DNA of 64,000 bases, taken from NCBI GenBank assembly GCA_905178155.1, contig CAJINV010000003.1:1999873-2063872 (forward strand), read 5' to 3'. Of the stretch, positions 1-64,000 are shown piece by piece. Position 1 is the stretch's first letter. Each line of letters begins with the position of its first letter. The notes below the pieces were generated by a model. It saw only the letters and a program-made list of their open reading frames with translations. It ran no database searches and was not told the origin of the DNA. A program made the translations under genes and the position numbers. Source of the DNA: Amoebophrya sp. A120. Its lineage: Eukaryota > Protista > Dinoflagellata.

Positions 1-3000
1 CTCCTTGTGGAGCTTCGTTTGACAGGTGAGAAACGCCGCTTCGCACACCTTCAGCTTGGTGCTCATGGACTCGATCTCCGCCCGCCACTTCTTCACCTGG
101 TCGCACTCCGCCTTCAACTTGCCCAAGTCGTTCTTAAACGTCGCCAACGCGTTGGTGTTGGGCGTGTTCGGTTTGTACAACTTGGAACCCGTCGTCTTCA
201 TCCAGTTTTGCGTCATGCCGCGGAGCTCCCGCGCCCGCTTCGTCATCTTCCTCGCGCGGTAGCCGCGGAAGGCCGCCTGGATTTTGATGGTTTTCTCGAG
301 TGTGGCAAACCGCACCTGCTCGTCGAGGACTTGGTGGCCCCGAAGACGGGCCATCACCTTGGTTTTTCCCATCACGTACTGGCCCTTCAACTCCGGTTGG
401 TGGAACACCTCCGGAAGGCGGTCCAGAATCAGCGTAACCACCGCCGGGTCGGGGAGCTTTTTGCCCGCTTTTTTCTCACATTCCATCCGGAGTTTCACCG
501 GAAAGCACGCACGGTATTTGCGGCAGAACTCGGCGGGCAAAGCGCGTAACGGATACCCCTGCTGCCGGATTTTCACCGCTTCCATCGCGCCGGAGAAAAT
601 CAGCTGCTCCAACACCTTCGCGCGCGTGAAAATCTTCGGATTCTTCTCGTCGTTGGGCTTGATGCACCGGACAAAATGCGGCACGGCGGAACGAATTCGC
701 TCCATTAGCGTTTTCAGCGACGCGCGGAACTGGGTTGAAACCGTCAACTTTTTCTGCTTGCCCTCTTCTTCCAGTTGCTTCCCTAAATCCCTCAGCAACT
801 CGTTCTTCGAGGTCTTCAGCACGTCCATCGCCTCGGGCGGCGGGTCGTCCGTGTTTTTTTCATGCACCCAGCCGCCGACATTGTAGGTGACCTTGCCGGC
901 GTAGTGGGTCAGCGTGAACTCCGGCGGGTCCTTGTTGAACTTGTCCGCCTCGAAGTAAGCATTCTTCTTGGTTTCCATCAGCTTCCCCAGATTGTTCATA
1001 AACGTCTTGTCCGTTTGCCGCATCCCTTTGGTGGCGTCGTCCAGTACGCTGAAGATGGAGTCCCTGGGCGCGGCAATCGTGTCCAGGATCTCCTGGTTGT
1101 CCGCGAACGTGATGCCCTCGACGGAAACCCCCTCCGCCTTGTAGTCCGCCATTTCGCGCTTGAACACGAATTCGTTGAAGTGCTGCTGCAGGTTCTCGTT
1201 GGATAAATTGATGGTGATCTGCTCCCAGGTGTTGTTGGGGAAGGACTCGAAGCCCGCGATATCCAGTAAACCCACCTCGATCTTCTTCGCGCTGCTGTTC
1301 CCGATGTCCCCGGCGACAACTTTGTTTAAGTTTTCCATCAGCCAGGCGAACAGCCGCGAGTACACCAGCGTGGCTAACCCGTTCCGCGCCTCGTTCGCCA
1401 GCTCCGGCTTCAGTTGCTTCACCGTCACGTCCTTCCCGACGATCAGCTTCTTGTTCGTGATCGCGGTCTGCAGCACCTTGTCGTCGCACTCCCAGGCGGT
1501 GGACACTTCCTTGGTCTTGTCGCAGATGGACGAATCGTTTTTCCCCGCTTTAAAACTCACGTTCCCGAGCAATAAAATGCCCGCCACCGCCTTGAACAGG
1601 TCGGCGCGCTTCTTCTCGCCGATGGTGACGTCCTCGAAGGCCGACACCACCTCGTTGTACTCGGTTTTGTCATCCACGCCGTCGGCGAGCTGGGCTCCGC
1701 TTTTCAGGTAGTTGAAGTCGCTCCACTTCGTGCCCTTCGGCAGCCCGTACTTCGCCCCGTCGGGGCCGTGCAGCAGCATGTAGAAGATGTGAAAGTTGCG
1801 CTCCAAACTGGTCTGCTTCAGCACGCGCGACTTCTCCAGCAAATAGTCCACCAGCAGCGCACCGTCGATGGAGCCCTTTTGCCCGAACATGATCGCGGTC
1901 CACTTCCCGAACCGGGACGAGTTGTTGTTCCGGGAGGTCTTCGCGTTCCCAAAAGCTTCCAAGATCGGGTTGCACTGCATGATGCGGTCCTGGATGCGGC
2001 TCTCGTTGTGCCCGGCGGAGTCCGCGAAGAACCCCAGCATGATCTTACACGCTTCGGTCTTCCCCGCCCCGGACTCTCCGGAGATCAAAATCGCCTGGTT
2101 CAAACTCTCGCGCACGCACCCCGACAGAGCGGTCTTGGCGATGGAGTACACGTGCGGGGGCTGCTCCCGGGAATCCGCCGCGTTGATGTACTTGTCCATC
2201 ACCTCGGGCGTGTCCAGGCCGAGCCGCTCGAAGGGGTGTGAAGTGTAAAAATGTCTGGGTCTGGAAGGATCCGAACTTGTGATGCGTGTTTCGGATCCTA
2301 CAAGAAAGATCTGTGATGCATAAACGTGCAAAAGCTGCCCACTTCTGGACTTGCAGAGAGGGCATTTCTCATGCAGAATACGCATCAGCAAGGAGCTGCA
2401 GAACCTGTGATGCTAGGCCCTGCATTCCAGACGTGGGGGAGCTTGGAAAAACTGCATGACAAATCTCGGAGTCTCCCAGAGGGCGCAGACATTCTTGCAT
2501 TTGATAAGGGGTTGCAGGAGACGATAATTTGGTCGATCATCGTGTAGATCTCCCCCTTCCCGTACCTATGCATTGCAAAAGTATCGTACTAGTAGTAATT
2601 GCATTCATGCATTACAAATTTTTTTCTTAAGGTAAATCCGCATGACAAATTTTATTTCTGATGCTGGGGAAATTTGTATTGCATTTATACGAGTACGATA
2701 CTTTTGCAATGCATAGTACCGGGTTTCCAACGACTGCAGCACCGCGGCGTTCACCACGGACCGCAGCTGACACACGTATGAGAGTGCACAACTCCCCCTC
2801 CCACTCATTTGTATTGCATGAACAGCAATAAAAACACCAGTACACGTGGAGCCTGCGCATGACAAATTCATGTAGTACTCCTGTTTGGGCTTCCGGAATC
2901 TGTCATGCAAACAGTGCTAAAGGGAAGCACTTGGATTTCCGGTTTTGCATGACAAATGAGGGAGAGGGAAATTTGTGCACTCTCATAACACGTCGGGTAA

Positions 3001-3446
3001 GCCCATTAAATGGTCGTCCTCCACGTCCGCGACCTTGGTGATCTCGTCCGCGGTCAGCCACACCACCTCCTCATATGCATTGCAAAAATGTCTGGGTCTG
3101 GAAAAAGTGATCTTGTGATGCTGGCCTTACATTCCAAGAAAATCTGTATTGCATGACTAACAAACGCACAGCGTTCTTTGTGATGCAAAAACGCAGTTTG
3201 TCGTGCGCGCTACGTATGAGACAGCGTTGCAGGAACTTGTCATGCTTGGCTGCATTCGAAAGCGTTTCAGTCATCCACAGTTCAGCATCACAAGTTTCCA
3301 GACCCAGACATATTTGCATGTGATACCTGACTCGCGTTCTCGATCTGGTAGCCGCGGACCTTCTTGCCCTTCATGTCCTTAGTCTGCCCCGTGTCCTTCG
3401 CCATCACATACCCCTCGACGGGGTGTGGAATCCACTGCTTCAACAT
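1..3446 (-). CDS. Myosin heavy chain, copy 1 (5' part; runs off the window start); 4 MITE-like introns in the N-terminal region
   Basis: Removing the TIR/TSD inserts gives MLKQWIPHPVEGYV...GLPDVCQL...YGKGEIYTMIDQIIVSCNPFERL, then GESGAGKT, NNNSSRFGK, LLDIAGFE, FVRCIKPN and the IQ motif IQAAFRGY. Confidence 0.95.
2237..2506. mobile_element. MITE-like intron (introner), TIR type A; also at 12227-12493 and 22214-22480
   Basis: 5-bp TSD agggg; imperfect TIR ...aaaa(a/g)tgtctgggtctgg / ccagacccagacattttt (clearest in copies 2 and 3); removal restores VSCNPFERL. Confidence 0.92.
2567..2715. mobile_element. MITE-like intron, TIR type B; also at 12554-12702 and 22541-22689
   Basis: TSD gtacc; perfect 24-bp TIR tatgcattgcaaaagtatcgtact; removal restores LETRYGKGEIY. 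Confidence 0.95.
2777..2987. mobile_element. MITE-like intron, TIR type C; also at 12764-12974; absent from copy 3
   Basis: TSD acacg; TIR tatgagagtgcacaa; empty site with a single acacg at 22746-22750. Confidence 0.96.
3074..3325. mobile_element. MITE-like intron, TIR type A; also at 13061-13312 and, diverged, at 23143-23400
   Basis: TSD cctca/cctga (perfect cctga in copy 3); TIR tatgcattgcaaaaatgtctgggtctggaa; removal restores ENASQEVVW. Confidence 0.93.
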
Positions 3447-4612
3447 CTTGCTTCTTCGCGAGGAGGGCGGGCGGGGGGGCTGAAACTAACTAAAGGAAGC
3501 GTAAAAGTGAATGGTCAAACTTTTTTGGAAAATAACCAGTTTGATGTTACAACTTAGAACTTAAAAGCGCTTAAAGTAAACGTGCTTTTTGTCGGTCTCG
3601 TCAAAAATACCGGCAGCGCCATGGTGCACGTGGGTCGTGATCATCATGGAACAAATAAAAATATTTCATTTGCATTTGGGACAGTAAAACAATCATGTAG
3701 CACAGGGTATCGAATTGGGATGATGGGTGTCACAGTGGCGTTTGGCTTGCTAGGCCACTGTTGCAAATGAGAGAATGAACGTAAATAAAATCTGAGTATA
3801 TATAACTTGCTCTACCGTGATGCCGGCTGAAAAAGAGCGAGCAGTGGCTGTGGCGCCTAGGTGCACGATGAAGTAGCAGACGTTTCTTATCAACAAGCAC
3901 GAGTTGCAGGACGAGTCAAAAAGCACAGCACGATACCGACTCAGATTGTTATTAGTCACTTTCTGCTGGGATGTTCTTGATCAGTACGACTGCAGACCGA
4001 CAATTTTAGTCTTGCCTTTGGCTTTGCGCCATGGTCATTCACATAGTACAACCGATTTTGATTTATAATTAACCACTGCCTGGATTGCAAACAAAGAGTA
4101 GTTCATTTTCATAGAGGGACCGAATTTCACGAATGAAATACTGGAGAAGCGCCAGAAAATGAGAATAGATGCGAACGCCAATGGTCTCCCATTTCGGAAG
4201 ATCATAGGCACTCGCCACTTGAGAAAGCGCTTGATTTAGATAAAGCCTTTAGTGCAATTAGAAACGTCGCGTCGCTCAATCCTTATTTCTCCGCATATTT
4301 CCGTCCATGAGGACATGCATCATGCTACTTGCGATTGCGCATCATGAGTTAAATACCTGCACTGTTACTCTCGCATCATCAGATATGCATCTTTAGGTGT
4401 AGCAAGTATTCGTGTCAAACGATAGTCGGCACTCGAATAAATCAATGCACATATTATCAGTAATTTTCTTGTGGCCCGCATGCAGCTCGGTCCTGAAACA
4501 AGGCAAACAGCATCACAAACAAAGCTCGATGTACAATCACAAGTCAAATTGTTGAAGCCTTCAGCAAGCAAGTTCGCCCGGAAACAGGGCGCACCCCAAA
4601 AAAACAAAACTG

Positions 4613-7600
4613 AATGAAGTCTCCGACTGATATCATTTGACAAAGATTGCCCCAGGGTGCAACGTGCAGAGCCTGAGACGGACATTGTCCAATGATATAG
4701 AGCCCGGCGAGGCAGTATCGCCTACGCAGGCCCGCGTCGTGCGCGACATGTGGATCGACAGCGGAGATCTAGATCGCAAATTCGCAAACTCACACTCTGA
4801 TCGAACCAACGCAAGGATACAAGTGGCGCTGCTCACTCAACCACCACCTTTGCGGGGCGATACAGTCCTGGCCGACACTCTAGCTAACTAACGACGAACA
4901 ACAACAACGAAGCTTTTTTCTTGTCTCGTCACCTGGCGAAGCCAACCCTTGCAAGCTTTTGAAGGGAGGGAGCGGACGGGTCTTTTCAAAACTTGCAGCG
5001 GAGCCACGCCTTTCCTGCAGGCGACGGCTCGAACTCAATAGTTTCCATCTCAAGTAGCTACTTTTTTCGGGCTTTTGAGGTACTCGCAAAGGGGAGGTGG
5101 CGCACACTAACTCACCTCGACTTTCACCGCGAAAGCCGTGCGGCCCCACATACAAAAAGATCGCCGCGCTCTCAGGATGGAAGCTAGCTAGGAAGTGAAC
5201 ACCAACAGCAGAACCGTCTGTAGCTAATTCTTGTGCCAACCAGAATTAGCTAGGGCGCACTAGAAATCTTTTTCAGTCTTCGTATCCTTTCCTGCGTCTA
5301 CGATTTCACTCTGGATCAACGTATTGCGCATGCTCAGATCCTTAATGAAATCTCCGACTGATATCATTTGACAAAGATTGTCCCAGGGTGCAACGTGCAG
5401 AGCCTGAGACGGACACTGTCCAATGATATAGAGCTCGGCGAGGCAGTATCGCCTACGCAGGCCCGCGTCGTGCGCGACATGTGGATCGACAGCGGTGATC
5501 TAGATCGCAAATTCGCAAAATGCGTAACATCCACCACTTCCGATCCTGAGAACAGCGAAGCTTTTTGAAGGGTGCACCCCTGCCCTAAACACTTCACTAC
5601 TGTGAAGCGGCGTAGCCCTTTGCGGAAATGAAAACCAGAGGCAGCAATTGGTCGACCCACTGAAGTCAATTAGTTGTCCTCAGCAAAGTCGAAGATTTTG
5701 GCCAAACCATTTTTCCAGGTGCGAGACACTCTAACCGCGAACGATTCTAGTTTTGCTAGATAATCGCTCCAGTTGCCGCCAGCGCGACAGCATCCTATGC
5801 GCGCGGGGAAACCGATGATGGCTGTAGCTTCTTCGTTCGGGAGTCGATGTTTCAATTTTTCAAAGAAATCGCCGAGCGCCTGTTGGAACCACGCCAACCG
5901 CTTTGCCTGCGTTTCCGCATTACCCTGCTGGTTCTTCGGCGGTAGCCCTGGCTTGTGTTGGCCATACAAGTTTGCTACTAACTTGCTTGCACGGGTTGAA
6001 ACCTTTCGCAGATCCGCCGTGCCCGGGACTCTTTTGTAGGACTTCGCGCACGTGTTTGCTGGTGGATATTTGAAAAGTATCTTCTTCGCTATACCTTCCG
6101 CTTTTCCTATGGTCAGGCAGTTTGTCTGGTGCGCGATCACATTCATGTTGTCTGCTAGAATTGATCCCCGCACATGCACCAGCGGCACTCTTTCCGGCTT
6201 TACTTTCTGGCTTGCTTTTCTCTTCGGCTTCTCCAACAGTGCCAAGGTACTTTCCGAGTACCCTTCGCACTTTGTCTGCAGACTTTGCGCTGGCACTGTG
6301 CTCAGCACCAGATAGGTGTCGTCTGTTGGCGGTAGGTCTACCCAGCTTGCTCCTTTCCATACTTGGAATATCGATTTATTCTTCTGGAATCTGCTCACCG
6401 TGTGAAACTTCGAATGCAAATAAGCAAGCCTGCTTTTGTATTTTGGAACTAAAACCAACGCCCGGGGGCGCTGTGCTTCCGGGACTTTCATGTAGTCCAC
6501 CAATTTCTTGAGGACCGGCATAATTGCAAAGCTGCCTGGATGCCACCAACTCAATTCCAGCGCCATTTCGTGGTCTGTGGTCTGGTACGCGTCCGTGATG
6601 TGGTTTTTGAAATAATCCACCAGTCTGCTGTGACCCTCACGATCACGCATCGCGTCCACTGTTGGCGTGATTTTCAGCCTTGAGCATACCGACGACAACG
6701 CTTCTGGTTTTAGTCGTTTGCTCGGGTTCTGGTCGTACAGCGTACTGCTGAGCTGTAGTCGGCTGATCGCGTCTGCTATCACATTATGCTTGCCCCGCAC
6801 ATGTTGCGCCAGCATTTTTATTCCCAACCTGTTTTGCATCAACTTGATGGCCTTGGCTTTTTCTGCGAGCCACTGTTTCCGCCCGGTCCCAAAGTTGATG
6901 TAGTGCATGGCACTGGTATTGTCTGTCCGCAGAAGGATAATTCTGCCCGCAAAACGTTCGCCGTATTTTTTTAGCCATTCTGCGACTGTGGTCAGATCCC
7001 TTTTGTTGGAGTGTCTTTGGTCGATTTCTTCGCTGAAGTCGCCCTCGTGCCGCACTTCGTCCCCGTCCGCCGTCAGCCCCCAATGAAACCCGCTAGCATC
7101 ACTTGTGACGATCATGAAAGAGGCGGGATCAATATCTTGGAAGATTTCGGGATGATCAAGCAATTCCGGAGTAAACAGGAAAGATAAGCCCTCGGTCGTG
7201 GAAAAGATGGGGATAAAAGGATCGTCTTTGAGGACTTGAAGCCACCAAGAAAAATCTGCTATGACCGCAGCGGAGAGCTGGGGAGATGGACTGAAAGACT
7301 TGCGTCCTTTGGTCCATGCAGCGATAGCCCCCGAATCCCCAAGCAAGTCGTAAGCGTTCCGCAGAAATGCGCGCCCAGCCGAGACAACAAAGGAGATGAA
7401 GTTCAACTTTCCTACTATCGACGCCAGATCTTTTGCGTTCGTTGATAATCCGTTCGCGGCCTCTTGCAAGCATTTTCTAATGCTGCAATATACTTTTCGC
7501 GTTGTTCTGGGTCCACGTAAATCCGCATCTTGATGGCGTTGATCATGAACCCTATCCAGCAGATGCACTGCGTCGGATAAGTCATCTTATCCAGCTTATC

Positions 7601-8178
7601 CGCCCGGAATCCATGTAAAACCAATCCTGGAACGAAGGAAAAGGCGCGAAGTTTTAGAGGCACGAAGGTCGTCCCCTTACCGCTCACGCGTCGGATTTCG
7701 GAGGCGGCTTCGCAACACTCAGGGGCTTCCGACCGAAGATGACGAATAAATAGCTGAGAACAGTTTAACCGGGACTGGCAGCGACGCACACTGTGTGCAA
7801 ACATTACACAAGATGCACACTGCGCGCAAGCGGGAACTAAAGTGGCAAACACATCTTGCGTTGCGGGCCTTCTGGCCACATGCGTTCTAGCATGCTAAAC
7901 TTTTGGACGTGATGTCTTTCATTACGTCCCAACTGAGCCCAAGCAGCGAAAGAGGCTGTCGCGTCGACGACTTACTTTGGCTAACCGAAATCCTACAGCC
8001 TTACCGCACGGCGCGTCGGATTTCGTGCCGTAATCACTCAAGCTAACGAGGTCTTTCAGCCTTTAACTTAGTCCTTTCTATCCTATACTAATAGCTACTT
8101 TTTTCGGACTTTTGAGGTACTCGCAAAGGGGAGGTGGCGTACACTAACTCACCTCGACTTTCACCGCGAAAGCCGTGC
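4613..8178 (-). mobile_element. Defective DIRS-order (tyrosine-recombinase class) retrotransposon with split direct repeats, copy 1
   Basis: Minus-strand order A1(8178-8092)-pol-B1(5519-5344)-A2(5141-5055)-B2(4788-4613); A match 87 bp, B 176 bp; DIRS-like RNase H; empty site at 24661-24670. No gag, RT YxDD or recombinase is visible. Confidence 0.88.
5670..7620 (-). pseudogene. Retroelement pol remnant: RT C-terminus (frameshifted near 7450), RNase H, Dam-like MTase region, macrodomain
   Basis: PTQCICWIGFMIN in one frame, continuing in another as LASIVGKLNF...GRAFLR; RNase H motifs TSDASGFHWG, LRTDNTSA, HVRGKHNVIADAISR; PTVDAM..WWHPG..LVLVP; macrodomain motifs GSIL..IAHQTNC..GIAK..NLYGQ..FPARIGCCRAGGNW. 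Confidence 0.87.
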
Positions 8179-11100
8179 TGCAACTTCATTGTTGCTATTC
8201 GCGCCCGTCGCCGCCGCGGCCTCGGCGGCGGCCTTCTCCCCCGCGGCCGGCGGCGGTGCGGTCTTGGCCATCGTGTCCATGCACTGCGTGGCCATGGTCA
8301 GCAATTCCTTCTTTTCGGGCAGCTCCTTCTCGAACTTCTGTTTGGACTTGACCAGAAAAGCCCGCACGTACTCAATGAAGTCGGGCGTGGGGATGGCGTG
8401 CTGGAAGATGAAGGCGAGCAGCTTCCACCCTAAGAGCTGGGACCGCAGCCCCGGGTTGTGGGTGAGCTGCTTGATCACCTGCGCGTACATCTCGTTGGTC
8501 AGCGCCGCCTCGGACCGCGCCTTCCACACGATCGCGTACAACAGCGGCACGCGCCGCTTCTCGTCCACGGGGTGGTCCGTCATCCAACCGAGCACGTTTC
8601 GGTAGGCCGCGGTAGCGGTGGAGTTCATGCTGGCGTCCCCGATGTTCGTCAACGGGGCGGACAGCTTATTCTTGCTCCACGCGAACGTGCCCCCGGGCTC
8701 GCACGGAAGAATCTTATTCCCGTCCGGACCCGTGATGGGCTTTACCACATCCGTGTTGATGCAGGGGGCCTTGCTCATGTCACCGTACAACGCCATCACC
8801 ATGTCGAGGTTACCCGACGCCACTTTACCGTCCCTGGGGTTGATGTTGATGCGTGTTTATTCAGATATAGAAGAGTGCACATGATCAGCGATCGAGTTTT
8901 CAAAATTCAAACGCACTGGAACTGGTGCCGGCCTAGATGCGAGACGAGCCGTTTCCGTTTGTTTCTACAACAGTGCATCTGCATGTATGACTAGAATACA
9001 ATTAGCATATGCAAACAGAAACACTTTAGGAAACACGGGGAAAAAACACCAGAAGTGATTAATACCTTTGGAACAGGGACCCACGTCGAATATGGGCGAT
9101 GCGCGAAGCGTTTTCCGCCTTTGTGAGAAGATCGGCGTCGACGCCCGCATCTTGTCCGGCAAGAGCTAAATTCGCGACCTTGGTGGCCAGGCCGTGAAAA
9201 TCTTTCTTGGCTTCCAGGGTTTTCAGACAGGAATGCAGCTGTTCCTCGATCCACCCGGGGTCCATAAGCTTCGTCAACATTTCTCGCGCAGGCTTCAGAT
9301 CGTTGGCGTCCACCTGTCCATTCGCCACGCACGTTGACAGGGACGCTTGGATCCCCCGCTTGTCGCAATTGTTGATGGCCGCCGTCAGCAACTTTACGAG
9401 CTCCTTGGGAGAATCGTGCTTCAACTCGTGCTTCTCGAGCTTCTCCTCGTCCAACTTGCTCTTCAGCCGCTCCCACTGGGCTTGCAGCTTCACAAATTTC
9501 GCGCCCGCCTGCTCGTCCAACCAATCGGACTGGTTTTTTAACCCCTTCTGGGTAGCCTATGCGTCAGAGAAAATAAAAACTTTCACTTTGTTTTAATTGA
9601 AAAGAAAAACCTCATTAGGCTGAGGCTAGCTCTAGCAGGTGAAGACTGCAGCAGAAGCAAAATCACATAACGCTATGAAAGCATGCTACCACGAAACAAG
9701 TTGACAGGAAGAACGAGCTAAAAGTCGAAGAAACTTTTATTTACCTGCTCCACGACGTGCTGCAGCCGCTTGCATGCGTCGAGGTCCGACGGGCTTGGGT
9801 CGGTTCGGTCGGACAGACCGGCCATGGCGGTGATCAGCGGCAGCTGCACGGAGAGCATGTCGAGCCGGACCGCCAGGCGCTTGGCCACTTCGTCCTCGAT
9901 TGCCAGATTGGTCAGCTGGGAGACCGCGGTCTGCAACTGATCCAAATCGACCGTCTTCAGCAATGCGTTCATGTCCTTGTAGACTTCGTACTCCTTGTGG
10001 AGCTTCGTTTGACAGGTGAGAAACGCCGCTTCGCACACCTTCAGCTTGGTGCTCATGGACTCGATCTCCGCCCGCCACTTCTTCACCTGGTCGCACTCCG
10101 CCTTCAACTTGCCCAAGTCGTTCTTAAACGTCGCCAACGCGTTGGTGTTGGGCGTGTTCGGTTTGTACAACTTGGAACCCGTCGTCTTCATCCAGTTTTG
10201 CGTCATGCCGCGGAGCTCCCGCGCCCGCTTCGTCATCTTCCTCGCGCGGTAGCCGCGGAAGGCCGCCTGGATTTTGATGGTTTTCTCGAGTGTGGCAAAC
10301 CGCACCTGCTCGTCGAGGACTTGGTGGCCCCGAAGACGGGCCATCACCTTGGTTTTTCCCATCACGTACTGGCCCTTCAACTCCGGTTGGTGGAACACCT
10401 CCGGAAGGCGGTCCAGAATCAGCGTAACCACCGCCGGGTCGGGGAGCTTTTTGCCCGCTTTTTTCTCACATTCCATCCGGAGTTTCACCGGAAAGCACGC
10501 ACGGTATTTGCGGCAGAACTCGGCGGGCAAAGCGCGTAACGGATACCCCTGCTGCCGGATTTTCACCGCTTCCATCGCGCCGGAGAAAATCAGCTGCTCC
10601 AACACCTTCGCGCGCGTGAAAATCTTCGGCTTCTTCTCGTCGTTGGGCTTGATGCACCGGACAAAGTGCGGCACGGCGGAACGAATTCGCTCCATTAGCG
10701 TTTTCAGCGACGCGCGGAACTGGGTTGATACCGTCAACTTTTTCTGCTTGCCCTCTTCTTCCAGTTGCTTCCCTAAATCCCTCAGCAACTCGTTCTTCGA
10801 GGTCTTCAGCACGTCCATCGCCTCGGGCGGCGGGTCGTCCGTGTTTTTTTCATGCACCCAGCCGCCGACATTGTAGGTGACCTTGCCGGCGTAGTGGGTC
10901 AGCGTGAACTCCGGCGGGTCCTTGTTGAACTTGTCCGCCTCGAAGTAAGCATTCTTCTTGGTTTCCATCAGCTTCCCCAGATTGTTCATAAACGTCTTGT
11001 CCGTTTGCCGCATCCCTTTGGTGGCGTCGTCCAGTACGCTGAAGATGGAGTCCCTGGGCGCGGCAATCGTGTCCAGGATCTCCTGGTTGTCCGCGAACGT

Positions 11101-13433
11101 GATGCCCTCGACGGAAACCCCCTCCGCCTTGTAGTCCGCCATTTCGCGCTTGAACACGAATTCGTTGAAGTGCTGCTGCAGGTTCTCGTTGGATAAATTG
11201 ATGGTGATCTGCTCCCAGGTGTTGTTGGGGAAGGACTCGAAGCCCGCGATATCCAGTAAACCCACCTCGATCTTCTTCGCGCTGCTGTTCCCGATGTCCC
11301 CGGCGACAACTTTGTTTAAGTTTTCCATCAGCCAGGCGAACAGCCGCGAGTACACCAGCGTGGCTAACCCGTTCCGCGCCTCGTTCGCCAGCTCCGGCTT
11401 CAGTTGCTTCACCGTCACGTCCTTCCCGACGATCAGCTTCTTGTTCGTGATCGCGGTCTGCAGCACCTTGTCGTCGCACTCCCAGGCGGTGGACACTTCC
11501 TTGGTCTTGTCGCAGATGGACGAATCGTTTTTCCCCGCTTTAAAACTCACGTTCCCGAGCAATAAAATGCCCGCCACCGCCTTGAACAGGTCGGCGCGCT
11601 TCTTCTCGCCGATGGTGACGTCCTCGAAGGCCGACACCACCTCGTTGTACTCGGTTTTGTCATCCACGCCGTCGGCGAGCTGGGCTCCGCTTTTCAGGTA
11701 GTTGAAGTCGCTCCACTTCGTGCCCTTCGGCAGCCCGTACTTCGCCCCGTCGGGGCCGTGCAGCAGCATGTAGAAGATGTGAAAGTTGCGCTCCAAACTG
11801 GTCTGCTTCAGCACGCGCGACTTCTCCAGCAAATAGTCCACCAGCAGCGCACCGTCGATGGAGCCCTTTTGCCCGAACATGATCGCGGTCCACTTCCCGA
11901 ACCGGGACGAGTTGTTGTTCCGGGAGGTCTTCGCGTTCCCAAAAGCTTCCAAGATCGGGTTGCACTGCATGATGCGGTCCTGGATGCGGCTCTCGTTGTG
12001 CCCGGCGGAGTCCGCGAAGAACCCCAACATGATCTTACACGCTTCGGTCTTCCCCGCCCCGGACTCTCCGGAGATCAAAATCGCCTGGTTCAAACTCTCG
12101 CGCACGCACCCCGACAAAGCGGTCTTGGCGATGGAGTACACGTGCGGGGGCTGCTCCCGGGAATCCGCCGCGTTAATGTACTTGTCCATGACCTCGGGCG
12201 TGTCCAGGCCCAGCCGCTCGAAGGGGTGTGAAGTGTAAAAGTGTCTGGGTCTGGAAGGATCCGAACTTGTGATGCGTGTTTCGGATCCTACGAGAAAGAT
12301 CTGTGATGCACAAACGTGCAAAAGGTGCCCACTTCTGGCCTTGCTGAGAGGGCATCTCTCATGCAGAATACGCATCAGCAAGGAGCTGCAGAACCTGTGA
12401 TGCTAGGCCCTGCATTCCAGACGTGGGGGAGCTTGGAAAAACTGCATGACAAATCTCGGAGTCTCCCAGACCCAGACATTTTTGCAATTCATAAGGGGTT
12501 GCAGGAGACGATGATCTGGTCGATCATCGTATAGATCTCCCCCTTCCCGTACCTATGCATTGCAAAAGTATCGTACTAGTAGTAATTGCATTCATGCATT
12601 ACAAATTTTTTTCTTAAGGTAAATCCGCATGACAAATTTTATTTCTGATGCTGGGGAAATTTGTATTGCATTTATACGAGTACGATACTTTTGCAATGCA
12701 TAGTACCGGGTTTCCAACGACTGCAGCACCGCGGCGTTCACCACGGACCGCAGCTGACACACGTATGAGAGTGCACAACTCCCCCTCCCACTCATTTGTA
12801 TTGCATGAACAGCAATAAAAACACCAGTACACGTGGAGCCTGCGCATGACAAATTCATGTAGTACTCCTGTTTGGGCTTCCGGAATCTGTCATGCAAACA
12901 GTGCTAAAGGGAAGCACTTGGATTTCCGGTTTTGCATGACAAATGAGGGAGAGGGAAATTTGTGCACTCTCATAACACGTCGGGTAAGCCCATTAAATGG
13001 TCGTCCTCCACGTCCGCGACCTTGGTGATCTCGTCCGCGGTCAGCCACACCACCTCCTCATATGCATTGCAAAAATGTCTGGGTCTGGAAAAAGTGATCT
13101 TGTGATGCTGGCCTTACATTCCAAGAAAATCTGTATTGCATGACTAACAAACGCACAGCGTTCTTTGTGATGCAAAAACGCAGTTTGTCGTGCGCGCTAC
13201 GTATGAGACAGCGTTGCAGGAACTTGTCATGCTTGGCTGCATTCGAAAGCGTTTCAGTCATCCACAGTTCAGCATCACAAGTTTCCAGACCCAGACATAT
13301 TTGCATGTGATACCTGACTCGCGTTCTCGATCTGGTAGCCGCGGACCTTCTTGCCCTTCATGTCCTTAGTCTGCCCCGTGTCCTTCGCCATCACATACCC
13401 CTCGACGGGGTGTGGAATCCACTGCTTCAACAT
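8161..13433 (-). CDS. MyTH4-domain myosin, copy 2 (multi-exon; stop codon supplied by the retroelement repeat, probably truncated before FERM)
   Basis: Motor ORF 9718-12381; GT-AG introns at 9557-9744 and about 8833-9065; MyTH4-like exon 8161-8830 (YRNVLGWM...NEMYAQVIKQLTHNP...GWKLLAF); ATG at 13433. Confidence 0.9.
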
Positions 13434-14599
13434 CTTGCTTCTTCGCGAGGAGGGCGGGCGGGGGGGCTGAAACTAACTAAAGGAAGCGTAAAAGTGAATG
13501 GTCAAACTTTTTTGGAAAATAACCAGTTTGATGTTACAACTTAGAACTTAAAAGCGCTTAAAGTAAACGTGCTTTTTGTCGGTCTCGTCAAAAATACCGG
13601 CAGCGCCATGGTGCACGTGGGTCGTGATCATCATGGAACAAATAAAAATATTTCATTTGCATTTGGGACAGTAAAACAATCATGTAGCACAGGGTATCGA
13701 ATTGGGATGATGGGTGTCACAGTGGCGTTTGGCTTGCTAGGCCACTGTTGCAAATGAGAGAATGAACGTAAATAAAATCTGAGTATATATAACTTGCTCT
13801 ACCGTGATGCCGGCTGAAAAAGAGCGAGCAGTGGCTGTGGCGCCTAGGTGCACGATGAAGTAGCAGACGTTTCTTATCAACAAGCACGAGTTGCAGGACG
13901 AGTCAAAAAGCACAGCACGATACCGACTCAGATTGTTATTAGTCACTTTCTGCTGGGATGTTCTTGATCAGTACGACTGCAGACCGACAATTTTAGTCTT
14001 GCCTTTGGCTTTGCGCCATGGTCATTCACATAGTACAACCGATTTTGATTTATAATTAACCACTGCCTGGATTGCAAACAAAGAGTAGTTCATTTTCATA
14101 GAGGGACCGAATTTCACGAATGAAATACTGGAGAAGCGCCAGAAAATGAGAATAGATGCGAACGCCAATGGTCTCCCATTTCGGAAGATCATAGGCACTC
14201 GCCACTTGAGAAAGCGCTTGATTTAGATAAAGCCTTTAGTGCAATTAGAAACGTCGCGTCGCTCAATCCTTATTTCTCCGCATATTTCCGTCCATGAGGA
14301 CATGCATCATGCTACTTGCGATTGCGCATCATGAGTTAAATACCTGCACTGTTACTCTCGCATCATCAGATATGCATCTTTAGGTGTAGCAAGTATTCGT
14401 GTCAAACGATAGTCGGCACTCGAATAAATCAATGCCCATATTATCAGTAATTTTCTTGTAGCCCGCATGCAGCTCGGTCCTGAAACAAGTCAAACAGCAT
14501 CACAAACAAAGCTCGATGTACAATCACAAGTCAAATTGTTGAAGCCTTCAGCAAGCAAGTTCGCCCGGAAACAGGGCGCACCCCAAAAAAACAAAACTG

Positions 14600-17500
14600 A
14601 ATGAAGTCTCCGACTGATATCATTTGACAAAGATTGCCCCAGGGTGCAACGTGCAGAGCCTGAGACGGACATTGTCCAATGATATAGAGCCCGGCGAGGC
14701 AGTATCGCCTACGCAGGCCCGCGTCGTGCGCGACATGTGGATCGACAGCGGAGATCTAGATCGCAAATTCGCAAACTCACACTCTGATCGAACCAACGCA
14801 AGGATACAAGTGGCGCTGCTCACTCAACCACCACCTTTGCGGGGCGATACAGTCCTGGCCGACACTCTAGCTAACTAACGACGAACAACAACAACGAAGC
14901 TTTTTTCTTGTCTCGTCACCTGGCGAAGCCAACCCTTGCAAGCTTTTGAAGGGAGGGAGCGGACGGGTCTTTTCAAAACTTGCAGCGGAGCCACGCCTTT
15001 CCTGCAGGCGACGGCTCGAACTCAATAGTTTCCATCTCAAGTAGCTACTTTTTTCGGGCTTTTGAGGTACTCGCAAAGGGGAGGTGGCGCACACTAACTC
15101 ACCTCGACTTTCACCGCGAAAGCCGTGCGGCCCCACATACAAAAAGATCGCCGCGCTCTCAGGATGGAAGCTAGCTAGGAAGTGAACACCAACAGCAGAA
15201 CCGTCTGTAGCTAATTCTTGTGCCAACCAGAATTAGCTAGGGCGCACTAGAAATCTTTTTCAGTCTTCGTATCCTTTCCTGCGTCTACGATTTCACTCTG
15301 GATCAACGTATTGCGCATGCTCAGATCCTTAATGAAATCTCCGACTGATATCATTTGACAAAGATTGTCCCAGGGTGCAACGTGCAGAGCCTGAGACGGA
15401 CACTGTCCAATGATATAGAGCTCGGCGAGGCAGTATCGCCTACGCAGGCCCGCGTCGTGCGCGACATGTGGATCGACAGCGGTGATCTAGATCGCAAATT
15501 CGCAAAATGCGTAACATCCACCACTTCCGATCCTGAGAACAGCGAAGCTTTTTGAAGGGTGCACCCCTGCCCTAAACACTTCACTACTGTGAAGCGGCGT
15601 AGCCCTTTGCGGAAATGAAAACCAGAGGCAGCAATTGGTCGACCCACTGAAGTCAATTAGTTGTCCTCAGCAAAGTCGAAGATTTTGGCCAAACCATTTT
15701 TCCAGGTGCGAGACACTCTAACCGCGAACGATTCTAGTTTTGCTAGATAATCGCTCCAGTTGCCGCCAGCGCGACAGCATCCTATGCGCGCGGGGAAACC
15801 GATGATGGCTGTAGCTTCTTCGTTCGGGAGTCGATGTTTCAATTTTTCAAAGAAATCGCCGAGCGCCTGTTGGAACCACGCCAACCGCTTTGCCTGCGTT
15901 TCCGCATTACCCTGCTGGTTCTTCGGCGGTAGCCCTGGCTTGTGTTGGCCATACAAGTTTGCTACTAACTTGCTTGCACGGGTTGAAACCTTTCGCAGAT
16001 CCGCCGTGCCCGGGACTCTTTTGTAGGACTTCGCGCACGTGTTTGCTGGTGGATATTTGAAAAGTATCTTCTTCGCTATACCTTCCGCTTTTCCTATGGT
16101 CAGGCAGTTTGTCTGGTGCGCGATCACATTCATGTTGTCTGCTAGAATTGATCCCCGCACATGCACCAGCGGCACTCTTTCCGGCTTTACTTTCTGGCTT
16201 GCTTTTCTCTTCGGCTTCTCCAACAGTGCCAAGGTACTTTCCGAGTACCCTTCGCACTTTGTCTGCAGACTTTGCGCTGGCACTGTGCTCAGCACCAGAT
16301 AGGTGTCGTCTGTTGGCGGTAGGTCTACCCAGCTTGCTCCTTTCCATACTTGGAATATCGATTTATTCTTCTGGAATCTGCTCACCGTGTGAAACTTCGA
16401 ATGCAAATAAGCAAGCCTGCTTTTGTATTTTGGAACTAAAACCAACGCCCGGGGGCGCTGTGCTTCCGGGACTTTCATGTAGTCCACCAATTTCTTGAGG
16501 ACCGGCATAATTGCAAAGCTGCCTGGATGCCACCAACTCAATTCCAGCGCCATTTCGTGGTCTGTGGTCTGGTACGCGTCCGTGATGTGGTTTTTGAAAT
16601 AATCCACCAGTCTGCTGTGACCCTCACGATCACGCATCGCGTCCACTGTTGGCGTGATTTTCAGCCTTGAGCATACCGACGACAACGCTTCTGGTTTTAG
16701 TCGTTTGCTCGGGTTCTGGTCGTACAGCGTACTGCTGAGCTGTAGTCGGCTGATCGCGTCTGCTATCACATTATGCTTGCCCCGCACATGTTGCGCCAGC
16801 ATTTTTATTCCCAACCTGTTTTGCATCAACTTGATGGCCTTGGCTTTTTCTGCGAGCCACTGTTTCCGCCCGGTCCCAAAGTTGATGTAGTGCATGGCAC
16901 TGGTATTGTCTGTCCGCAGAAGGATAATTCTGCCCGCAAAACGTTCGCCGTATTTTTTTAGCCATTCTGCGACTGTGGTCAGATCCCTTTTGTTGGAGTG
17001 TCTTTGGTCGATTTCTTCGCTGAAGTCGCCCTCGTGCCGCACTTCGTCCCCGTCCGCCGTCAGCCCCCAATGAAACCCGCTAGCATCACTTGTGACGATC
17101 ATGAAAGAGGCGGGATCAATATCTTGGAAGATTTCGGGATGATCAAGCAATTCCGGAGTAAACAGGAAAGATAAGCCCTCGGTCGTGGAAAAGATGGGGA
17201 TAAAAGGATCGTCTTTGAGGACTTGAAGCCACCAAGAAAAATCTGCTATGACCGCAGCGGAGAGCTGGGGAGATGGACTGAAAGACTTGCGTCCTTTGGT
17301 CCATGCAGCGATAGCCCCCGAATCCCCAAGCAAGTCGTAAGCGTTCCGCAGAAATGCGCGCCCAGCCGAGACAACAAAGGAGATGAAGTTCAACTTTCCT
17401 ACTATCGACGCCAGATCTTTTGCGTTCGTTGATAATCCGTTCGCGGCCTCTTGCAAGCATTTTCTAATGCTGCAATATACTTTTCGCGTTGTTCTGGGTC

Positions 17501-18165
17501 CACGTAAATCCGCATCTTGATGGCGTTGATCATGAACCCTATCCAGCAGATGCACTGCGTCGGATAAGTCATCTTATCCAGCTTATCCGCCCGGAATCCA
17601 TGTAAAACCAATCCTGGAACGAAGGAAAAGGCGCGAAGTTTTAGAGGCACGAAGGTCGTCCCCTTACCGCTCACGCGTCGGATTTCGGAGGCGGCTTCGC
17701 AACACTCAGGGGCTTCCGACCGAAGATGACGAATAAATAGCTGAGAACAGTTTAACCGGGACTGGCAGCGACGCACACTGTGTGCAAACATTACACAAGA
17801 TGCACACTGCGCGCAAGCGGGAACTAAAGTGGCAAACACATCTTGCGTTGCGGGCCTTCTGGCCACATGCGTTCTAGCATGCTAAACTTTTGGACGTGAT
17901 GTCTTTCATTACGTCCCAACTGAGCCCAAGCAGCGAAAGAGGCTGTCGCGTCGACGACTTACTTTGGCTAACCGAAATCCTACAGCCTTACCGCACGGCG
18001 CGTCGGATTTCGTGCCGTAATCACTCAAGCTAACGAGGTCTTTCAGCCTTTAACTTAGTCCTTTCTATCCTATACTAATAGCTACTTTTTTCGGACTTTT
18101 GAGGTACTCGCAAAGGGGAGGTGGCGTACACTAACTCACCTCGACTTTCACCGCGAAAGCCGTGC
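14600..18165 (-). mobile_element. Defective DIRS-order retrotransposon, copy 2 (pol/macrodomain ORF 15657-17555)
   Basis: Appears identical to 4613-8178 at offset 9987, with the same junctions. Confidence 0.88.
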
Positions 18166-21100
18166 TGCAACTTCATTGTTGCTATTCGCGCCCGTCGCCG
18201 CCGCGGCCTCGGCGGCGGCCTTCTCCCCCGCGGCCGGCGGCGGTGCGGTCTTGGCCATCGTGTCCATGCACTGCGTGGCCATGGTCAGCAATTCCTTCTT
18301 TTCGGGCAGCTCCTTCTCGAACTTCTGTTTGGACTTGACCAGAAAAGCCCGCACGTACTCAATGAAGTCGGGCGTGGGGATGGCGTGCTGGAAGATGAAG
18401 GCGAGCAGCTTCCACCCTAAGAGCTGGGACCGCAGCCCCGGGTTGTGGGTGAGCTGCTTGATCACCTGCGCGTACATCTCGTTGGTCAGCGCCGCCTCGG
18501 ACCGCGCCTTCCACACGATCGCGTACAACAGCGGCACGCGCCGCTTCTCGTCCACGGGGTGGTCCGTCATCCAACCGAGCACGTTTCGGTAGGCCGCGGT
18601 AGCGGTGGAGTTCATGCTGGCGTCCCCGATGTTCGTCAACGGGGCGGACAGCTTATTCTTGCTCCACGCGAACGTGCCCCCGGGCTCGCACGGAAGAATC
18701 TTATTCCCGTCCGGACCCGTGATGGGCTTTACCACATCCGTGTTGATGCAGGGGGCCTTGCTCATGTCACCGTACAACGCCATCACCATGTCGAGGTTAC
18801 CCGACGCCACTTTACCGTCCCTGGGGTTGATGTTGATGCGTGTTTATTCAGATATAGAAGAGTGCACATGATCAGCGATCGAGTTTTCAAAATTCAAACG
18901 CACTGGAACTGGTGCCGGCCTAGATGCGAGACGAGCCGTTTCCGTTTGTTTCTACAACAGTGCATCTGCATGTATGACTAGAATACAATTAGCATATGCA
19001 AACAGAAACACTTTAGGAAACACGGGGAAAAAACACCAGAAGTGATTAATACCTTTGGAACAGGGACCCACGTCGAATATGGGCGATGCGCGAAGCGTTT
19101 TCCGCCTTTGTGAGAAGATCGGCGTCGACGCCCGCATCTTGTCCGGCAAGAGCTAAATTCGCGACCTTGGTGGCCAGGCCGTGAAAATCTTTCTTGGCTT
19201 CCAGGGTTTTCAGACAGGAATGCAGCTGTTCCTCGATCCACCCGGGGTCCATAAGCTTCGTCAACATTTCTCGCGCAGGCTTCAGATCGTTGGCGTCCAC
19301 CTGTCCATTCGCCACGCACGTTGACAGGGACGCTTGGATCCCCCGCTTGTCGCAATTGTTGATGGCCGCCGTCAGCAACTTTACGAGCTCCTTGGGAGAA
19401 TCGTGCTTCAACTCGTGCTTCTCGAGCTTCTCCTCGTCCAACTTGCTCTTCAGCCGCTCCCACTGGGCTTGCAGCTTCACAAATTTCGCGCCCGCCTGCT
19501 CGTCCAACCAATCGGACTGGTTTTTTAACCCCTTCTGGGTAGCCTATGCGTCAGAGAAAATAAAAACTTTCACTTTGTTTTAATTGAAAAGAAAAACCTC
19601 ATTAGGCTGAGGCTAGCTCTAGCAGGTGAAGACTGCAGCAGAAGCAAAATCACATAACGCTATGAAAGCATGCTACCACGAAACAAGTTGACAGGAAGAA
19701 CGAGCTAAAAGTCGAAGAAACTTTTATTTACCTGCTCCACGACGTGCTGCAGCCGCTTGCATGCGTCGAGGTCCGACGGGCTTGGGTCGGTTCGGTCGGA
19801 CAGACCGGCCATGGCGGTGATCAGCGGCAGCTGCACGGAGAGCATGTCGAGCCGGACCGCCAGGCGCTTGGCCACTTCGTCCTCGATTGCCAGATTGGTC
19901 AGCTGGGAGACCGCGGTCTGCAACTGATCCAAATCGACCGTCTTCAGCAATGCGTTCATGTCCTTGTAGACTTCGTACTCCTTGTGGAGCTTCGTTTGAC
20001 AGGTGAGAAACGCCGCTTCGCACACCTTCAGCTTGGTGCTCATGGACTCGATCTCCGCCCGCCACTTCTTCACCTGGTCGCACTCCGCCTTCAACTTGCC
20101 CAAGTCGTTCTTAAACGTCGCCAACGCGTTGGTGTTGGGCGTGTTCGGTTTGTACAACTTGGAACCCGTCGTCTTCATCCAGTTTTGCGTCATGCCGCGG
20201 AGCTCCCGCGCCCGCTTCGTCATCTTCCTCGTGCGGTAGCCGCGGAAGGCCGCCTGGATTTTGATGGTTTTCTCGAGTGTGGCAAACCGCACCTGCTCGT
20301 CGAGGACTTGGTGGCCCCGAAGACGGGCCATCACCTTGGTTTTTCCCATCACGTACTGGCCCTTCAACTCCGGTTGGTGGAACACCTCCGGAAGGCGGTC
20401 CAGAATCAGCGTAACCACCGCCGGGTCGGGGAGCTTTTTGCCCGCTTTTTTCTCACATTCCATCCGGAGCTTCACCGGAAAGCACGCGCGGTACTTCCGG
20501 CAGAACTCGGCGGGCAAAGCGCGTAACGGATACCCCTGCTGCCGGATTTTCACCGCCTCCATGGCGCCGGAAAAAATCAGCTGCTCCAACACCTTCGCGC
20601 GCGTGAAAATCTTCGGTTTCTTCTCGTCGTTGGGCTTGATGCACCGGACAAAATGCGGCACGGCGGAACGAATTCGCTCCATTAGCGTTTTCAGCGACGC
20701 GCGGAACTGGGTTGAAACCGTCAACTTTTTCTGCTTGCCCTCTTCCTCCAATTGCTTCCCTAAATCCCGCAGCAACTCGTTCTTCGAGGTCTTCAGCACG
20801 TCCATCGCCTCGGGCGGCGGGTCGTCCGTGTTTTTTTCATGCACCCAGCCACCGACATTGTAGGTGACCTTGCCGGCGTAGTGGGTCAGCGTGAACTCCG
20901 GCGGGTCCTTGTTGAACTTGTCCGCCTCGAAGTAAGCATTCTTCTTGGTTTCCATCAGCTTCCCCAGATTGTTCATAAACGTCTTGTCCGTTTGCCGCAT
21001 CCCTTTGGTGGCGTCGTCCAGTACGCTGAAGATGGAGTCCCTGGGCGCGGCAATCGTGTCCAGGATCTCCTGGTTGTCCGCGAACGTGATGCCCTCGACG

Positions 21101-23521
21101 GAAACCCCCTCCGCCTTGTAGTCCGCCATCTCGCGCTTGAACACGAATTCGTTGAAGTGCTGTTGCAGGTTCTCGTTGGACAAATTGATCGTGATCTGCT
21201 CCCAGGTGTTGTTGGGGAAGGACTCGAAGCCGGCGATATCCAATAAACCCACCTCGATCTTCTTCGCGCTGCTGTTCCCGATGTCCCCGGCGACAACCTT
21301 GTTTAAGTTTTCCATCAGCCAGGCGAACAGTCGCGAGTACACCAGCGTGGCTAACCCATTCCGCGCCTCGTTCGCCAGCTCCGGCTTCAGTTGCTTCACC
21401 GTCACGTCCTTCCCGACGATCAGCTTCTTGTTCGTGATCGCGGTCTGCAGCACCTTGTCGTCGCACTCCCAGGCGGTGGACACCTCCTTGGTCTTGTCGC
21501 AGATGGACGAATCGTTTTTCCCCGCTTGAAAACTCACGTTCCCGAGCAATAAAATGCCCGCCACCGCCTTGAACAGGTCGGCGCGCTTCTTCTCGCCGAT
21601 GGTGACGTCCTCGAAGGCCGACACCACCTCGTTGTACTCGGTTTTGTCATCCACACCGTCGGCGAGCTGGGCTCCGCTTTTCAGGTAGTTGAAGTCGCTC
21701 CACTTCGTGCCCTTCGGCAGCCCGTACTTCGCCCCGTCCGGGCCGTGCAGCAGCATGTAGAAGATGTGAAAGTTGCGCTCCAAACTGGTCTGCTTCAGCA
21801 CGCGCGACTTCTCCAGCAAGTAGTCCACCAGCAGCGCACCGTCAATGGAGCCCTTTTGCCCGAACATGATCGCGGTCCACTTCCCGAACCGGGACGAGTT
21901 GTTGTTCCGGGAGGTCTTCGCGTTCCCAAAAGCTTCCAAGATCGGGTTGCACTGCATGATGCGGTCCTGGATGCGGCTCTCGTTGTGCCCGGCGGAGTCC
22001 GCGAAGAACCCCAACATGATCTTACACGCTTCGGTCTTCCCCGCCCCGGACTCTCCGGAGATCAAAATCGCCTGGTTCAAACTCTCGCGCACGCACCCCG
22101 ACAAAGCGGTCTTGGCGATGGAGTACACGTGCGGGGGCTGCTCCCGGGAATCCGCCGCGTTAATGTACTTGTCCATGACCTCGGGCGTGTCCAGGCCCAG
22201 CCGCTCGAAGGGGTGTGAAGTGTAAAAGTGTCTGGGTCTGGAAGGATCCGAACTTGTGATGCGTGTTTCGGATCCTACGAGAAAGATCTGTGATGCACAA
22301 ACGTGCAAAAGGTGCCCACTTCTGGCCTTGCTGAGAGGGCATCTCTCATGCAGAATACGCATCAGCAAGGAGCTGCAGAACCTGTGATGCTAGGCCCTGC
22401 ATTCCAGACGTGGGGGAGCTTGGAAAAACTGCATGACAAATCTCGGAGTCTCCCAGACCCAGACATTTTTGCAATTCATAAGGGGTTGCAGGAGACGATG
22501 ATCTGGTCGATCATCGTATAGATCTCCCCCTTCCCGTACCTATGCATTGCAAAAGTATCGTACTAGTAGTAATTGCATTCATGCATTACAAATTTTTTTC
22601 TTAAGGTAAATCCGCATGACAAATTTTATTTCTGATGCTGGGGAAATTTGTATTGCATTTATACGAGTACGATACTTTTGCAATGCATAGTACCGGGTTT
22701 CCAACGACTGCAGCACCGCGGCGTTCACCACGGACCGCAGCTGACACACGTCGGGTAAGCCCATCAAATGGTCGTCCTCCACGTCGGCCATATCACAGTG
22801 AAAAATGCCCCCCACCCCTGAAATTGCAAGAATCTGTGATGCGAAGTTTCCAAATGAAAGCTTTTTGTCATGCATGAAAGGAGTACGAATCTTTCTGATG
22901 CAGATTCTAGTCGTGTCTCGCATCGCTTGCATGACAAGCACCGCTCTTGCTGGGATCTTTTGCAATACAAATTTTTGCTATTCACGATCGGAAATCTGTG
23001 ATGCTGATACACGCAAGAGGGCGAATGTTTCATTTGGAAAGATTTGCAATACAAATGCTTTCAAGTTCGGGGGTGGGGGCATTTTTCATTGTAATAGGCC
23101 ACTTTCGTGATCTCCTCCGCGGTCAGCCACACCACCTCCTGATATGCATTGCAAAAATGACTGGGTCTGGAAACATGGAACTTGTAATGCTAGTCCTACA
23201 TTTCTGTAAGATCTGTATTGCATGACCAACAATAAAGTAGCAACGCGCTCTTTTGTCATATAAAAGCGCAGCTTGTCATGCGGACTGCGCATGGCAAAGT
23301 GTTCGGCAAACTTGTCATGCTTGGCTGCCTTGGGAAGTATTGCAGTCGTCCACAGTTCAGCATCACAAGTTTTCAGACCCAGACGTCGTTGCATTTGATA
23401 CCTGACTCGCGTTCTCGATCTGGTAGCCGCGGACCTTCTTGCCCTTCATGTCCTTCGTCTGCCCCGTGTCCTTCGCCATCACGTACCCCTCGACGGGGTG
23501 CGGAATCCACTGCTTCAACAT
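18148..23521 (-). CDS. MyTH4-domain myosin, copy 3 (same 3' truncation; diverged 5' exons and a different intron set)
   Basis: Motor ORF 19705-22368 differs from copy 2 mostly at synonymous sites (visible amino-acid changes K>Q and A>T); ATG at 23521. Confidence 0.9.
22791..23096. mobile_element. MITE-like intron, TIR type D; present only in myosin copy 3
   Basis: TSD ggcca; TIR tatcacagtgaaaaatgcccccacccc; removal restores EITKVADVEDD, which is uninterrupted at ~3020-3040 and ~13010-13030. Confidence 0.95.
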
Positions 23522-24746
23522 CTTGCTTCTTCGCGAGGAGGGCGGGCGGGGGGCTGAAACTAACTAAGGCGTAAAAGAATGGTCAATAAATTTCTTTCGA
23601 AAGTAACCAGTTTGTTACAACTTAGTCTTAGCATTAAAAGCGCTTGAAGTAAACGTGCTTTTTGTCGGTCTCGTCAAAAATACCGGCAACGCCATGGTGC
23701 ACGTGGGTCGTGATCATCATGGAACGAATAAAAATATTTCATTTGGGACAATAAAACAATCATGTAGCACAGGGTATCGAATTGGGAAGATGATGGGTGT
23801 CACAGTGGCGTTTGGCTTGCTAGGCCACTGTTGCAAATGAGAGGATGAACGTGAAAAAGAAAATCTGAGTATATTAAATAATTCTGCCGTCATGCCGGCT
23901 GAAAAAGAGCGAGCAGTGGCGCCTAGGTGCACGATGAAGCAGACGTTTCTTATCAACAAGCACGAGTTGCAGGACGAATCAAAAAGCGCAGCACGATACC
24001 GAGTCAGATTGTTCTTCGTCACTTTCTGCTGAATTGTTCTTGATCAGTACGACTGCAGACCGACAATTTTAGTCTTGCCTTTGGCTTTGCGCCATGGTTA
24101 TTCGCATATTAAAACCGATTTTGACAATTAACCACTGGATTGCAAACAAAGAGTAGTTCATTTTCATAGATAGACCGAATTTCACGAATGAAATACTGGA
24201 GAAGTGCCAGAAAATCGGAATAGATACGAACGCCAATGGTCTCCCATTTCGGAAGATCATAGGCACTCGCCACTTGAGAAAGCGCTTGATTTAGATACCG
24301 CCTTGATTGCAGTATAGAAACGTCGCATCGCTCAATCCTTATTTCTCCGCATATTTCCGTCCATGAGGACATGCATCATGCTACTTGCGATTGCGCATCA
24401 TGAGTTAAATACCTGCACTGTTACTCTCGCATCATCAGATATGCATCTTTAGGTGTAGCAAGTATTCGTGTCAAACGATAGTACGCACTCGAATAAATCA
24501 ATGCCCATATTATCAGTAATTTTCTTGTAGCCCGCATGCAGCTCGGTCCTGAAACAAGTCAAACAGCATCACAAACAAAGCTCGATGTACAATCACAAGT
24601 CAAATTGTTGAAGCCTTCAGCAAGCAAGTTCGCCCGGAAACAGGGCGCACCCCAAAAAAACAAAACTGAAAGAAACCATCAAACAAAGTCAAATCAAATC
24701 AAATTCACAAAATGTGCATCACCCGAACGGCTGAATCCGTATCTTT

Positions 24747-27612
24747 TTACTTGAGTCCCGGCCGGGTTGTCGAGAATGAATACTCAGCGCTCCGCATACG
24801 ATTCGTCTGGCTCGCGTTGTACAGCTGTGCGTGGTGTGCAGCGGCAGAAAGACCGCGCCTGGAGACTACGGCTCTATTGAGAGAGTCCATCTGGGCATCC
24901 AGTATTTCCTGCATTCTGGCACCAATCCTCTCCATTTCCAAAAGCCGCTCCCGGCGCGTCAAAGGCTGACGTCGTTTTGTAGATTCGTTGTCGTTCGGCT
25001 GATGTCGCGGAAAACAGTGCGATTACGTATACCTCTTGCTATTCCATTGGAAAACCGCAAAATCAAATTAATCTATACGAGAAAAAACGCCTGCGGAAAT
25101 GTATGTAGGTATACCTTTTCTGGGTCGTCGGCATCCCCACCCGCATCGCCAGCAGCACCACCAGCCCCCTTTTTCGGGGTTCGGAGGTTGTCACTTACAG
25201 CTGATGTCGCGCTGCCGGCGACTTCAGTCGACGCAGTTGCCCCACGACTGGCAGTTGGTGGTACCAGAAGCAGCCGAAATTCATCCTCGTCTTTGTCTTT
25301 CTCGTTCCCTCTAGTACCGCCCCGACGCGGTGGCGTCGAGGAGGCCAGTCGCTGCTTGAACTCTGGACTACGCAGTTGCCGCTCGATCCGGGATATCAAA
25401 TGTAAAAATGTCTGGGTCTGGAAGATTCTGAGACTTGTCATGCACGTTTTGCATGGGCCATGATGTCTGTGATGCATGCCCTAGCGTCACAGACTTTTTG
25501 AGGGCTCTGCGATGCCTATTCCGCATGGCAAATGGAAATGCCCTCACCGCGTAGCCAAAATTGCATTCCCTTTGCTACTTATGCAATACAGATTTTTTTG
25601 GAATCCAAATGCAGCATCACAAGTTCGGATTCTTCCAGACCCGGACATTTTTGCATTTGATACGGGACTCGACGCCGGACTTCAACGTGGCCACAGCTTG
25701 CTGCTGCCTCGGCGTGGACATCGATACTGTCGCTGACTCCGACAAGAGCAGGCCTTTGCTTCGTGATCCTCGCAGCGTGGTCGCATTATCGCTCTTCTCC
25801 TCTGATGCTCCTGGCTGAGGATTTTTCTCTTGTTCACCTGCAACTACTCCCGCTGGGTCTGCCTCTGTATTTCCTCCTCTGGATTTGTTCTTTTGCGGGG
25901 GAGTGCTTTTGACGAACTGCGCCGGTTGTCCAGATCTTCGTGTAGAAGAAGTTCCAGGCGACTCGCCGGCGACCACCATAGAACCACTTCCCGGTGCGCC
26001 GGAAGCAGATGGTGCGACCGTGACCACGGTATTGATGTTCTGCCACGGATTACTTGCGCTGCTACGAGCCCCGCCCGGACGCGTCGCGCTCCCCGGCCGG
26101 GCTCGCGCGTTGCTTGGTGGTTTATTTCGGGGACCAGGAGGTCTTTGCGGTGCACGGAGGTGTTGCCGCTTGTAGGCTAAAGAGAGACTCGTCGAACAAC
26201 CAGAATTATCGCCAATATTGCCCGCTCTCAAAGTGCTCACGGTCACAGTACCTCCGCCGTCGGTACCGTCACGCTGCGGGGCGGAAGCAGAACTGGCTTG
26301 CGCGACGACCCCAGCGCCGCTGCTGCGCGATACTAGAAAAACGCGCGGGCTTGGACTGGCTGCTGCTCGTACTCGCATCGGAGTGGCCGCGGCGCTGCTG
26401 GACGAGGGACCACTTTTTATTGTCGCGCCGCTTGGGGGCAGCACGGAGTAGGGCTGTCGGGCGTCTTTATCCGGCTGACTTTTCAAAAGCTGCCGTTGTA
26501 AGTGTCTCGCATAGGGTAGATCCTGCATCCAGGAGGTATCGTTAGGTTTCTTCGTCCGCGCCTGCTGGGACGCTGAAGACGGTGTCGTTAGATTTCTTGA
26601 CGCTTGGCTCGATCTGGATCGTGCACGAGCGGTTTTGCTCTGTAGTTGCTCGGGCGGGCGCAAAACGTGTTGTTGTTCCAAAGCCGCCGCCACTCCAACC
26701 TGTAGCTGTACCCGTTTGATGGTCATCATCATCATCATCTTTGTTTTTGCCCGTGACATTGGAATTATGTCTTTTCTCATCGTTCCTCTCGAGTGGACGC
26801 ACACTCGAGCGCATTAATTTGTTGTGACATCCTGTTTGATGGCGTAATCTAATATAATTAGAATTACTAAGCCACGATTTGAAGGATTGGCCCCGAGCAT
26901 ACCATACAATGAATCATCGAGTGTAAAAATGTGTGTCACCTCGACCTCCTTCCGGTAAGACGTCATCAGCCAAATGTAAATGTAAACTCAGATTCAGTTT
27001 CTTTGGTAGTCGTCAACGTCTAGAGCTTACTAGCGTTAGTTGTGGCACGCGGGCAGTCTAGTGAAGCCCTTAGCCTTATGGGATGAAACACGCACCTGCT
27101 GCGCGGAGGTTGGCGACGGGCGGCTTCTTGGATTGTTAGCAGACGGCACTGGATTCGGGAGAAGCAAAGGCGAGTCTGCCTGCTGCTTTTCCTCCTTGGC
27201 AAAATCTCGCGGAACAACGGGTGGCGCCGATGGACTTGCGCTCGAAGCGACTTTATGCCGTATGAGTTCCTCAAGTCGCTCCAGTGCCCGCGCACTATCG
27301 TTGCTCATCTCCATGGGTGGCTGTGGTTAATAGGGTTAAAAAGTGGTTGTAGGGAACGTCCACGTTTTTCTTTGCCGTCAGACAGAAGTAATAAGTACCT
27401 ACATGCTCATCCTCTTCTTGATGTTCAGACACCATTATAAAATCGCACCTTAACAATCGACATGCAGACGTTGCAGGAGTAGCTAGATTGAGCAAACAAG
27501 TATCTTATACTGAAACGCCAGCAGTAGACGTTAGCACCGTCTCCCCTCCCTTCTCCAATTCGTTGAAAAGCCTCGTGGCCCATTGCACGACATATTCCTC
27601 AGCGGACGCCAT
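24747..27612 (-). CDS. Multi-exon hypothetical protein, Ser/Ala/Pro-rich low complexity
   Basis: Collinear minus-strand ORFs 27036-27314, 25617-26804, 25073-25477 and 24747-24962; frame restored across the 25394 insert (GVESR|IERQLR); start codon tentative. Confidence 0.6.
25394..25662. mobile_element. MITE-like intron, TIR type A
   Basis: TSD cggga; TIR tatcaaatgtaaaaatgtctgggtctggaaga. Confidence 0.94.
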
Positions 27613-30600
27613 TTTGTCTTCTGCACGCCCGCAGGAAAACCCGAATCGCGAATAGGCAGGGGATGATGCCCGCTGCGGAGATTTCAGAGGGGGCGTCCTA
27701 CACCAAACCGAAGCGTCAAACGAGTGCCATATTATACAGTTGGGCAGCGTCCTCGAGCGATCCAGCAGTTTCTACTAACGCCCTCTGTGTTTAGTGGCAT
27801 GGAACTTCTGACGTTTGAAAGACAAAGCACTCCTCCAGCAAGCATAGTTCTCATTAAGATCGTGCATCCGCGAATCTTTAGTTCCTTCTGGAAGCGCACA
27901 GTCCAAACTGGATATTGAAATTGATCCGAGACGGAGCTAGGGCTGATGGGCCCAAAAATGTCGAAAAGTTCAACCACAACCATTCACGGTACTTATGATT
28001 GTGTTTAGTCTCGAAGCCACATGACATCAGGAAAAGCGTGATAGTCTTGTTTGCGAAGATGGCTGCGCTTTTGGTGCTATCTCTCAGACTGCGATCTTAA
28101 TTGTCACAGATTTGGTAAACCAACTTCCTCAAGCTAGCGCTCGTCTCCGTCACGCTCACGACTAGTAAGCGCGAGTCATAACATGTGTCATTCTATGCAG
28201 GAGCAGCTGGCCGATAGTATTGTTAATACACACGTGAACGTGTACGTGATAACTCGGACAGCTACAGCATCGGCCTGGCATCAAGACTCGCTGCAGCTGC
28301 AAGTGCTTGCTGTAGACCCAAAGAGAGTCCGACACAACATCCACACAAGCTAAGAACTATCGGACCAAAGTGGCCACATTTATTCAATTAACGCTGACGC
28401 ACCGTCCGATGTTCATCACCGGGCGGGCACAATAAATTCCTGGCGCCCATGCAGGAAACTGGCGGGCGGGCTCCCGTCTCCTGCCGAGCCTCCGCGCCAA
28501 TGGCAAGTCCGACGCGCCTTGCAGTGCTCGTGCTGCTGGGGCGCGTGTCTGTGGTCCAGCCGCCGCGGCGGGCGCGCCTGGGCTAGATAGGATTGGGCTG
28601 CGATTCTTCTGCGTCGGACTTGGCAGTAAATACACAAACACGACAAAGACCCGCCGCGGCAGGCTGGCATGCCACGGGCAGGGCCAGCCCCATCCGGCGC
28701 CGCGCATGAGCGCCAGGGCGGGGCGGCTGCGCGACAATGAAAGGCCCGGAGACGGCGACGGGCGTCGGCACTCGGCCCCCCGGGACGTAAAAAGCACAGG
28801 GGCAGGCCCCGCAAATCCTTCGGCCCCAGCTAAACCTACCAAAGGGCGAGGGCGGCGCACAGGGAAAATGGCGCGCTGTGCTATTTCTCTTGTTCTGGGC
28901 CATCACCTTTCCAGATGAAGGACCAGGCTCCGCCGCACCGCTTTCGGATAGTATCTGGCCCCGCTGGTTGCGACAACCGCGCGACATTCTGCCACAGACG
29001 AACCCAACGGCTGGAAGCTGAAGAACCACGAGCGTGCTGGGTTCGCCGCGGTCTTCGCACTTCTGCCGCACTTTTTGCGCCACCGGCCTGGGGGAACAAC
29101 GCGCAGCGACTTTTTTCCGCATGAGTTGCATCGCGCACCTTTAGGCGTTCTCCTGTCCTCCCGGTCGCGGCATCTTGTTGAGGAACACGACCGCTCTCTA
29201 CGGTTTTTTGAAAGTTTGAATGCTGAACGAGATGGAAAAACAACATTCACTAGCTCATGTTTGTGATCTTCAGCCGCCCTTCCTCAGTTGAGCTGAGATT
29301 TTCTCACTTGGCTTGCAACTCATCATGAACCGGCCCTCGCTTTTTCTCTTGTCTCATCTAACATTTTCTCAGCATCTCCAGAGCCAGACCACCTTCACTA
29401 ACAACACAACGCCAATAGAAAAACTTTGCTCGACTCGAGGGAGCGGGCGCAATTCCACCTCGTTTTCTTTGCAATGTTCCACATTGAAATAACTCAAGTA
29501 AAGGAAACAAACATCCTGGCGCCCACCGCGGGGGAGGGCTGGCACAAGCGGGAGTCCGGCGGCCTCAAGCCGAACCCCTGCGCCATCGTCAGGTGTGCGC
29601 CTGGCCTTGCCTGTCTAGGCGCCCCGCCAGGCCGAACGCGCGCGGCGCTTGCGCAGCTGCGCGGGAATGGCTACGAAGATAGGCCGACGCGGCATCGACC
29701 GCCATGGCCCCGCGGCCGAGCTGGCCAAGCCTATGCGCTCGCCGCCAGACGGGGGGCAGTCGAGTCTGCGCGGCAGGCAACAAGGCCGCTGGGCGCCAGA
29801 GCAAGCAAAACAAAAGACACCGGCGGCGGCGCCAGGCTGACAGGCCGCGCCGGCGCAAGAGTATTCGACCGGCCTGCGTCGCGGGCTGGCCCTGCTCCAC
29901 CATTTTTCCAATTTTCGGACTCGAGGAAGCTGCTTTCGGATTCGACGCGGCGCAGCTGATACTTTTGTCCGCCCCGCTCGTCGCCTGCGACCGAAAAATG
30001 CGCGCGAGTTCCACTCTGTCGACAACGCAAGCGGATGAGCCCAGAGCTTCATCGCGCAAATGTTCTCGTAGCCTCCGGCTTTCGGCGAACATCTTGCAGG
30101 GGAGCGCGATCGGTCATACTGCTGGCGCAGCTGAGCATTTGACTAGTTACCTTGCATCATGGAAAAGCGAACTAGTAAACACAAACTACAGGCACAGCCG
30201 TCGCGCTAACTCATCTAAGAATACAATTGAGGTTTTCCCACTTAGCTTACAACTCAACCTCCTGGCTGGCAGCCGCAGCATTCGTGTAGAATGTCCTCAA
30301 CTACAGACCTCACTCACACTGCACAACATAGACCTTCGCTCGACTCGAGGAACTCCAACAGCTGAGTAGATTCTTCTGGTTCATTTATGTGTTTGCTCAA
30401 CCCTGTTCTTCGTCGCATGTTTGCTGCGAAAATATCAAACAATTCAGTTTTCGTCCCAAATGAAATATGTCGCGCCGCCCCATTATGGGGACATTCCAAG
30501 AATTTAAGTATCGCACCCAATTGAAAAAGTATTCGATCGCGCATAAGTAGTTCTTACATCGCTATGCCTATTGCATCGATGGAACTCCATCTGTGCAAGG

Positions 30601-30970
30601 TGGTAGTTACATCCTCAAGTAGATTGATACGTATGGTGTTTGCGAGAACCAATCTGAAACATTGACCTATCCCCTTTCCTTACAACAGGGCAAAGCCACG
30701 AGAAAAATATTCGAATCAGCAAAGTAAAATGCAAATCGCAACTAGAACGGCTAGGCCTGCGATATATAGATGGATTCTTTTTAAACGAAGTCGAAGAAAT
30801 GGTGAGTCTAAAGTCAGACAGAGCGTCGCAAAGCAGTCCTGATGTTCTACAAGTAGTACTTTGAAAACACAACTCTTGGTTTTGCGATCTCGCATCACGT
30901 CGAAACGATGTTGTCTACTTGACCGGCGATTCTACATGGGACCCGCCCAAACAGCCTCTTCGCCACCCCT

Positions 30971-33900
30971 CTATTTCATGTTCTTGACGAACTCGACGCC
31001 CTTGGCGATTTGGCCCTTGAGGTCGGGCAGCATGGCGTCGAAGTTGGCTTTTTCCATGGCCGACAGCTCGCCGAAGCCGTGGACCTCCTCGACCCCGCCC
31101 TGGCCCAGGGTGACCGGGGTGCTGAAATACGCGGCGTCGGTGAGGTTGTTTTCCACGTAGGTGCAGGCCTTCAGCCCGGTCTCGCCCTTGAGGGCCCGGG
31201 CGACGTAGGCGGCGAACTCCGCACCGGCGTAGGCCATGGACAGGGTGGCTGACCCCGCGCCGTCCTTCGCCTTCACGACCTCGTCCCCACCGAATTGGAT
31301 GCGGTATGTCAACGCGTCCAAGTCCGCCTGGGACAGGCTGCTGGTGCCCGGAACCTAGATTGGAAAATGAGATTTGAATTTGATAACTAAAGGTCAGACT
31401 GGAATCCAGTATACATAGTACGGACCAATTTTACTTTTATTTAGGCTTTATTTAATAGGCCGCGTGACCACCACGCTCGCGAACAAGTTGTATGCGAACT
31501 GGTCCGAGTAGATGAATTTGGGGACAAAACCGTGCCCCATAGAGGAGTACGCGGACGTGACGACGGCGGACGTAGAAGAGACCCCAACGGGAAGAAGAAT
31601 GAAGCAAACCCGGACCGAAAGGAAGAATCCAGCGAACACCAGAGTAGCAGAGACAACATCCTTCCGACAAGCCTTCCGCAGAAGGCGGAAAAACAATCCA
31701 TATGCGAGAACCTATCTAGAGCTAGATACGATCTATCATGAGCAACCCAGAGAGTAGAGTAGTAGCTACATAGCACAGCACCTCATGGACGACAAATGTC
31801 CACCGAGAGGTGAAAAACAGAGAGAAAACAACAAGAACGGACCCCGGCGGGTCCCCGCGGGTCACCATCCGGAACAAACTAGGGCGGCGCCGTCGAACTA
31901 CTTGCCCCGCAGCTGTTCTTCTTGGCCTCGTGAACTTCCCAAGCCCGAACCGGATCAAAACGCCAGGAAAACCGGCGGACAAAATCCCGCATCTCCTCGA
32001 GGGACTCGGGGGGCTTGTGGGAATACATACAACCACGGCGCCCGCAATTGCCGTGCTGCAGGAACACAGCACAGGGCCCGCCGCCCTCTCCGCGGGGGCG
32101 CTTCCGGGCGTTCCCATCGATGTCCTCCGGCTGCTTGCTGGCCGCAACGGTTTCGAGACGAGCAAAGGCAACACCCTGCAGCCAATCCCAAACCCGGCCG
32201 GCGTACGCCGCCGGGGTGTCTTCAATCGGGCCAGTAGTCCCCTCGTAATCTCCGCCAAGGACCAAAGTCGGAGCATCGCGCTCCCAAATTCTGGCAAAGG
32301 TTTCAACAATCTGCGGAGACAGGCCAAAGCGAAAAACCAAAACCACAAACCAAACCGGGCCCCTAAGTCCCTCGCTCCGCCTCTCTTAGGTTTAACGGGT
32401 TCAAACCGCCAGTGCCACAGAGCCGACCTCGCGCGAGCCAAAAGGATCCGGGATCAGCTGCAAAAAGCAGTGGAGGCGCGAATGGCAGCCTCCACACTCT
32501 GCAACCACGGGTCGAGGGCGAATGGCTCCTCTCCCCGAAAAACAGACCAACAGGCAGAGGGCGAATAACACCTCTTCCCCCACAGATAGACAGACAGACG
32601 CGGGTCGAGGGCGAATGGCAACTCTTCCCTTCCAAACAGCTGTACACAGCTAGACAGACAACTACCAAAGGCAGGGGCGTTACTCCCTGGGACCAAGGAA
32701 GAAAAAGGAAAAACGTCAAACCCGAGGGCCTGACGCAGATCCTCATCTTATCTAGGTCCTGGCTACCGGGATAGATACTGGGTCTGGTCGGTATAAAATA
32801 CCAACCGCCCAGCCTCAGCCTCGACTCACAGGCTCGCGAGCCTGCTGCTGCCCGGTCATACATTTAATAGGCCGCGTGACCACCACGCTCGCGAACAAGT
32901 TGTATGCGAACTGGTGACCACGCTCTGGGAACCGCGTGATGAAGATGCGATAAACTAGCACGTACCTGACTCAGGAGCGGCAGAATGGTCGTCCCCGCGT
33001 GCCCGCCGATAACATCAACTTTCATGGATTTCACGTCTGTGCCGAGCTTTTCCGCCATAAAAGTGTTGGCCCGGGTCACGTCCAGGGTTGTCACACCCAT
33101 TAACCGCTTCGGGTCGTAGCACCTGGTCGTGTAGTTTTTTGGCATGACCAACTGGTGTAGTTTTCTGGCATGTGACTGGTGGTACTGGTAAAGAAAATTC
33201 CTCGTCTGAAAAAGAGAATGTCGGAATGATGAATCATATTTTGCAAGTCGTTTCTCTTTGTAGCGCAAAAAGATGACATCAAGATTCAAACCACTGCCTG
33301 GATCAACGTCTCGTCTATGAAAAGGAATCGTCGCTAGTACTGTAGTACCCGTGCTTCTTCAACACTTCTGCCCAAATGGGCACCATAGAGTTGACCGGGT
33401 TGCTGATAATGAGCATCATGGCGTCGGGGCAGTTTTTGGCGCAGGAGGCAGCCAGCCCGGCGTTGATGGAGGCGTTGATATTGAACAAGTCGTCCCGCGT
33501 CATACCCGGCTTGCGTGGCACGCCGGCCGGAACCACGACGATCTTGCAATCCTTCAGCGCGGCGTCTAAGAAAAATTTTCGATTTCATTTATCGTTTTGC
33601 AGAACTTCTACATCCCGAGGATGCATCAGGCGCGTCGCCATCAAGATCACTTAGGCATGAATCATGCAGCAATGCATCTTCGTAAAACAAAAACAAGCAG
33701 CAGCAAGCTGCAGAAATTAAGACAAAGAAAGATGGGGGTAGAATTGAAGATGAAACAGGAACTCCTTAAACTTACCATTATCGGTGAAGCCGCCTGCAAC
33801 TTGGCAGTGCGAGTTGATGTGGGAAATATCGGTAGCAACGCCCGGGACGACCGGAGCGACGTCCAGCAGCGCCAATTGATCGATATTCGGGTCCAGTTTC

Positions 33901-34037
33901 ATCAACAGGGACAAACTTTGCCCGATCCCGCCGGCAGCACCTGCCACCGCGGCCTTCGTGGCGAAGCCCCGATTTGCCTGCGCCTGCGCCGAAGCGCGCT
34001 GCACCAGGTTTCGCACTTGTCCGCGGGCGGCCAACAT
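30971..34037 (-). CDS. MDH2: Malate dehydrogenase, mitochondrial type, 4 exons
   Basis: Arg/Ala-rich presequence, [73 protein letters not shown]; GT-AG introns 33566-33775, 33123-33348 and 31355-32965. Confidence 0.96.
31451..32915 (-). mobile_element. Probable retroelement relic inside MDH intron 3, bounded by 53-bp direct repeats, with a CCCH zinc-finger (gag-like) ORF at 31879-32346
   Basis: tttaataggccgcgtg...gcgaactggt at 31451-31503 and 32863-32915; [19 protein letters not shown] = C-x8-C-x4-C-x3-H. Confidence 0.65.
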
Positions 34038-35291
34038 ACTAGTTGTTGAGAGCGTACTAGAAAGGGTTACCTTCGCCTACTTCTTCGTCTATCTGAGGTT
34101 GTGACTTAGTCGGCCAAACGTTGTGTTTGTGACCGCGAACGCGACAAAATTGAGTAAAATTTGCACGATATATATTGGTCTTTCTGCGTGTGCGTCAAAG
34201 TAAATTCAAATGAGAAAAAGTAAATGGAAAATGTAAGTTTATGCTCGGGGCGTCGTATCTGTCACAGCACGTCGTACGCTCAGCAAAACCGACTCTCTTC
34301 TGGAGAGATCTAGATTTCTTTCACGCCAGGGGGTGCAGTACTATGGTGACCCTGTAGTTCACAGCTTGTGACTTCTGGCCTGAACCTGATCGAGGCCAAT
34401 CGCTTTTTAACATCGACTACATCATATTCCGCTCTGCTTCGTCAATAGAAAGCCAACTTCCCAGACTGGTGGCCCAGACTCAAAAAAAACAGCTTTTCGC
34501 TTTTCTTTGCAGTGTAGTCACTCGAGCAAAAAATAAACTCTCCTGCTATCATCGAAATTACGCTCAATCTCAAGCTTTCCACCTGATGCGACCAAATTCA
34601 ACTTGCTTCGCGGAAAAGAAAACGCTTCCAGCAACTATTTGCTTTCTTCATCAGCCGCGGGCAAACGCAAAACTCTCAGATAAATATCGCCCGCGTGAAA
34701 ACAAAAATTAAAATATCGACCATGACGGTGAATGACTTAGCGGCGCAAGAAGATCGCTATGACATTATGCGTGCACTTTCTACCGTGAGTTGCAATGACG
34801 TTACTCTTGTTTATTCTGGATGTTTCTCTCTTCCCTATTGGTATCATGCAGGTGCAAGAAATTTTTAGCGCGCAAAATTGAAATTGTTCTTTTTTCTTTT
34901 TGACGTACTTATCATCACCTTGTGGGTGAATACTAAAGTGAGCATTGGCAAAAATGAAGATGAAGCAAAAGTCGCCAGCGAATCAGAAATACACAAAAAG
35001 TAATCAGAGGTTAAAAATTCGTCAAAAGCTTTTGGGACTACTACGAGCCGGACATTTAGGAAGATACAACTCGTGCACTTGTTCATATTCTTATTCACGT
35101 AGTGCGTCGCATTTCGATTTCTCATGACTTGATCTTGGTTTATCTAGCAAGAAGTACACAGGCACTATGTAAGCATAGAGCGGAAGATAGTATCTAGCGC
35201 GATGGCCAGAGGAGTACTGAGCGTCGACACGCAGCGCGAATGGATGACCGACCAGCCAGCGGTGCAGATGCAGTTCCCAACTCCTGCAGCA

Positions 35292-38200
35292 CTAAACGAG
35301 CAGCCCGCCTGTGCCGCTTCTGATTCCCCCGGCCTCCGAGGGGGCCTCCGAGGGTGGGGCATCTGCCATTCCAGTGCAACTTTTCTGCTTCTGCCTCATT
35401 TCGTTCGTTGGCGTGAGACCGGTGTTTTTTGGGGGCGGCACTCCGCTCGTGTTGCGTGTCTTCGACAGCCGGAACATGCAGTACGCGATGTCCAAGGCCA
35501 TCTTGCAGACAAAAAGGCTGCAGGAGTGCATATCAGGTTCCCGCAGCTGCACCAAGATCACGTTCTCCTTGGCACCCCACTTGGTTATGCAGCTCTGCGC
35601 GCCCGTAAAGTAGAGAAACCTCTTGGCGAAAGTGAGGTCTGCTGCGCGCGGCGAAACCGAAATCGGTCGGGAAGATGTATTCGGATTCGCGTTGTAGGCC
35701 GGCTGCAGCTGCCCGTTGTTCGAGAGCTTTTTCATCTTCGGCGCCTTTCTCCCCAGCAACGTGATGCCCTCAAGGTCGATGCAGATCCAGTAGTGCATGT
35801 TGCTCCGGCCGAAGCGCTTTTTGTCCGTGAAGAGACCCGCCAGACCAGTGGTCGCGAGGGTTTGCTTGAAGGCTTTGGTCCTTACCAACGGCCTGAGCGG
35901 CACTTCACTTTCGGGACTCGACCCGAGATGGCCCAACGGGAGTTCTCGGATCGCGTAGAAGTACGACCCGTAAAACCGCAGTTGCTGCATGTTGTTCGTG
36001 GCGCGGGACATCTTTTGCAACGGCGTGTCGTCGAGCAAAAACCGGTACTCCCGCTGCCAGAGGTCCAAAATGGCGTCGGACCACTGCCGCAGCGACGGCA
36101 TCCGCGAGTAGTCGGAAACGATGAAGGGAAGCCTGCTGCTGACAACTTCGGAAGAAGGTTTTGAGGCTGCCGCGGCCAGTCCGGTCACTGCTGGCACGGT
36201 TGGCAATTTTTTCACATTCGCCTCCGACAACAAAGAGCCTCGCACGGGTGTCTCGAAGCCTCCTTCCGGGATCGACGACGGCGGACCAAGCAGCATGTTC
36301 GCACTGACGGCCTGGTTTCCGAGAGCAAGAATCGCACTTGTTTGCGCGTTCGTTTGACTGTTGTTTATCGCGTTCGCGCAGTCCATATCTACTGCAACGA
36401 CAGAGTTGACATTTATGGTGCCTAAACCCTCGATATTTATGCTCTTTCGCGGAGGCTGCGGCAGCTGCTCGTCATCCTCGCTGCTGTCAAGAGCATCTAC
36501 TTCGCAGGAGCTGGTGCCATCTTTAGGCGGTGTTCTGGGCGGCGGAGCTCCTGCTTCCCGGTTCTTGAGAGTTGATGTGCTAATGCAAACATCTCCCACC
36601 TGCTCTCGGGCACGCTGTTGGAACAAATGGAAGTTCTGACTGTGCACGACGTGCAGACCCACGAACTCGGGATCATTTACCAGGGGTGGCACTATCAAGT
36701 GGTTTCCGCGAAATATGGCGTCGAGCTGTTGCGGCGGGTGCGCGGGAACTGCGCACGCCATGTTGCGCTCCGTCTGCGCTACGGCCGGAATCGGGAGCGC
36801 CTGGACGCTCTGCTCCCGCAACGACATCGGAATTGCGTTTTGGTCAGTTGCGGGGAGTGGTGGCGCGACGCTGTGTTTGGCGGCGTGCAGTGTCGACTTT
36901 GCGTTCTTCAACGTGACCTCTTCCATCTGGCGCACGATGGTGGCCCGCTTCTCCTCCGGCAGCGGCCCGTGCCGCAGCGCGGACATGACCAACACGACGG
37001 TTGGCAGCAGCTTCTCCAATATGGGGACCAGGTTCCCAGCCTCGACAAATTCGCGGAACCATCGGTACTCGAGTGACAACACGCAGCACGCCACGTGGTG
37101 GAAGACCGAAAACAACGCATTCTGCTCTCTGTCCTCCTCGGAGATTATCGGAAGATCGTCCTTCTTCACACCTTCAGGCGAAGTAGGAGATTTATCTGAC
37201 GGACCGACACCGCCAACAGCAGTAGTAGTTGGACCCCCTTCAGAGGACTTCTGCGCTTTCGCCCGGCCATCTTCTGCAGTGGTTCCGCGTGCGGGCGGGT
37301 TGAACGTCTGTCCGGCCGTGTTTGCGGTAGCGGTTGGTTTCGGTTTACAACTTGATGAAGAAGAGGACGAAGTACTACTGGATGAGGCGGAAGTAGAAGT
37401 AGAAACACCAGCAGCTGCTTTCGTACAGAACGCCGCAGCGTCTACTTCACCGCAAACATCCTCCAGCAGCCCTGCGAGATGAGGATTGCACGAGCTCGGT
37501 CGCACCACTATTGGCATGGCCGCTGGGTACCGGAGGTACTCAAAGTAGGCCTGGCGAAAAGTTAAGCTGGCGAAAGACTGGTCGTTGCAGGCGATGTTTT
37601 CCGTCTTGATCAGGTACTGCCGCTTCCACAGGAGCCGGGACTGTCGGCCACATTTGCGGTACAGCGAGTCCCACTTGTCTACCAGGTCGCCGAGGGCTAC
37701 GTTATCCGGGATAATCCGGTGCGTTTCGACGATGTCTTCCATAAGTTGGAAGAACCCGAAGCTGGGCAATGAAGAGGAAAATGAATAAACGTCAGCACCG
37801 AGGAAGTGTATCAATCTAATTCTTGCAGCAAATTCTGTGTTGCGCTTGTTGAAGAAGAACTCTACCTTTGTGGCTGGCGGGGTGCTGCGAGATTGATATT
37901 AGTACATCAAATCAAATTCTCAAGTGTACCCAATGCTGTTTTCAGGAGACATGCGCAGGATTTCTGCCATTTTTGTGCCGAGCTCCCCAATCGTGGTGTG
38001 TCGCTTGCACCGCAATTTCCGTGCCGTGTTGTCCATTAGAAAAACTTCGATTTTAACGGTGTTCGCTTGCTGCTCTGCCTTTTGCTCGCCTGCGGATGTT
38101 GACCGTTGAAAATCCAAGAGCGAAGTAGCACTGGCAGGCATTTACATTTTCCAAGAGCAAACATGCATGCAACACAAACGGCACTTTTGATAAGTACGAC

Positions 38201-41200
38201 CTAGCTACTTGAATTGAATGGTTTTAGATTCGCATAGATATAAAGTGAGTGAAGAAAAAACAAATTACAGTACGTGGAGGTTTTGCAGCTACCACTCCAG
38301 CCTTGTAAAGATTGTAGCCTAGCGACTCCTGCTCCTTTGTATCCATGGCCTCTAAGTTCTGCTCCAGCGCATAGAAACAATCTTTCGCTATTTCCGCAAT
38401 TTCGAGCTGCATGCGATGCGTGAAATGCAATTCCAATTTCAACCAGGTTCACGTAGGGATCTTTTGAAGTGCTACAACATCAAGCAGCATCACAAATGAA
38501 GTGCGAGACAACCAGGTCAAGTATCAAAACGAAAAATCAAGAGAACAAGAATAGAAAAAGCGTGTACAACTGTACCCGTTTCGCCGTCCTTCTGTTGCAC
38601 TCGACCGTCATTTTGAGGAAGCAGACAACGAATTCCACGAGATCTGCCTTCGGTGCGGCTTGCTGGCACAAGAGGTGCAGCAGTTTCCAGCCCAGCAGTT
38701 CCGACCGGGGGTTGGGGTTGTTGCGGACCTGCTTCATGCTCTGCAAGAAAATTTCGTTCCGGATCTCGGGTTCCGCCTTCGCCATAGCGACAATGGTAAA
38801 GGCGAGCACCACGCGCTTGCTGTCCTGCACCGGTCGGTCGTTCATCCAGCCCAAAATGTTGCGAAAGCACTGCAACACGGTGCCGACATGCTTTGCCGGG
38901 ACGGTCGTCGTTAACGGCGCGCGCAGGCGCTGCTTCCCGTGTTCCAGAAACGTATCATAACCCGTTTTCCTGTTTAGAATTTTTTGGAAATGATCATCAT
39001 GATTAGATCTTAAATTATCATTTGATGTTGTTCCAACGTGTAATTCATTGATTCAACATCCATTTGGCTTTTGCTTGAGTTTGAGTTTGAGTTCTTCGAA
39101 AGTTATAAAGTTAAAGTAGATAGTACTAAAAATCTAAAGATAATCGTCATGCCGTGCGACTCACGGCAACGCGCGTTCAATTCTACTCAAAAGTCTAAGT
39201 CATAGTCAAGGTATTCGAATCTTACGGGTCGATCACGGGTTTTGTCTCGCGGAGGTGCGGATAGTTGTAGAGGATTCCAAACTCCCGCACGGCAACGTTC
39301 AGCTCGACCTGTGTGGTGCCGGGGTGGAAGAAGAGCGATTTGCGCCGCTTGTGCGCGGCGCTGCTGGAAGAGGACGCCGCGCTGCCCGAGTTTCGCGGCC
39401 CCAGGGTTTCGCGGAGGATGCTGTGGGCGTTTTCGATGATCGGCTTCGACACGCGCAAACGCTTGGCCTGGTCAATCAGGTTTCGCACGGTTTCCTGCAG
39501 CAGGTCCTTTTTTCGGTACATGAAGCCGTACTCCTCGTGGTCGTCCATTTGGTAGCCCGTTCCGTCCTGTTGGTCCGGGTACTCGTAGTTAATGGGCACG
39601 TTGCCGTGGTACAAGTCGTACAGTTGCTTACTCACGTGCGTCAGCAGGTTTCCACAATACTCCACGGTCGACAGCTTCTGGAACAGCTGGTTGTATGGCT
39701 CGATGTCGTCCGACTTGAGACCCTTATTCGTGGCGAGAAGCAAACAGTTCCCGAGGCCGAAGCAATCGTAGGTGAGCTTGGCTTTGTACAGTTCGCGTTT
39801 TAAATCCTCAACCTCGGATTCCACCAGCCCTGTGATCGTCATCTTGCGTTTCCGCTCCACGGACACCCGCCGCGAGGGTGTGGGTACCTTCTTCGCATGT
39901 TGACTGCTGGTGCTGGTGCGCCCTTGGAGTTGCACCTTTTCCGGCGAGAGCAGCGCTGCAGTCTCGGGCTCGGGCTTGGGCGGCGGGGGCCAACCGCCGA
40001 GCTCGCTCAGGCTGTGGAGTGAGTTCTTGCGAAAGTACAGTTCTTCTGGTCGGTTTATTTTTCAATGGTAAAAAAGGCATTCGCATTTATTGCAAAAGAG
40101 ATGAGGGCGAGCGCGACAAGAGTGTATGATGTCGAAACCCGCTTTTCCCAGAACAAAACGAAAACAGCGTGGCTACTTCCTTTCACGAGTCCACCTGGCA
40201 CTGACTACTCCCACACAAGAAACATCTACTACATCACTGGGCCGGAAAGAGGAGCGCTAAAGTCGCTCTACGTCTTCTTTAGCTACGTATACCGGTCCGT
40301 GGCTGCTTTGAAGAGAGCGACGCCTTCGGGCTTGATCCAAGCAGTTGCGTCCCGGGTGGCGAGAGTCGCGTCTGCTTGCTGGATCCCTTTCAAGACGCGA
40401 TCGATCTCCTCGGCGTCCGTTTCTCGGGCACAGGCACGCAGCGCTTCGAGCATGGGCAGTTGCGCGGTCACCTTGTCCATGCGCTGGCGCAGCACTCGGG
40501 CCGCGTACCCCCGCTGTACGTTGCGAAAATCCTTGCCGGTTTCCGCGCAAAACCACCGGTCCACCCCGTTGTGAAGGATTCTGGCGCGCGAGACGTACCG
40601 GTTCAACTTGATGATGTCCGTCGTCACCTCGTACTCCCGGTCTCGCAGGTAGTGCACGAGATTCAGCTCGTTGAATATTCTGGTGGAAAATTCGTCCGCG
40701 AGAAACAGGTTCGGCGGTTGCAGTGGCATTCTCCTCCCCTCGTCCACTCGGTCCGCGCACCATTTCTGCTGCCTCTCCAGGTTCGCCACGGTTTCCTGGG
40801 CCTCCTGCCGGCCGCTGAGCGGCTCGTGGGCGGGTCGCCGCGGTCGTGGCGACGCCGGTCCTCCGGAGGGATCGGGGACCGCCGCGTGTGTGCCGAGGAG
40901 CAAAAGTGCTGTCGGGACACTGTTGGCGTATCCTGAGTAAAAACGTACCCACGCCAGAGTCCCGATGGGGATTTTGCAACACAAACCTAGGAGCTTTGTG
41001 AGTCGGCATGACAAGTTGCGCTATGCAGTGTAGTGCAGGTTAGCAAGTGCAGCCGCATCACAGATTCATCTGCTCATCCTGTTCACAGCGTCACAAATTC
41101 CAAAACACGACTGGAAGTGGCTCTCATGGGGATGCGCATTACAAGTCTTCCTCTCTTTTCAAATCTGCACTACAACTCTGGTGTGGGTACGTTTTTACTC

Positions 41201-44200
41201 AGGATATGGCGGGCAGCTGGTTCGCGGCTTCGTCCACTTGGTCTAAATTCATGACGGTCTCTATGAGATTGCACAACTCCCGCCCCTCCCCCTCATTTGT
41301 ATTGTATGAGCAGCAATACAGACACCAGCTCAAATGGAGCCTGCGCATGACAAATCTACACACGGATTGTAGGGCTGTTTGTGGTTCTAAAATTTGTCAT
41401 GCTAACTGTGCTTACAGACAAGATGTGGATCTGGGTTTTTGCATCACAAATGAAGAGGGGGAGGGGGAGTTGTGCACTCTCATAGTCTCACCTTCCAGGA
41501 CTTCCGCGGGCTTCAACGTGCGCGAGACCATGCGTTCCGTCACGTCGATTCCGTACATTCCGTCCGCCTGCTTCAGGAACACAGACAAAAGACGCGTGAG
41601 CTTCAGCGTCTGACGCGTCCGTTGCCGTACCCGGAAGCCGCGGTAGATCTTCTGAATCTGTGTCGCTTGGGACACCAGCGCGAGGTTCTTCTGGTAGAGG
41701 AGACTTCGCTGCACGACGAGGCGCATGAAAACTTTTGTTTTCCCCACCACAAAATCCTCCTCGCTCACCGCGTCCCGGTGTCCCAGCAGCATTGGTAAAT
41801 AGGATACCACGTCCTTCATCCGTTGCTGCATCGAAGCAGTCTTACCGGCCGTCGAAGAACTACTAGTACAACTACCCGAAGAAGATGAAGATGATCCGCT
41901 GGTTACAAAATCGAGCATGGCCTGCAAAGAAAGCGGGTCCCTCGCGGCGGCGGCAGCAGCTCTATCTGCAGTTGTCTCTGCAGCTGGTGCTACGCCGCCG
42001 CCCTTGGAAGATGATGATGAATTTCTTCCGCTCGGCCGCGGTACTGGAACGAATTTGTGGTCTTGGAGCAGCTTCGCGCGAATCTTTCGCGGGTACACGC
42101 AGAAAAACCTCTTGAGAAACTCCACGAAGCACATATCACGAGGAAAAATCCCCCCTCCCCATATCAAAAGGAAGTTTCTGATGCTGGATTTGCGTATACA
42201 AATCAGGTTTGTCTTGCAGTAGAGGGCAGCAGGCTCCTGCCAAGCCTGAGTAGAGAGCTTTTTGCCTAGGCGCTTAGCATGAGAAACGTCTATGCTGTAG
42301 GCCCAACAGCATCACAAACCGCCTTCATAATACGGCAGAGCCTGCGGAGTTGTCTTCTTGCAAGACAGACGCGATCTGTGGTCTCAAATCAGCAAGACAA
42401 ATTTTCGGGACCATACCTTTTCGATATGGGGAGGGGGGATTTTTCCTCTCGATAGCACACGCGAAAGGGAAACCCGGATTGCCGGATCTTCACGGCCTCC
42501 ATGGTATGAACTGCAAAAGTGTATGGGTCTGGAAGATTAGGACTTGTCATGCTAAATCTCAATGATGCAAAAATCTGTGTTGCGTGAGTACCAAAAGCTG
42601 TCCGCTTTTGACCAAGTTGAGGGGGAGTTTCTCATGCACGAAAGGCATGATAGAGACCTCAAAAAATCTGTCATGCTGGGTCTCGCATTCCAGACCTCGT
42701 GGGTCATGGAAAACCTGCATCACAAGTCCTGCATTCTTCCAGACCCAGACATTTTTACACTTGATACATGGCCCCCGAGTTCAAAAGTTGCTCCATGACC
42801 GCTTTTCCGTCGAACTGGCAGGGCAGCTTGTCCGAATTGGGCTTGATGCACCGGATGAAGTGTGGGTCGGTGCACCGCACTTCCTCGATCAACTTTTTCA
42901 GAGACGCGCGAAACTGCAGCGAAACCGTCAACTTCTTCGACTGCAGCGCCATGCGCGACTTGTAGCCCACCACCGCCGGCGCCACCTGCTGCGACGTGGT
43001 CGAAGACGAGTCGGAAGATTTGTTAGGCGCGAGGCCGTACTTGGTCGCACAACGCGCCCCCATCTGGGACAACACGAGGCTCTCGGCTTTTTGCATCAGG
43101 TCCACGGTTTCCCGGGGCGGTTCGTCCAAGTTTTTCTCCAGCCAGCCGACGCACGAGTACTCGACCTCGCCGGCAAAGTGCTTGATGGCGAACTGGGGCC
43201 GCGAGAAACGGTTCTTCACGAACCGGGCGTGCTTCTCGAAGTTTTTGTTTACCTTTTTGGCGTAGGTTTCAAAAGTCGCCTTGTTCACGTTCAGCTCCTC
43301 GTCCAGACAGTCCAGGATGCCCTGCTTCCCCTGGATCAACTCCAAAATGTCCAGGTTGTCGAAGAACTCTAAACGCAAATCCACCTTCACCCCCTCCGCC
43401 GCGTAATCCTGCAGCTCCGACTTGAACACATAGTCGTTGAAGTACTGCTGCAGCGTCTCGTTGGATAAGTTGATGAAGAGCTGCTCCAACGAGTTGGATG
43501 CGAAGGACTCGAACCCCGCAATGTCCAGAATGCCGATGTAATTCTTCAAAGGAGCAGAGCTGGTGCTACTAGAAGTACCGCCGGCATTTGTTTTCGTGGC
43601 AGTTGCTGCAGGAGTTGGCGTTGTACCTGCTCCAACAACGCTCGCTTTCGCCTTTTTGGTGGGCGGAAACAGCGTTTCGTTCATCACGGCGAGCATCTCC
43701 TTGAACAAGTGTAAGTAAAAAAGCTTCGCCACAGCGTCCCGCGCGGCCAGAGCTTTCTCCGTGTTCAGCAGCACGGGCGTAACTTCCTTCCCGACAATCA
43801 ACTTCTTCACAGTGAGGCACTCCTTGAACTTTTCCAGCAAGCTGTCCTGGTTCGTTGTGTTCTGATCCTTTTCAACACCTCCATCCGGACGGTGGACCGG
43901 CGCAAAGCCGAGCAGCCGCGCGGCGTCCAGCAACACGGGCGGATTGGCAACGACGCTGCCTTCCCCGGTGTCATCCGGTTTGAACTCCACATTTCCGAGC
44001 GTCAAAATTGCTGCGACGATGCGCATGATGCCGTTGATGCGGTCCAAAGGGAAACCTATGTTTAGAAACGACTCGTACGTTTCTCGCCAGGCCGTCTCGT
44101 CACAAATACCCTGCACGCCGGTCACGCAGCCGTGCTTCAGGTATTCGTACTGTTCCAAGGCCCGTCTTGTGACGTTCGTGTTCACGCAGTAACCAAACAC

Positions 44201-45332
44201 GCTAGCCAGCAAATCCGCGGCCGGCACGGTAGAAGTCGTGGCACCCGGCTTCGCGTTCATCTTTGGTGCGCCGCCACAGGAAAGAAGCTGGTAAAAAATG
44301 TGGTAATTGCGCTCCTCCGGAGCCTGCGTTACCACTCTTGTGGTTTCCAAAAGGTAGTCGGTGATCTCCGCGCCCTCGATTTCCATTTTCTTCAAGAACA
44401 TCACCTTTATCCACTTCCCAAAGCGCGACGAATTGTTGTTGCGGATCGTCTTCGCGTTTCCGAACGCCTCCAAAATCGGATTGGTGGAAAGAATTTTGTT
44501 CTCGATCCCCAGCTCCGTGTTTCCGGCCACGTCCGCCAGGAAACTCAGCACGTGCTTCGTGCTCTCCGTCTTGCCCGCACCAGACTCCCCGCTGATCAAC
44601 ACGGACTGCGGCGTGCGCTCTGTCATCAAGCCGTGAAACGCGTCCGCACCTGGAGAGGTATCAAAAAAGATGAAAACTTCTCGAAGTGTGAAGAAGAACA
44701 TCAGCTGTGTAATCCGAGACGGGTGCTCCCAGTCTAGGATATCCGCCAGTCGAAGTACATCATTGATGAAAGGCAATACAAAAACGAAATTTTGAATTAG
44801 TATGCTGACGCTGATGTAGATGAAGCCTTCCATTGAAGCAGTTACAGTTGCATATAGTTGTAACGACAGGTTTACCTATGCCAAACACGTGCGGCTGGGG
44901 GTGATTTGCTTCTTGCGAGTAGACGTCTACGAATTCCGGGGTGTAGATCTGAAGTTCCTCGAAGGGGTTAACCGCTAACACGATCCGTGCTACGTTGGTG
45001 TAAATTTCCTTCCGTTCAAAGCGCGCACGCACGGTGGCCAGCAGCGCGGCCTCGCTGATCGCGGTCAAGTTGCAAATATTCGGGAGTCCCAGCAACTGCT
45101 CGTCGTTCACGGGGGCCAGCTTGTCGGCTTCCGCCAGGGGCAGCTTTCTCTGCTCGATGTTGCAAGTGAGTTCGTCAAAGGGCTCCTTGTTCGTCGTCGA
45201 CGTGGACATAGGTATCACGCGGAAGGTGGACGTCTTGGTCTGCTCACACCGCAGAAAGAGCTGGGCCGCCACATACCCGTGCTTGGCGTCGGGCAGCCAA
45301 AACCGGCTTCCCTCCTCGAACATCTGGCTCAT
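35292..45332 (-). CDS. Second unconventional myosin with IQ, MyTH4 and probable FERM tail, multi-exon
   Basis: FWLPDAKHGYV, IYTNVARIVLAVNPF, GESGAGKT, NNNSSRFGK, ILDIAGFE, FIRCIKPN, IQKIYRGF; MyTH4 at ~38540-38950 (FRNILGWM..NEIFLQSMKQVRNNP..GWKLL); FERM-like IEVFLMDNTARKL and LRFYGSYFY. Some tail exon borders are unresolved. Confidence 0.9.
40929..41206. mobile_element. MITE-like intron, TIR type E
   Basis: TSD tggcg; TIR tatcctgagtaaaaacgtacccac; removal restores NQLPANSVPT. Confidence 0.94.
41262..41484. mobile_element. MITE-like intron, TIR type C
   Basis: TSD gtctc; TIR tatgaga(t/g)tgcacaactccc; homologous to 2777-2987. Confidence 0.94.
42134..42454. mobile_element. MITE-like intron, TIR type D-related
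   Basis: TSD gcaca; TIR gaggaaaaatcccccctccccatatc; removal restores GFPFRVCFVEFLKRF. Confidence 0.94.
42505..42766. mobile_element. MITE-like intron, TIR type A
   Basis: TSD catgg; removal restores SGAMEAVKIRQ. Confidence 0.94.
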
Positions 45333-46153
45333 CTTGACCTTCTTGTTCAAGGTGGAAGCAGCAGCTCGGCGCCTGGCGGGGGCCTGTTGACGAGAGGTCG
45401 TGCCGACTTGTGGATTACGTGGGTGAGACAGACTGGTGGCAAAAATCGCTAATTACTCGTAGTGGTGCTTCTAGGCGGGTCGGTTCGTCAACAGTGGCGC
45501 GCAGCCCTTGTCCAAATGCAGCGCACTCTACATCTTCTAGTGCCTGGCTGCCTTCTGAAAACGCACGTCGGTAACCGCAGTCAGCGCATGCTGCAGCCGC
45601 ACAGCTTTTTGTATTTGTAGTGAACTGCAATTCCTGTTTAACACCGTCATCTCTCGCGCTCAGCAGGTAGATATTTGATCATGGTGCAAGCCGTTTTCCT
45701 TTTTCAAGAACCAAAACCAATCCAGAAAAACTTAACACAACACCGGCGGAACAACCTTGGATATACGATGATCTGATCGAAATCCGAATGGGAGTGCACT
45801 TTTACAATGAAAAGTGCGCGAGCGCGCTGCACTGACGGCGACGAAAACCAAAACGAAAACCACTGTAATTGAACGACTGCAAGTTTGTCAATGAGTATGA
45901 GGCTATATTTTCCGAAAAACCCACACTGTGGCGCAATACACAGCCCAAACACTGGCACCAATCCATCGAACAAAAACTTTGCGGAAAATTATCCGAGCGC
46001 AGGGTCGTTCCTCTTCCTGTAGTTGCGACAAGCGCGTGCCTATCATCGCACGTCGGTGTCCTCGGTAAGACATAATCTTGTTCCAGGGAACTAACTCGGG
46101 TCAGAAAACGAAAGTCTTTCTTGCTCAATCTATCAGGCTTCTATCTTCTACTT

Positions 46154-47380
46154 CTACCGCTTATGATTCAAAGCAGAATGAAGCTCATAGACTTGCAGCG
46201 GATTGTCCCAAACACAGGTGCGAAACAACTTGCCCAAAAGCGGCTCCTGGTGTCTCGCCTCGGACGATCCTGCGAGCCAATCGGCAAAGGGACCCGTGAC
46301 CGGAGTGTTCCACTGAAATTTCGATGTAGTCACGGTCCTCACGTTATCGTCCCCCACAGCAACGTGCTTTTCAACGACCACAATAGGGCCCCGGGGCGAC
46401 GTTGTGCTGGCCTTCTTGTTGGTTGCCGAACGGGGCGACAAAAAGGAGCTGAGCTCTACTTGTTTATTCTCCCTCGCACTTCTTGGTGACGCGCCACTAG
46501 TTGCGGTTCCGGTGAGCTTCGCGGCTGTGCCGCCTCCTGGTGACGTAGAAAGTCGCTTATTTGCGAAGTCGAACTTCGGCGACGTCGCTGTGGGTCCTCC
46601 GTTCGATGAGGACCCGGCGGGCACGCTTGACAAAAAAGGATTGGCAGTGAACTCGAAGCGAAAGGTGTGGCTGCCATTCTCATCTTCGTTGTCCTGGAGA
46701 TAAACCTCCGTCAGGAACGAAAAGAGCTCCGCCTCTTGGTCGCTGAACTTGAAAAGTTGCGGTGCCGGTGTCATGACCGGCAGATTTGACACAGCAAGCC
46801 CATGTGGTCGCGTGGGTCCGGTCGCAGCACTGTTGGTCGCATTCATTTTCCCAGCACGAAGTAACGGATTCGCAGCGGAGGAAGAGCTCGAGCTGGAAGA
46901 GCCGACATTCGTCATCTGGTGCGTCGCTTTATTAACACTAGTGCCTTTGTTTGACGCACTCGGACTCGTGGCTGTGGTTGTTTGTATGCTTCCCAAAGCA
47001 GGTCCTCTTATTCGTCCAGAGATACCACCAGTGCTGCCATTCTTTGCGCGCCCAAGGCTGGTGCTGTCCACTAACATCGGCAAGCTTTCGAACACATGCT
47101 TCCAAAAGTACGGAATGCGTCGGAGTGCGAGACTGCGCTGGATCAGAATAGGCCGTTTTCGATCCTCCTGTGCAAGCTGCTTTGCAATCTGCTCGGCCGC
47201 GCACCGCTCCTCAAGGGCTTGGATTTCGGCTTGGCATTCCTCCAGTTGCGCGATTGTATCTGCGCCTACTTTCTGTTTCCGCGGTTCAGTCAAACAAGGG
47301 CTTAGCTTCTGGCGCTTGGCGCTCGGGAAACCTAGATCGACGCCGCTCTTCCCGTTTGTCTCCGTCGTCCCACGCTTCAT
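46154..47380 (-). CDS. Nucleosome assembly protein (NAP/SET family) with low-complexity insertions
   Basis: RPILIQRSLALRRIPYFWKHVF, FRFEFTANPFL, FADWL, LGKLFRTCVWDNPLQVY. Confidence 0.88.
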   Translation of the reverse strand: MKRGTTETNGKSGVDLGFPSAKRQKLSPCLTEPRKQKVGADTIAQLEECQAEIQALEERCAAEQIAKQLAQEDRKRPILIQRSLALRRIPYFWKHVFESLPMLVDSTSLGRAKNGSTGGISGRIRGPALGSIQTTTATSPSASNKGTSVNKATHQMTNVGSSSSSSSSAANPLLRAGKMNATNSAATGPTRPHGLAVSNLPVMTPAPQLFKFSDQEAELFSFLTEVYLQDNEDENGSHTFRFEFTANPFLSSVPAGSSSNGGPTATSPKFDFANKRLSTSPGGGTAAKLTGTATSGASPRSARENKQVELSSFLSPRSATNKKASTTSPRGPIVVVEKHVAVGDDNVRTVTTSKFQWNTPVTGPFADWLAGSSEARHQEPLLGKLFRTCVWDNPLQVYELHSALNHKR

Positions 47381-49706
47381 CTTTATTTTCGCCAAACTTC
47401 GCGCTCGTTCTTTTCTTGATCTTGATGTGAAAATGGCGGCACTTTTTACTTTGACTAAGTAACGGCAACAACTTCCGGATCAGGTTGAAGCTGTAGAAGT
47501 AGTCCTACTACTAGATAACAAGCGAGTATAATCAATGAGTCGAAGCGGAAAAGAAAATCCGATGAGGAGAAGGAGCCTTAAAATCATGTTGGTGCTCACC
47601 CGAATCTTCCATAATGCGTTGCTTTTTGTTTTTGTTGTGTATGTGTAGGTGTACTCGTTCGGTTTTCGACAAATAAAAGGCTAAGCCAGTCTACTCAGTG
47701 CACTGAAGATGAATCTGCGAAGTCAAATCAGCTGAATGAAAGCTAAAATGTGAACCAAATAGATAGTTGCACTTCCATGTAGAAACCACTTGCTCCTTGT
47801 CCTTCCGACTGGATCAATTCTTTTTTCTCTATCGGTTTCGCTTTCGATCATGTAGGCACCATAATTTTTTGCTTTTCGACCCTAAAACGAAAGGCGATCA
47901 ACATGGCCGCCTGGTTTATATACAAATGGATGAGATTTTTCGGCACGAAAATACTCGGACAGACACAGAGGACGCCACACACTACATCAGATCTGAATAG
48001 CTGCACACCAGTATTCCTTTGGACAGAGTAGAGCAGATGAGCAAGGAGCTTGCTTCTGCAAATCCCACAGGTCTACTACGCCTGAGTAGTCTGGGTATGT
48101 AGCTGCACTGAAGTCACTTCTTGTTCTACGGCGCGAAGGCCCGCGGAAAATGCAGCACGCAGCGAAAGGAACGCGGCAGGAACGGGCGGCGGCACACCGG
48201 GCGGACGCCACGCTCGGAACCGATCATAGCGCGGCCCACCTAGCGTGGGAGGGGGCAGGGAGGCTTCGCGACACAAGGCTGGCTGGGGTCGCAACCAACA
48301 CGCAACCAAGCATGGCGCCGGCCGCCCGGCCCAGGACGGAGTGCAAGAAAGCGGCGCGGCGCGCGCGGCGACGGTGGCCCCACAACTCGGCCAGCCCAGG
48401 CACAGAATTAAGACGACGGACGGCGCCGGCGGCCGGCAGTGCCACCACCGGGGAGCGGGGAAAATGGCGCGCCCCAACTGCAAGGCGCCGGCGGGGGCGA
48501 CCGGGCTGAACTTATTACAAAGCGCGCAGGGATCGCGGTCGCCCCCCCTCTGCTGCTGCTGGTTGTCTATCTGGTGCCGGTCGCTGGCAATGAATTGTCT
48601 GCGCGCTGTTTGTCGCCTGTTGCTGCTCTTCCTCCTACCTCCGGGGCCGGAAACCTTGGCCGGCGGCTGCGCTCTGCGGCTCTGCCCGCCCGTGATATAT
48701 TGCCCCCAAAACCGGCCGCAACATCTCCCGGGCCTTGGTGCCTGCCCCGCGCCTTGTAGAAAGCGCACGCGTTTGGACTGGCCTCCGGCTTCCCCCGGCC
48801 CGGCAACTCCACACGACGCCAGCCCCGCCGCGCTGCCGCCGCATGCTTGGCGTGGGCTCTTTGTTTGCTTCGCCCCCTGTTGTCGAGTAAAGAAAGGGCC
48901 AAAAGAATCCTGCCAAGCTGCGGAGTCCGCGAAGGAACGGGCCACCTGGGTCACAACCAGCGGCCAAGGAAAACGGCCATGCGCTCTCGCCTGCTCGCGC
49001 ACCAAACGGCGCGGGGGGGCGTTTTCTTCCAGTATACTCGGCATCTCCCCCAGGCGTGTTCCTTGAAAACGCTAAAGACTGGCTGCCGCCAAGCGCCGCC
49101 GCCTGCCTGGAGGGCCCCCGATAAGCCTCAGCCGCTGGCCCCCGCGCGTGACTGGCAGCGCAAGCAGAGGCATCGACGCTGCGCGCCTGCGGAATCCGCC
49201 GGGCATGACGGGGCTCCTGCCTGTGTAGCGCTTCGCCATCTCCGTTTCGAAATGCTTAAGCTGGTCGGCTGCGAGGCGCTCCGCCGTTTGCCCACGTTGC
49301 TCATCTTTCCAGCCTCGCTCTATCGCCTGCTCGGGAAAGGAAGAAGCGGGGTCGCCCCACAACCGCGGCGCCCCACCACAATAGCAGTTGCCTTTCGCCA
49401 CCCAGCCGGTGTCCCATTACAGGCCGAAAGGCAGGAGGGCCCTGCGCTCGGTGATACGACCAGGCACACGCCCCCGCAGAGCAGCGCGGCAGGCTACAGA
49501 GTGCCGGCGCGCAGGCCGAGGCCAACCCAGACGCGCCAAGTTCGGCGCGTCAGCTGCAGCGTGCCAACCAGCGGAGCAGCCCATGGCCGTTGCGCCACCC
49601 CGGGGCCCTCACAGGAGCATGACGCCCGAAACTTCACTCGAATGCAGTCAATCGAGCAACGCCACCAACTTTTGATACTTCCAGAACGAAAAACTCCAGA
49701 ACACTT

Positions 49707-52625
49707 TTACTCGATCGGTTTTCTGCGAGAGTGACGGACTAGATTCGCAAGAACGCGAATTCGTTCGCATGCGTCCGTCGACCAAGTTCCGAATATGCCA
49801 GGAGCAAGTGAGTTAACATCAAAACTCACATTCGAACTGTCGTGCTGCCAATGTTTATGAAGACGGAAATTTTGCGGAATCGCAACAAAAATCAATCCAG
49901 CATTGCGGAGATGCATCGAAAATGTGTAGAGCTCGATGCATGAGCAAAGTCCAAAGGATGCACGCATGCTCATCACAATGAAGCGGTACGGCTGTTGGGT
50001 CGGCAACTTCGTCATATCACTGTGCAGCACCAAGAGCAAATGGGCAAACAAGAGGAGCAAGCACTGATAGGCCAGTTGCGAAACTTGGATCGCGCGGTTA
50101 CTCTCCATCTCCCCAACCCCGATTGCGACGAAGCAGCACAAGTTCAGGAGTCCAAGCACAAGCACCACGGCGTACAGAAACAGGGAGGTCATTGTGCCCC
50201 GAGAAAGCAGCCGTTCGTGGCTACTGCTGCGCGCATCTTCATGATGTTCGGGTAGTTTCTCCGAAGTAGATGTGAAAAGCCGATTGAGAGCGAGAAACAA
50301 ACCCCAACCGAACCGCTCGCTGGTCCAGAGTTGAAATCCCAGCATGGCCGAAAACCCGTAGCAGAACGCACCTACCGTGAATGCGACGCCCGTAATGTCG
50401 TGCGCGAAGAAAGCCGTGCACTTGGTAAGGTAACTCTCGTCTTCGTCCTGGCAGAAGAAACGAACATCCATCCCGGCCGAGCCCACAAAGAAAAAGACCC
50501 CTCCTACGAAGTCGCTCCACGCAATCAACGTCTCAATCAGCACCAACCGACGCTGTGGTCTTGAAGAATCTCTCGGCGTGGACCTCGCCTCTGCATTTAT
50601 TGCCGCAGACTCTCCACCGCTTTCGGCGGGCACTATTTGCGAATGACCTCGATCAAGACCAGTCACGTAGTTGCCGTCATTTTCATCTTCACGTAGTTTC
50701 TCCTGCTTGCCGAAGAAGTCTTTGACGATCAACAGCTCCAGAAACCCGTAGACGACGAAGCACAGACTGCCGATCACGAATGGCCAGAAAATCAGGTAGA
50801 GAAAGACCCATCGCGGTTTTTCCGAGACCGCGGGAACTGCGATGACCACCGTTCCTAAAGTAAAGAGAGTGCTTCCCAAATTCAGAATCACCACAGAAGC
50901 GTGAATTAGTGTGTTGGATTCTTTGTATCTCCCTTTGCTGCTTATTTCAGTCGCAGCAAACGGAGCGACGGGTTGAGAATGATGTTGAGGGTCCAGGATC
51001 TCGCTGGTGTGCTGCGCCGATATTCTTTCTGTCGGGTGAAAGTCAAACGGTGAAGATGATGTTGTACTAGTAGCTGAACCCGCAAGAACACGTGTGATAT
51101 CATTTTCGATCGGGGTAGAAGCACAGGCACCCGCGGCGGCGGTTGTTGCTACATTTATGTCTGAGAGCTGTCGACACACGCCCTGGAAATGGTCGAGGCA
51201 AGGCCGCGAAGGCTCCTGCAGCGTACCTCCTAGTTGCTGTACCCCATCGTCTTGTTGTCCCGCCTGTGGTCCTTGGTGCAGAACGCGACCACTCCTAACA
51301 GAGTGAATCTGCCGGAGCAGTTCGACGTCAGTTTCGCTGCTACTTCTTCGCCATCGGCACTGTGATTTCCTGAAAGCCGTCAGGTCCATCAGAAACCCTG
51401 CGACATCGCGGCCACGCACAGTTTTGTTCTCTACTTCTTGCTTGGACGATGTACTAGAAGCTGCTGGTGCAGTACCCTTCTCTGCAGCTGCAGCACCCCG
51501 TTCTACTTCCTGCGGGAAGCTTACGCTGCACTCGGGGCCCTTTTCGACGCCTGGCATCAGTCTTGCTGGAACGGCTGGCATTATTTGTCGGGCCTGCGAA
51601 AGGTTGGTTGGCAAAAAATCGCCAGAACCGATAACATCCGGTGGACACATCGCCCGCACGCGCGCCTGGTACACGCGCGAAGTGTCCGAGTGGCCACCTC
51701 CGGTCCGGGCAACTGCACCCAGTACAGCAGAAACGCACAAACGACGGTCGTTGTCTGTTCCTGCCAAAATAAACGGCTCCGAGGCTGACGTTCGCGGAGG
51801 CCGGACTTCTACATGATCGCCAACTATTAAAGGGTTATCCACGACGTCCAACGCCGTTTGCCTGATGTTCGGATTATATCGACTTATTCTGGTATCTCGA
51901 GCCAGCAGCTCAGGTCCTCGCAGGATCGTGGTAGCACGTCCTTCTGTCCCAATACTAAGCGTCGAAGAGCACACCGTGATCCGCGGGTCGTGCACGTATG
52001 CCACTGATCGCGGATCGCGGTCCGGGCCAAACCGCGTTACAATCACTGAGGAATAGCGATCGGTCCAGCAACCCGATAATTGTCCCTCCGTACTAGTACT
52101 AGTACCCCTCGTTGCGCTAGAAGGACCTTTGCCGCACTCTGACGGTTGCGCTACTTCCAAGGCAGCTGCTCGTACTGGCTGATGTCGTTGCATCTGTGTC
52201 CTCGTGAGATCCTGCGGTGAAGGTTGGGACTCGGGACTCTTGTTTTTACACTCGGAAGATGATCCACGCGCTGAATAACGGGATGAAAAGCCCACCCCTT
52301 CAGCGTGCTCGTTTTCATGCCGAACAGAAACTACACCCAGAGCTGCTGGCGGATGCGCCTGGAGAGAAGCCCCTTCTGTTCTTTCCTCATGCTGAAACTG
52401 CACATAGGCACACGCCGCACTGATTCCGAAATAGATGACCCCGAACAGGTTGGGCCAATTGACCAGTGGATTCAGAAACCGGTCCGGAACCCCAAGAATC
52501 GTGAAAATTCCGCCAGCGAAAAAGAGCAAACTTCCGATCAGGCATGTTATCAGCATGGTGTACGCGACATTGCGCCGGTACCGAAATTCGTCGAACCCAA
52601 TTAGCGGAGGAGCGTGTGCGTCCAT
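49707..52625 (-). CDS. Multi-pass membrane protein with YrhK-like hairpins and a long disordered loop
   Basis: 974-aa ORF; repeated hydrophobic motifs IGSLLFFAGGIF, LGSTLFTLGTV, FVIGSLCFV, VGGVFFFVGS, FTVGAFCY. Confidence 0.7.
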   Translation of the reverse strand: MDAHAPPLIGFDEFRYRRNVAYTMLITCLIGSLLFFAGGIFTILGVPDRFLNPLVNWPNLFGVIYFGISAACAYVQFQHEERTEGASLQAHPPAALGVVSVRHENEHAEGVGFSSRYSARGSSSECKNKSPESQPSPQDLTRTQMQRHQPVRAAALEVAQPSECGKGPSSATRGTSTSTEGQLSGCWTDRYSSVIVTRFGPDRDPRSVAYVHDPRITVCSSTLSIGTEGRATTILRGPELLARDTRISRYNPNIRQTALDVVDNPLIVGDHVEVRPPRTSASEPFILAGTDNDRRLCVSAVLGAVARTGGGHSDTSRVYQARVRAMCPPDVIGSGDFLPTNLSQARQIMPAVPARLMPGVEKGPECSVSFPQEVERGAAAAEKGTAPAASSTSSKQEVENKTVRGRDVAGFLMDLTAFRKSQCRWRRSSSETDVELLRQIHSVRSGRVLHQGPQAGQQDDGVQQLGGTLQEPSRPCLDHFQGVCRQLSDINVATTAAAGACASTPIENDITRVLAGSATSTTSSSPFDFHPTERISAQHTSEILDPQHHSQPVAPFAATEISSKGRYKESNTLIHASVVILNLGSTLFTLGTVVIAVPAVSEKPRWVFLYLIFWPFVIGSLCFVVYGFLELLIVKDFFGKQEKLREDENDGNYVTGLDRGHSQIVPAESGGESAAINAEARSTPRDSSRPQRRLVLIETLIAWSDFVGGVFFFVGSAGMDVRFFCQDEDESYLTKCTAFFAHDITGVAFTVGAFCYGFSAMLGFQLWTSERFGWGLFLALNRLFTSTSEKLPEHHEDARSSSHERLLSRGTMTSLFLYAVVLVLGLLNLCCFVAIGVGEMESNRAIQVSQLAYQCLLLLFAHLLLVLHSDMTKLPTQQPYRFIVMSMRASFGLCSCIELYTFSMHLRNAGLIFVAIPQNFRLHKHWQHDSSNVSFDVNSLAPGIFGTWSTDACERIRVLANLVRHSRRKPIE

Positions 52626-53123
52626 ACTCACGGAATGGCTCTTCGGAAGCCAGGTAGGAATGACTCAACTTAGTCCTATTTCAATCTTGCTCTTCATAGT
52701 ACTTGGCAAAGTGTTCTGTGCCAATCGTAAAGATCAAAAAAAATGAAATTGAAACAAATCCCAGCAGCGTCGCCACGGAAACATCAAGCAAGAAACCAAC
52801 GGAGATCGCTTTATTAACAGATCATGGGTGTAATTCGTCTTTCTACCAGAGTAGATACTTTGCCATTGATCAGAGGACAGCAACTTGTCCAGAAGACAGA
52901 CAAACAAGCCGCTTACGAAAGGTTTTGAACACTCTACTCAACACACAAAGCCAGAGGCGGCAAAGCTCCTGCAACAACGCCTACCATTAGCATCATTCTT
53001 TATTCTGGAATAGTTGTTTCGTTGATCGTCGACATTTTTCCCTGTATACATGGCTCTTAAGTGAAATTCTCACAGCTAGCTTGGCATTCCCATTCAACTT
53101 CAAGTTCAGGTGAGAACCTCGCC

Positions 53124-54164
53124 TCAACTGTTCTTTTTTCGTTTTGCCCTTGGAGGAGGTTGGGCGCTCGCTTTCTTCTCGGCGGCTTCCACTTCGCGCA
53201 TCGCTTTTGCGAAGGCTCCATTCGGGTCCATGTACGACCCCGCGGCCACACCCGCGCCGCCAAAAGCTTGTCGCTGCGCCTGACGACTCTGAATCAGGGC
53301 TGCCAAGCCACCAGCACCAGCGATCTCCTTCTGGGTTTCCCGAAACAATGCGTCGTCCTTCTCGAGATCCTTCTCTTCGTTTTGCTTTTGCTTCAGCACT
53401 CGTTTCGCCTTCGCGCGCAGTTTCTTCTCCAAATCCTTTGACAGCACAAAGGTGCTATTCGCTGCCGTGCCGGTGGTGGAAGTACTAGACGAACTCGACG
53501 TGGTCGGTGAGGAAAAGGACTGCAGAATCTTAACGTACCTGTCTACGTCCTCGGGCTCGGCACCGATAATATTCTCGAACAGGCTAAGCAGGTCGTTTGC
53601 TTGCGCGAGCCTCAGAAGATCCTGCCGCTCCTCGACACTGCCCCGGTAGGTCCGCAACGCCTCCTCAATGTCATCCTCTGTGATCGGGCCTCTCGGTCGG
53701 ATGAAGTGGGCAAAGGCGTTGAACAGGTCCTGGTCAAAAACATTGTCCTCGTTCACAGTACCAAACCGGTCGTAGTGCTTCCGTTTCCTCTCGTCTCCGA
53801 GCACTTCGTAGCTCTGCTGGAGGACCTGAAACTTGTTCTTGGCGTCGGGATCCGTCAAATTCTTGTCCGGGTGCAGCTCGAGCGCACGATGGCGGTAGGC
53901 CTTCTTTATGTCCGCAGCCGTGGCGGTTTTTTCCACGCCCAACACCTCGTAAAGCGAAGTGAAGGACGAAGAGTTTTCCCTACTTGTCGACTCCGCGGGC
54001 TCCTCAGCAGTAGGGCGCTGTCTTTTAGTCGAAGACGAAGAGGAGCTTCCGCCTGAACAACCCGCAGGCGCGGCTTTGGCAGTCGTCTCCTTGCTATCCT
54101 GAACTTTTTTGCCGTCCACGGAAGGCCGACGAGGATCGGGTGTCGCTTTAGTATTTCGATTCAT
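53124..54164 (-). CDS. DnaJ-domain protein (DNAJC9-like)
   Basis: LYEVLGV..IKKAYRHRALELHPDKN..FQVLQQSYEVL..RKHYDRFG, followed by ITEDDIEE..YRGSVEERQDL. Confidence 0.93.
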   Translation of the reverse strand: MNRNTKATPDPRRPSVDGKKVQDSKETTAKAAPAGCSGGSSSSSSTKRQRPTAEEPAESTSRENSSSFTSLYEVLGVEKTATAADIKKAYRHRALELHPDKNLTDPDAKNKFQVLQQSYEVLGDERKRKHYDRFGTVNEDNVFDQDLFNAFAHFIRPRGPITEDDIEEALRTYRGSVEERQDLLRLAQANDLLSLFENIIGAEPEDVDRYVKILQSFSSPTTSSSSSTSTTGTAANSTFVLSKDLEKKLRAKAKRVLKQKQNEEKDLEKDDALFRETQKEIAGAGGLAALIQSRQAQRQAFGGAGVAAGSYMDPNGAFAKAMREVEAAEKKASAQPPPRAKRKKNS

Positions 54165-54892
54165 TTTCTGCTGATATTTCTCAGTGTGTTTAAACCAGTC
54201 TCGAATTACCTATTCACACGACATGAGTTCATGAAGAGCATTCTTGACATCTGTAGCTAGTACAGGCCTGCACAGAATTTACGTCAGTGCGCGAGTATTA
54301 ATTTTGTGGTCCTGCTTGCGGTTCCGGTACATTTATCTCAAGGTATGTTGTCACAGATTCATTGAGGTGGACAAGCAAGACGGACAGCGTAAAATTAGAT
54401 GTACAAAATATTTGTTTTTATTCCATTTTCGTCTGGTGCTGTCTCAACATTGTGATTCCACAAGTACCTTCCTACAGTTTGCCGAGGCTCAGCCCTCTTT
54501 GCTCAACATAGAGATCATTACGTAGAGATGCGCATTAATATGCACCCAACGCCAATCAAAACCATGAACATTCACGTACATTTATTCCAATTCCAATTTT
54601 GATTTTCATTTTCCGCACACAATTTCAGCGCGCAGCCGACCATGGCCGAATCATTTTGTCTCTGTTCTTGTTTGCCTTTTTGATTCTCTGTATTCTCTGT
54701 AAAAAGCTGGTGCAGCTGCAGCGATCGCAATTTTTCTAACATTTCATGCTTCACAGCAATGCGTAGTGCTAGTGCTTCTTGGAACAACACATGCCACACT
54801 TCTTGCCTGACTCTACACATTCTCCACGAAGGCGTGCCGTTTCAAATTTCAATTTGAAAAAATCGTTCACTTTTTCAGCATGGCCAAACCGG

Positions 54893-57800
54893 TCAGAGGA
54901 CTCGCGACATGGATTTGGGCGCTTTGGCCTGGACCGAGCGGTTTGCGCGTAAAAACGCCATCCAATTGGCTCGTCGGGAGCCCAAGTCGAAGGGATTCAC
55001 GAACTCGAGTTTTCCGCCCAACTCCACGTCTTTTTTCACCCAAAAGTGGTCGTAGCGAATCTTGTTCTCACTTTCGTTGAGTGTCAAATTCTGCCCGATC
55101 AAGCTGGCCTGCCTGCGCCACAACTTCCAGACCCAGACGAGAAAGAGGGCATGCTGCAAAACCGCCACAACCAGTATCGCTAGGGAGAAGAATGTACTGA
55201 GCGAGCTCCACAGAAAACTGCCGGCGGTGGCCGCGGAAGTTGTTGTTGAAGCGGCCGCAGATGCTGCAGCTGCCATGTTTAATTCCGGAGTTCCACCTTC
55301 GTCCGGGACTACAATGGCGCCCCCTGTCTCCTGTGAAGAACTACCCTTCAACAATGTGCTATAATCCTCCTCTTTCAAAGCGACGTGCTGAAACAGCAAA
55401 AGCCGCACCTCCGAGACGCTGGCGTGCATGTAGACGAAGAGACTGACCGCACAATGCAATATTGTCGCGAGGAGGAAGAGGATGAACCATCTGTGCGTGC
55501 CCTTTCCCACCGCGTTGTTGATCCACATGCAGTGGTGGTCGAACTCCTCAATGCACCGGTCGTAAACGCGGCAGTGCTTGACCCGCAAGTGCTTCTCGAT
55601 GTGACAGGTTTCGCAGTACCGGAAGCTCCGCAGCTGCTTCACCACCGCGTCGTCCTGCGCCAGCAGCTTGTTGCTGTCCAGTTGCTTGAAGTGCCGCAGC
55701 AGGGCCTGCCGCCCGTCCACGGCCTTCGGTACGGTTCCGGGGTTTTTCACGAGCAAGAGAAGGAACAGGCCACTCATGAGCAGCTGGGTCGCGGATAACA
55801 CGCGGGACACTAGTACGGACAACAACCAGGAGACGGCAGAGATCGTGGGCTGCGCCGCGGGTTGTACTCCGGACCCCCGCTGCTCGCCGGGCGCGGCCGT
55901 GTAGCTGCTGCTCGAGGTGGCGGTGGATAACTCAGTTCTGACAGCTGCCAGGTCAATCTCATCGCTGTCCAGAGGGGACGGACTGCCATCCTTTTGGCCC
56001 GCAGACGAAGCAGGCGCAAGATGAGCCGCACTGTCTGCCGCGACCACTGCGGCCATTTGCTCAGCCTCTAGGTGGCTACGGAAAGCGCAACTGAGCGCCA
56101 GGCAAAAAGCGATCGTGAGGGGCGGCGCCCACGACTTGAGCGCGCGTCCCGTCTTCCGCCGCAGGACGCGCAGCTGCTGGCCGGCCCAGACGCGCTTCTT
56201 CGGCATGCGGATCAGGCTGATGATCTTGGAAACTTTCGCTTTGAGGTATCTCCTCTTGCCGCCGCCACGCATGCGGGCACCCCCTGTGTCTTCCTTGTTA
56301 TGGTCATGGGTCATCTCTTTGCTTGTTTTGCTCGAATGCTCCTCCTGGTCGATGAACATTTCGTTGATTTTCTTTGCGGCGTCCTCCTCGTCCTCTGCGT
56401 CGTCTTTGTGATCTCGTTCCGGGTCATCTTCCAGCTTGTGGGCGGACGCGAGCATGAAATCGTAGATCTCCACAAACTGTTTGTTCACGAGGGCCCCGCG
56501 GCTCGCTGCCATCCCGAACGCGTCCACGCCAGCAGTGTTTCTATCGTACACCGAACAAAGCTTGCGCTCAATCAACAACTGCGCTATACCTGAAATTACA
56601 TCGATTGAGTACAAGTTAGCCAGCATCGTCCCAAACTCCTCAGCGTGTTCTCCGAAGATCGCCTTCGGATTAAAGCCATAATTTCATGAAATCAAATTGC
56701 AAAAAACGCGCCGGTCTTATATTTTCAAGAAGTCAGTTTGTGCTCCTGCTCAGGAGCAGACTTTCATCTACTTATACCGAGTTCCTCGGCCTGTATTGCT
56801 CGCAGGAGCGCGGTGTTTCCTTGTTCGTCGACGTGTGTGAAGTCAGCCTTCAAGTCGGCCAAATACCGGACGATGCTGGTCTGGCCCTTCGTACAGGCCC
56901 AGTGGATCGCGTTCGCGAACTGTGCGTCCGTCTGGTACAGCACACTTTCATCCCGGTTCAGCAAGATCCAGAGCGCGTCCCGGACGTTCTCGCGCGCGCA
57001 CACGATCGCCGGCGTGCAGCCGAGGGAATCGCGCTTGGTGAAACTGGCCCCGCAATCCAGCAAGACCTTCACCGTCTGCACGTGCTTCTTGCGGCAGGCC
57101 CGGAGCAGCGCGGTGGAGCAGGGAGGTTGGAAGTCCAGCGCGTCTATCGGGACCGCGGCCTCCTTCACGAGCCAGGCAATCAGCTTGCTGGCGTTGGGCG
57201 ACTCGTAATCCGCGACCAGGTGCAAAAGAGTCTGCCCCACATGGTCCCGGGCGGCGGCCAGTTGCTCGACAAACTTTGGTGGCTCCTTCTTCCCCTCGGC
57301 CAAAAGTTGTCCCAGAAGCTTGTCGTTGGCTTGCCCGTCGCGGAGGCGGTTGTAGTACCGCAGAATCTTCGGACTCGTCAAGTAACCACCAGGTGCTGGA
57401 TTTACGCCCTCAAATTGCCTTCCGGGCGTTGCAGGCCGGGAACTTTCGGCTCCGCCGGAGACAAAGCTCCCACGGTTCGACGCATGATTGGCAGCTCCAC
57501 TACCCGACGCGGCGGCTGCAGCTGCACAATGTTGAGGATGCAGTTGAAGGCAAACATTTAGATTTGATTTGGATTTGGTCGGCAGATGACATTAGCATTT
57601 GCATTACCATTGAAATGAACATCAAAACAACTGAACAGAACCAGAAGCTGCAAAGAAAAACATGTAGAAAATCCGAACACGGAGGCGCGGGGGCTCTGGA
57701 TCGACAATTCCATCGATGTCCGTTGCTTTTCTATCTTGTGGTTCAGATGACTACACGACCAGCATTGATTAGTAAAGGTACCTTGGCTTTGCGCTTGACC

Positions 57801-59447
57801 GATTGCGGCACCCAGGTGCGCGGTAAAATCACTTCGGGCCGAAGAACTGGAAAGGACCGCGTTGGTGACAGCGTCTTTGTAGATGGAGTTATTTGCGTCC
57901 CCAAACACTTCTTCGACGGTGAGCTGGTCGCGGCGCAGGTCCTTGCGAAAATTGGCCATGTACTGGTCGTCTTCTTCGTAGAACTGATGGTAAATACTCG
58001 TGCCTTTCTGTTTGATATTCGGAGGCACGGTGGGCGAACTCGCTGGAAAGGGGGACCGCGCGGGCACCGGCACCCCCGTGTCGCCCGTTTGTGCATCTTG
58101 TCCGCGTGGCTCTAGCTCGGCGGCAGGCGCCGGGTAGGTGTCAACCTCGGCACTACTTGAGGAAGACGAGGAGGAACTCGAAAATGGCAATACCTCTGGT
58201 GGACGTGAATTGAACTCAACCGCGGAGGCGACGCTTTCCACATGTTGCGTATCGTAGTTATCCGGCAGGGATGAAGATGCAGCGCTTCCCGCTCCTGGAT
58301 CATCTACGACTTGAGCCGGTTCTCGTGTGGAACAGGTTTCGTCCAAAGCAACAGCGCAGTCATTCTGTTCAAGACCGTCGCAGTCGCCAGTCGACGCTGG
58401 TGTAGTTGCCATGATGTCGCTTGCGTGCGTGTTCACTCGCGACAAGGGGGGTTCGACGACCACAATCTCGATCGGAGCGGACTCCACTCGAACCATCGCA
58501 GTCGTTGATGCAGCAGACACGCTTTTTGAAATGGTCACGTCGTCTGCATCAAGAGCAACATGATCCGCGCCCGCCTCGTCTCCTGGCTGAAATGCAGTGG
58601 GCGCGGTCGTACTAAAGGCTTCTGCGTCTACTTCGGTATGATCATCTGCTGGTGCGTGAGGAAGATGATGTGGTGCAGGATTATCGGAAGAGAACAGGTG
58701 TCTCTCGTGATCGGAGGTATCTAGTCTATGTATCTCCGTCGACGAGGAAGAGGCTGCGCTTGCTCCCGACGAGGAAGCTGCCTGCGTGCTGTTTTCCACC
58801 GCCCCGCAGTCGTCCTCTGCCATAATCGGAAGATCGCTGGCGCCGCCCCCCGCGTGTCGTGGCGATGTTGTTGTGTGTGCGCCATCAAGATCAAGCGATC
58901 TTGCATCCTCCGGGCTGCTGGCGTCATTTTCTAGCCAGGGATCCCTGTCTTCGGGCGAGCTTGGAGGGATATCTTCTACTTCCTCATCTCCAGCGTGGTC
59001 TTCCTCCCCTGCACCAGCTTCCGCAGGGGGAGGAGTCTGAAGATCCGCTGCAGCATCCAGGCCGGCGTCTTCGTCCCGCGGTCTTCTGCTAGTCGACGAG
59101 GAGGCCGCACTTGTCCTGACGGCGTTTTCATCTGCTCCCGCTCCCACCGGGGCGAGGAACAGATCGCCACTCATCCCTCGCACTCGCGGCGCAAAAATAT
59201 CCTCGTCCGAAGAACTGCCGAAAAGCTGCTGTCCAGTCGCGCTTTTGCTGTCTGAAGCAACTGCGCCTGGTGGCGAAGTCGTGTTCCCGCCGTTAACGTT
59301 CTCGTCAGAGGAGAGTGACGAGGCAGAGGACGAGGAAATCTGTACGTTAGTCGTAGTACTGGGCTGTAGCCACTCCTCGTCGGAGCTGTTTTTGATGCGA
59401 AACGCATCTCCGAGGATGTCGTCCACGTTCCCGAAGTCGTCGTCCAT
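54893..59447 (-). CDS. Ankyrin-repeat DHHC palmitoyltransferase (Akr1/ZDHHC17-like), probably with a long acidic N-terminal exon
   Basis: CETCHIEKHLRVKHCRVYDRCIEEFDHHCMWINNAVG, TLNE and NPFDLG in 54893-56626; ankyrin repeats in 56764-57381; linkage of ORF 57558-59447 is inferred. Confidence 0.85.
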
Positions 59448-60242
59448 ATCTGGCTCTTTTATTTTCTTCTTCTAGTACAACCCAGCAGTACTAGATGTTG
59501 ACCTTTTTCGGTCTACGAGCGCTTTTTTTTTGAAGGAACGACCTGGCTCGCCGTGTCTACTCAGGAGCTGCACAAGCGAACTACTAGCCTTCTGGACCGA
59601 AAATGATCAACACACACCGGCCCGCGCTGCGTGGCGTGCGTGTCCATCGATCCCTATTTCAGTTTGGTTGTGCAAGGTAGAGGTTTTAGTTTTACTTCTT
59701 GCCAGAAGTATCGTCAAAGCATGAGTCGTTGGAATTGCGAAGCAGGCAATCGTCTCGATGAAGCAAGTCCACATACTGGAAGCTTGAATTTGTAATCATT
59801 CTCGTGCACATGTAGTTGAGTGCTTGTTCGACTTGCACAACAATTCGATCGAGCATGACTCTGCGAAACAAATGGCACCGAAAAATTCCAGGATTTATCT
59901 CGCTTTTTTCCTGTAGCGGACGAGTTTATTCACACTCGGGACCCTTGTCCGTCCAATTCGAGTACGTACGCAGCCACGGCTGCGAGAAGAACCACTGCGC
60001 AATAATGGTGCGACTTGGATTCGACGCGATGAAAAGGCGCCTCCGACCTTTCTTCTCATGTTCGCAGAGGAGCAGGTTTTTTATGCAAAAGACTTTTTTC
60101 TGTTCTCGTGAATTCGCTCGCTAGTGTCTCAAGACGAGAACGACTCGATGGAAAAAAGTTTATATTAATACTGAAACAATGTGCATGAAGCTTGTGATTT
60201 CCTGACAAAAAACACACTACAGAGAAACTACAGTCTGCCGCT

Positions 60243-62498
60243 TTACAACAGAGTTGTTGCTGAGCCGGCGGCCGGGGGTGCGGGTGGGACGGGCAACGGG
60301 ATTTCAGCTCCCGCCCGATCATCCGCGTGTAGCGCAGCGTGCGCGGAAAGCGCCGCGTACCCCGGCAACACGGACGCAATCTCCGCGGCCTGGGCTTGAT
60401 GGGCTTCGGCGCTGGCCTGCAAACTCGCGGCCCGGTTGAACATGTCGACCGCTTGTGCGTGATACGACTGCGCCAGGTCCTCGCTCCCCCCCTCGTGAAA
60501 CTCCATCGCTTCCCGGAGTGTCGTCTTTGCGTTTTCTTGCGTCTGCCTCGCCTCGCCCTGCATCGCAGCGGCGGCGGCGGCGTGTGCCCCCTTCGCTGCT
60601 TTCGCCTTTCCGGCCACGGTATGCATTGCAAATATGTCTGGGTCTGGAAGAGTGTAAGTTGTCATGCTACATCTGGATCGTGGAAAAATTTGTGTTGCGT
60701 GATTACCGAAAGAGGTCCACTTTTGAACAAATTTAAAAGCAGTTTCTCATGCAGGATGAAAGGCATGATAGAGATCTCACAGAACCTGTCATGCTAGGCC
60801 GTGCATGCCAGACCGCGTGGGTCATGGAAAACCTGCATGACAAACCTAGCAATCTTCCAGACCTAGACATTTTTGCATTTGATACACGGCATCGTAGGGA
60901 GCCATGGCTCTGGCCGCCGCCGGGGAGGTTAGCGCGAGCGGCTTCGACGTGGGGGCGAAACGACCCACATTCTCGTCCCGAAGCTTCTGTGCAGCAGCTA
61001 GATCTTTCTCCACGAGTGCTTTGGCGTTCGCCGTCGCGGCATCGGCAGCAGTTTCCGCTGCTGCCTCCATTTGCTTCTTCAGCGCCGCGGTTTCTTCACC
61101 TGGATTTAGGAATAGCATTTGTTATCCTCCTGGGTGCTCAAGACGAACCAAGACGAACCACGATTTACAGGTCGTGTTAATTTTCAACTACACGAAGAAA
61201 GAGCTCACGACGACAACAAATACAAAGCACAATGTACGACCCATGAACATGTTTTTTACGCGCTTTCCAGGTTGCTTGTTTGTACATTTTCGTCTGTAGC
61301 AGGAGCGATTTGAGTCCTGCAATGGCCCCTTGATTTTTGTGGACCTCGGCCTCCGTCGCCTGCAGACTCTCCTGCGTCGCAGCGGCGGCCTCCTCCGCCA
61401 CAGTGGCGGCGCGTGCCGTGCGCAAGCGCAGCTGCGTGGCCTGCGTCTTCAACGTGTTCGCTTGCAAGTGCTCGAGGTCCTTCTCCGTGGCTTTCTCTAG
61501 CGGCACTTCTTTCGCGGCTGGTGCTGCGTCCCCTGCACCGGTAGCTGCTGCGGCAGCTCCGGCTGTTCCGGCGTCCCCACCTTCCACTTTCACAGCTGTT
61601 CATTGTGTTTGTAGTAGATGAAGCATGTTGATCGTCGGTCTCTGAAGATGAAAACTTCCCTGCGTCGTATTCATCTCAAGTAGAAGTAGACGCAAGTCAT
61701 TTACTGACCAGTACAGCAAGCAGACTCCGTATTTCGAATCATGCCACACTGATACGATACACTTCTCACAGTCACAAGAACCAGCCACACCAAACTATAC
61801 ATCATTGTCCTTCATCAAAAAATGCACAAACTGGATATTACTTCATAAACACGTAGTACGCTTGTAGTCCGGGTCTAGGGATTCCAAGTGTGCAATGACA
61901 CATGCAGGGTCGACGCCGTTTGGATCGGCCGGGATGAGATTCATCTGTTCCTCGGTGATCGCTGAGCACAGTGCATTCATCTGCAACTTGAGCGTCGCTG
62001 CGTTTTGCTGTGGCACACAGGAATTCAGGCAAAATTTGCTTTTGGGCACACCCATGCCCTGTTCGCCGGGCATCAGGACGCTGTTCGCTGGAACCGTGCA
62101 CAATACGCCGTCTCCAAGCGAAATAGGCTCCGGCTCACACATGGAACGCGCCTGCAGATTTTCTTCATGTTCATCTGTCTATGGAACTCTTGACTCATTT
62201 GCCATGATGACATGATCCATTCATCACAAGGACAAGACGAAGACCCTCTAATTTCCAGATTACGATTGAGAAAAAGAGAAACATCAAGTTAGTAGGAGCA
62301 TACCCCGCACGCAAACGCATCCGTCCGCTTGGCAGCCTCGCACTGCGAACAGTCACAGGCGGGGGTAGACTTCATCAAGAAGCGAACTTGGTTCCCCCAG
62401 CTTGCTCCGAGAGACAGGAACAGCACTGCGACTGGCAGCAGGGCACTTCTCACCCCGACTCGTCTCCGAGCAGGGCAGGACATGTTCGACCTTGACAT
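60243..62498 (-). CDS. Multi-exon hypothetical protein: signal-like hydrophobic stretch, Cys-rich region, Ala-rich coiled coil
   Basis: Collinear ORFs 62289-62522, 61843-62142, 61177-61593, 60846-61118 and 60243-60665; frame restored across the 60620 insert (YDAV|AGKAK). Confidence 0.6.
60620..60884. mobile_element. MITE-like intron, TIR type A
   Basis: TSD cacgg; TIR tatgcattgcaaatatgtctgggtctggaaga / tcttccagacctagacatttttgcatttgata. Confidence 0.94.
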
Positions 62499-63063
62499 TT
62501 TGCTCCCGTCGCCCAGGACCAAAGGTGGTGTCCCGCGGTCGGATGCGGTGACCGGCCACCTACGAGGACGAGCTCCTCATCTTTCCACTACCTGCTTGTG
62601 CTTGTGCAACATTGTGACTGTTTGTCGTGCGACAGATGCTGCACGCTGCAGCCTGCCTTCGACGATTTTTCTTGCCCGTGCTTTGGGTTTATTTGGTGAG
62701 GATTAGCAGTCGAAGAAAAGGACAAGAAGAAGAAGAAGCTACGTTTGGTTTCTCCACTCTTGATTTTTCGCAACAGAAAACGAGGACCGCTCCTGACTTA
62801 ATCAATCTCAACATGGCGTCGTCTTTAGCGAACATTCGATCGCAACTTCGCACGTTGATATGTTTCCCTTGGCTTGCACTTACTGTTTTACATCTTCTGA
62901 GCCATATTTTTTCGTTTCATCTCCGAGAGGACATTACAATAACATGGTCAACTCTTTCTTCGCTTCGTTGCGTCGCAGGTATTCATAAATCGTAGCTATG
63001 CTTGACTTTCCTACCTGGAAAAATGGATACTGCGGAGCAAATCTTTGTGCTGGGTTTGTGTAC

Positions 63064-63440
63064 TTACTGGAAATCTAGTATCTTCCCCTCATGTGCCTTC
63101 ACCGATATCTTCCGAGACAGCAGGTCGCTTTTCTGTCCTGACGACGGAGAGTCGAGGCTGTGTTGCTTTTGCGTTTGTGGCTCGAAGATGGAAGCGGATG
63201 CAGTATTTTTCGCCTGCTGTCCTTGCCGACGCGGAGTCGTCACATGCGCGGTCTCGCCACCACCCGACTTTGCGTGGTGGTTCGCAACGGGGGGGCGCCG
63301 CCGCCGCGTCTCCTTTTGGGCCTGCTGCTGGTTGTCGTTGGCGCCGATGGCTGCAGCTCGGTCTCGGAGCTGCTGAACTATGTTGCCACTGTCTGGGATC
63401 GAGAGCTGCTGAACTACCCTGGGACCCGGGATCGAGAGAA
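63064..63440 (-). CDS. Possible 3' exon of a gene starting beyond the window
   Basis: Minus-strand Gln-rich ORF with composition like the neighbouring exons; no recognisable domain. Confidence 0.35.
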
Positions 63441-63644
63441 ATTTATAGACAGGGAGTAGGGAGGACCCTGGAGGACCAGGGAGGACCAGGGAGGAGCGTT
63501 CGCGTCTATATAGAAAAAGCATCGGGCATTTTTTCAAAATGTGTTCACCGATGGCATGGCGAACTTTCGGGCCAAGGCCCCTTCAGCTTTCTGATAGCCA
63601 TACCAATAACAACTGCGTAACGAAATTGAACAGCGACGCAGTAA

Positions 63645-64000
63645 ATTGCTGAAGTAGCCACTTCAACAGTTTGCGTTGTTGTTCGGTTTACAACTTGCCA
63701 TGCAGTTGTTATGGAAGTGGCTACTTCAATTCGCACAGGCAAACTGTTGAAGTTGCCATTTCAAAAACTTGCGCTGTGCAAATTTTTGAAGTAGTCACTT
63801 CAACAATTTGCGTTCTTGTTGTTGTTCGGCTTGGGTTTGCAACGTGTCACGCAGCTTGTGTTGAAATGGCCATTTCAACATTTTGCACAACCCGAATTGT
63901 TGAAATGGCCATTTCAACAATTCGCAGAACCCGAATTGTTGAAATGGCCATTTCAACATTTTGCGCAACCCGAATTGTTGAAATGGCCATTTCAACAATT
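63645..64000. repeat. Palindromic minisatellite, 39-bp unit, runs off the window end
   Basis: Core tgttgaaatggccatttcaaca occurs four times from 63859 at 39-bp spacing; degenerate copies near 63645, 63745 and 63783. Confidence 0.9.

What the first reader, a model, noticed from the sequence alone, without database searches (positions are those of the whole stretch)
5670..6188. DIRS-type retrotransposon pol fused to a phage/giant-virus-like macrodomain
Seen: the ORF carrying RT-thumb, RNase H and Dam-like regions continues in frame into ~170 aa with GSIL, IAHQTNC, GIAK, NLYGQ and FPARIGCCRAGGNW, and ends inside the element's repeats. Known: these motifs typify Poa1p/TARG1/DarG-class ADP-ribose hydrolases. 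DIRS pol normally ends with RNase H, sometimes followed by an MTase. I know macrodomains from RNA viruses and a few other retroelement classes, but not from YR retrotransposons. Inference: a captured counter-defence module that erases host ADP-ribosylation on protein or on the DNA circle intermediate, i.e. a possibly undescribed retroelement lineage and host-element conflict.
Basis: partly seen in the sequence, partly recalled or inferred. Interest (0 to 1): 0.85.

Follow-up and report, generated by a model that had tools for sequence, protein, structure and literature searches.

The report
Dead recombinase retrotransposon carrying ADP-ribose eraser
A broken jumping gene in what is likely a parasitic marine dinoflagellate ends its copying-enzyme gene in a domain, with closest matches in viruses and bacteria, predicted to strip ADP-ribose tags from DNA, which would help the element dodge a still untested host defence; its closest known relatives lack this domain.

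Summary
The minus-strand ORF 7586-5670 runs RT thumb, RNase H, a Dam-like domain, a linker, then a macrodomain (6188-5670). The macrodomain is real (AF2 pLDDT 90.8; Z about 17 to BT1257, DarG, TARG1). It is SCO6735/BT1257-like (His, Asn, Gln kept; no DarG/TARG1 lysine), in a subfamily of phage, giant-virus, bacterial and Gypsy-borne domains. The element has split direct repeats (A...B-A-B), so it is PAT-like in structure, not DIRS1. Its closest pol relatives are Amoebophrya gene models. This copy is dead: no gag or recombinase found, RT mostly deleted and frameshifted, private changes at an RNase H catalytic site and the macrodomain adenine-binding Asp. The fusion was seen only here and in a segmental duplicate: 0 of 149 relatives carry both parts, and three close relatives end right after the Dam-like domain. 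Best reading: a lineage-specific cargo captured at the pol C-terminus, likely an eraser for thymidine-ADP-ribose on single-stranded cDNA; activity and benefit are untested. I found no paper on a macrodomain in a recombinase retrotransposon. Macrodomains are known in fish ERVs, and this scan noted them before in Gypsy elements of other genomes.

The parts
4613..8190 (-). Whole element: 5'-truncated, internally deleted split-direct-repeat retrotransposon (about 3.6 kb)
   Evidence: Repeats and junctions; the third tandem unit lacks it and diverges at about 24670
8092..8178 (-). A1: 87-nt remnant of the 5' repeat, 97.7% identical to 5055-5141
8179..8190 (-). 12-nt junction filler holding an 8-nt inverted copy of the element's other end (4613-4620); joins the element to a truncated myosin tail exon
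   Evidence: another continuation of the myosin tail is seen as a loose end at 8207 in X1, X2, X3
7778..7819 (-). CX2CX4HX4C zinc knuckle, likely a gag remnant
   Evidence: Pfam zf-CCHC_4 only E=0.094; pattern found in 10 of 20000 shuffles of the segment (pattern chosen after seeing it)
7662..7679 (-). Remnant of the RT catalytic motif: stop-G-D-D-L-R, out of frame with the next RT piece
   Evidence: Relatives read F/Y-V-D-D-L/I-R-G; no RT similarity upstream; identified by motif and position, not by a profile hit
7478..7654 (-). C-terminal RT piece, one frameshift away from the long ORF
   Evidence: 44% identical to P0012 1047-1105; family RT profile E=3e-15
7110..7445 (-). RT thumb and connection, start of the homologous part of the long ORF
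6759..7109 (-). RNase H (SDAS ... TDN ... ADAISR); second catalytic acid is Asp where the 7 aligned relatives have Glu
   Evidence: Alignment A4 profile hits PDB 8r0s RNase H region E=1.6e-8; motif spacing 333 nt against a median of 330
6290..6740 (-). Dam-like (MT) domain with degenerate motifs (WHPG for xFPP, PKY for PxW)
   Evidence: 6 of 12 rows of A4 hit Pfam Dam, best 1.1e-9, the window row itself none; Atlas neighbours carry Dam and RT_RNaseH in 12-13% of members; spacings 231 and 99 nt against medians 216 and 78
6189..6289 (-). Lys-rich linker, absent from the relatives that stop after the Dam-like domain
5670..6188 (-). ALC1/TARG1-class macrodomain, SCO6735/BT1257-like, 172 aa plus stop
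5344..5519 (-). Repeat B1, 96.6% identical to B2
4789..5343 (-). Repeat A2; only 5055-5144 is matched by A1, the full 555-nt extent is inferred
   Evidence: Diverged contigs in X2 and X3 match 5064-5349 and 4717-5145 and leave the window's sequence at the B1 boundary, like solo AB repeats
4613..4788 (-). Repeat B2, 3' end of the element
   Evidence: a further B copy with another flank in X2 (record 11)
14600..18177 (-). Second copy inside a 9987-nt segmental tandem duplication (macrodomain 15657-16175); not an independent insertion
   Evidence: 1 difference in 3700 nt, outside the element; protein 100% identical

Best explanation
This is a dead, deleted copy of a split-direct-repeat retrotransposon whose pol ORF ends in an in-frame macrodomain; the domain was likely captured by a sub-lineage of the family before this copy decayed, and it would strip ADP-ribose from thymidines of the element's single-stranded cDNA (or from acidic residues of its proteins), protecting replication from host ADP-ribosylation. 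Shown: architecture, fold, residue pattern, dead state, absence from close relatives. Inferred: recombinase-type element (from repeats, the Dam-like domain and a relative with recombinase-like motifs upstream of RT), capture before decay, hydrolase activity, substrate, benefit. The pol fusion would carry the eraser into the particle where cDNA is made.
For: Fold and class: A3 profile hits BT1257 1.7e-29, SCO6735 2.2e-25, DarG 6.8e-21, TARG1 5.8e-18; model Z 17.1 (rmsd 2.5, 147 aligned) to 2fg1, tied with DarG and TARG1 at 16.9. His20, Asn23, Gln77 align with SCO6735 His24, Asn27, Gln85; mutating Asn27 or Gln85 abolishes or nearly abolishes SCO6735 activity, and SCO6735 prefers thymidine-ADP-ribosylated DNA (PMC9411070). 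DIRS-1 cDNA is mostly linear single-stranded DNA (PMC7192593 abstract). Capture before decay: the domain follows a complete Dam-like domain through a linker and precedes B1, while all breaks seen lie 5' of 7445; its GC3 equals that of the rest of pol (95/168 against 229/402, p=0.93) and differs from the adjacent myosin (678/800). Retroelements take up this same subfamily: a 3458-aa RT-RNase H-integrase polyprotein on L194 holds a 37% identical domain, and P0055, P0058, P0082 share its protease-like region. Dinoflagellate A-B-A-B elements are known to add enzymes to pol (PMC5890265).
Against: The fusion is seen once: of 149 non-self rows 55 match the pol part, 94 the macrodomain, 0 both (150 of 2056 hits were listed); only self among 7996 and 331 candidates of 334-1066 aa; no second pol-macrodomain copy at 80-85% identity or more in X2, X3. 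P0013, P0014, P0015 end 6-15 aa after the Dam-like domain. No dN/dS is possible. The open frame needs no selection: at the repeats' divergence P(no stop) is 0.32-0.45. The adenine-binding Asp is Ser (Asp or Asn in 116 of 118 relatives), so this copy may bind poorly. GC3 does not separate it from several other host ORFs (0.53-0.59). No recombinase in the copy. No host DNA ADP-ribosyltransferase was looked for.
Confidence: 0.5

Rival explanations
1. One-off chimera: during the rearrangements that broke this copy, or by a template switch, a viral or Gypsy macrodomain was joined in frame to pol; it never spread and has no role in the element's cycle.
For: Single locus plus a segmental duplicate; 0 of 149 relatives fused; the copy has several deletion junctions and sits on a duplication breakpoint; private substitutions at key residues.
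Against: A clean in-frame join at the natural end of the Dam-like domain with a linker and a whole domain; no donor within 46% identity and a long branch (0.8-1.2), which point to long residence in this or another fast-evolving element; matching GC3.
Confidence: 0.22
2. The fusion is a real family trait, but the domain is a non-catalytic ADP-ribose reader or acts on protein or RNA ends (for example targeting to PARP-marked chromatin or tidying RNA 2'/1'' phosphates), not a counter-defence eraser for cDNA.
For: No DarG/TARG1 Lys; Foldseek ranks Poa1p first and the top structural classes are tied; the class includes the binding-only ALC1 domain (recalled); the neighbouring Dam-like domain has lost its xFPP motif family-wide, so non-catalytic passengers persist in this pol.
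Against: The SCO6735-type His, Asn, Gln set and the GC-x-x-GG loop are kept.
Confidence: 0.2
3. The RNase H-Dam-like-macrodomain part has been domesticated as a host gene (an ATG at 7112 gives the 481-aa P0001).
For: Breaks cluster 5' of 7445 while 590 codons downstream are open.
Against: Open frame fits neutral decay; catalytic Glu of RNase H changed; run X6 of the same species label holds the flanks at depth 28-113 but only traces of the element; no expression evidence.
Confidence: 0.08

Closest known systems
PAT-like / TOC tyrosine-recombinase retrotransposons (order DIRS; PMC4157794, PMC3266345, passages)
   Same: A1...B1-A2-B2 split direct repeats, RT-RNase H-MT pol, CCHC knuckle, motif order and spacing
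   Different: C-terminal macrodomain; no recombinase between pol and B1; degenerate MT motifs; family RT motif FVDDLR; clade placement by RT tree not tested
SymbioDIRS-Dnmt3 of Symbiodinium (PMC5890265, passages)
   Same: Dinoflagellate-lineage A-coding-B-A-B element with an extra enzyme in the pol ORF; order of recombinase and pol can be swapped
   Different: Cargo is a C5 methyltransferase, shown active and present in many copies; here a macrodomain in one dead locus
Amoebophrya AT5.2 and A25 gene models P0012-P0016
   Same: 36-49% identical RT thumb, RNase H, Dam-like domain; same degenerate MT motif
   Different: No macrodomain; P0013-15 stop after MT; P0012 has recombinase-like motifs upstream of RT (by eye) and a JmjC/cupin tail that may be a gene-model fusion
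SCO6735 (PDB 5E3B) and BT1257 (2FG1), ALC1-like class (PMC9411070)
   Same: Fold; His24, Asn27, Gln85 equivalents; no catalytic Lys
   Different: 21-24% identity; Ser for the adenine-binding Asp; Cys-Arg for Gly-Leu in the phosphate loop (7 of 118 relatives share this); fused to pol
DarG and TARG1/OARD1
   Same: Fold, Z 16.9
   Different: Catalytic Lys80/Lys84 replaced by Gln; no toxin partner seen
Macrodomain-bearing LTR retroelements (fish epsilon-like ERVs, PMC4977317 passage; Gypsy polyprotein on L194)
   Same: Macrodomain carried by a retroelement; the L194 domain is of the same subfamily
   Different: Integrase-based elements; in L194 the domain lies between protease-like region and RT

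Membership tests
Macrodomain, ALC1/TARG1-like class | Macro alpha/beta/alpha fold closest to ALC1-class members | tested here: met
Macrodomain, ALC1/TARG1-like class | Adenine-binding Asp of the G-D motif (role recalled) | tested here: not met
   Ser; Asp or Asn in 116 of 118 relatives
SCO6735/BT1257 subgroup | His24, Asn27, Gln85 equivalents | tested here: met
   His20, Asn23, Gln77
SCO6735/BT1257 subgroup | Hydrolysis of thymidine- and Glu/Asp-linked ADP-ribose | not testable with these tools
   needs an assay
DarG / TARG1 proper | Catalytic Lys80 / Lys84 | tested here: not met
   Gln at that column
Order DIRS (YR retrotransposons) | RT and RNase H of the DIRS/Gypsy type | tested here: met
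   RT is only a broken remnant
Order DIRS (YR retrotransposons) | Tyrosine recombinase gene | tested here: inconclusive
   None in this deleted copy; P0012 and P0025 share a region upstream of RT (E=4e-8) with recalled R...xxLR...GW...Y motifs, but Pfam, PHROG and PDB give no recombinase hit
DIRS1-like | Inverted terminal repeats plus internal complementary region | tested here: not met
   Direct repeats only; one 8-nt inverted match at the junctions
PAT-like | Split direct repeats A1-B1-A2-B2 | tested here: met
   A1 is only a remnant
PAT-like | MT (Dam-like) domain after RNase H | tested here: met
   Homologous over its length to relatives, 6 of 12 of which hit Pfam Dam; catalytic motifs degenerate
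PAT-like | RT/RNase H groups with reference PAT elements in a tree | not tested
   No reference PAT sequences were available from the tools
Ngaro / VIPER | No MT domain | tested here: not met
   Dam-like domain present (definition from PMC4157794)

The most novel reading that the evidence does not exclude
Syndinean recombinase retrotransposons have a swappable cargo slot at the end of pol (macrodomain here, JmjC in a relative), and this cargo, taken from the giant-virus/phage pool, erases thymidine-ADP-ribose from the single-stranded cDNA: evidence that dinoflagellate-lineage hosts use DNA ADP-ribosylation as an anti-transposon defence, as bacteria use DarT against phages.
Probability: 0.2. 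Interest if true: 0.8.

Novelty: new variant of a known kind. Interest (0 to 1): 0.45.

Why it matters
It would extend macrodomain capture from RNA viruses, ERVs and Gypsy elements to recombinase retrotransposons, whose single-stranded cDNA is the kind of substrate this enzyme class acts on. Repeated independent capture points to ADP-ribosylation as a pressure on retroelements, which a simple DarT-rescue or gel-shift assay can begin to test. The weight is limited by having one dead locus.

Tried and rejected
No whole genome is held, so the genome-wide search for full copies and dN/dS could not be run. Single-sequence fold was useless (pLDDT 34). Pfam and NCBIfam gave nothing on the ORF; the Dam-like region had no phage or PDB hit on its own. 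The pol scan of metagenome contigs confirmed 0 of 74 pattern matches; a viral-contig scan with the pol alignment could not be made. None of the fetched macrodomain loci matched the RNase H-Dam part within their flanks. Origin of the domain: it was sister to the Gypsy-borne L035 domain in trees of 119 and 41 rows (SH-aLRT 95; 99/92), but an AU test did not reject pairing with viral L113 (p=0.205) and in a 116-row tree with 94 more relatives that pairing vanished and no supported set held the query, so I reject any named donor. NCLDV capsid was found in the L125 record, not in 3 others; L113-L116, L118, L124 were not searchable. RNA runs X9 (0 reads) and X10 (6 diverged reads, all in myosin) do not hold this strain: no expression test; X7 has one 226-nt contig at 7450-7675, too weak to use. 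The copy at +9987 is not a second insertion. Two out-of-frame host ORF rows were dropped; 2 of 28 rows of the published motif table were dropped (one lacks a position, one is atypical). The 90%-cluster search did not cover proteins over 1066 aa. Literature searches without a relevant hit; subscription papers, Repbase and Dfam were not searchable.

Full report
Observation. The last 172 codons are a macrodomain: phrog_335 E=5e-11, 253 phage records by tblastn, best 4e-7, Atlas neighbours at 0.93-0.94 that are 80-90% viral, one set with Pfam Macro in 11% of members, 63.9 bits on a profile built without the query against a best of 9.5 for 1000 shuffles. With a 119-row alignment AlphaFold2 gives pLDDT 90.8, pTM 0.88; Foldseek ranks Poa1p, TARG1 and DarG first and VIA-align gives Z 17.1 (rmsd 2.5, 147 aligned) to BT1257, 16.9 to DarG and TARG1, 15.4 to SCO6735. 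One contig spanning 5466-8138 is letter-identical in X1, X2, X3.

Which macrodomain. The A3 profile ranks BT1257 and SCO6735 above DarG and TARG1. His20, Asn23 and Gln77 align with SCO6735 His24, Asn27 and Gln85. In PMC9411070 (passages and section 2.1 read) Gln85 stands where DarG and TARG1 have their catalytic Lys, Gln85Ala abolishes activity, Asn27Ser nearly does, and the enzyme removes thymidine-linked ADP-ribose from DNA better than protein marks. Against activity in this copy: Ser replaces the Asp of the G-D motif (Asp or Asn in 116 of 118; its adenine-binding role is recalled) and Cys stands at Gly128 (7 of 118 share it). Best sequence matches are 37-46% identical stand-alone genes on large viral contigs, some labelled giant-virus MAGs, bacterial MAG contigs, and Gypsy-type polyproteins; the best BFVD match is a marseillevirus protein. 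The donor is unresolved (see Tried and rejected).

The element. Repeats give A1 (8178-8092) ... B1 (5519-5344), A2, B2 (4788-4613) on the coding strand, the split-direct-repeat layout of PAT, Ngaro and VIPER elements (passages of PMC4157794, PMC6681497, PMC3783388, PMC3266345). Diverged contigs in X2 and X3 match A, one continuing into B, and leave the window's sequence at the B1 boundary; I read them as solo AB repeats like those in Cafeteria (PMC8547959 section 11) and infer that A is about 555 nt and A1 a remnant. Pol motifs follow the published DIRS order with spacings 333, 231 and 99 nt against medians 330, 216 and 78 in 26 of 28 tabulated elements (supplement 2 of PMC3266345); the DD-to-RNase H distance is 570 against 476-501. 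The relatives' profile hits a solved RT's RNase H region (1.6e-8) and 6 of 12 aligned rows hit Pfam Dam. Split repeats plus MT make it PAT-like by structure; DIRS1 repeats are absent.

State of the copy. A CCHC knuckle (7819-7778), a stop-GDDLR remnant at 7679 matching the family's F/Y-V-D-D-L/I-R motif, a 59-aa RT piece in another frame (7654-7478) and a further frameshift precede the long ORF; no RT similarity lies upstream and no recombinase was found. The RNase H Glu is Asp, against Glu in 7 of 7 aligned relatives. Repeat pairs differ by 2-3%, at which an open 609-codon frame survives without selection in 32-45% of 3000 simulations (substitutions only). The element lies on the junction of a 9987-nt tandem duplication of a myosin gene, whose tail it truncates; the second copy is identical and the third unit is empty. 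Contig depth over the body equals that of single flank contigs in X3 (26.3 against 22-28; the tool warns depth is no copy number), and X6 has flanks but only traces of the element.

Family. The search of 1.84 billion representatives gave 2056 hits, 150 listed. Of 149 non-self rows, 55 match the pol part, 94 the macrodomain, none both. A fused protein would score on both parts and rank high, but relatives over 50% identical to P0001 would be hidden in its cluster; the 90% clusters showed only P0001 at 334-1066 aa. The five best pol relatives are Amoebophrya AT5.2 and A25 gene models, so the host is likely a syndinean of that lineage; myosin introns with inverted repeats fit this (PMC7789003 passages). 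P0013, P0014 and P0015 end 6-15 residues after the Dam-like domain. P0012 (1700 aa, 45%) has an N-terminal region with recombinase-like motifs seen by eye only, then RT, RNase H, MT and a JmjC/cupin tail (5.8e-20); its join departs from the family motif at the MT end, so it may be a gene-model fusion. A recombinase upstream of pol would explain why none follows the macrodomain; swapped order is known in SymbioDIRS (PMC5890265 passages). The xFPP motif is degenerate in all close relatives, so the MT domain is likely inactive family-wide.

Mechanism. Most likely (0.5) a sub-lineage appended the domain to pol, so that it travels with RT and RNase H and removes ADP-ribose from the cDNA, which in DIRS-1 is mostly linear and single-stranded (PMC7192593 abstract only), or from the element's proteins. 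Position, linker, whole domain and matching GC3 favour capture before decay. Rivals: one-off chimera (0.22), reader or other substrate (0.2), domestication (0.08). Nothing here tests activity, expression or a host transferase.

Novelty. Searches found no paper joining DIRS/YR elements with a macrodomain (0 papers; 0 occurrences in the 30 listed of 206; nothing relevant in listings). Repbase, Dfam, most subscription papers and unread supplements could hold it. Macrodomain ORFs are known in fish ERVs (PMC4977317 passage). I confirmed one RT-RNase H-integrase polyprotein with this subfamily on L194, a contig filed in a bacterial MAG. Earlier notes of this scan list 8 macrodomain-retrotransposon findings in at least 4 other genomes, all LTR/Gypsy-type as worded, and none for recombinase elements; they are unchecked AI notes. 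Verdict: a real, new domain combination of a known kind, resting on one dead locus; interest 0.45.

Noticed in passing
L194 3-10376 (-), G002:C20: 3458-aa open Gypsy-type polyprotein (RT, RNase H, integrase by Pfam) with this macrodomain subfamily between the protease-like region and RT, on a contig filed in a Deltaproteobacteria MAG; likely eukaryotic contamination. P0055, P0082, P0058 are relatives; P0058 also has a SET domain.
   Followed up: partly
P0012: Amoebophrya AT5.2 model with recombinase-like region, RT, RNase H, MT and JmjC/cupin in one 1700-aa frame; recombinase before RT. May be a gene-model fusion.
   Followed up: partly
window 1-24670: Three tandem copies of a myosin gene with a MyTH4-like tail (recalled motif), period about 9987 nt; the element sits at the unit junctions and truncates the tail. 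Depth in X2 and X3 does not support two element-bearing units, so one may be cell-to-cell variation or an assembly duplicate.
   Followed up: partly
window 8183-8190 and 4613-4620: The last 8 nt of repeat B recur inverted exactly at the other junction of the element; unexplained, perhaps templated filler at the duplication breakpoint.
   Followed up: partly
window 2236-3330, 25384-25666, 41262-41485, 42499-42772, 60614-60894: Nested inverted-repeat elements of 200-280 nt inside introns, repeated across the window, introner- or MITE-like; many more copies in X3 and X8.
   Followed up: no
P0060: Pol relative with an N-terminal C5 DNA methyltransferase plus RT, RNase H and MT-like tail (1230 aa), resembling SymbioDIRS-Dnmt.
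   Followed up: no
P0122, P0087, P0091: Macrodomain relatives fused to NADAR, SRAP and SLOG domains, which fits a role in DNA ADP-ribosylation or damage repair.
   Followed up: no
window 63745-64000: 39-nt tandem array with internal palindromes at the window end.
   Followed up: no
run X7, joint 4376-7738: One low-depth contig from a polyA metatranscriptome joins 4376 to 7738; probably a chimera.
   Followed up: no
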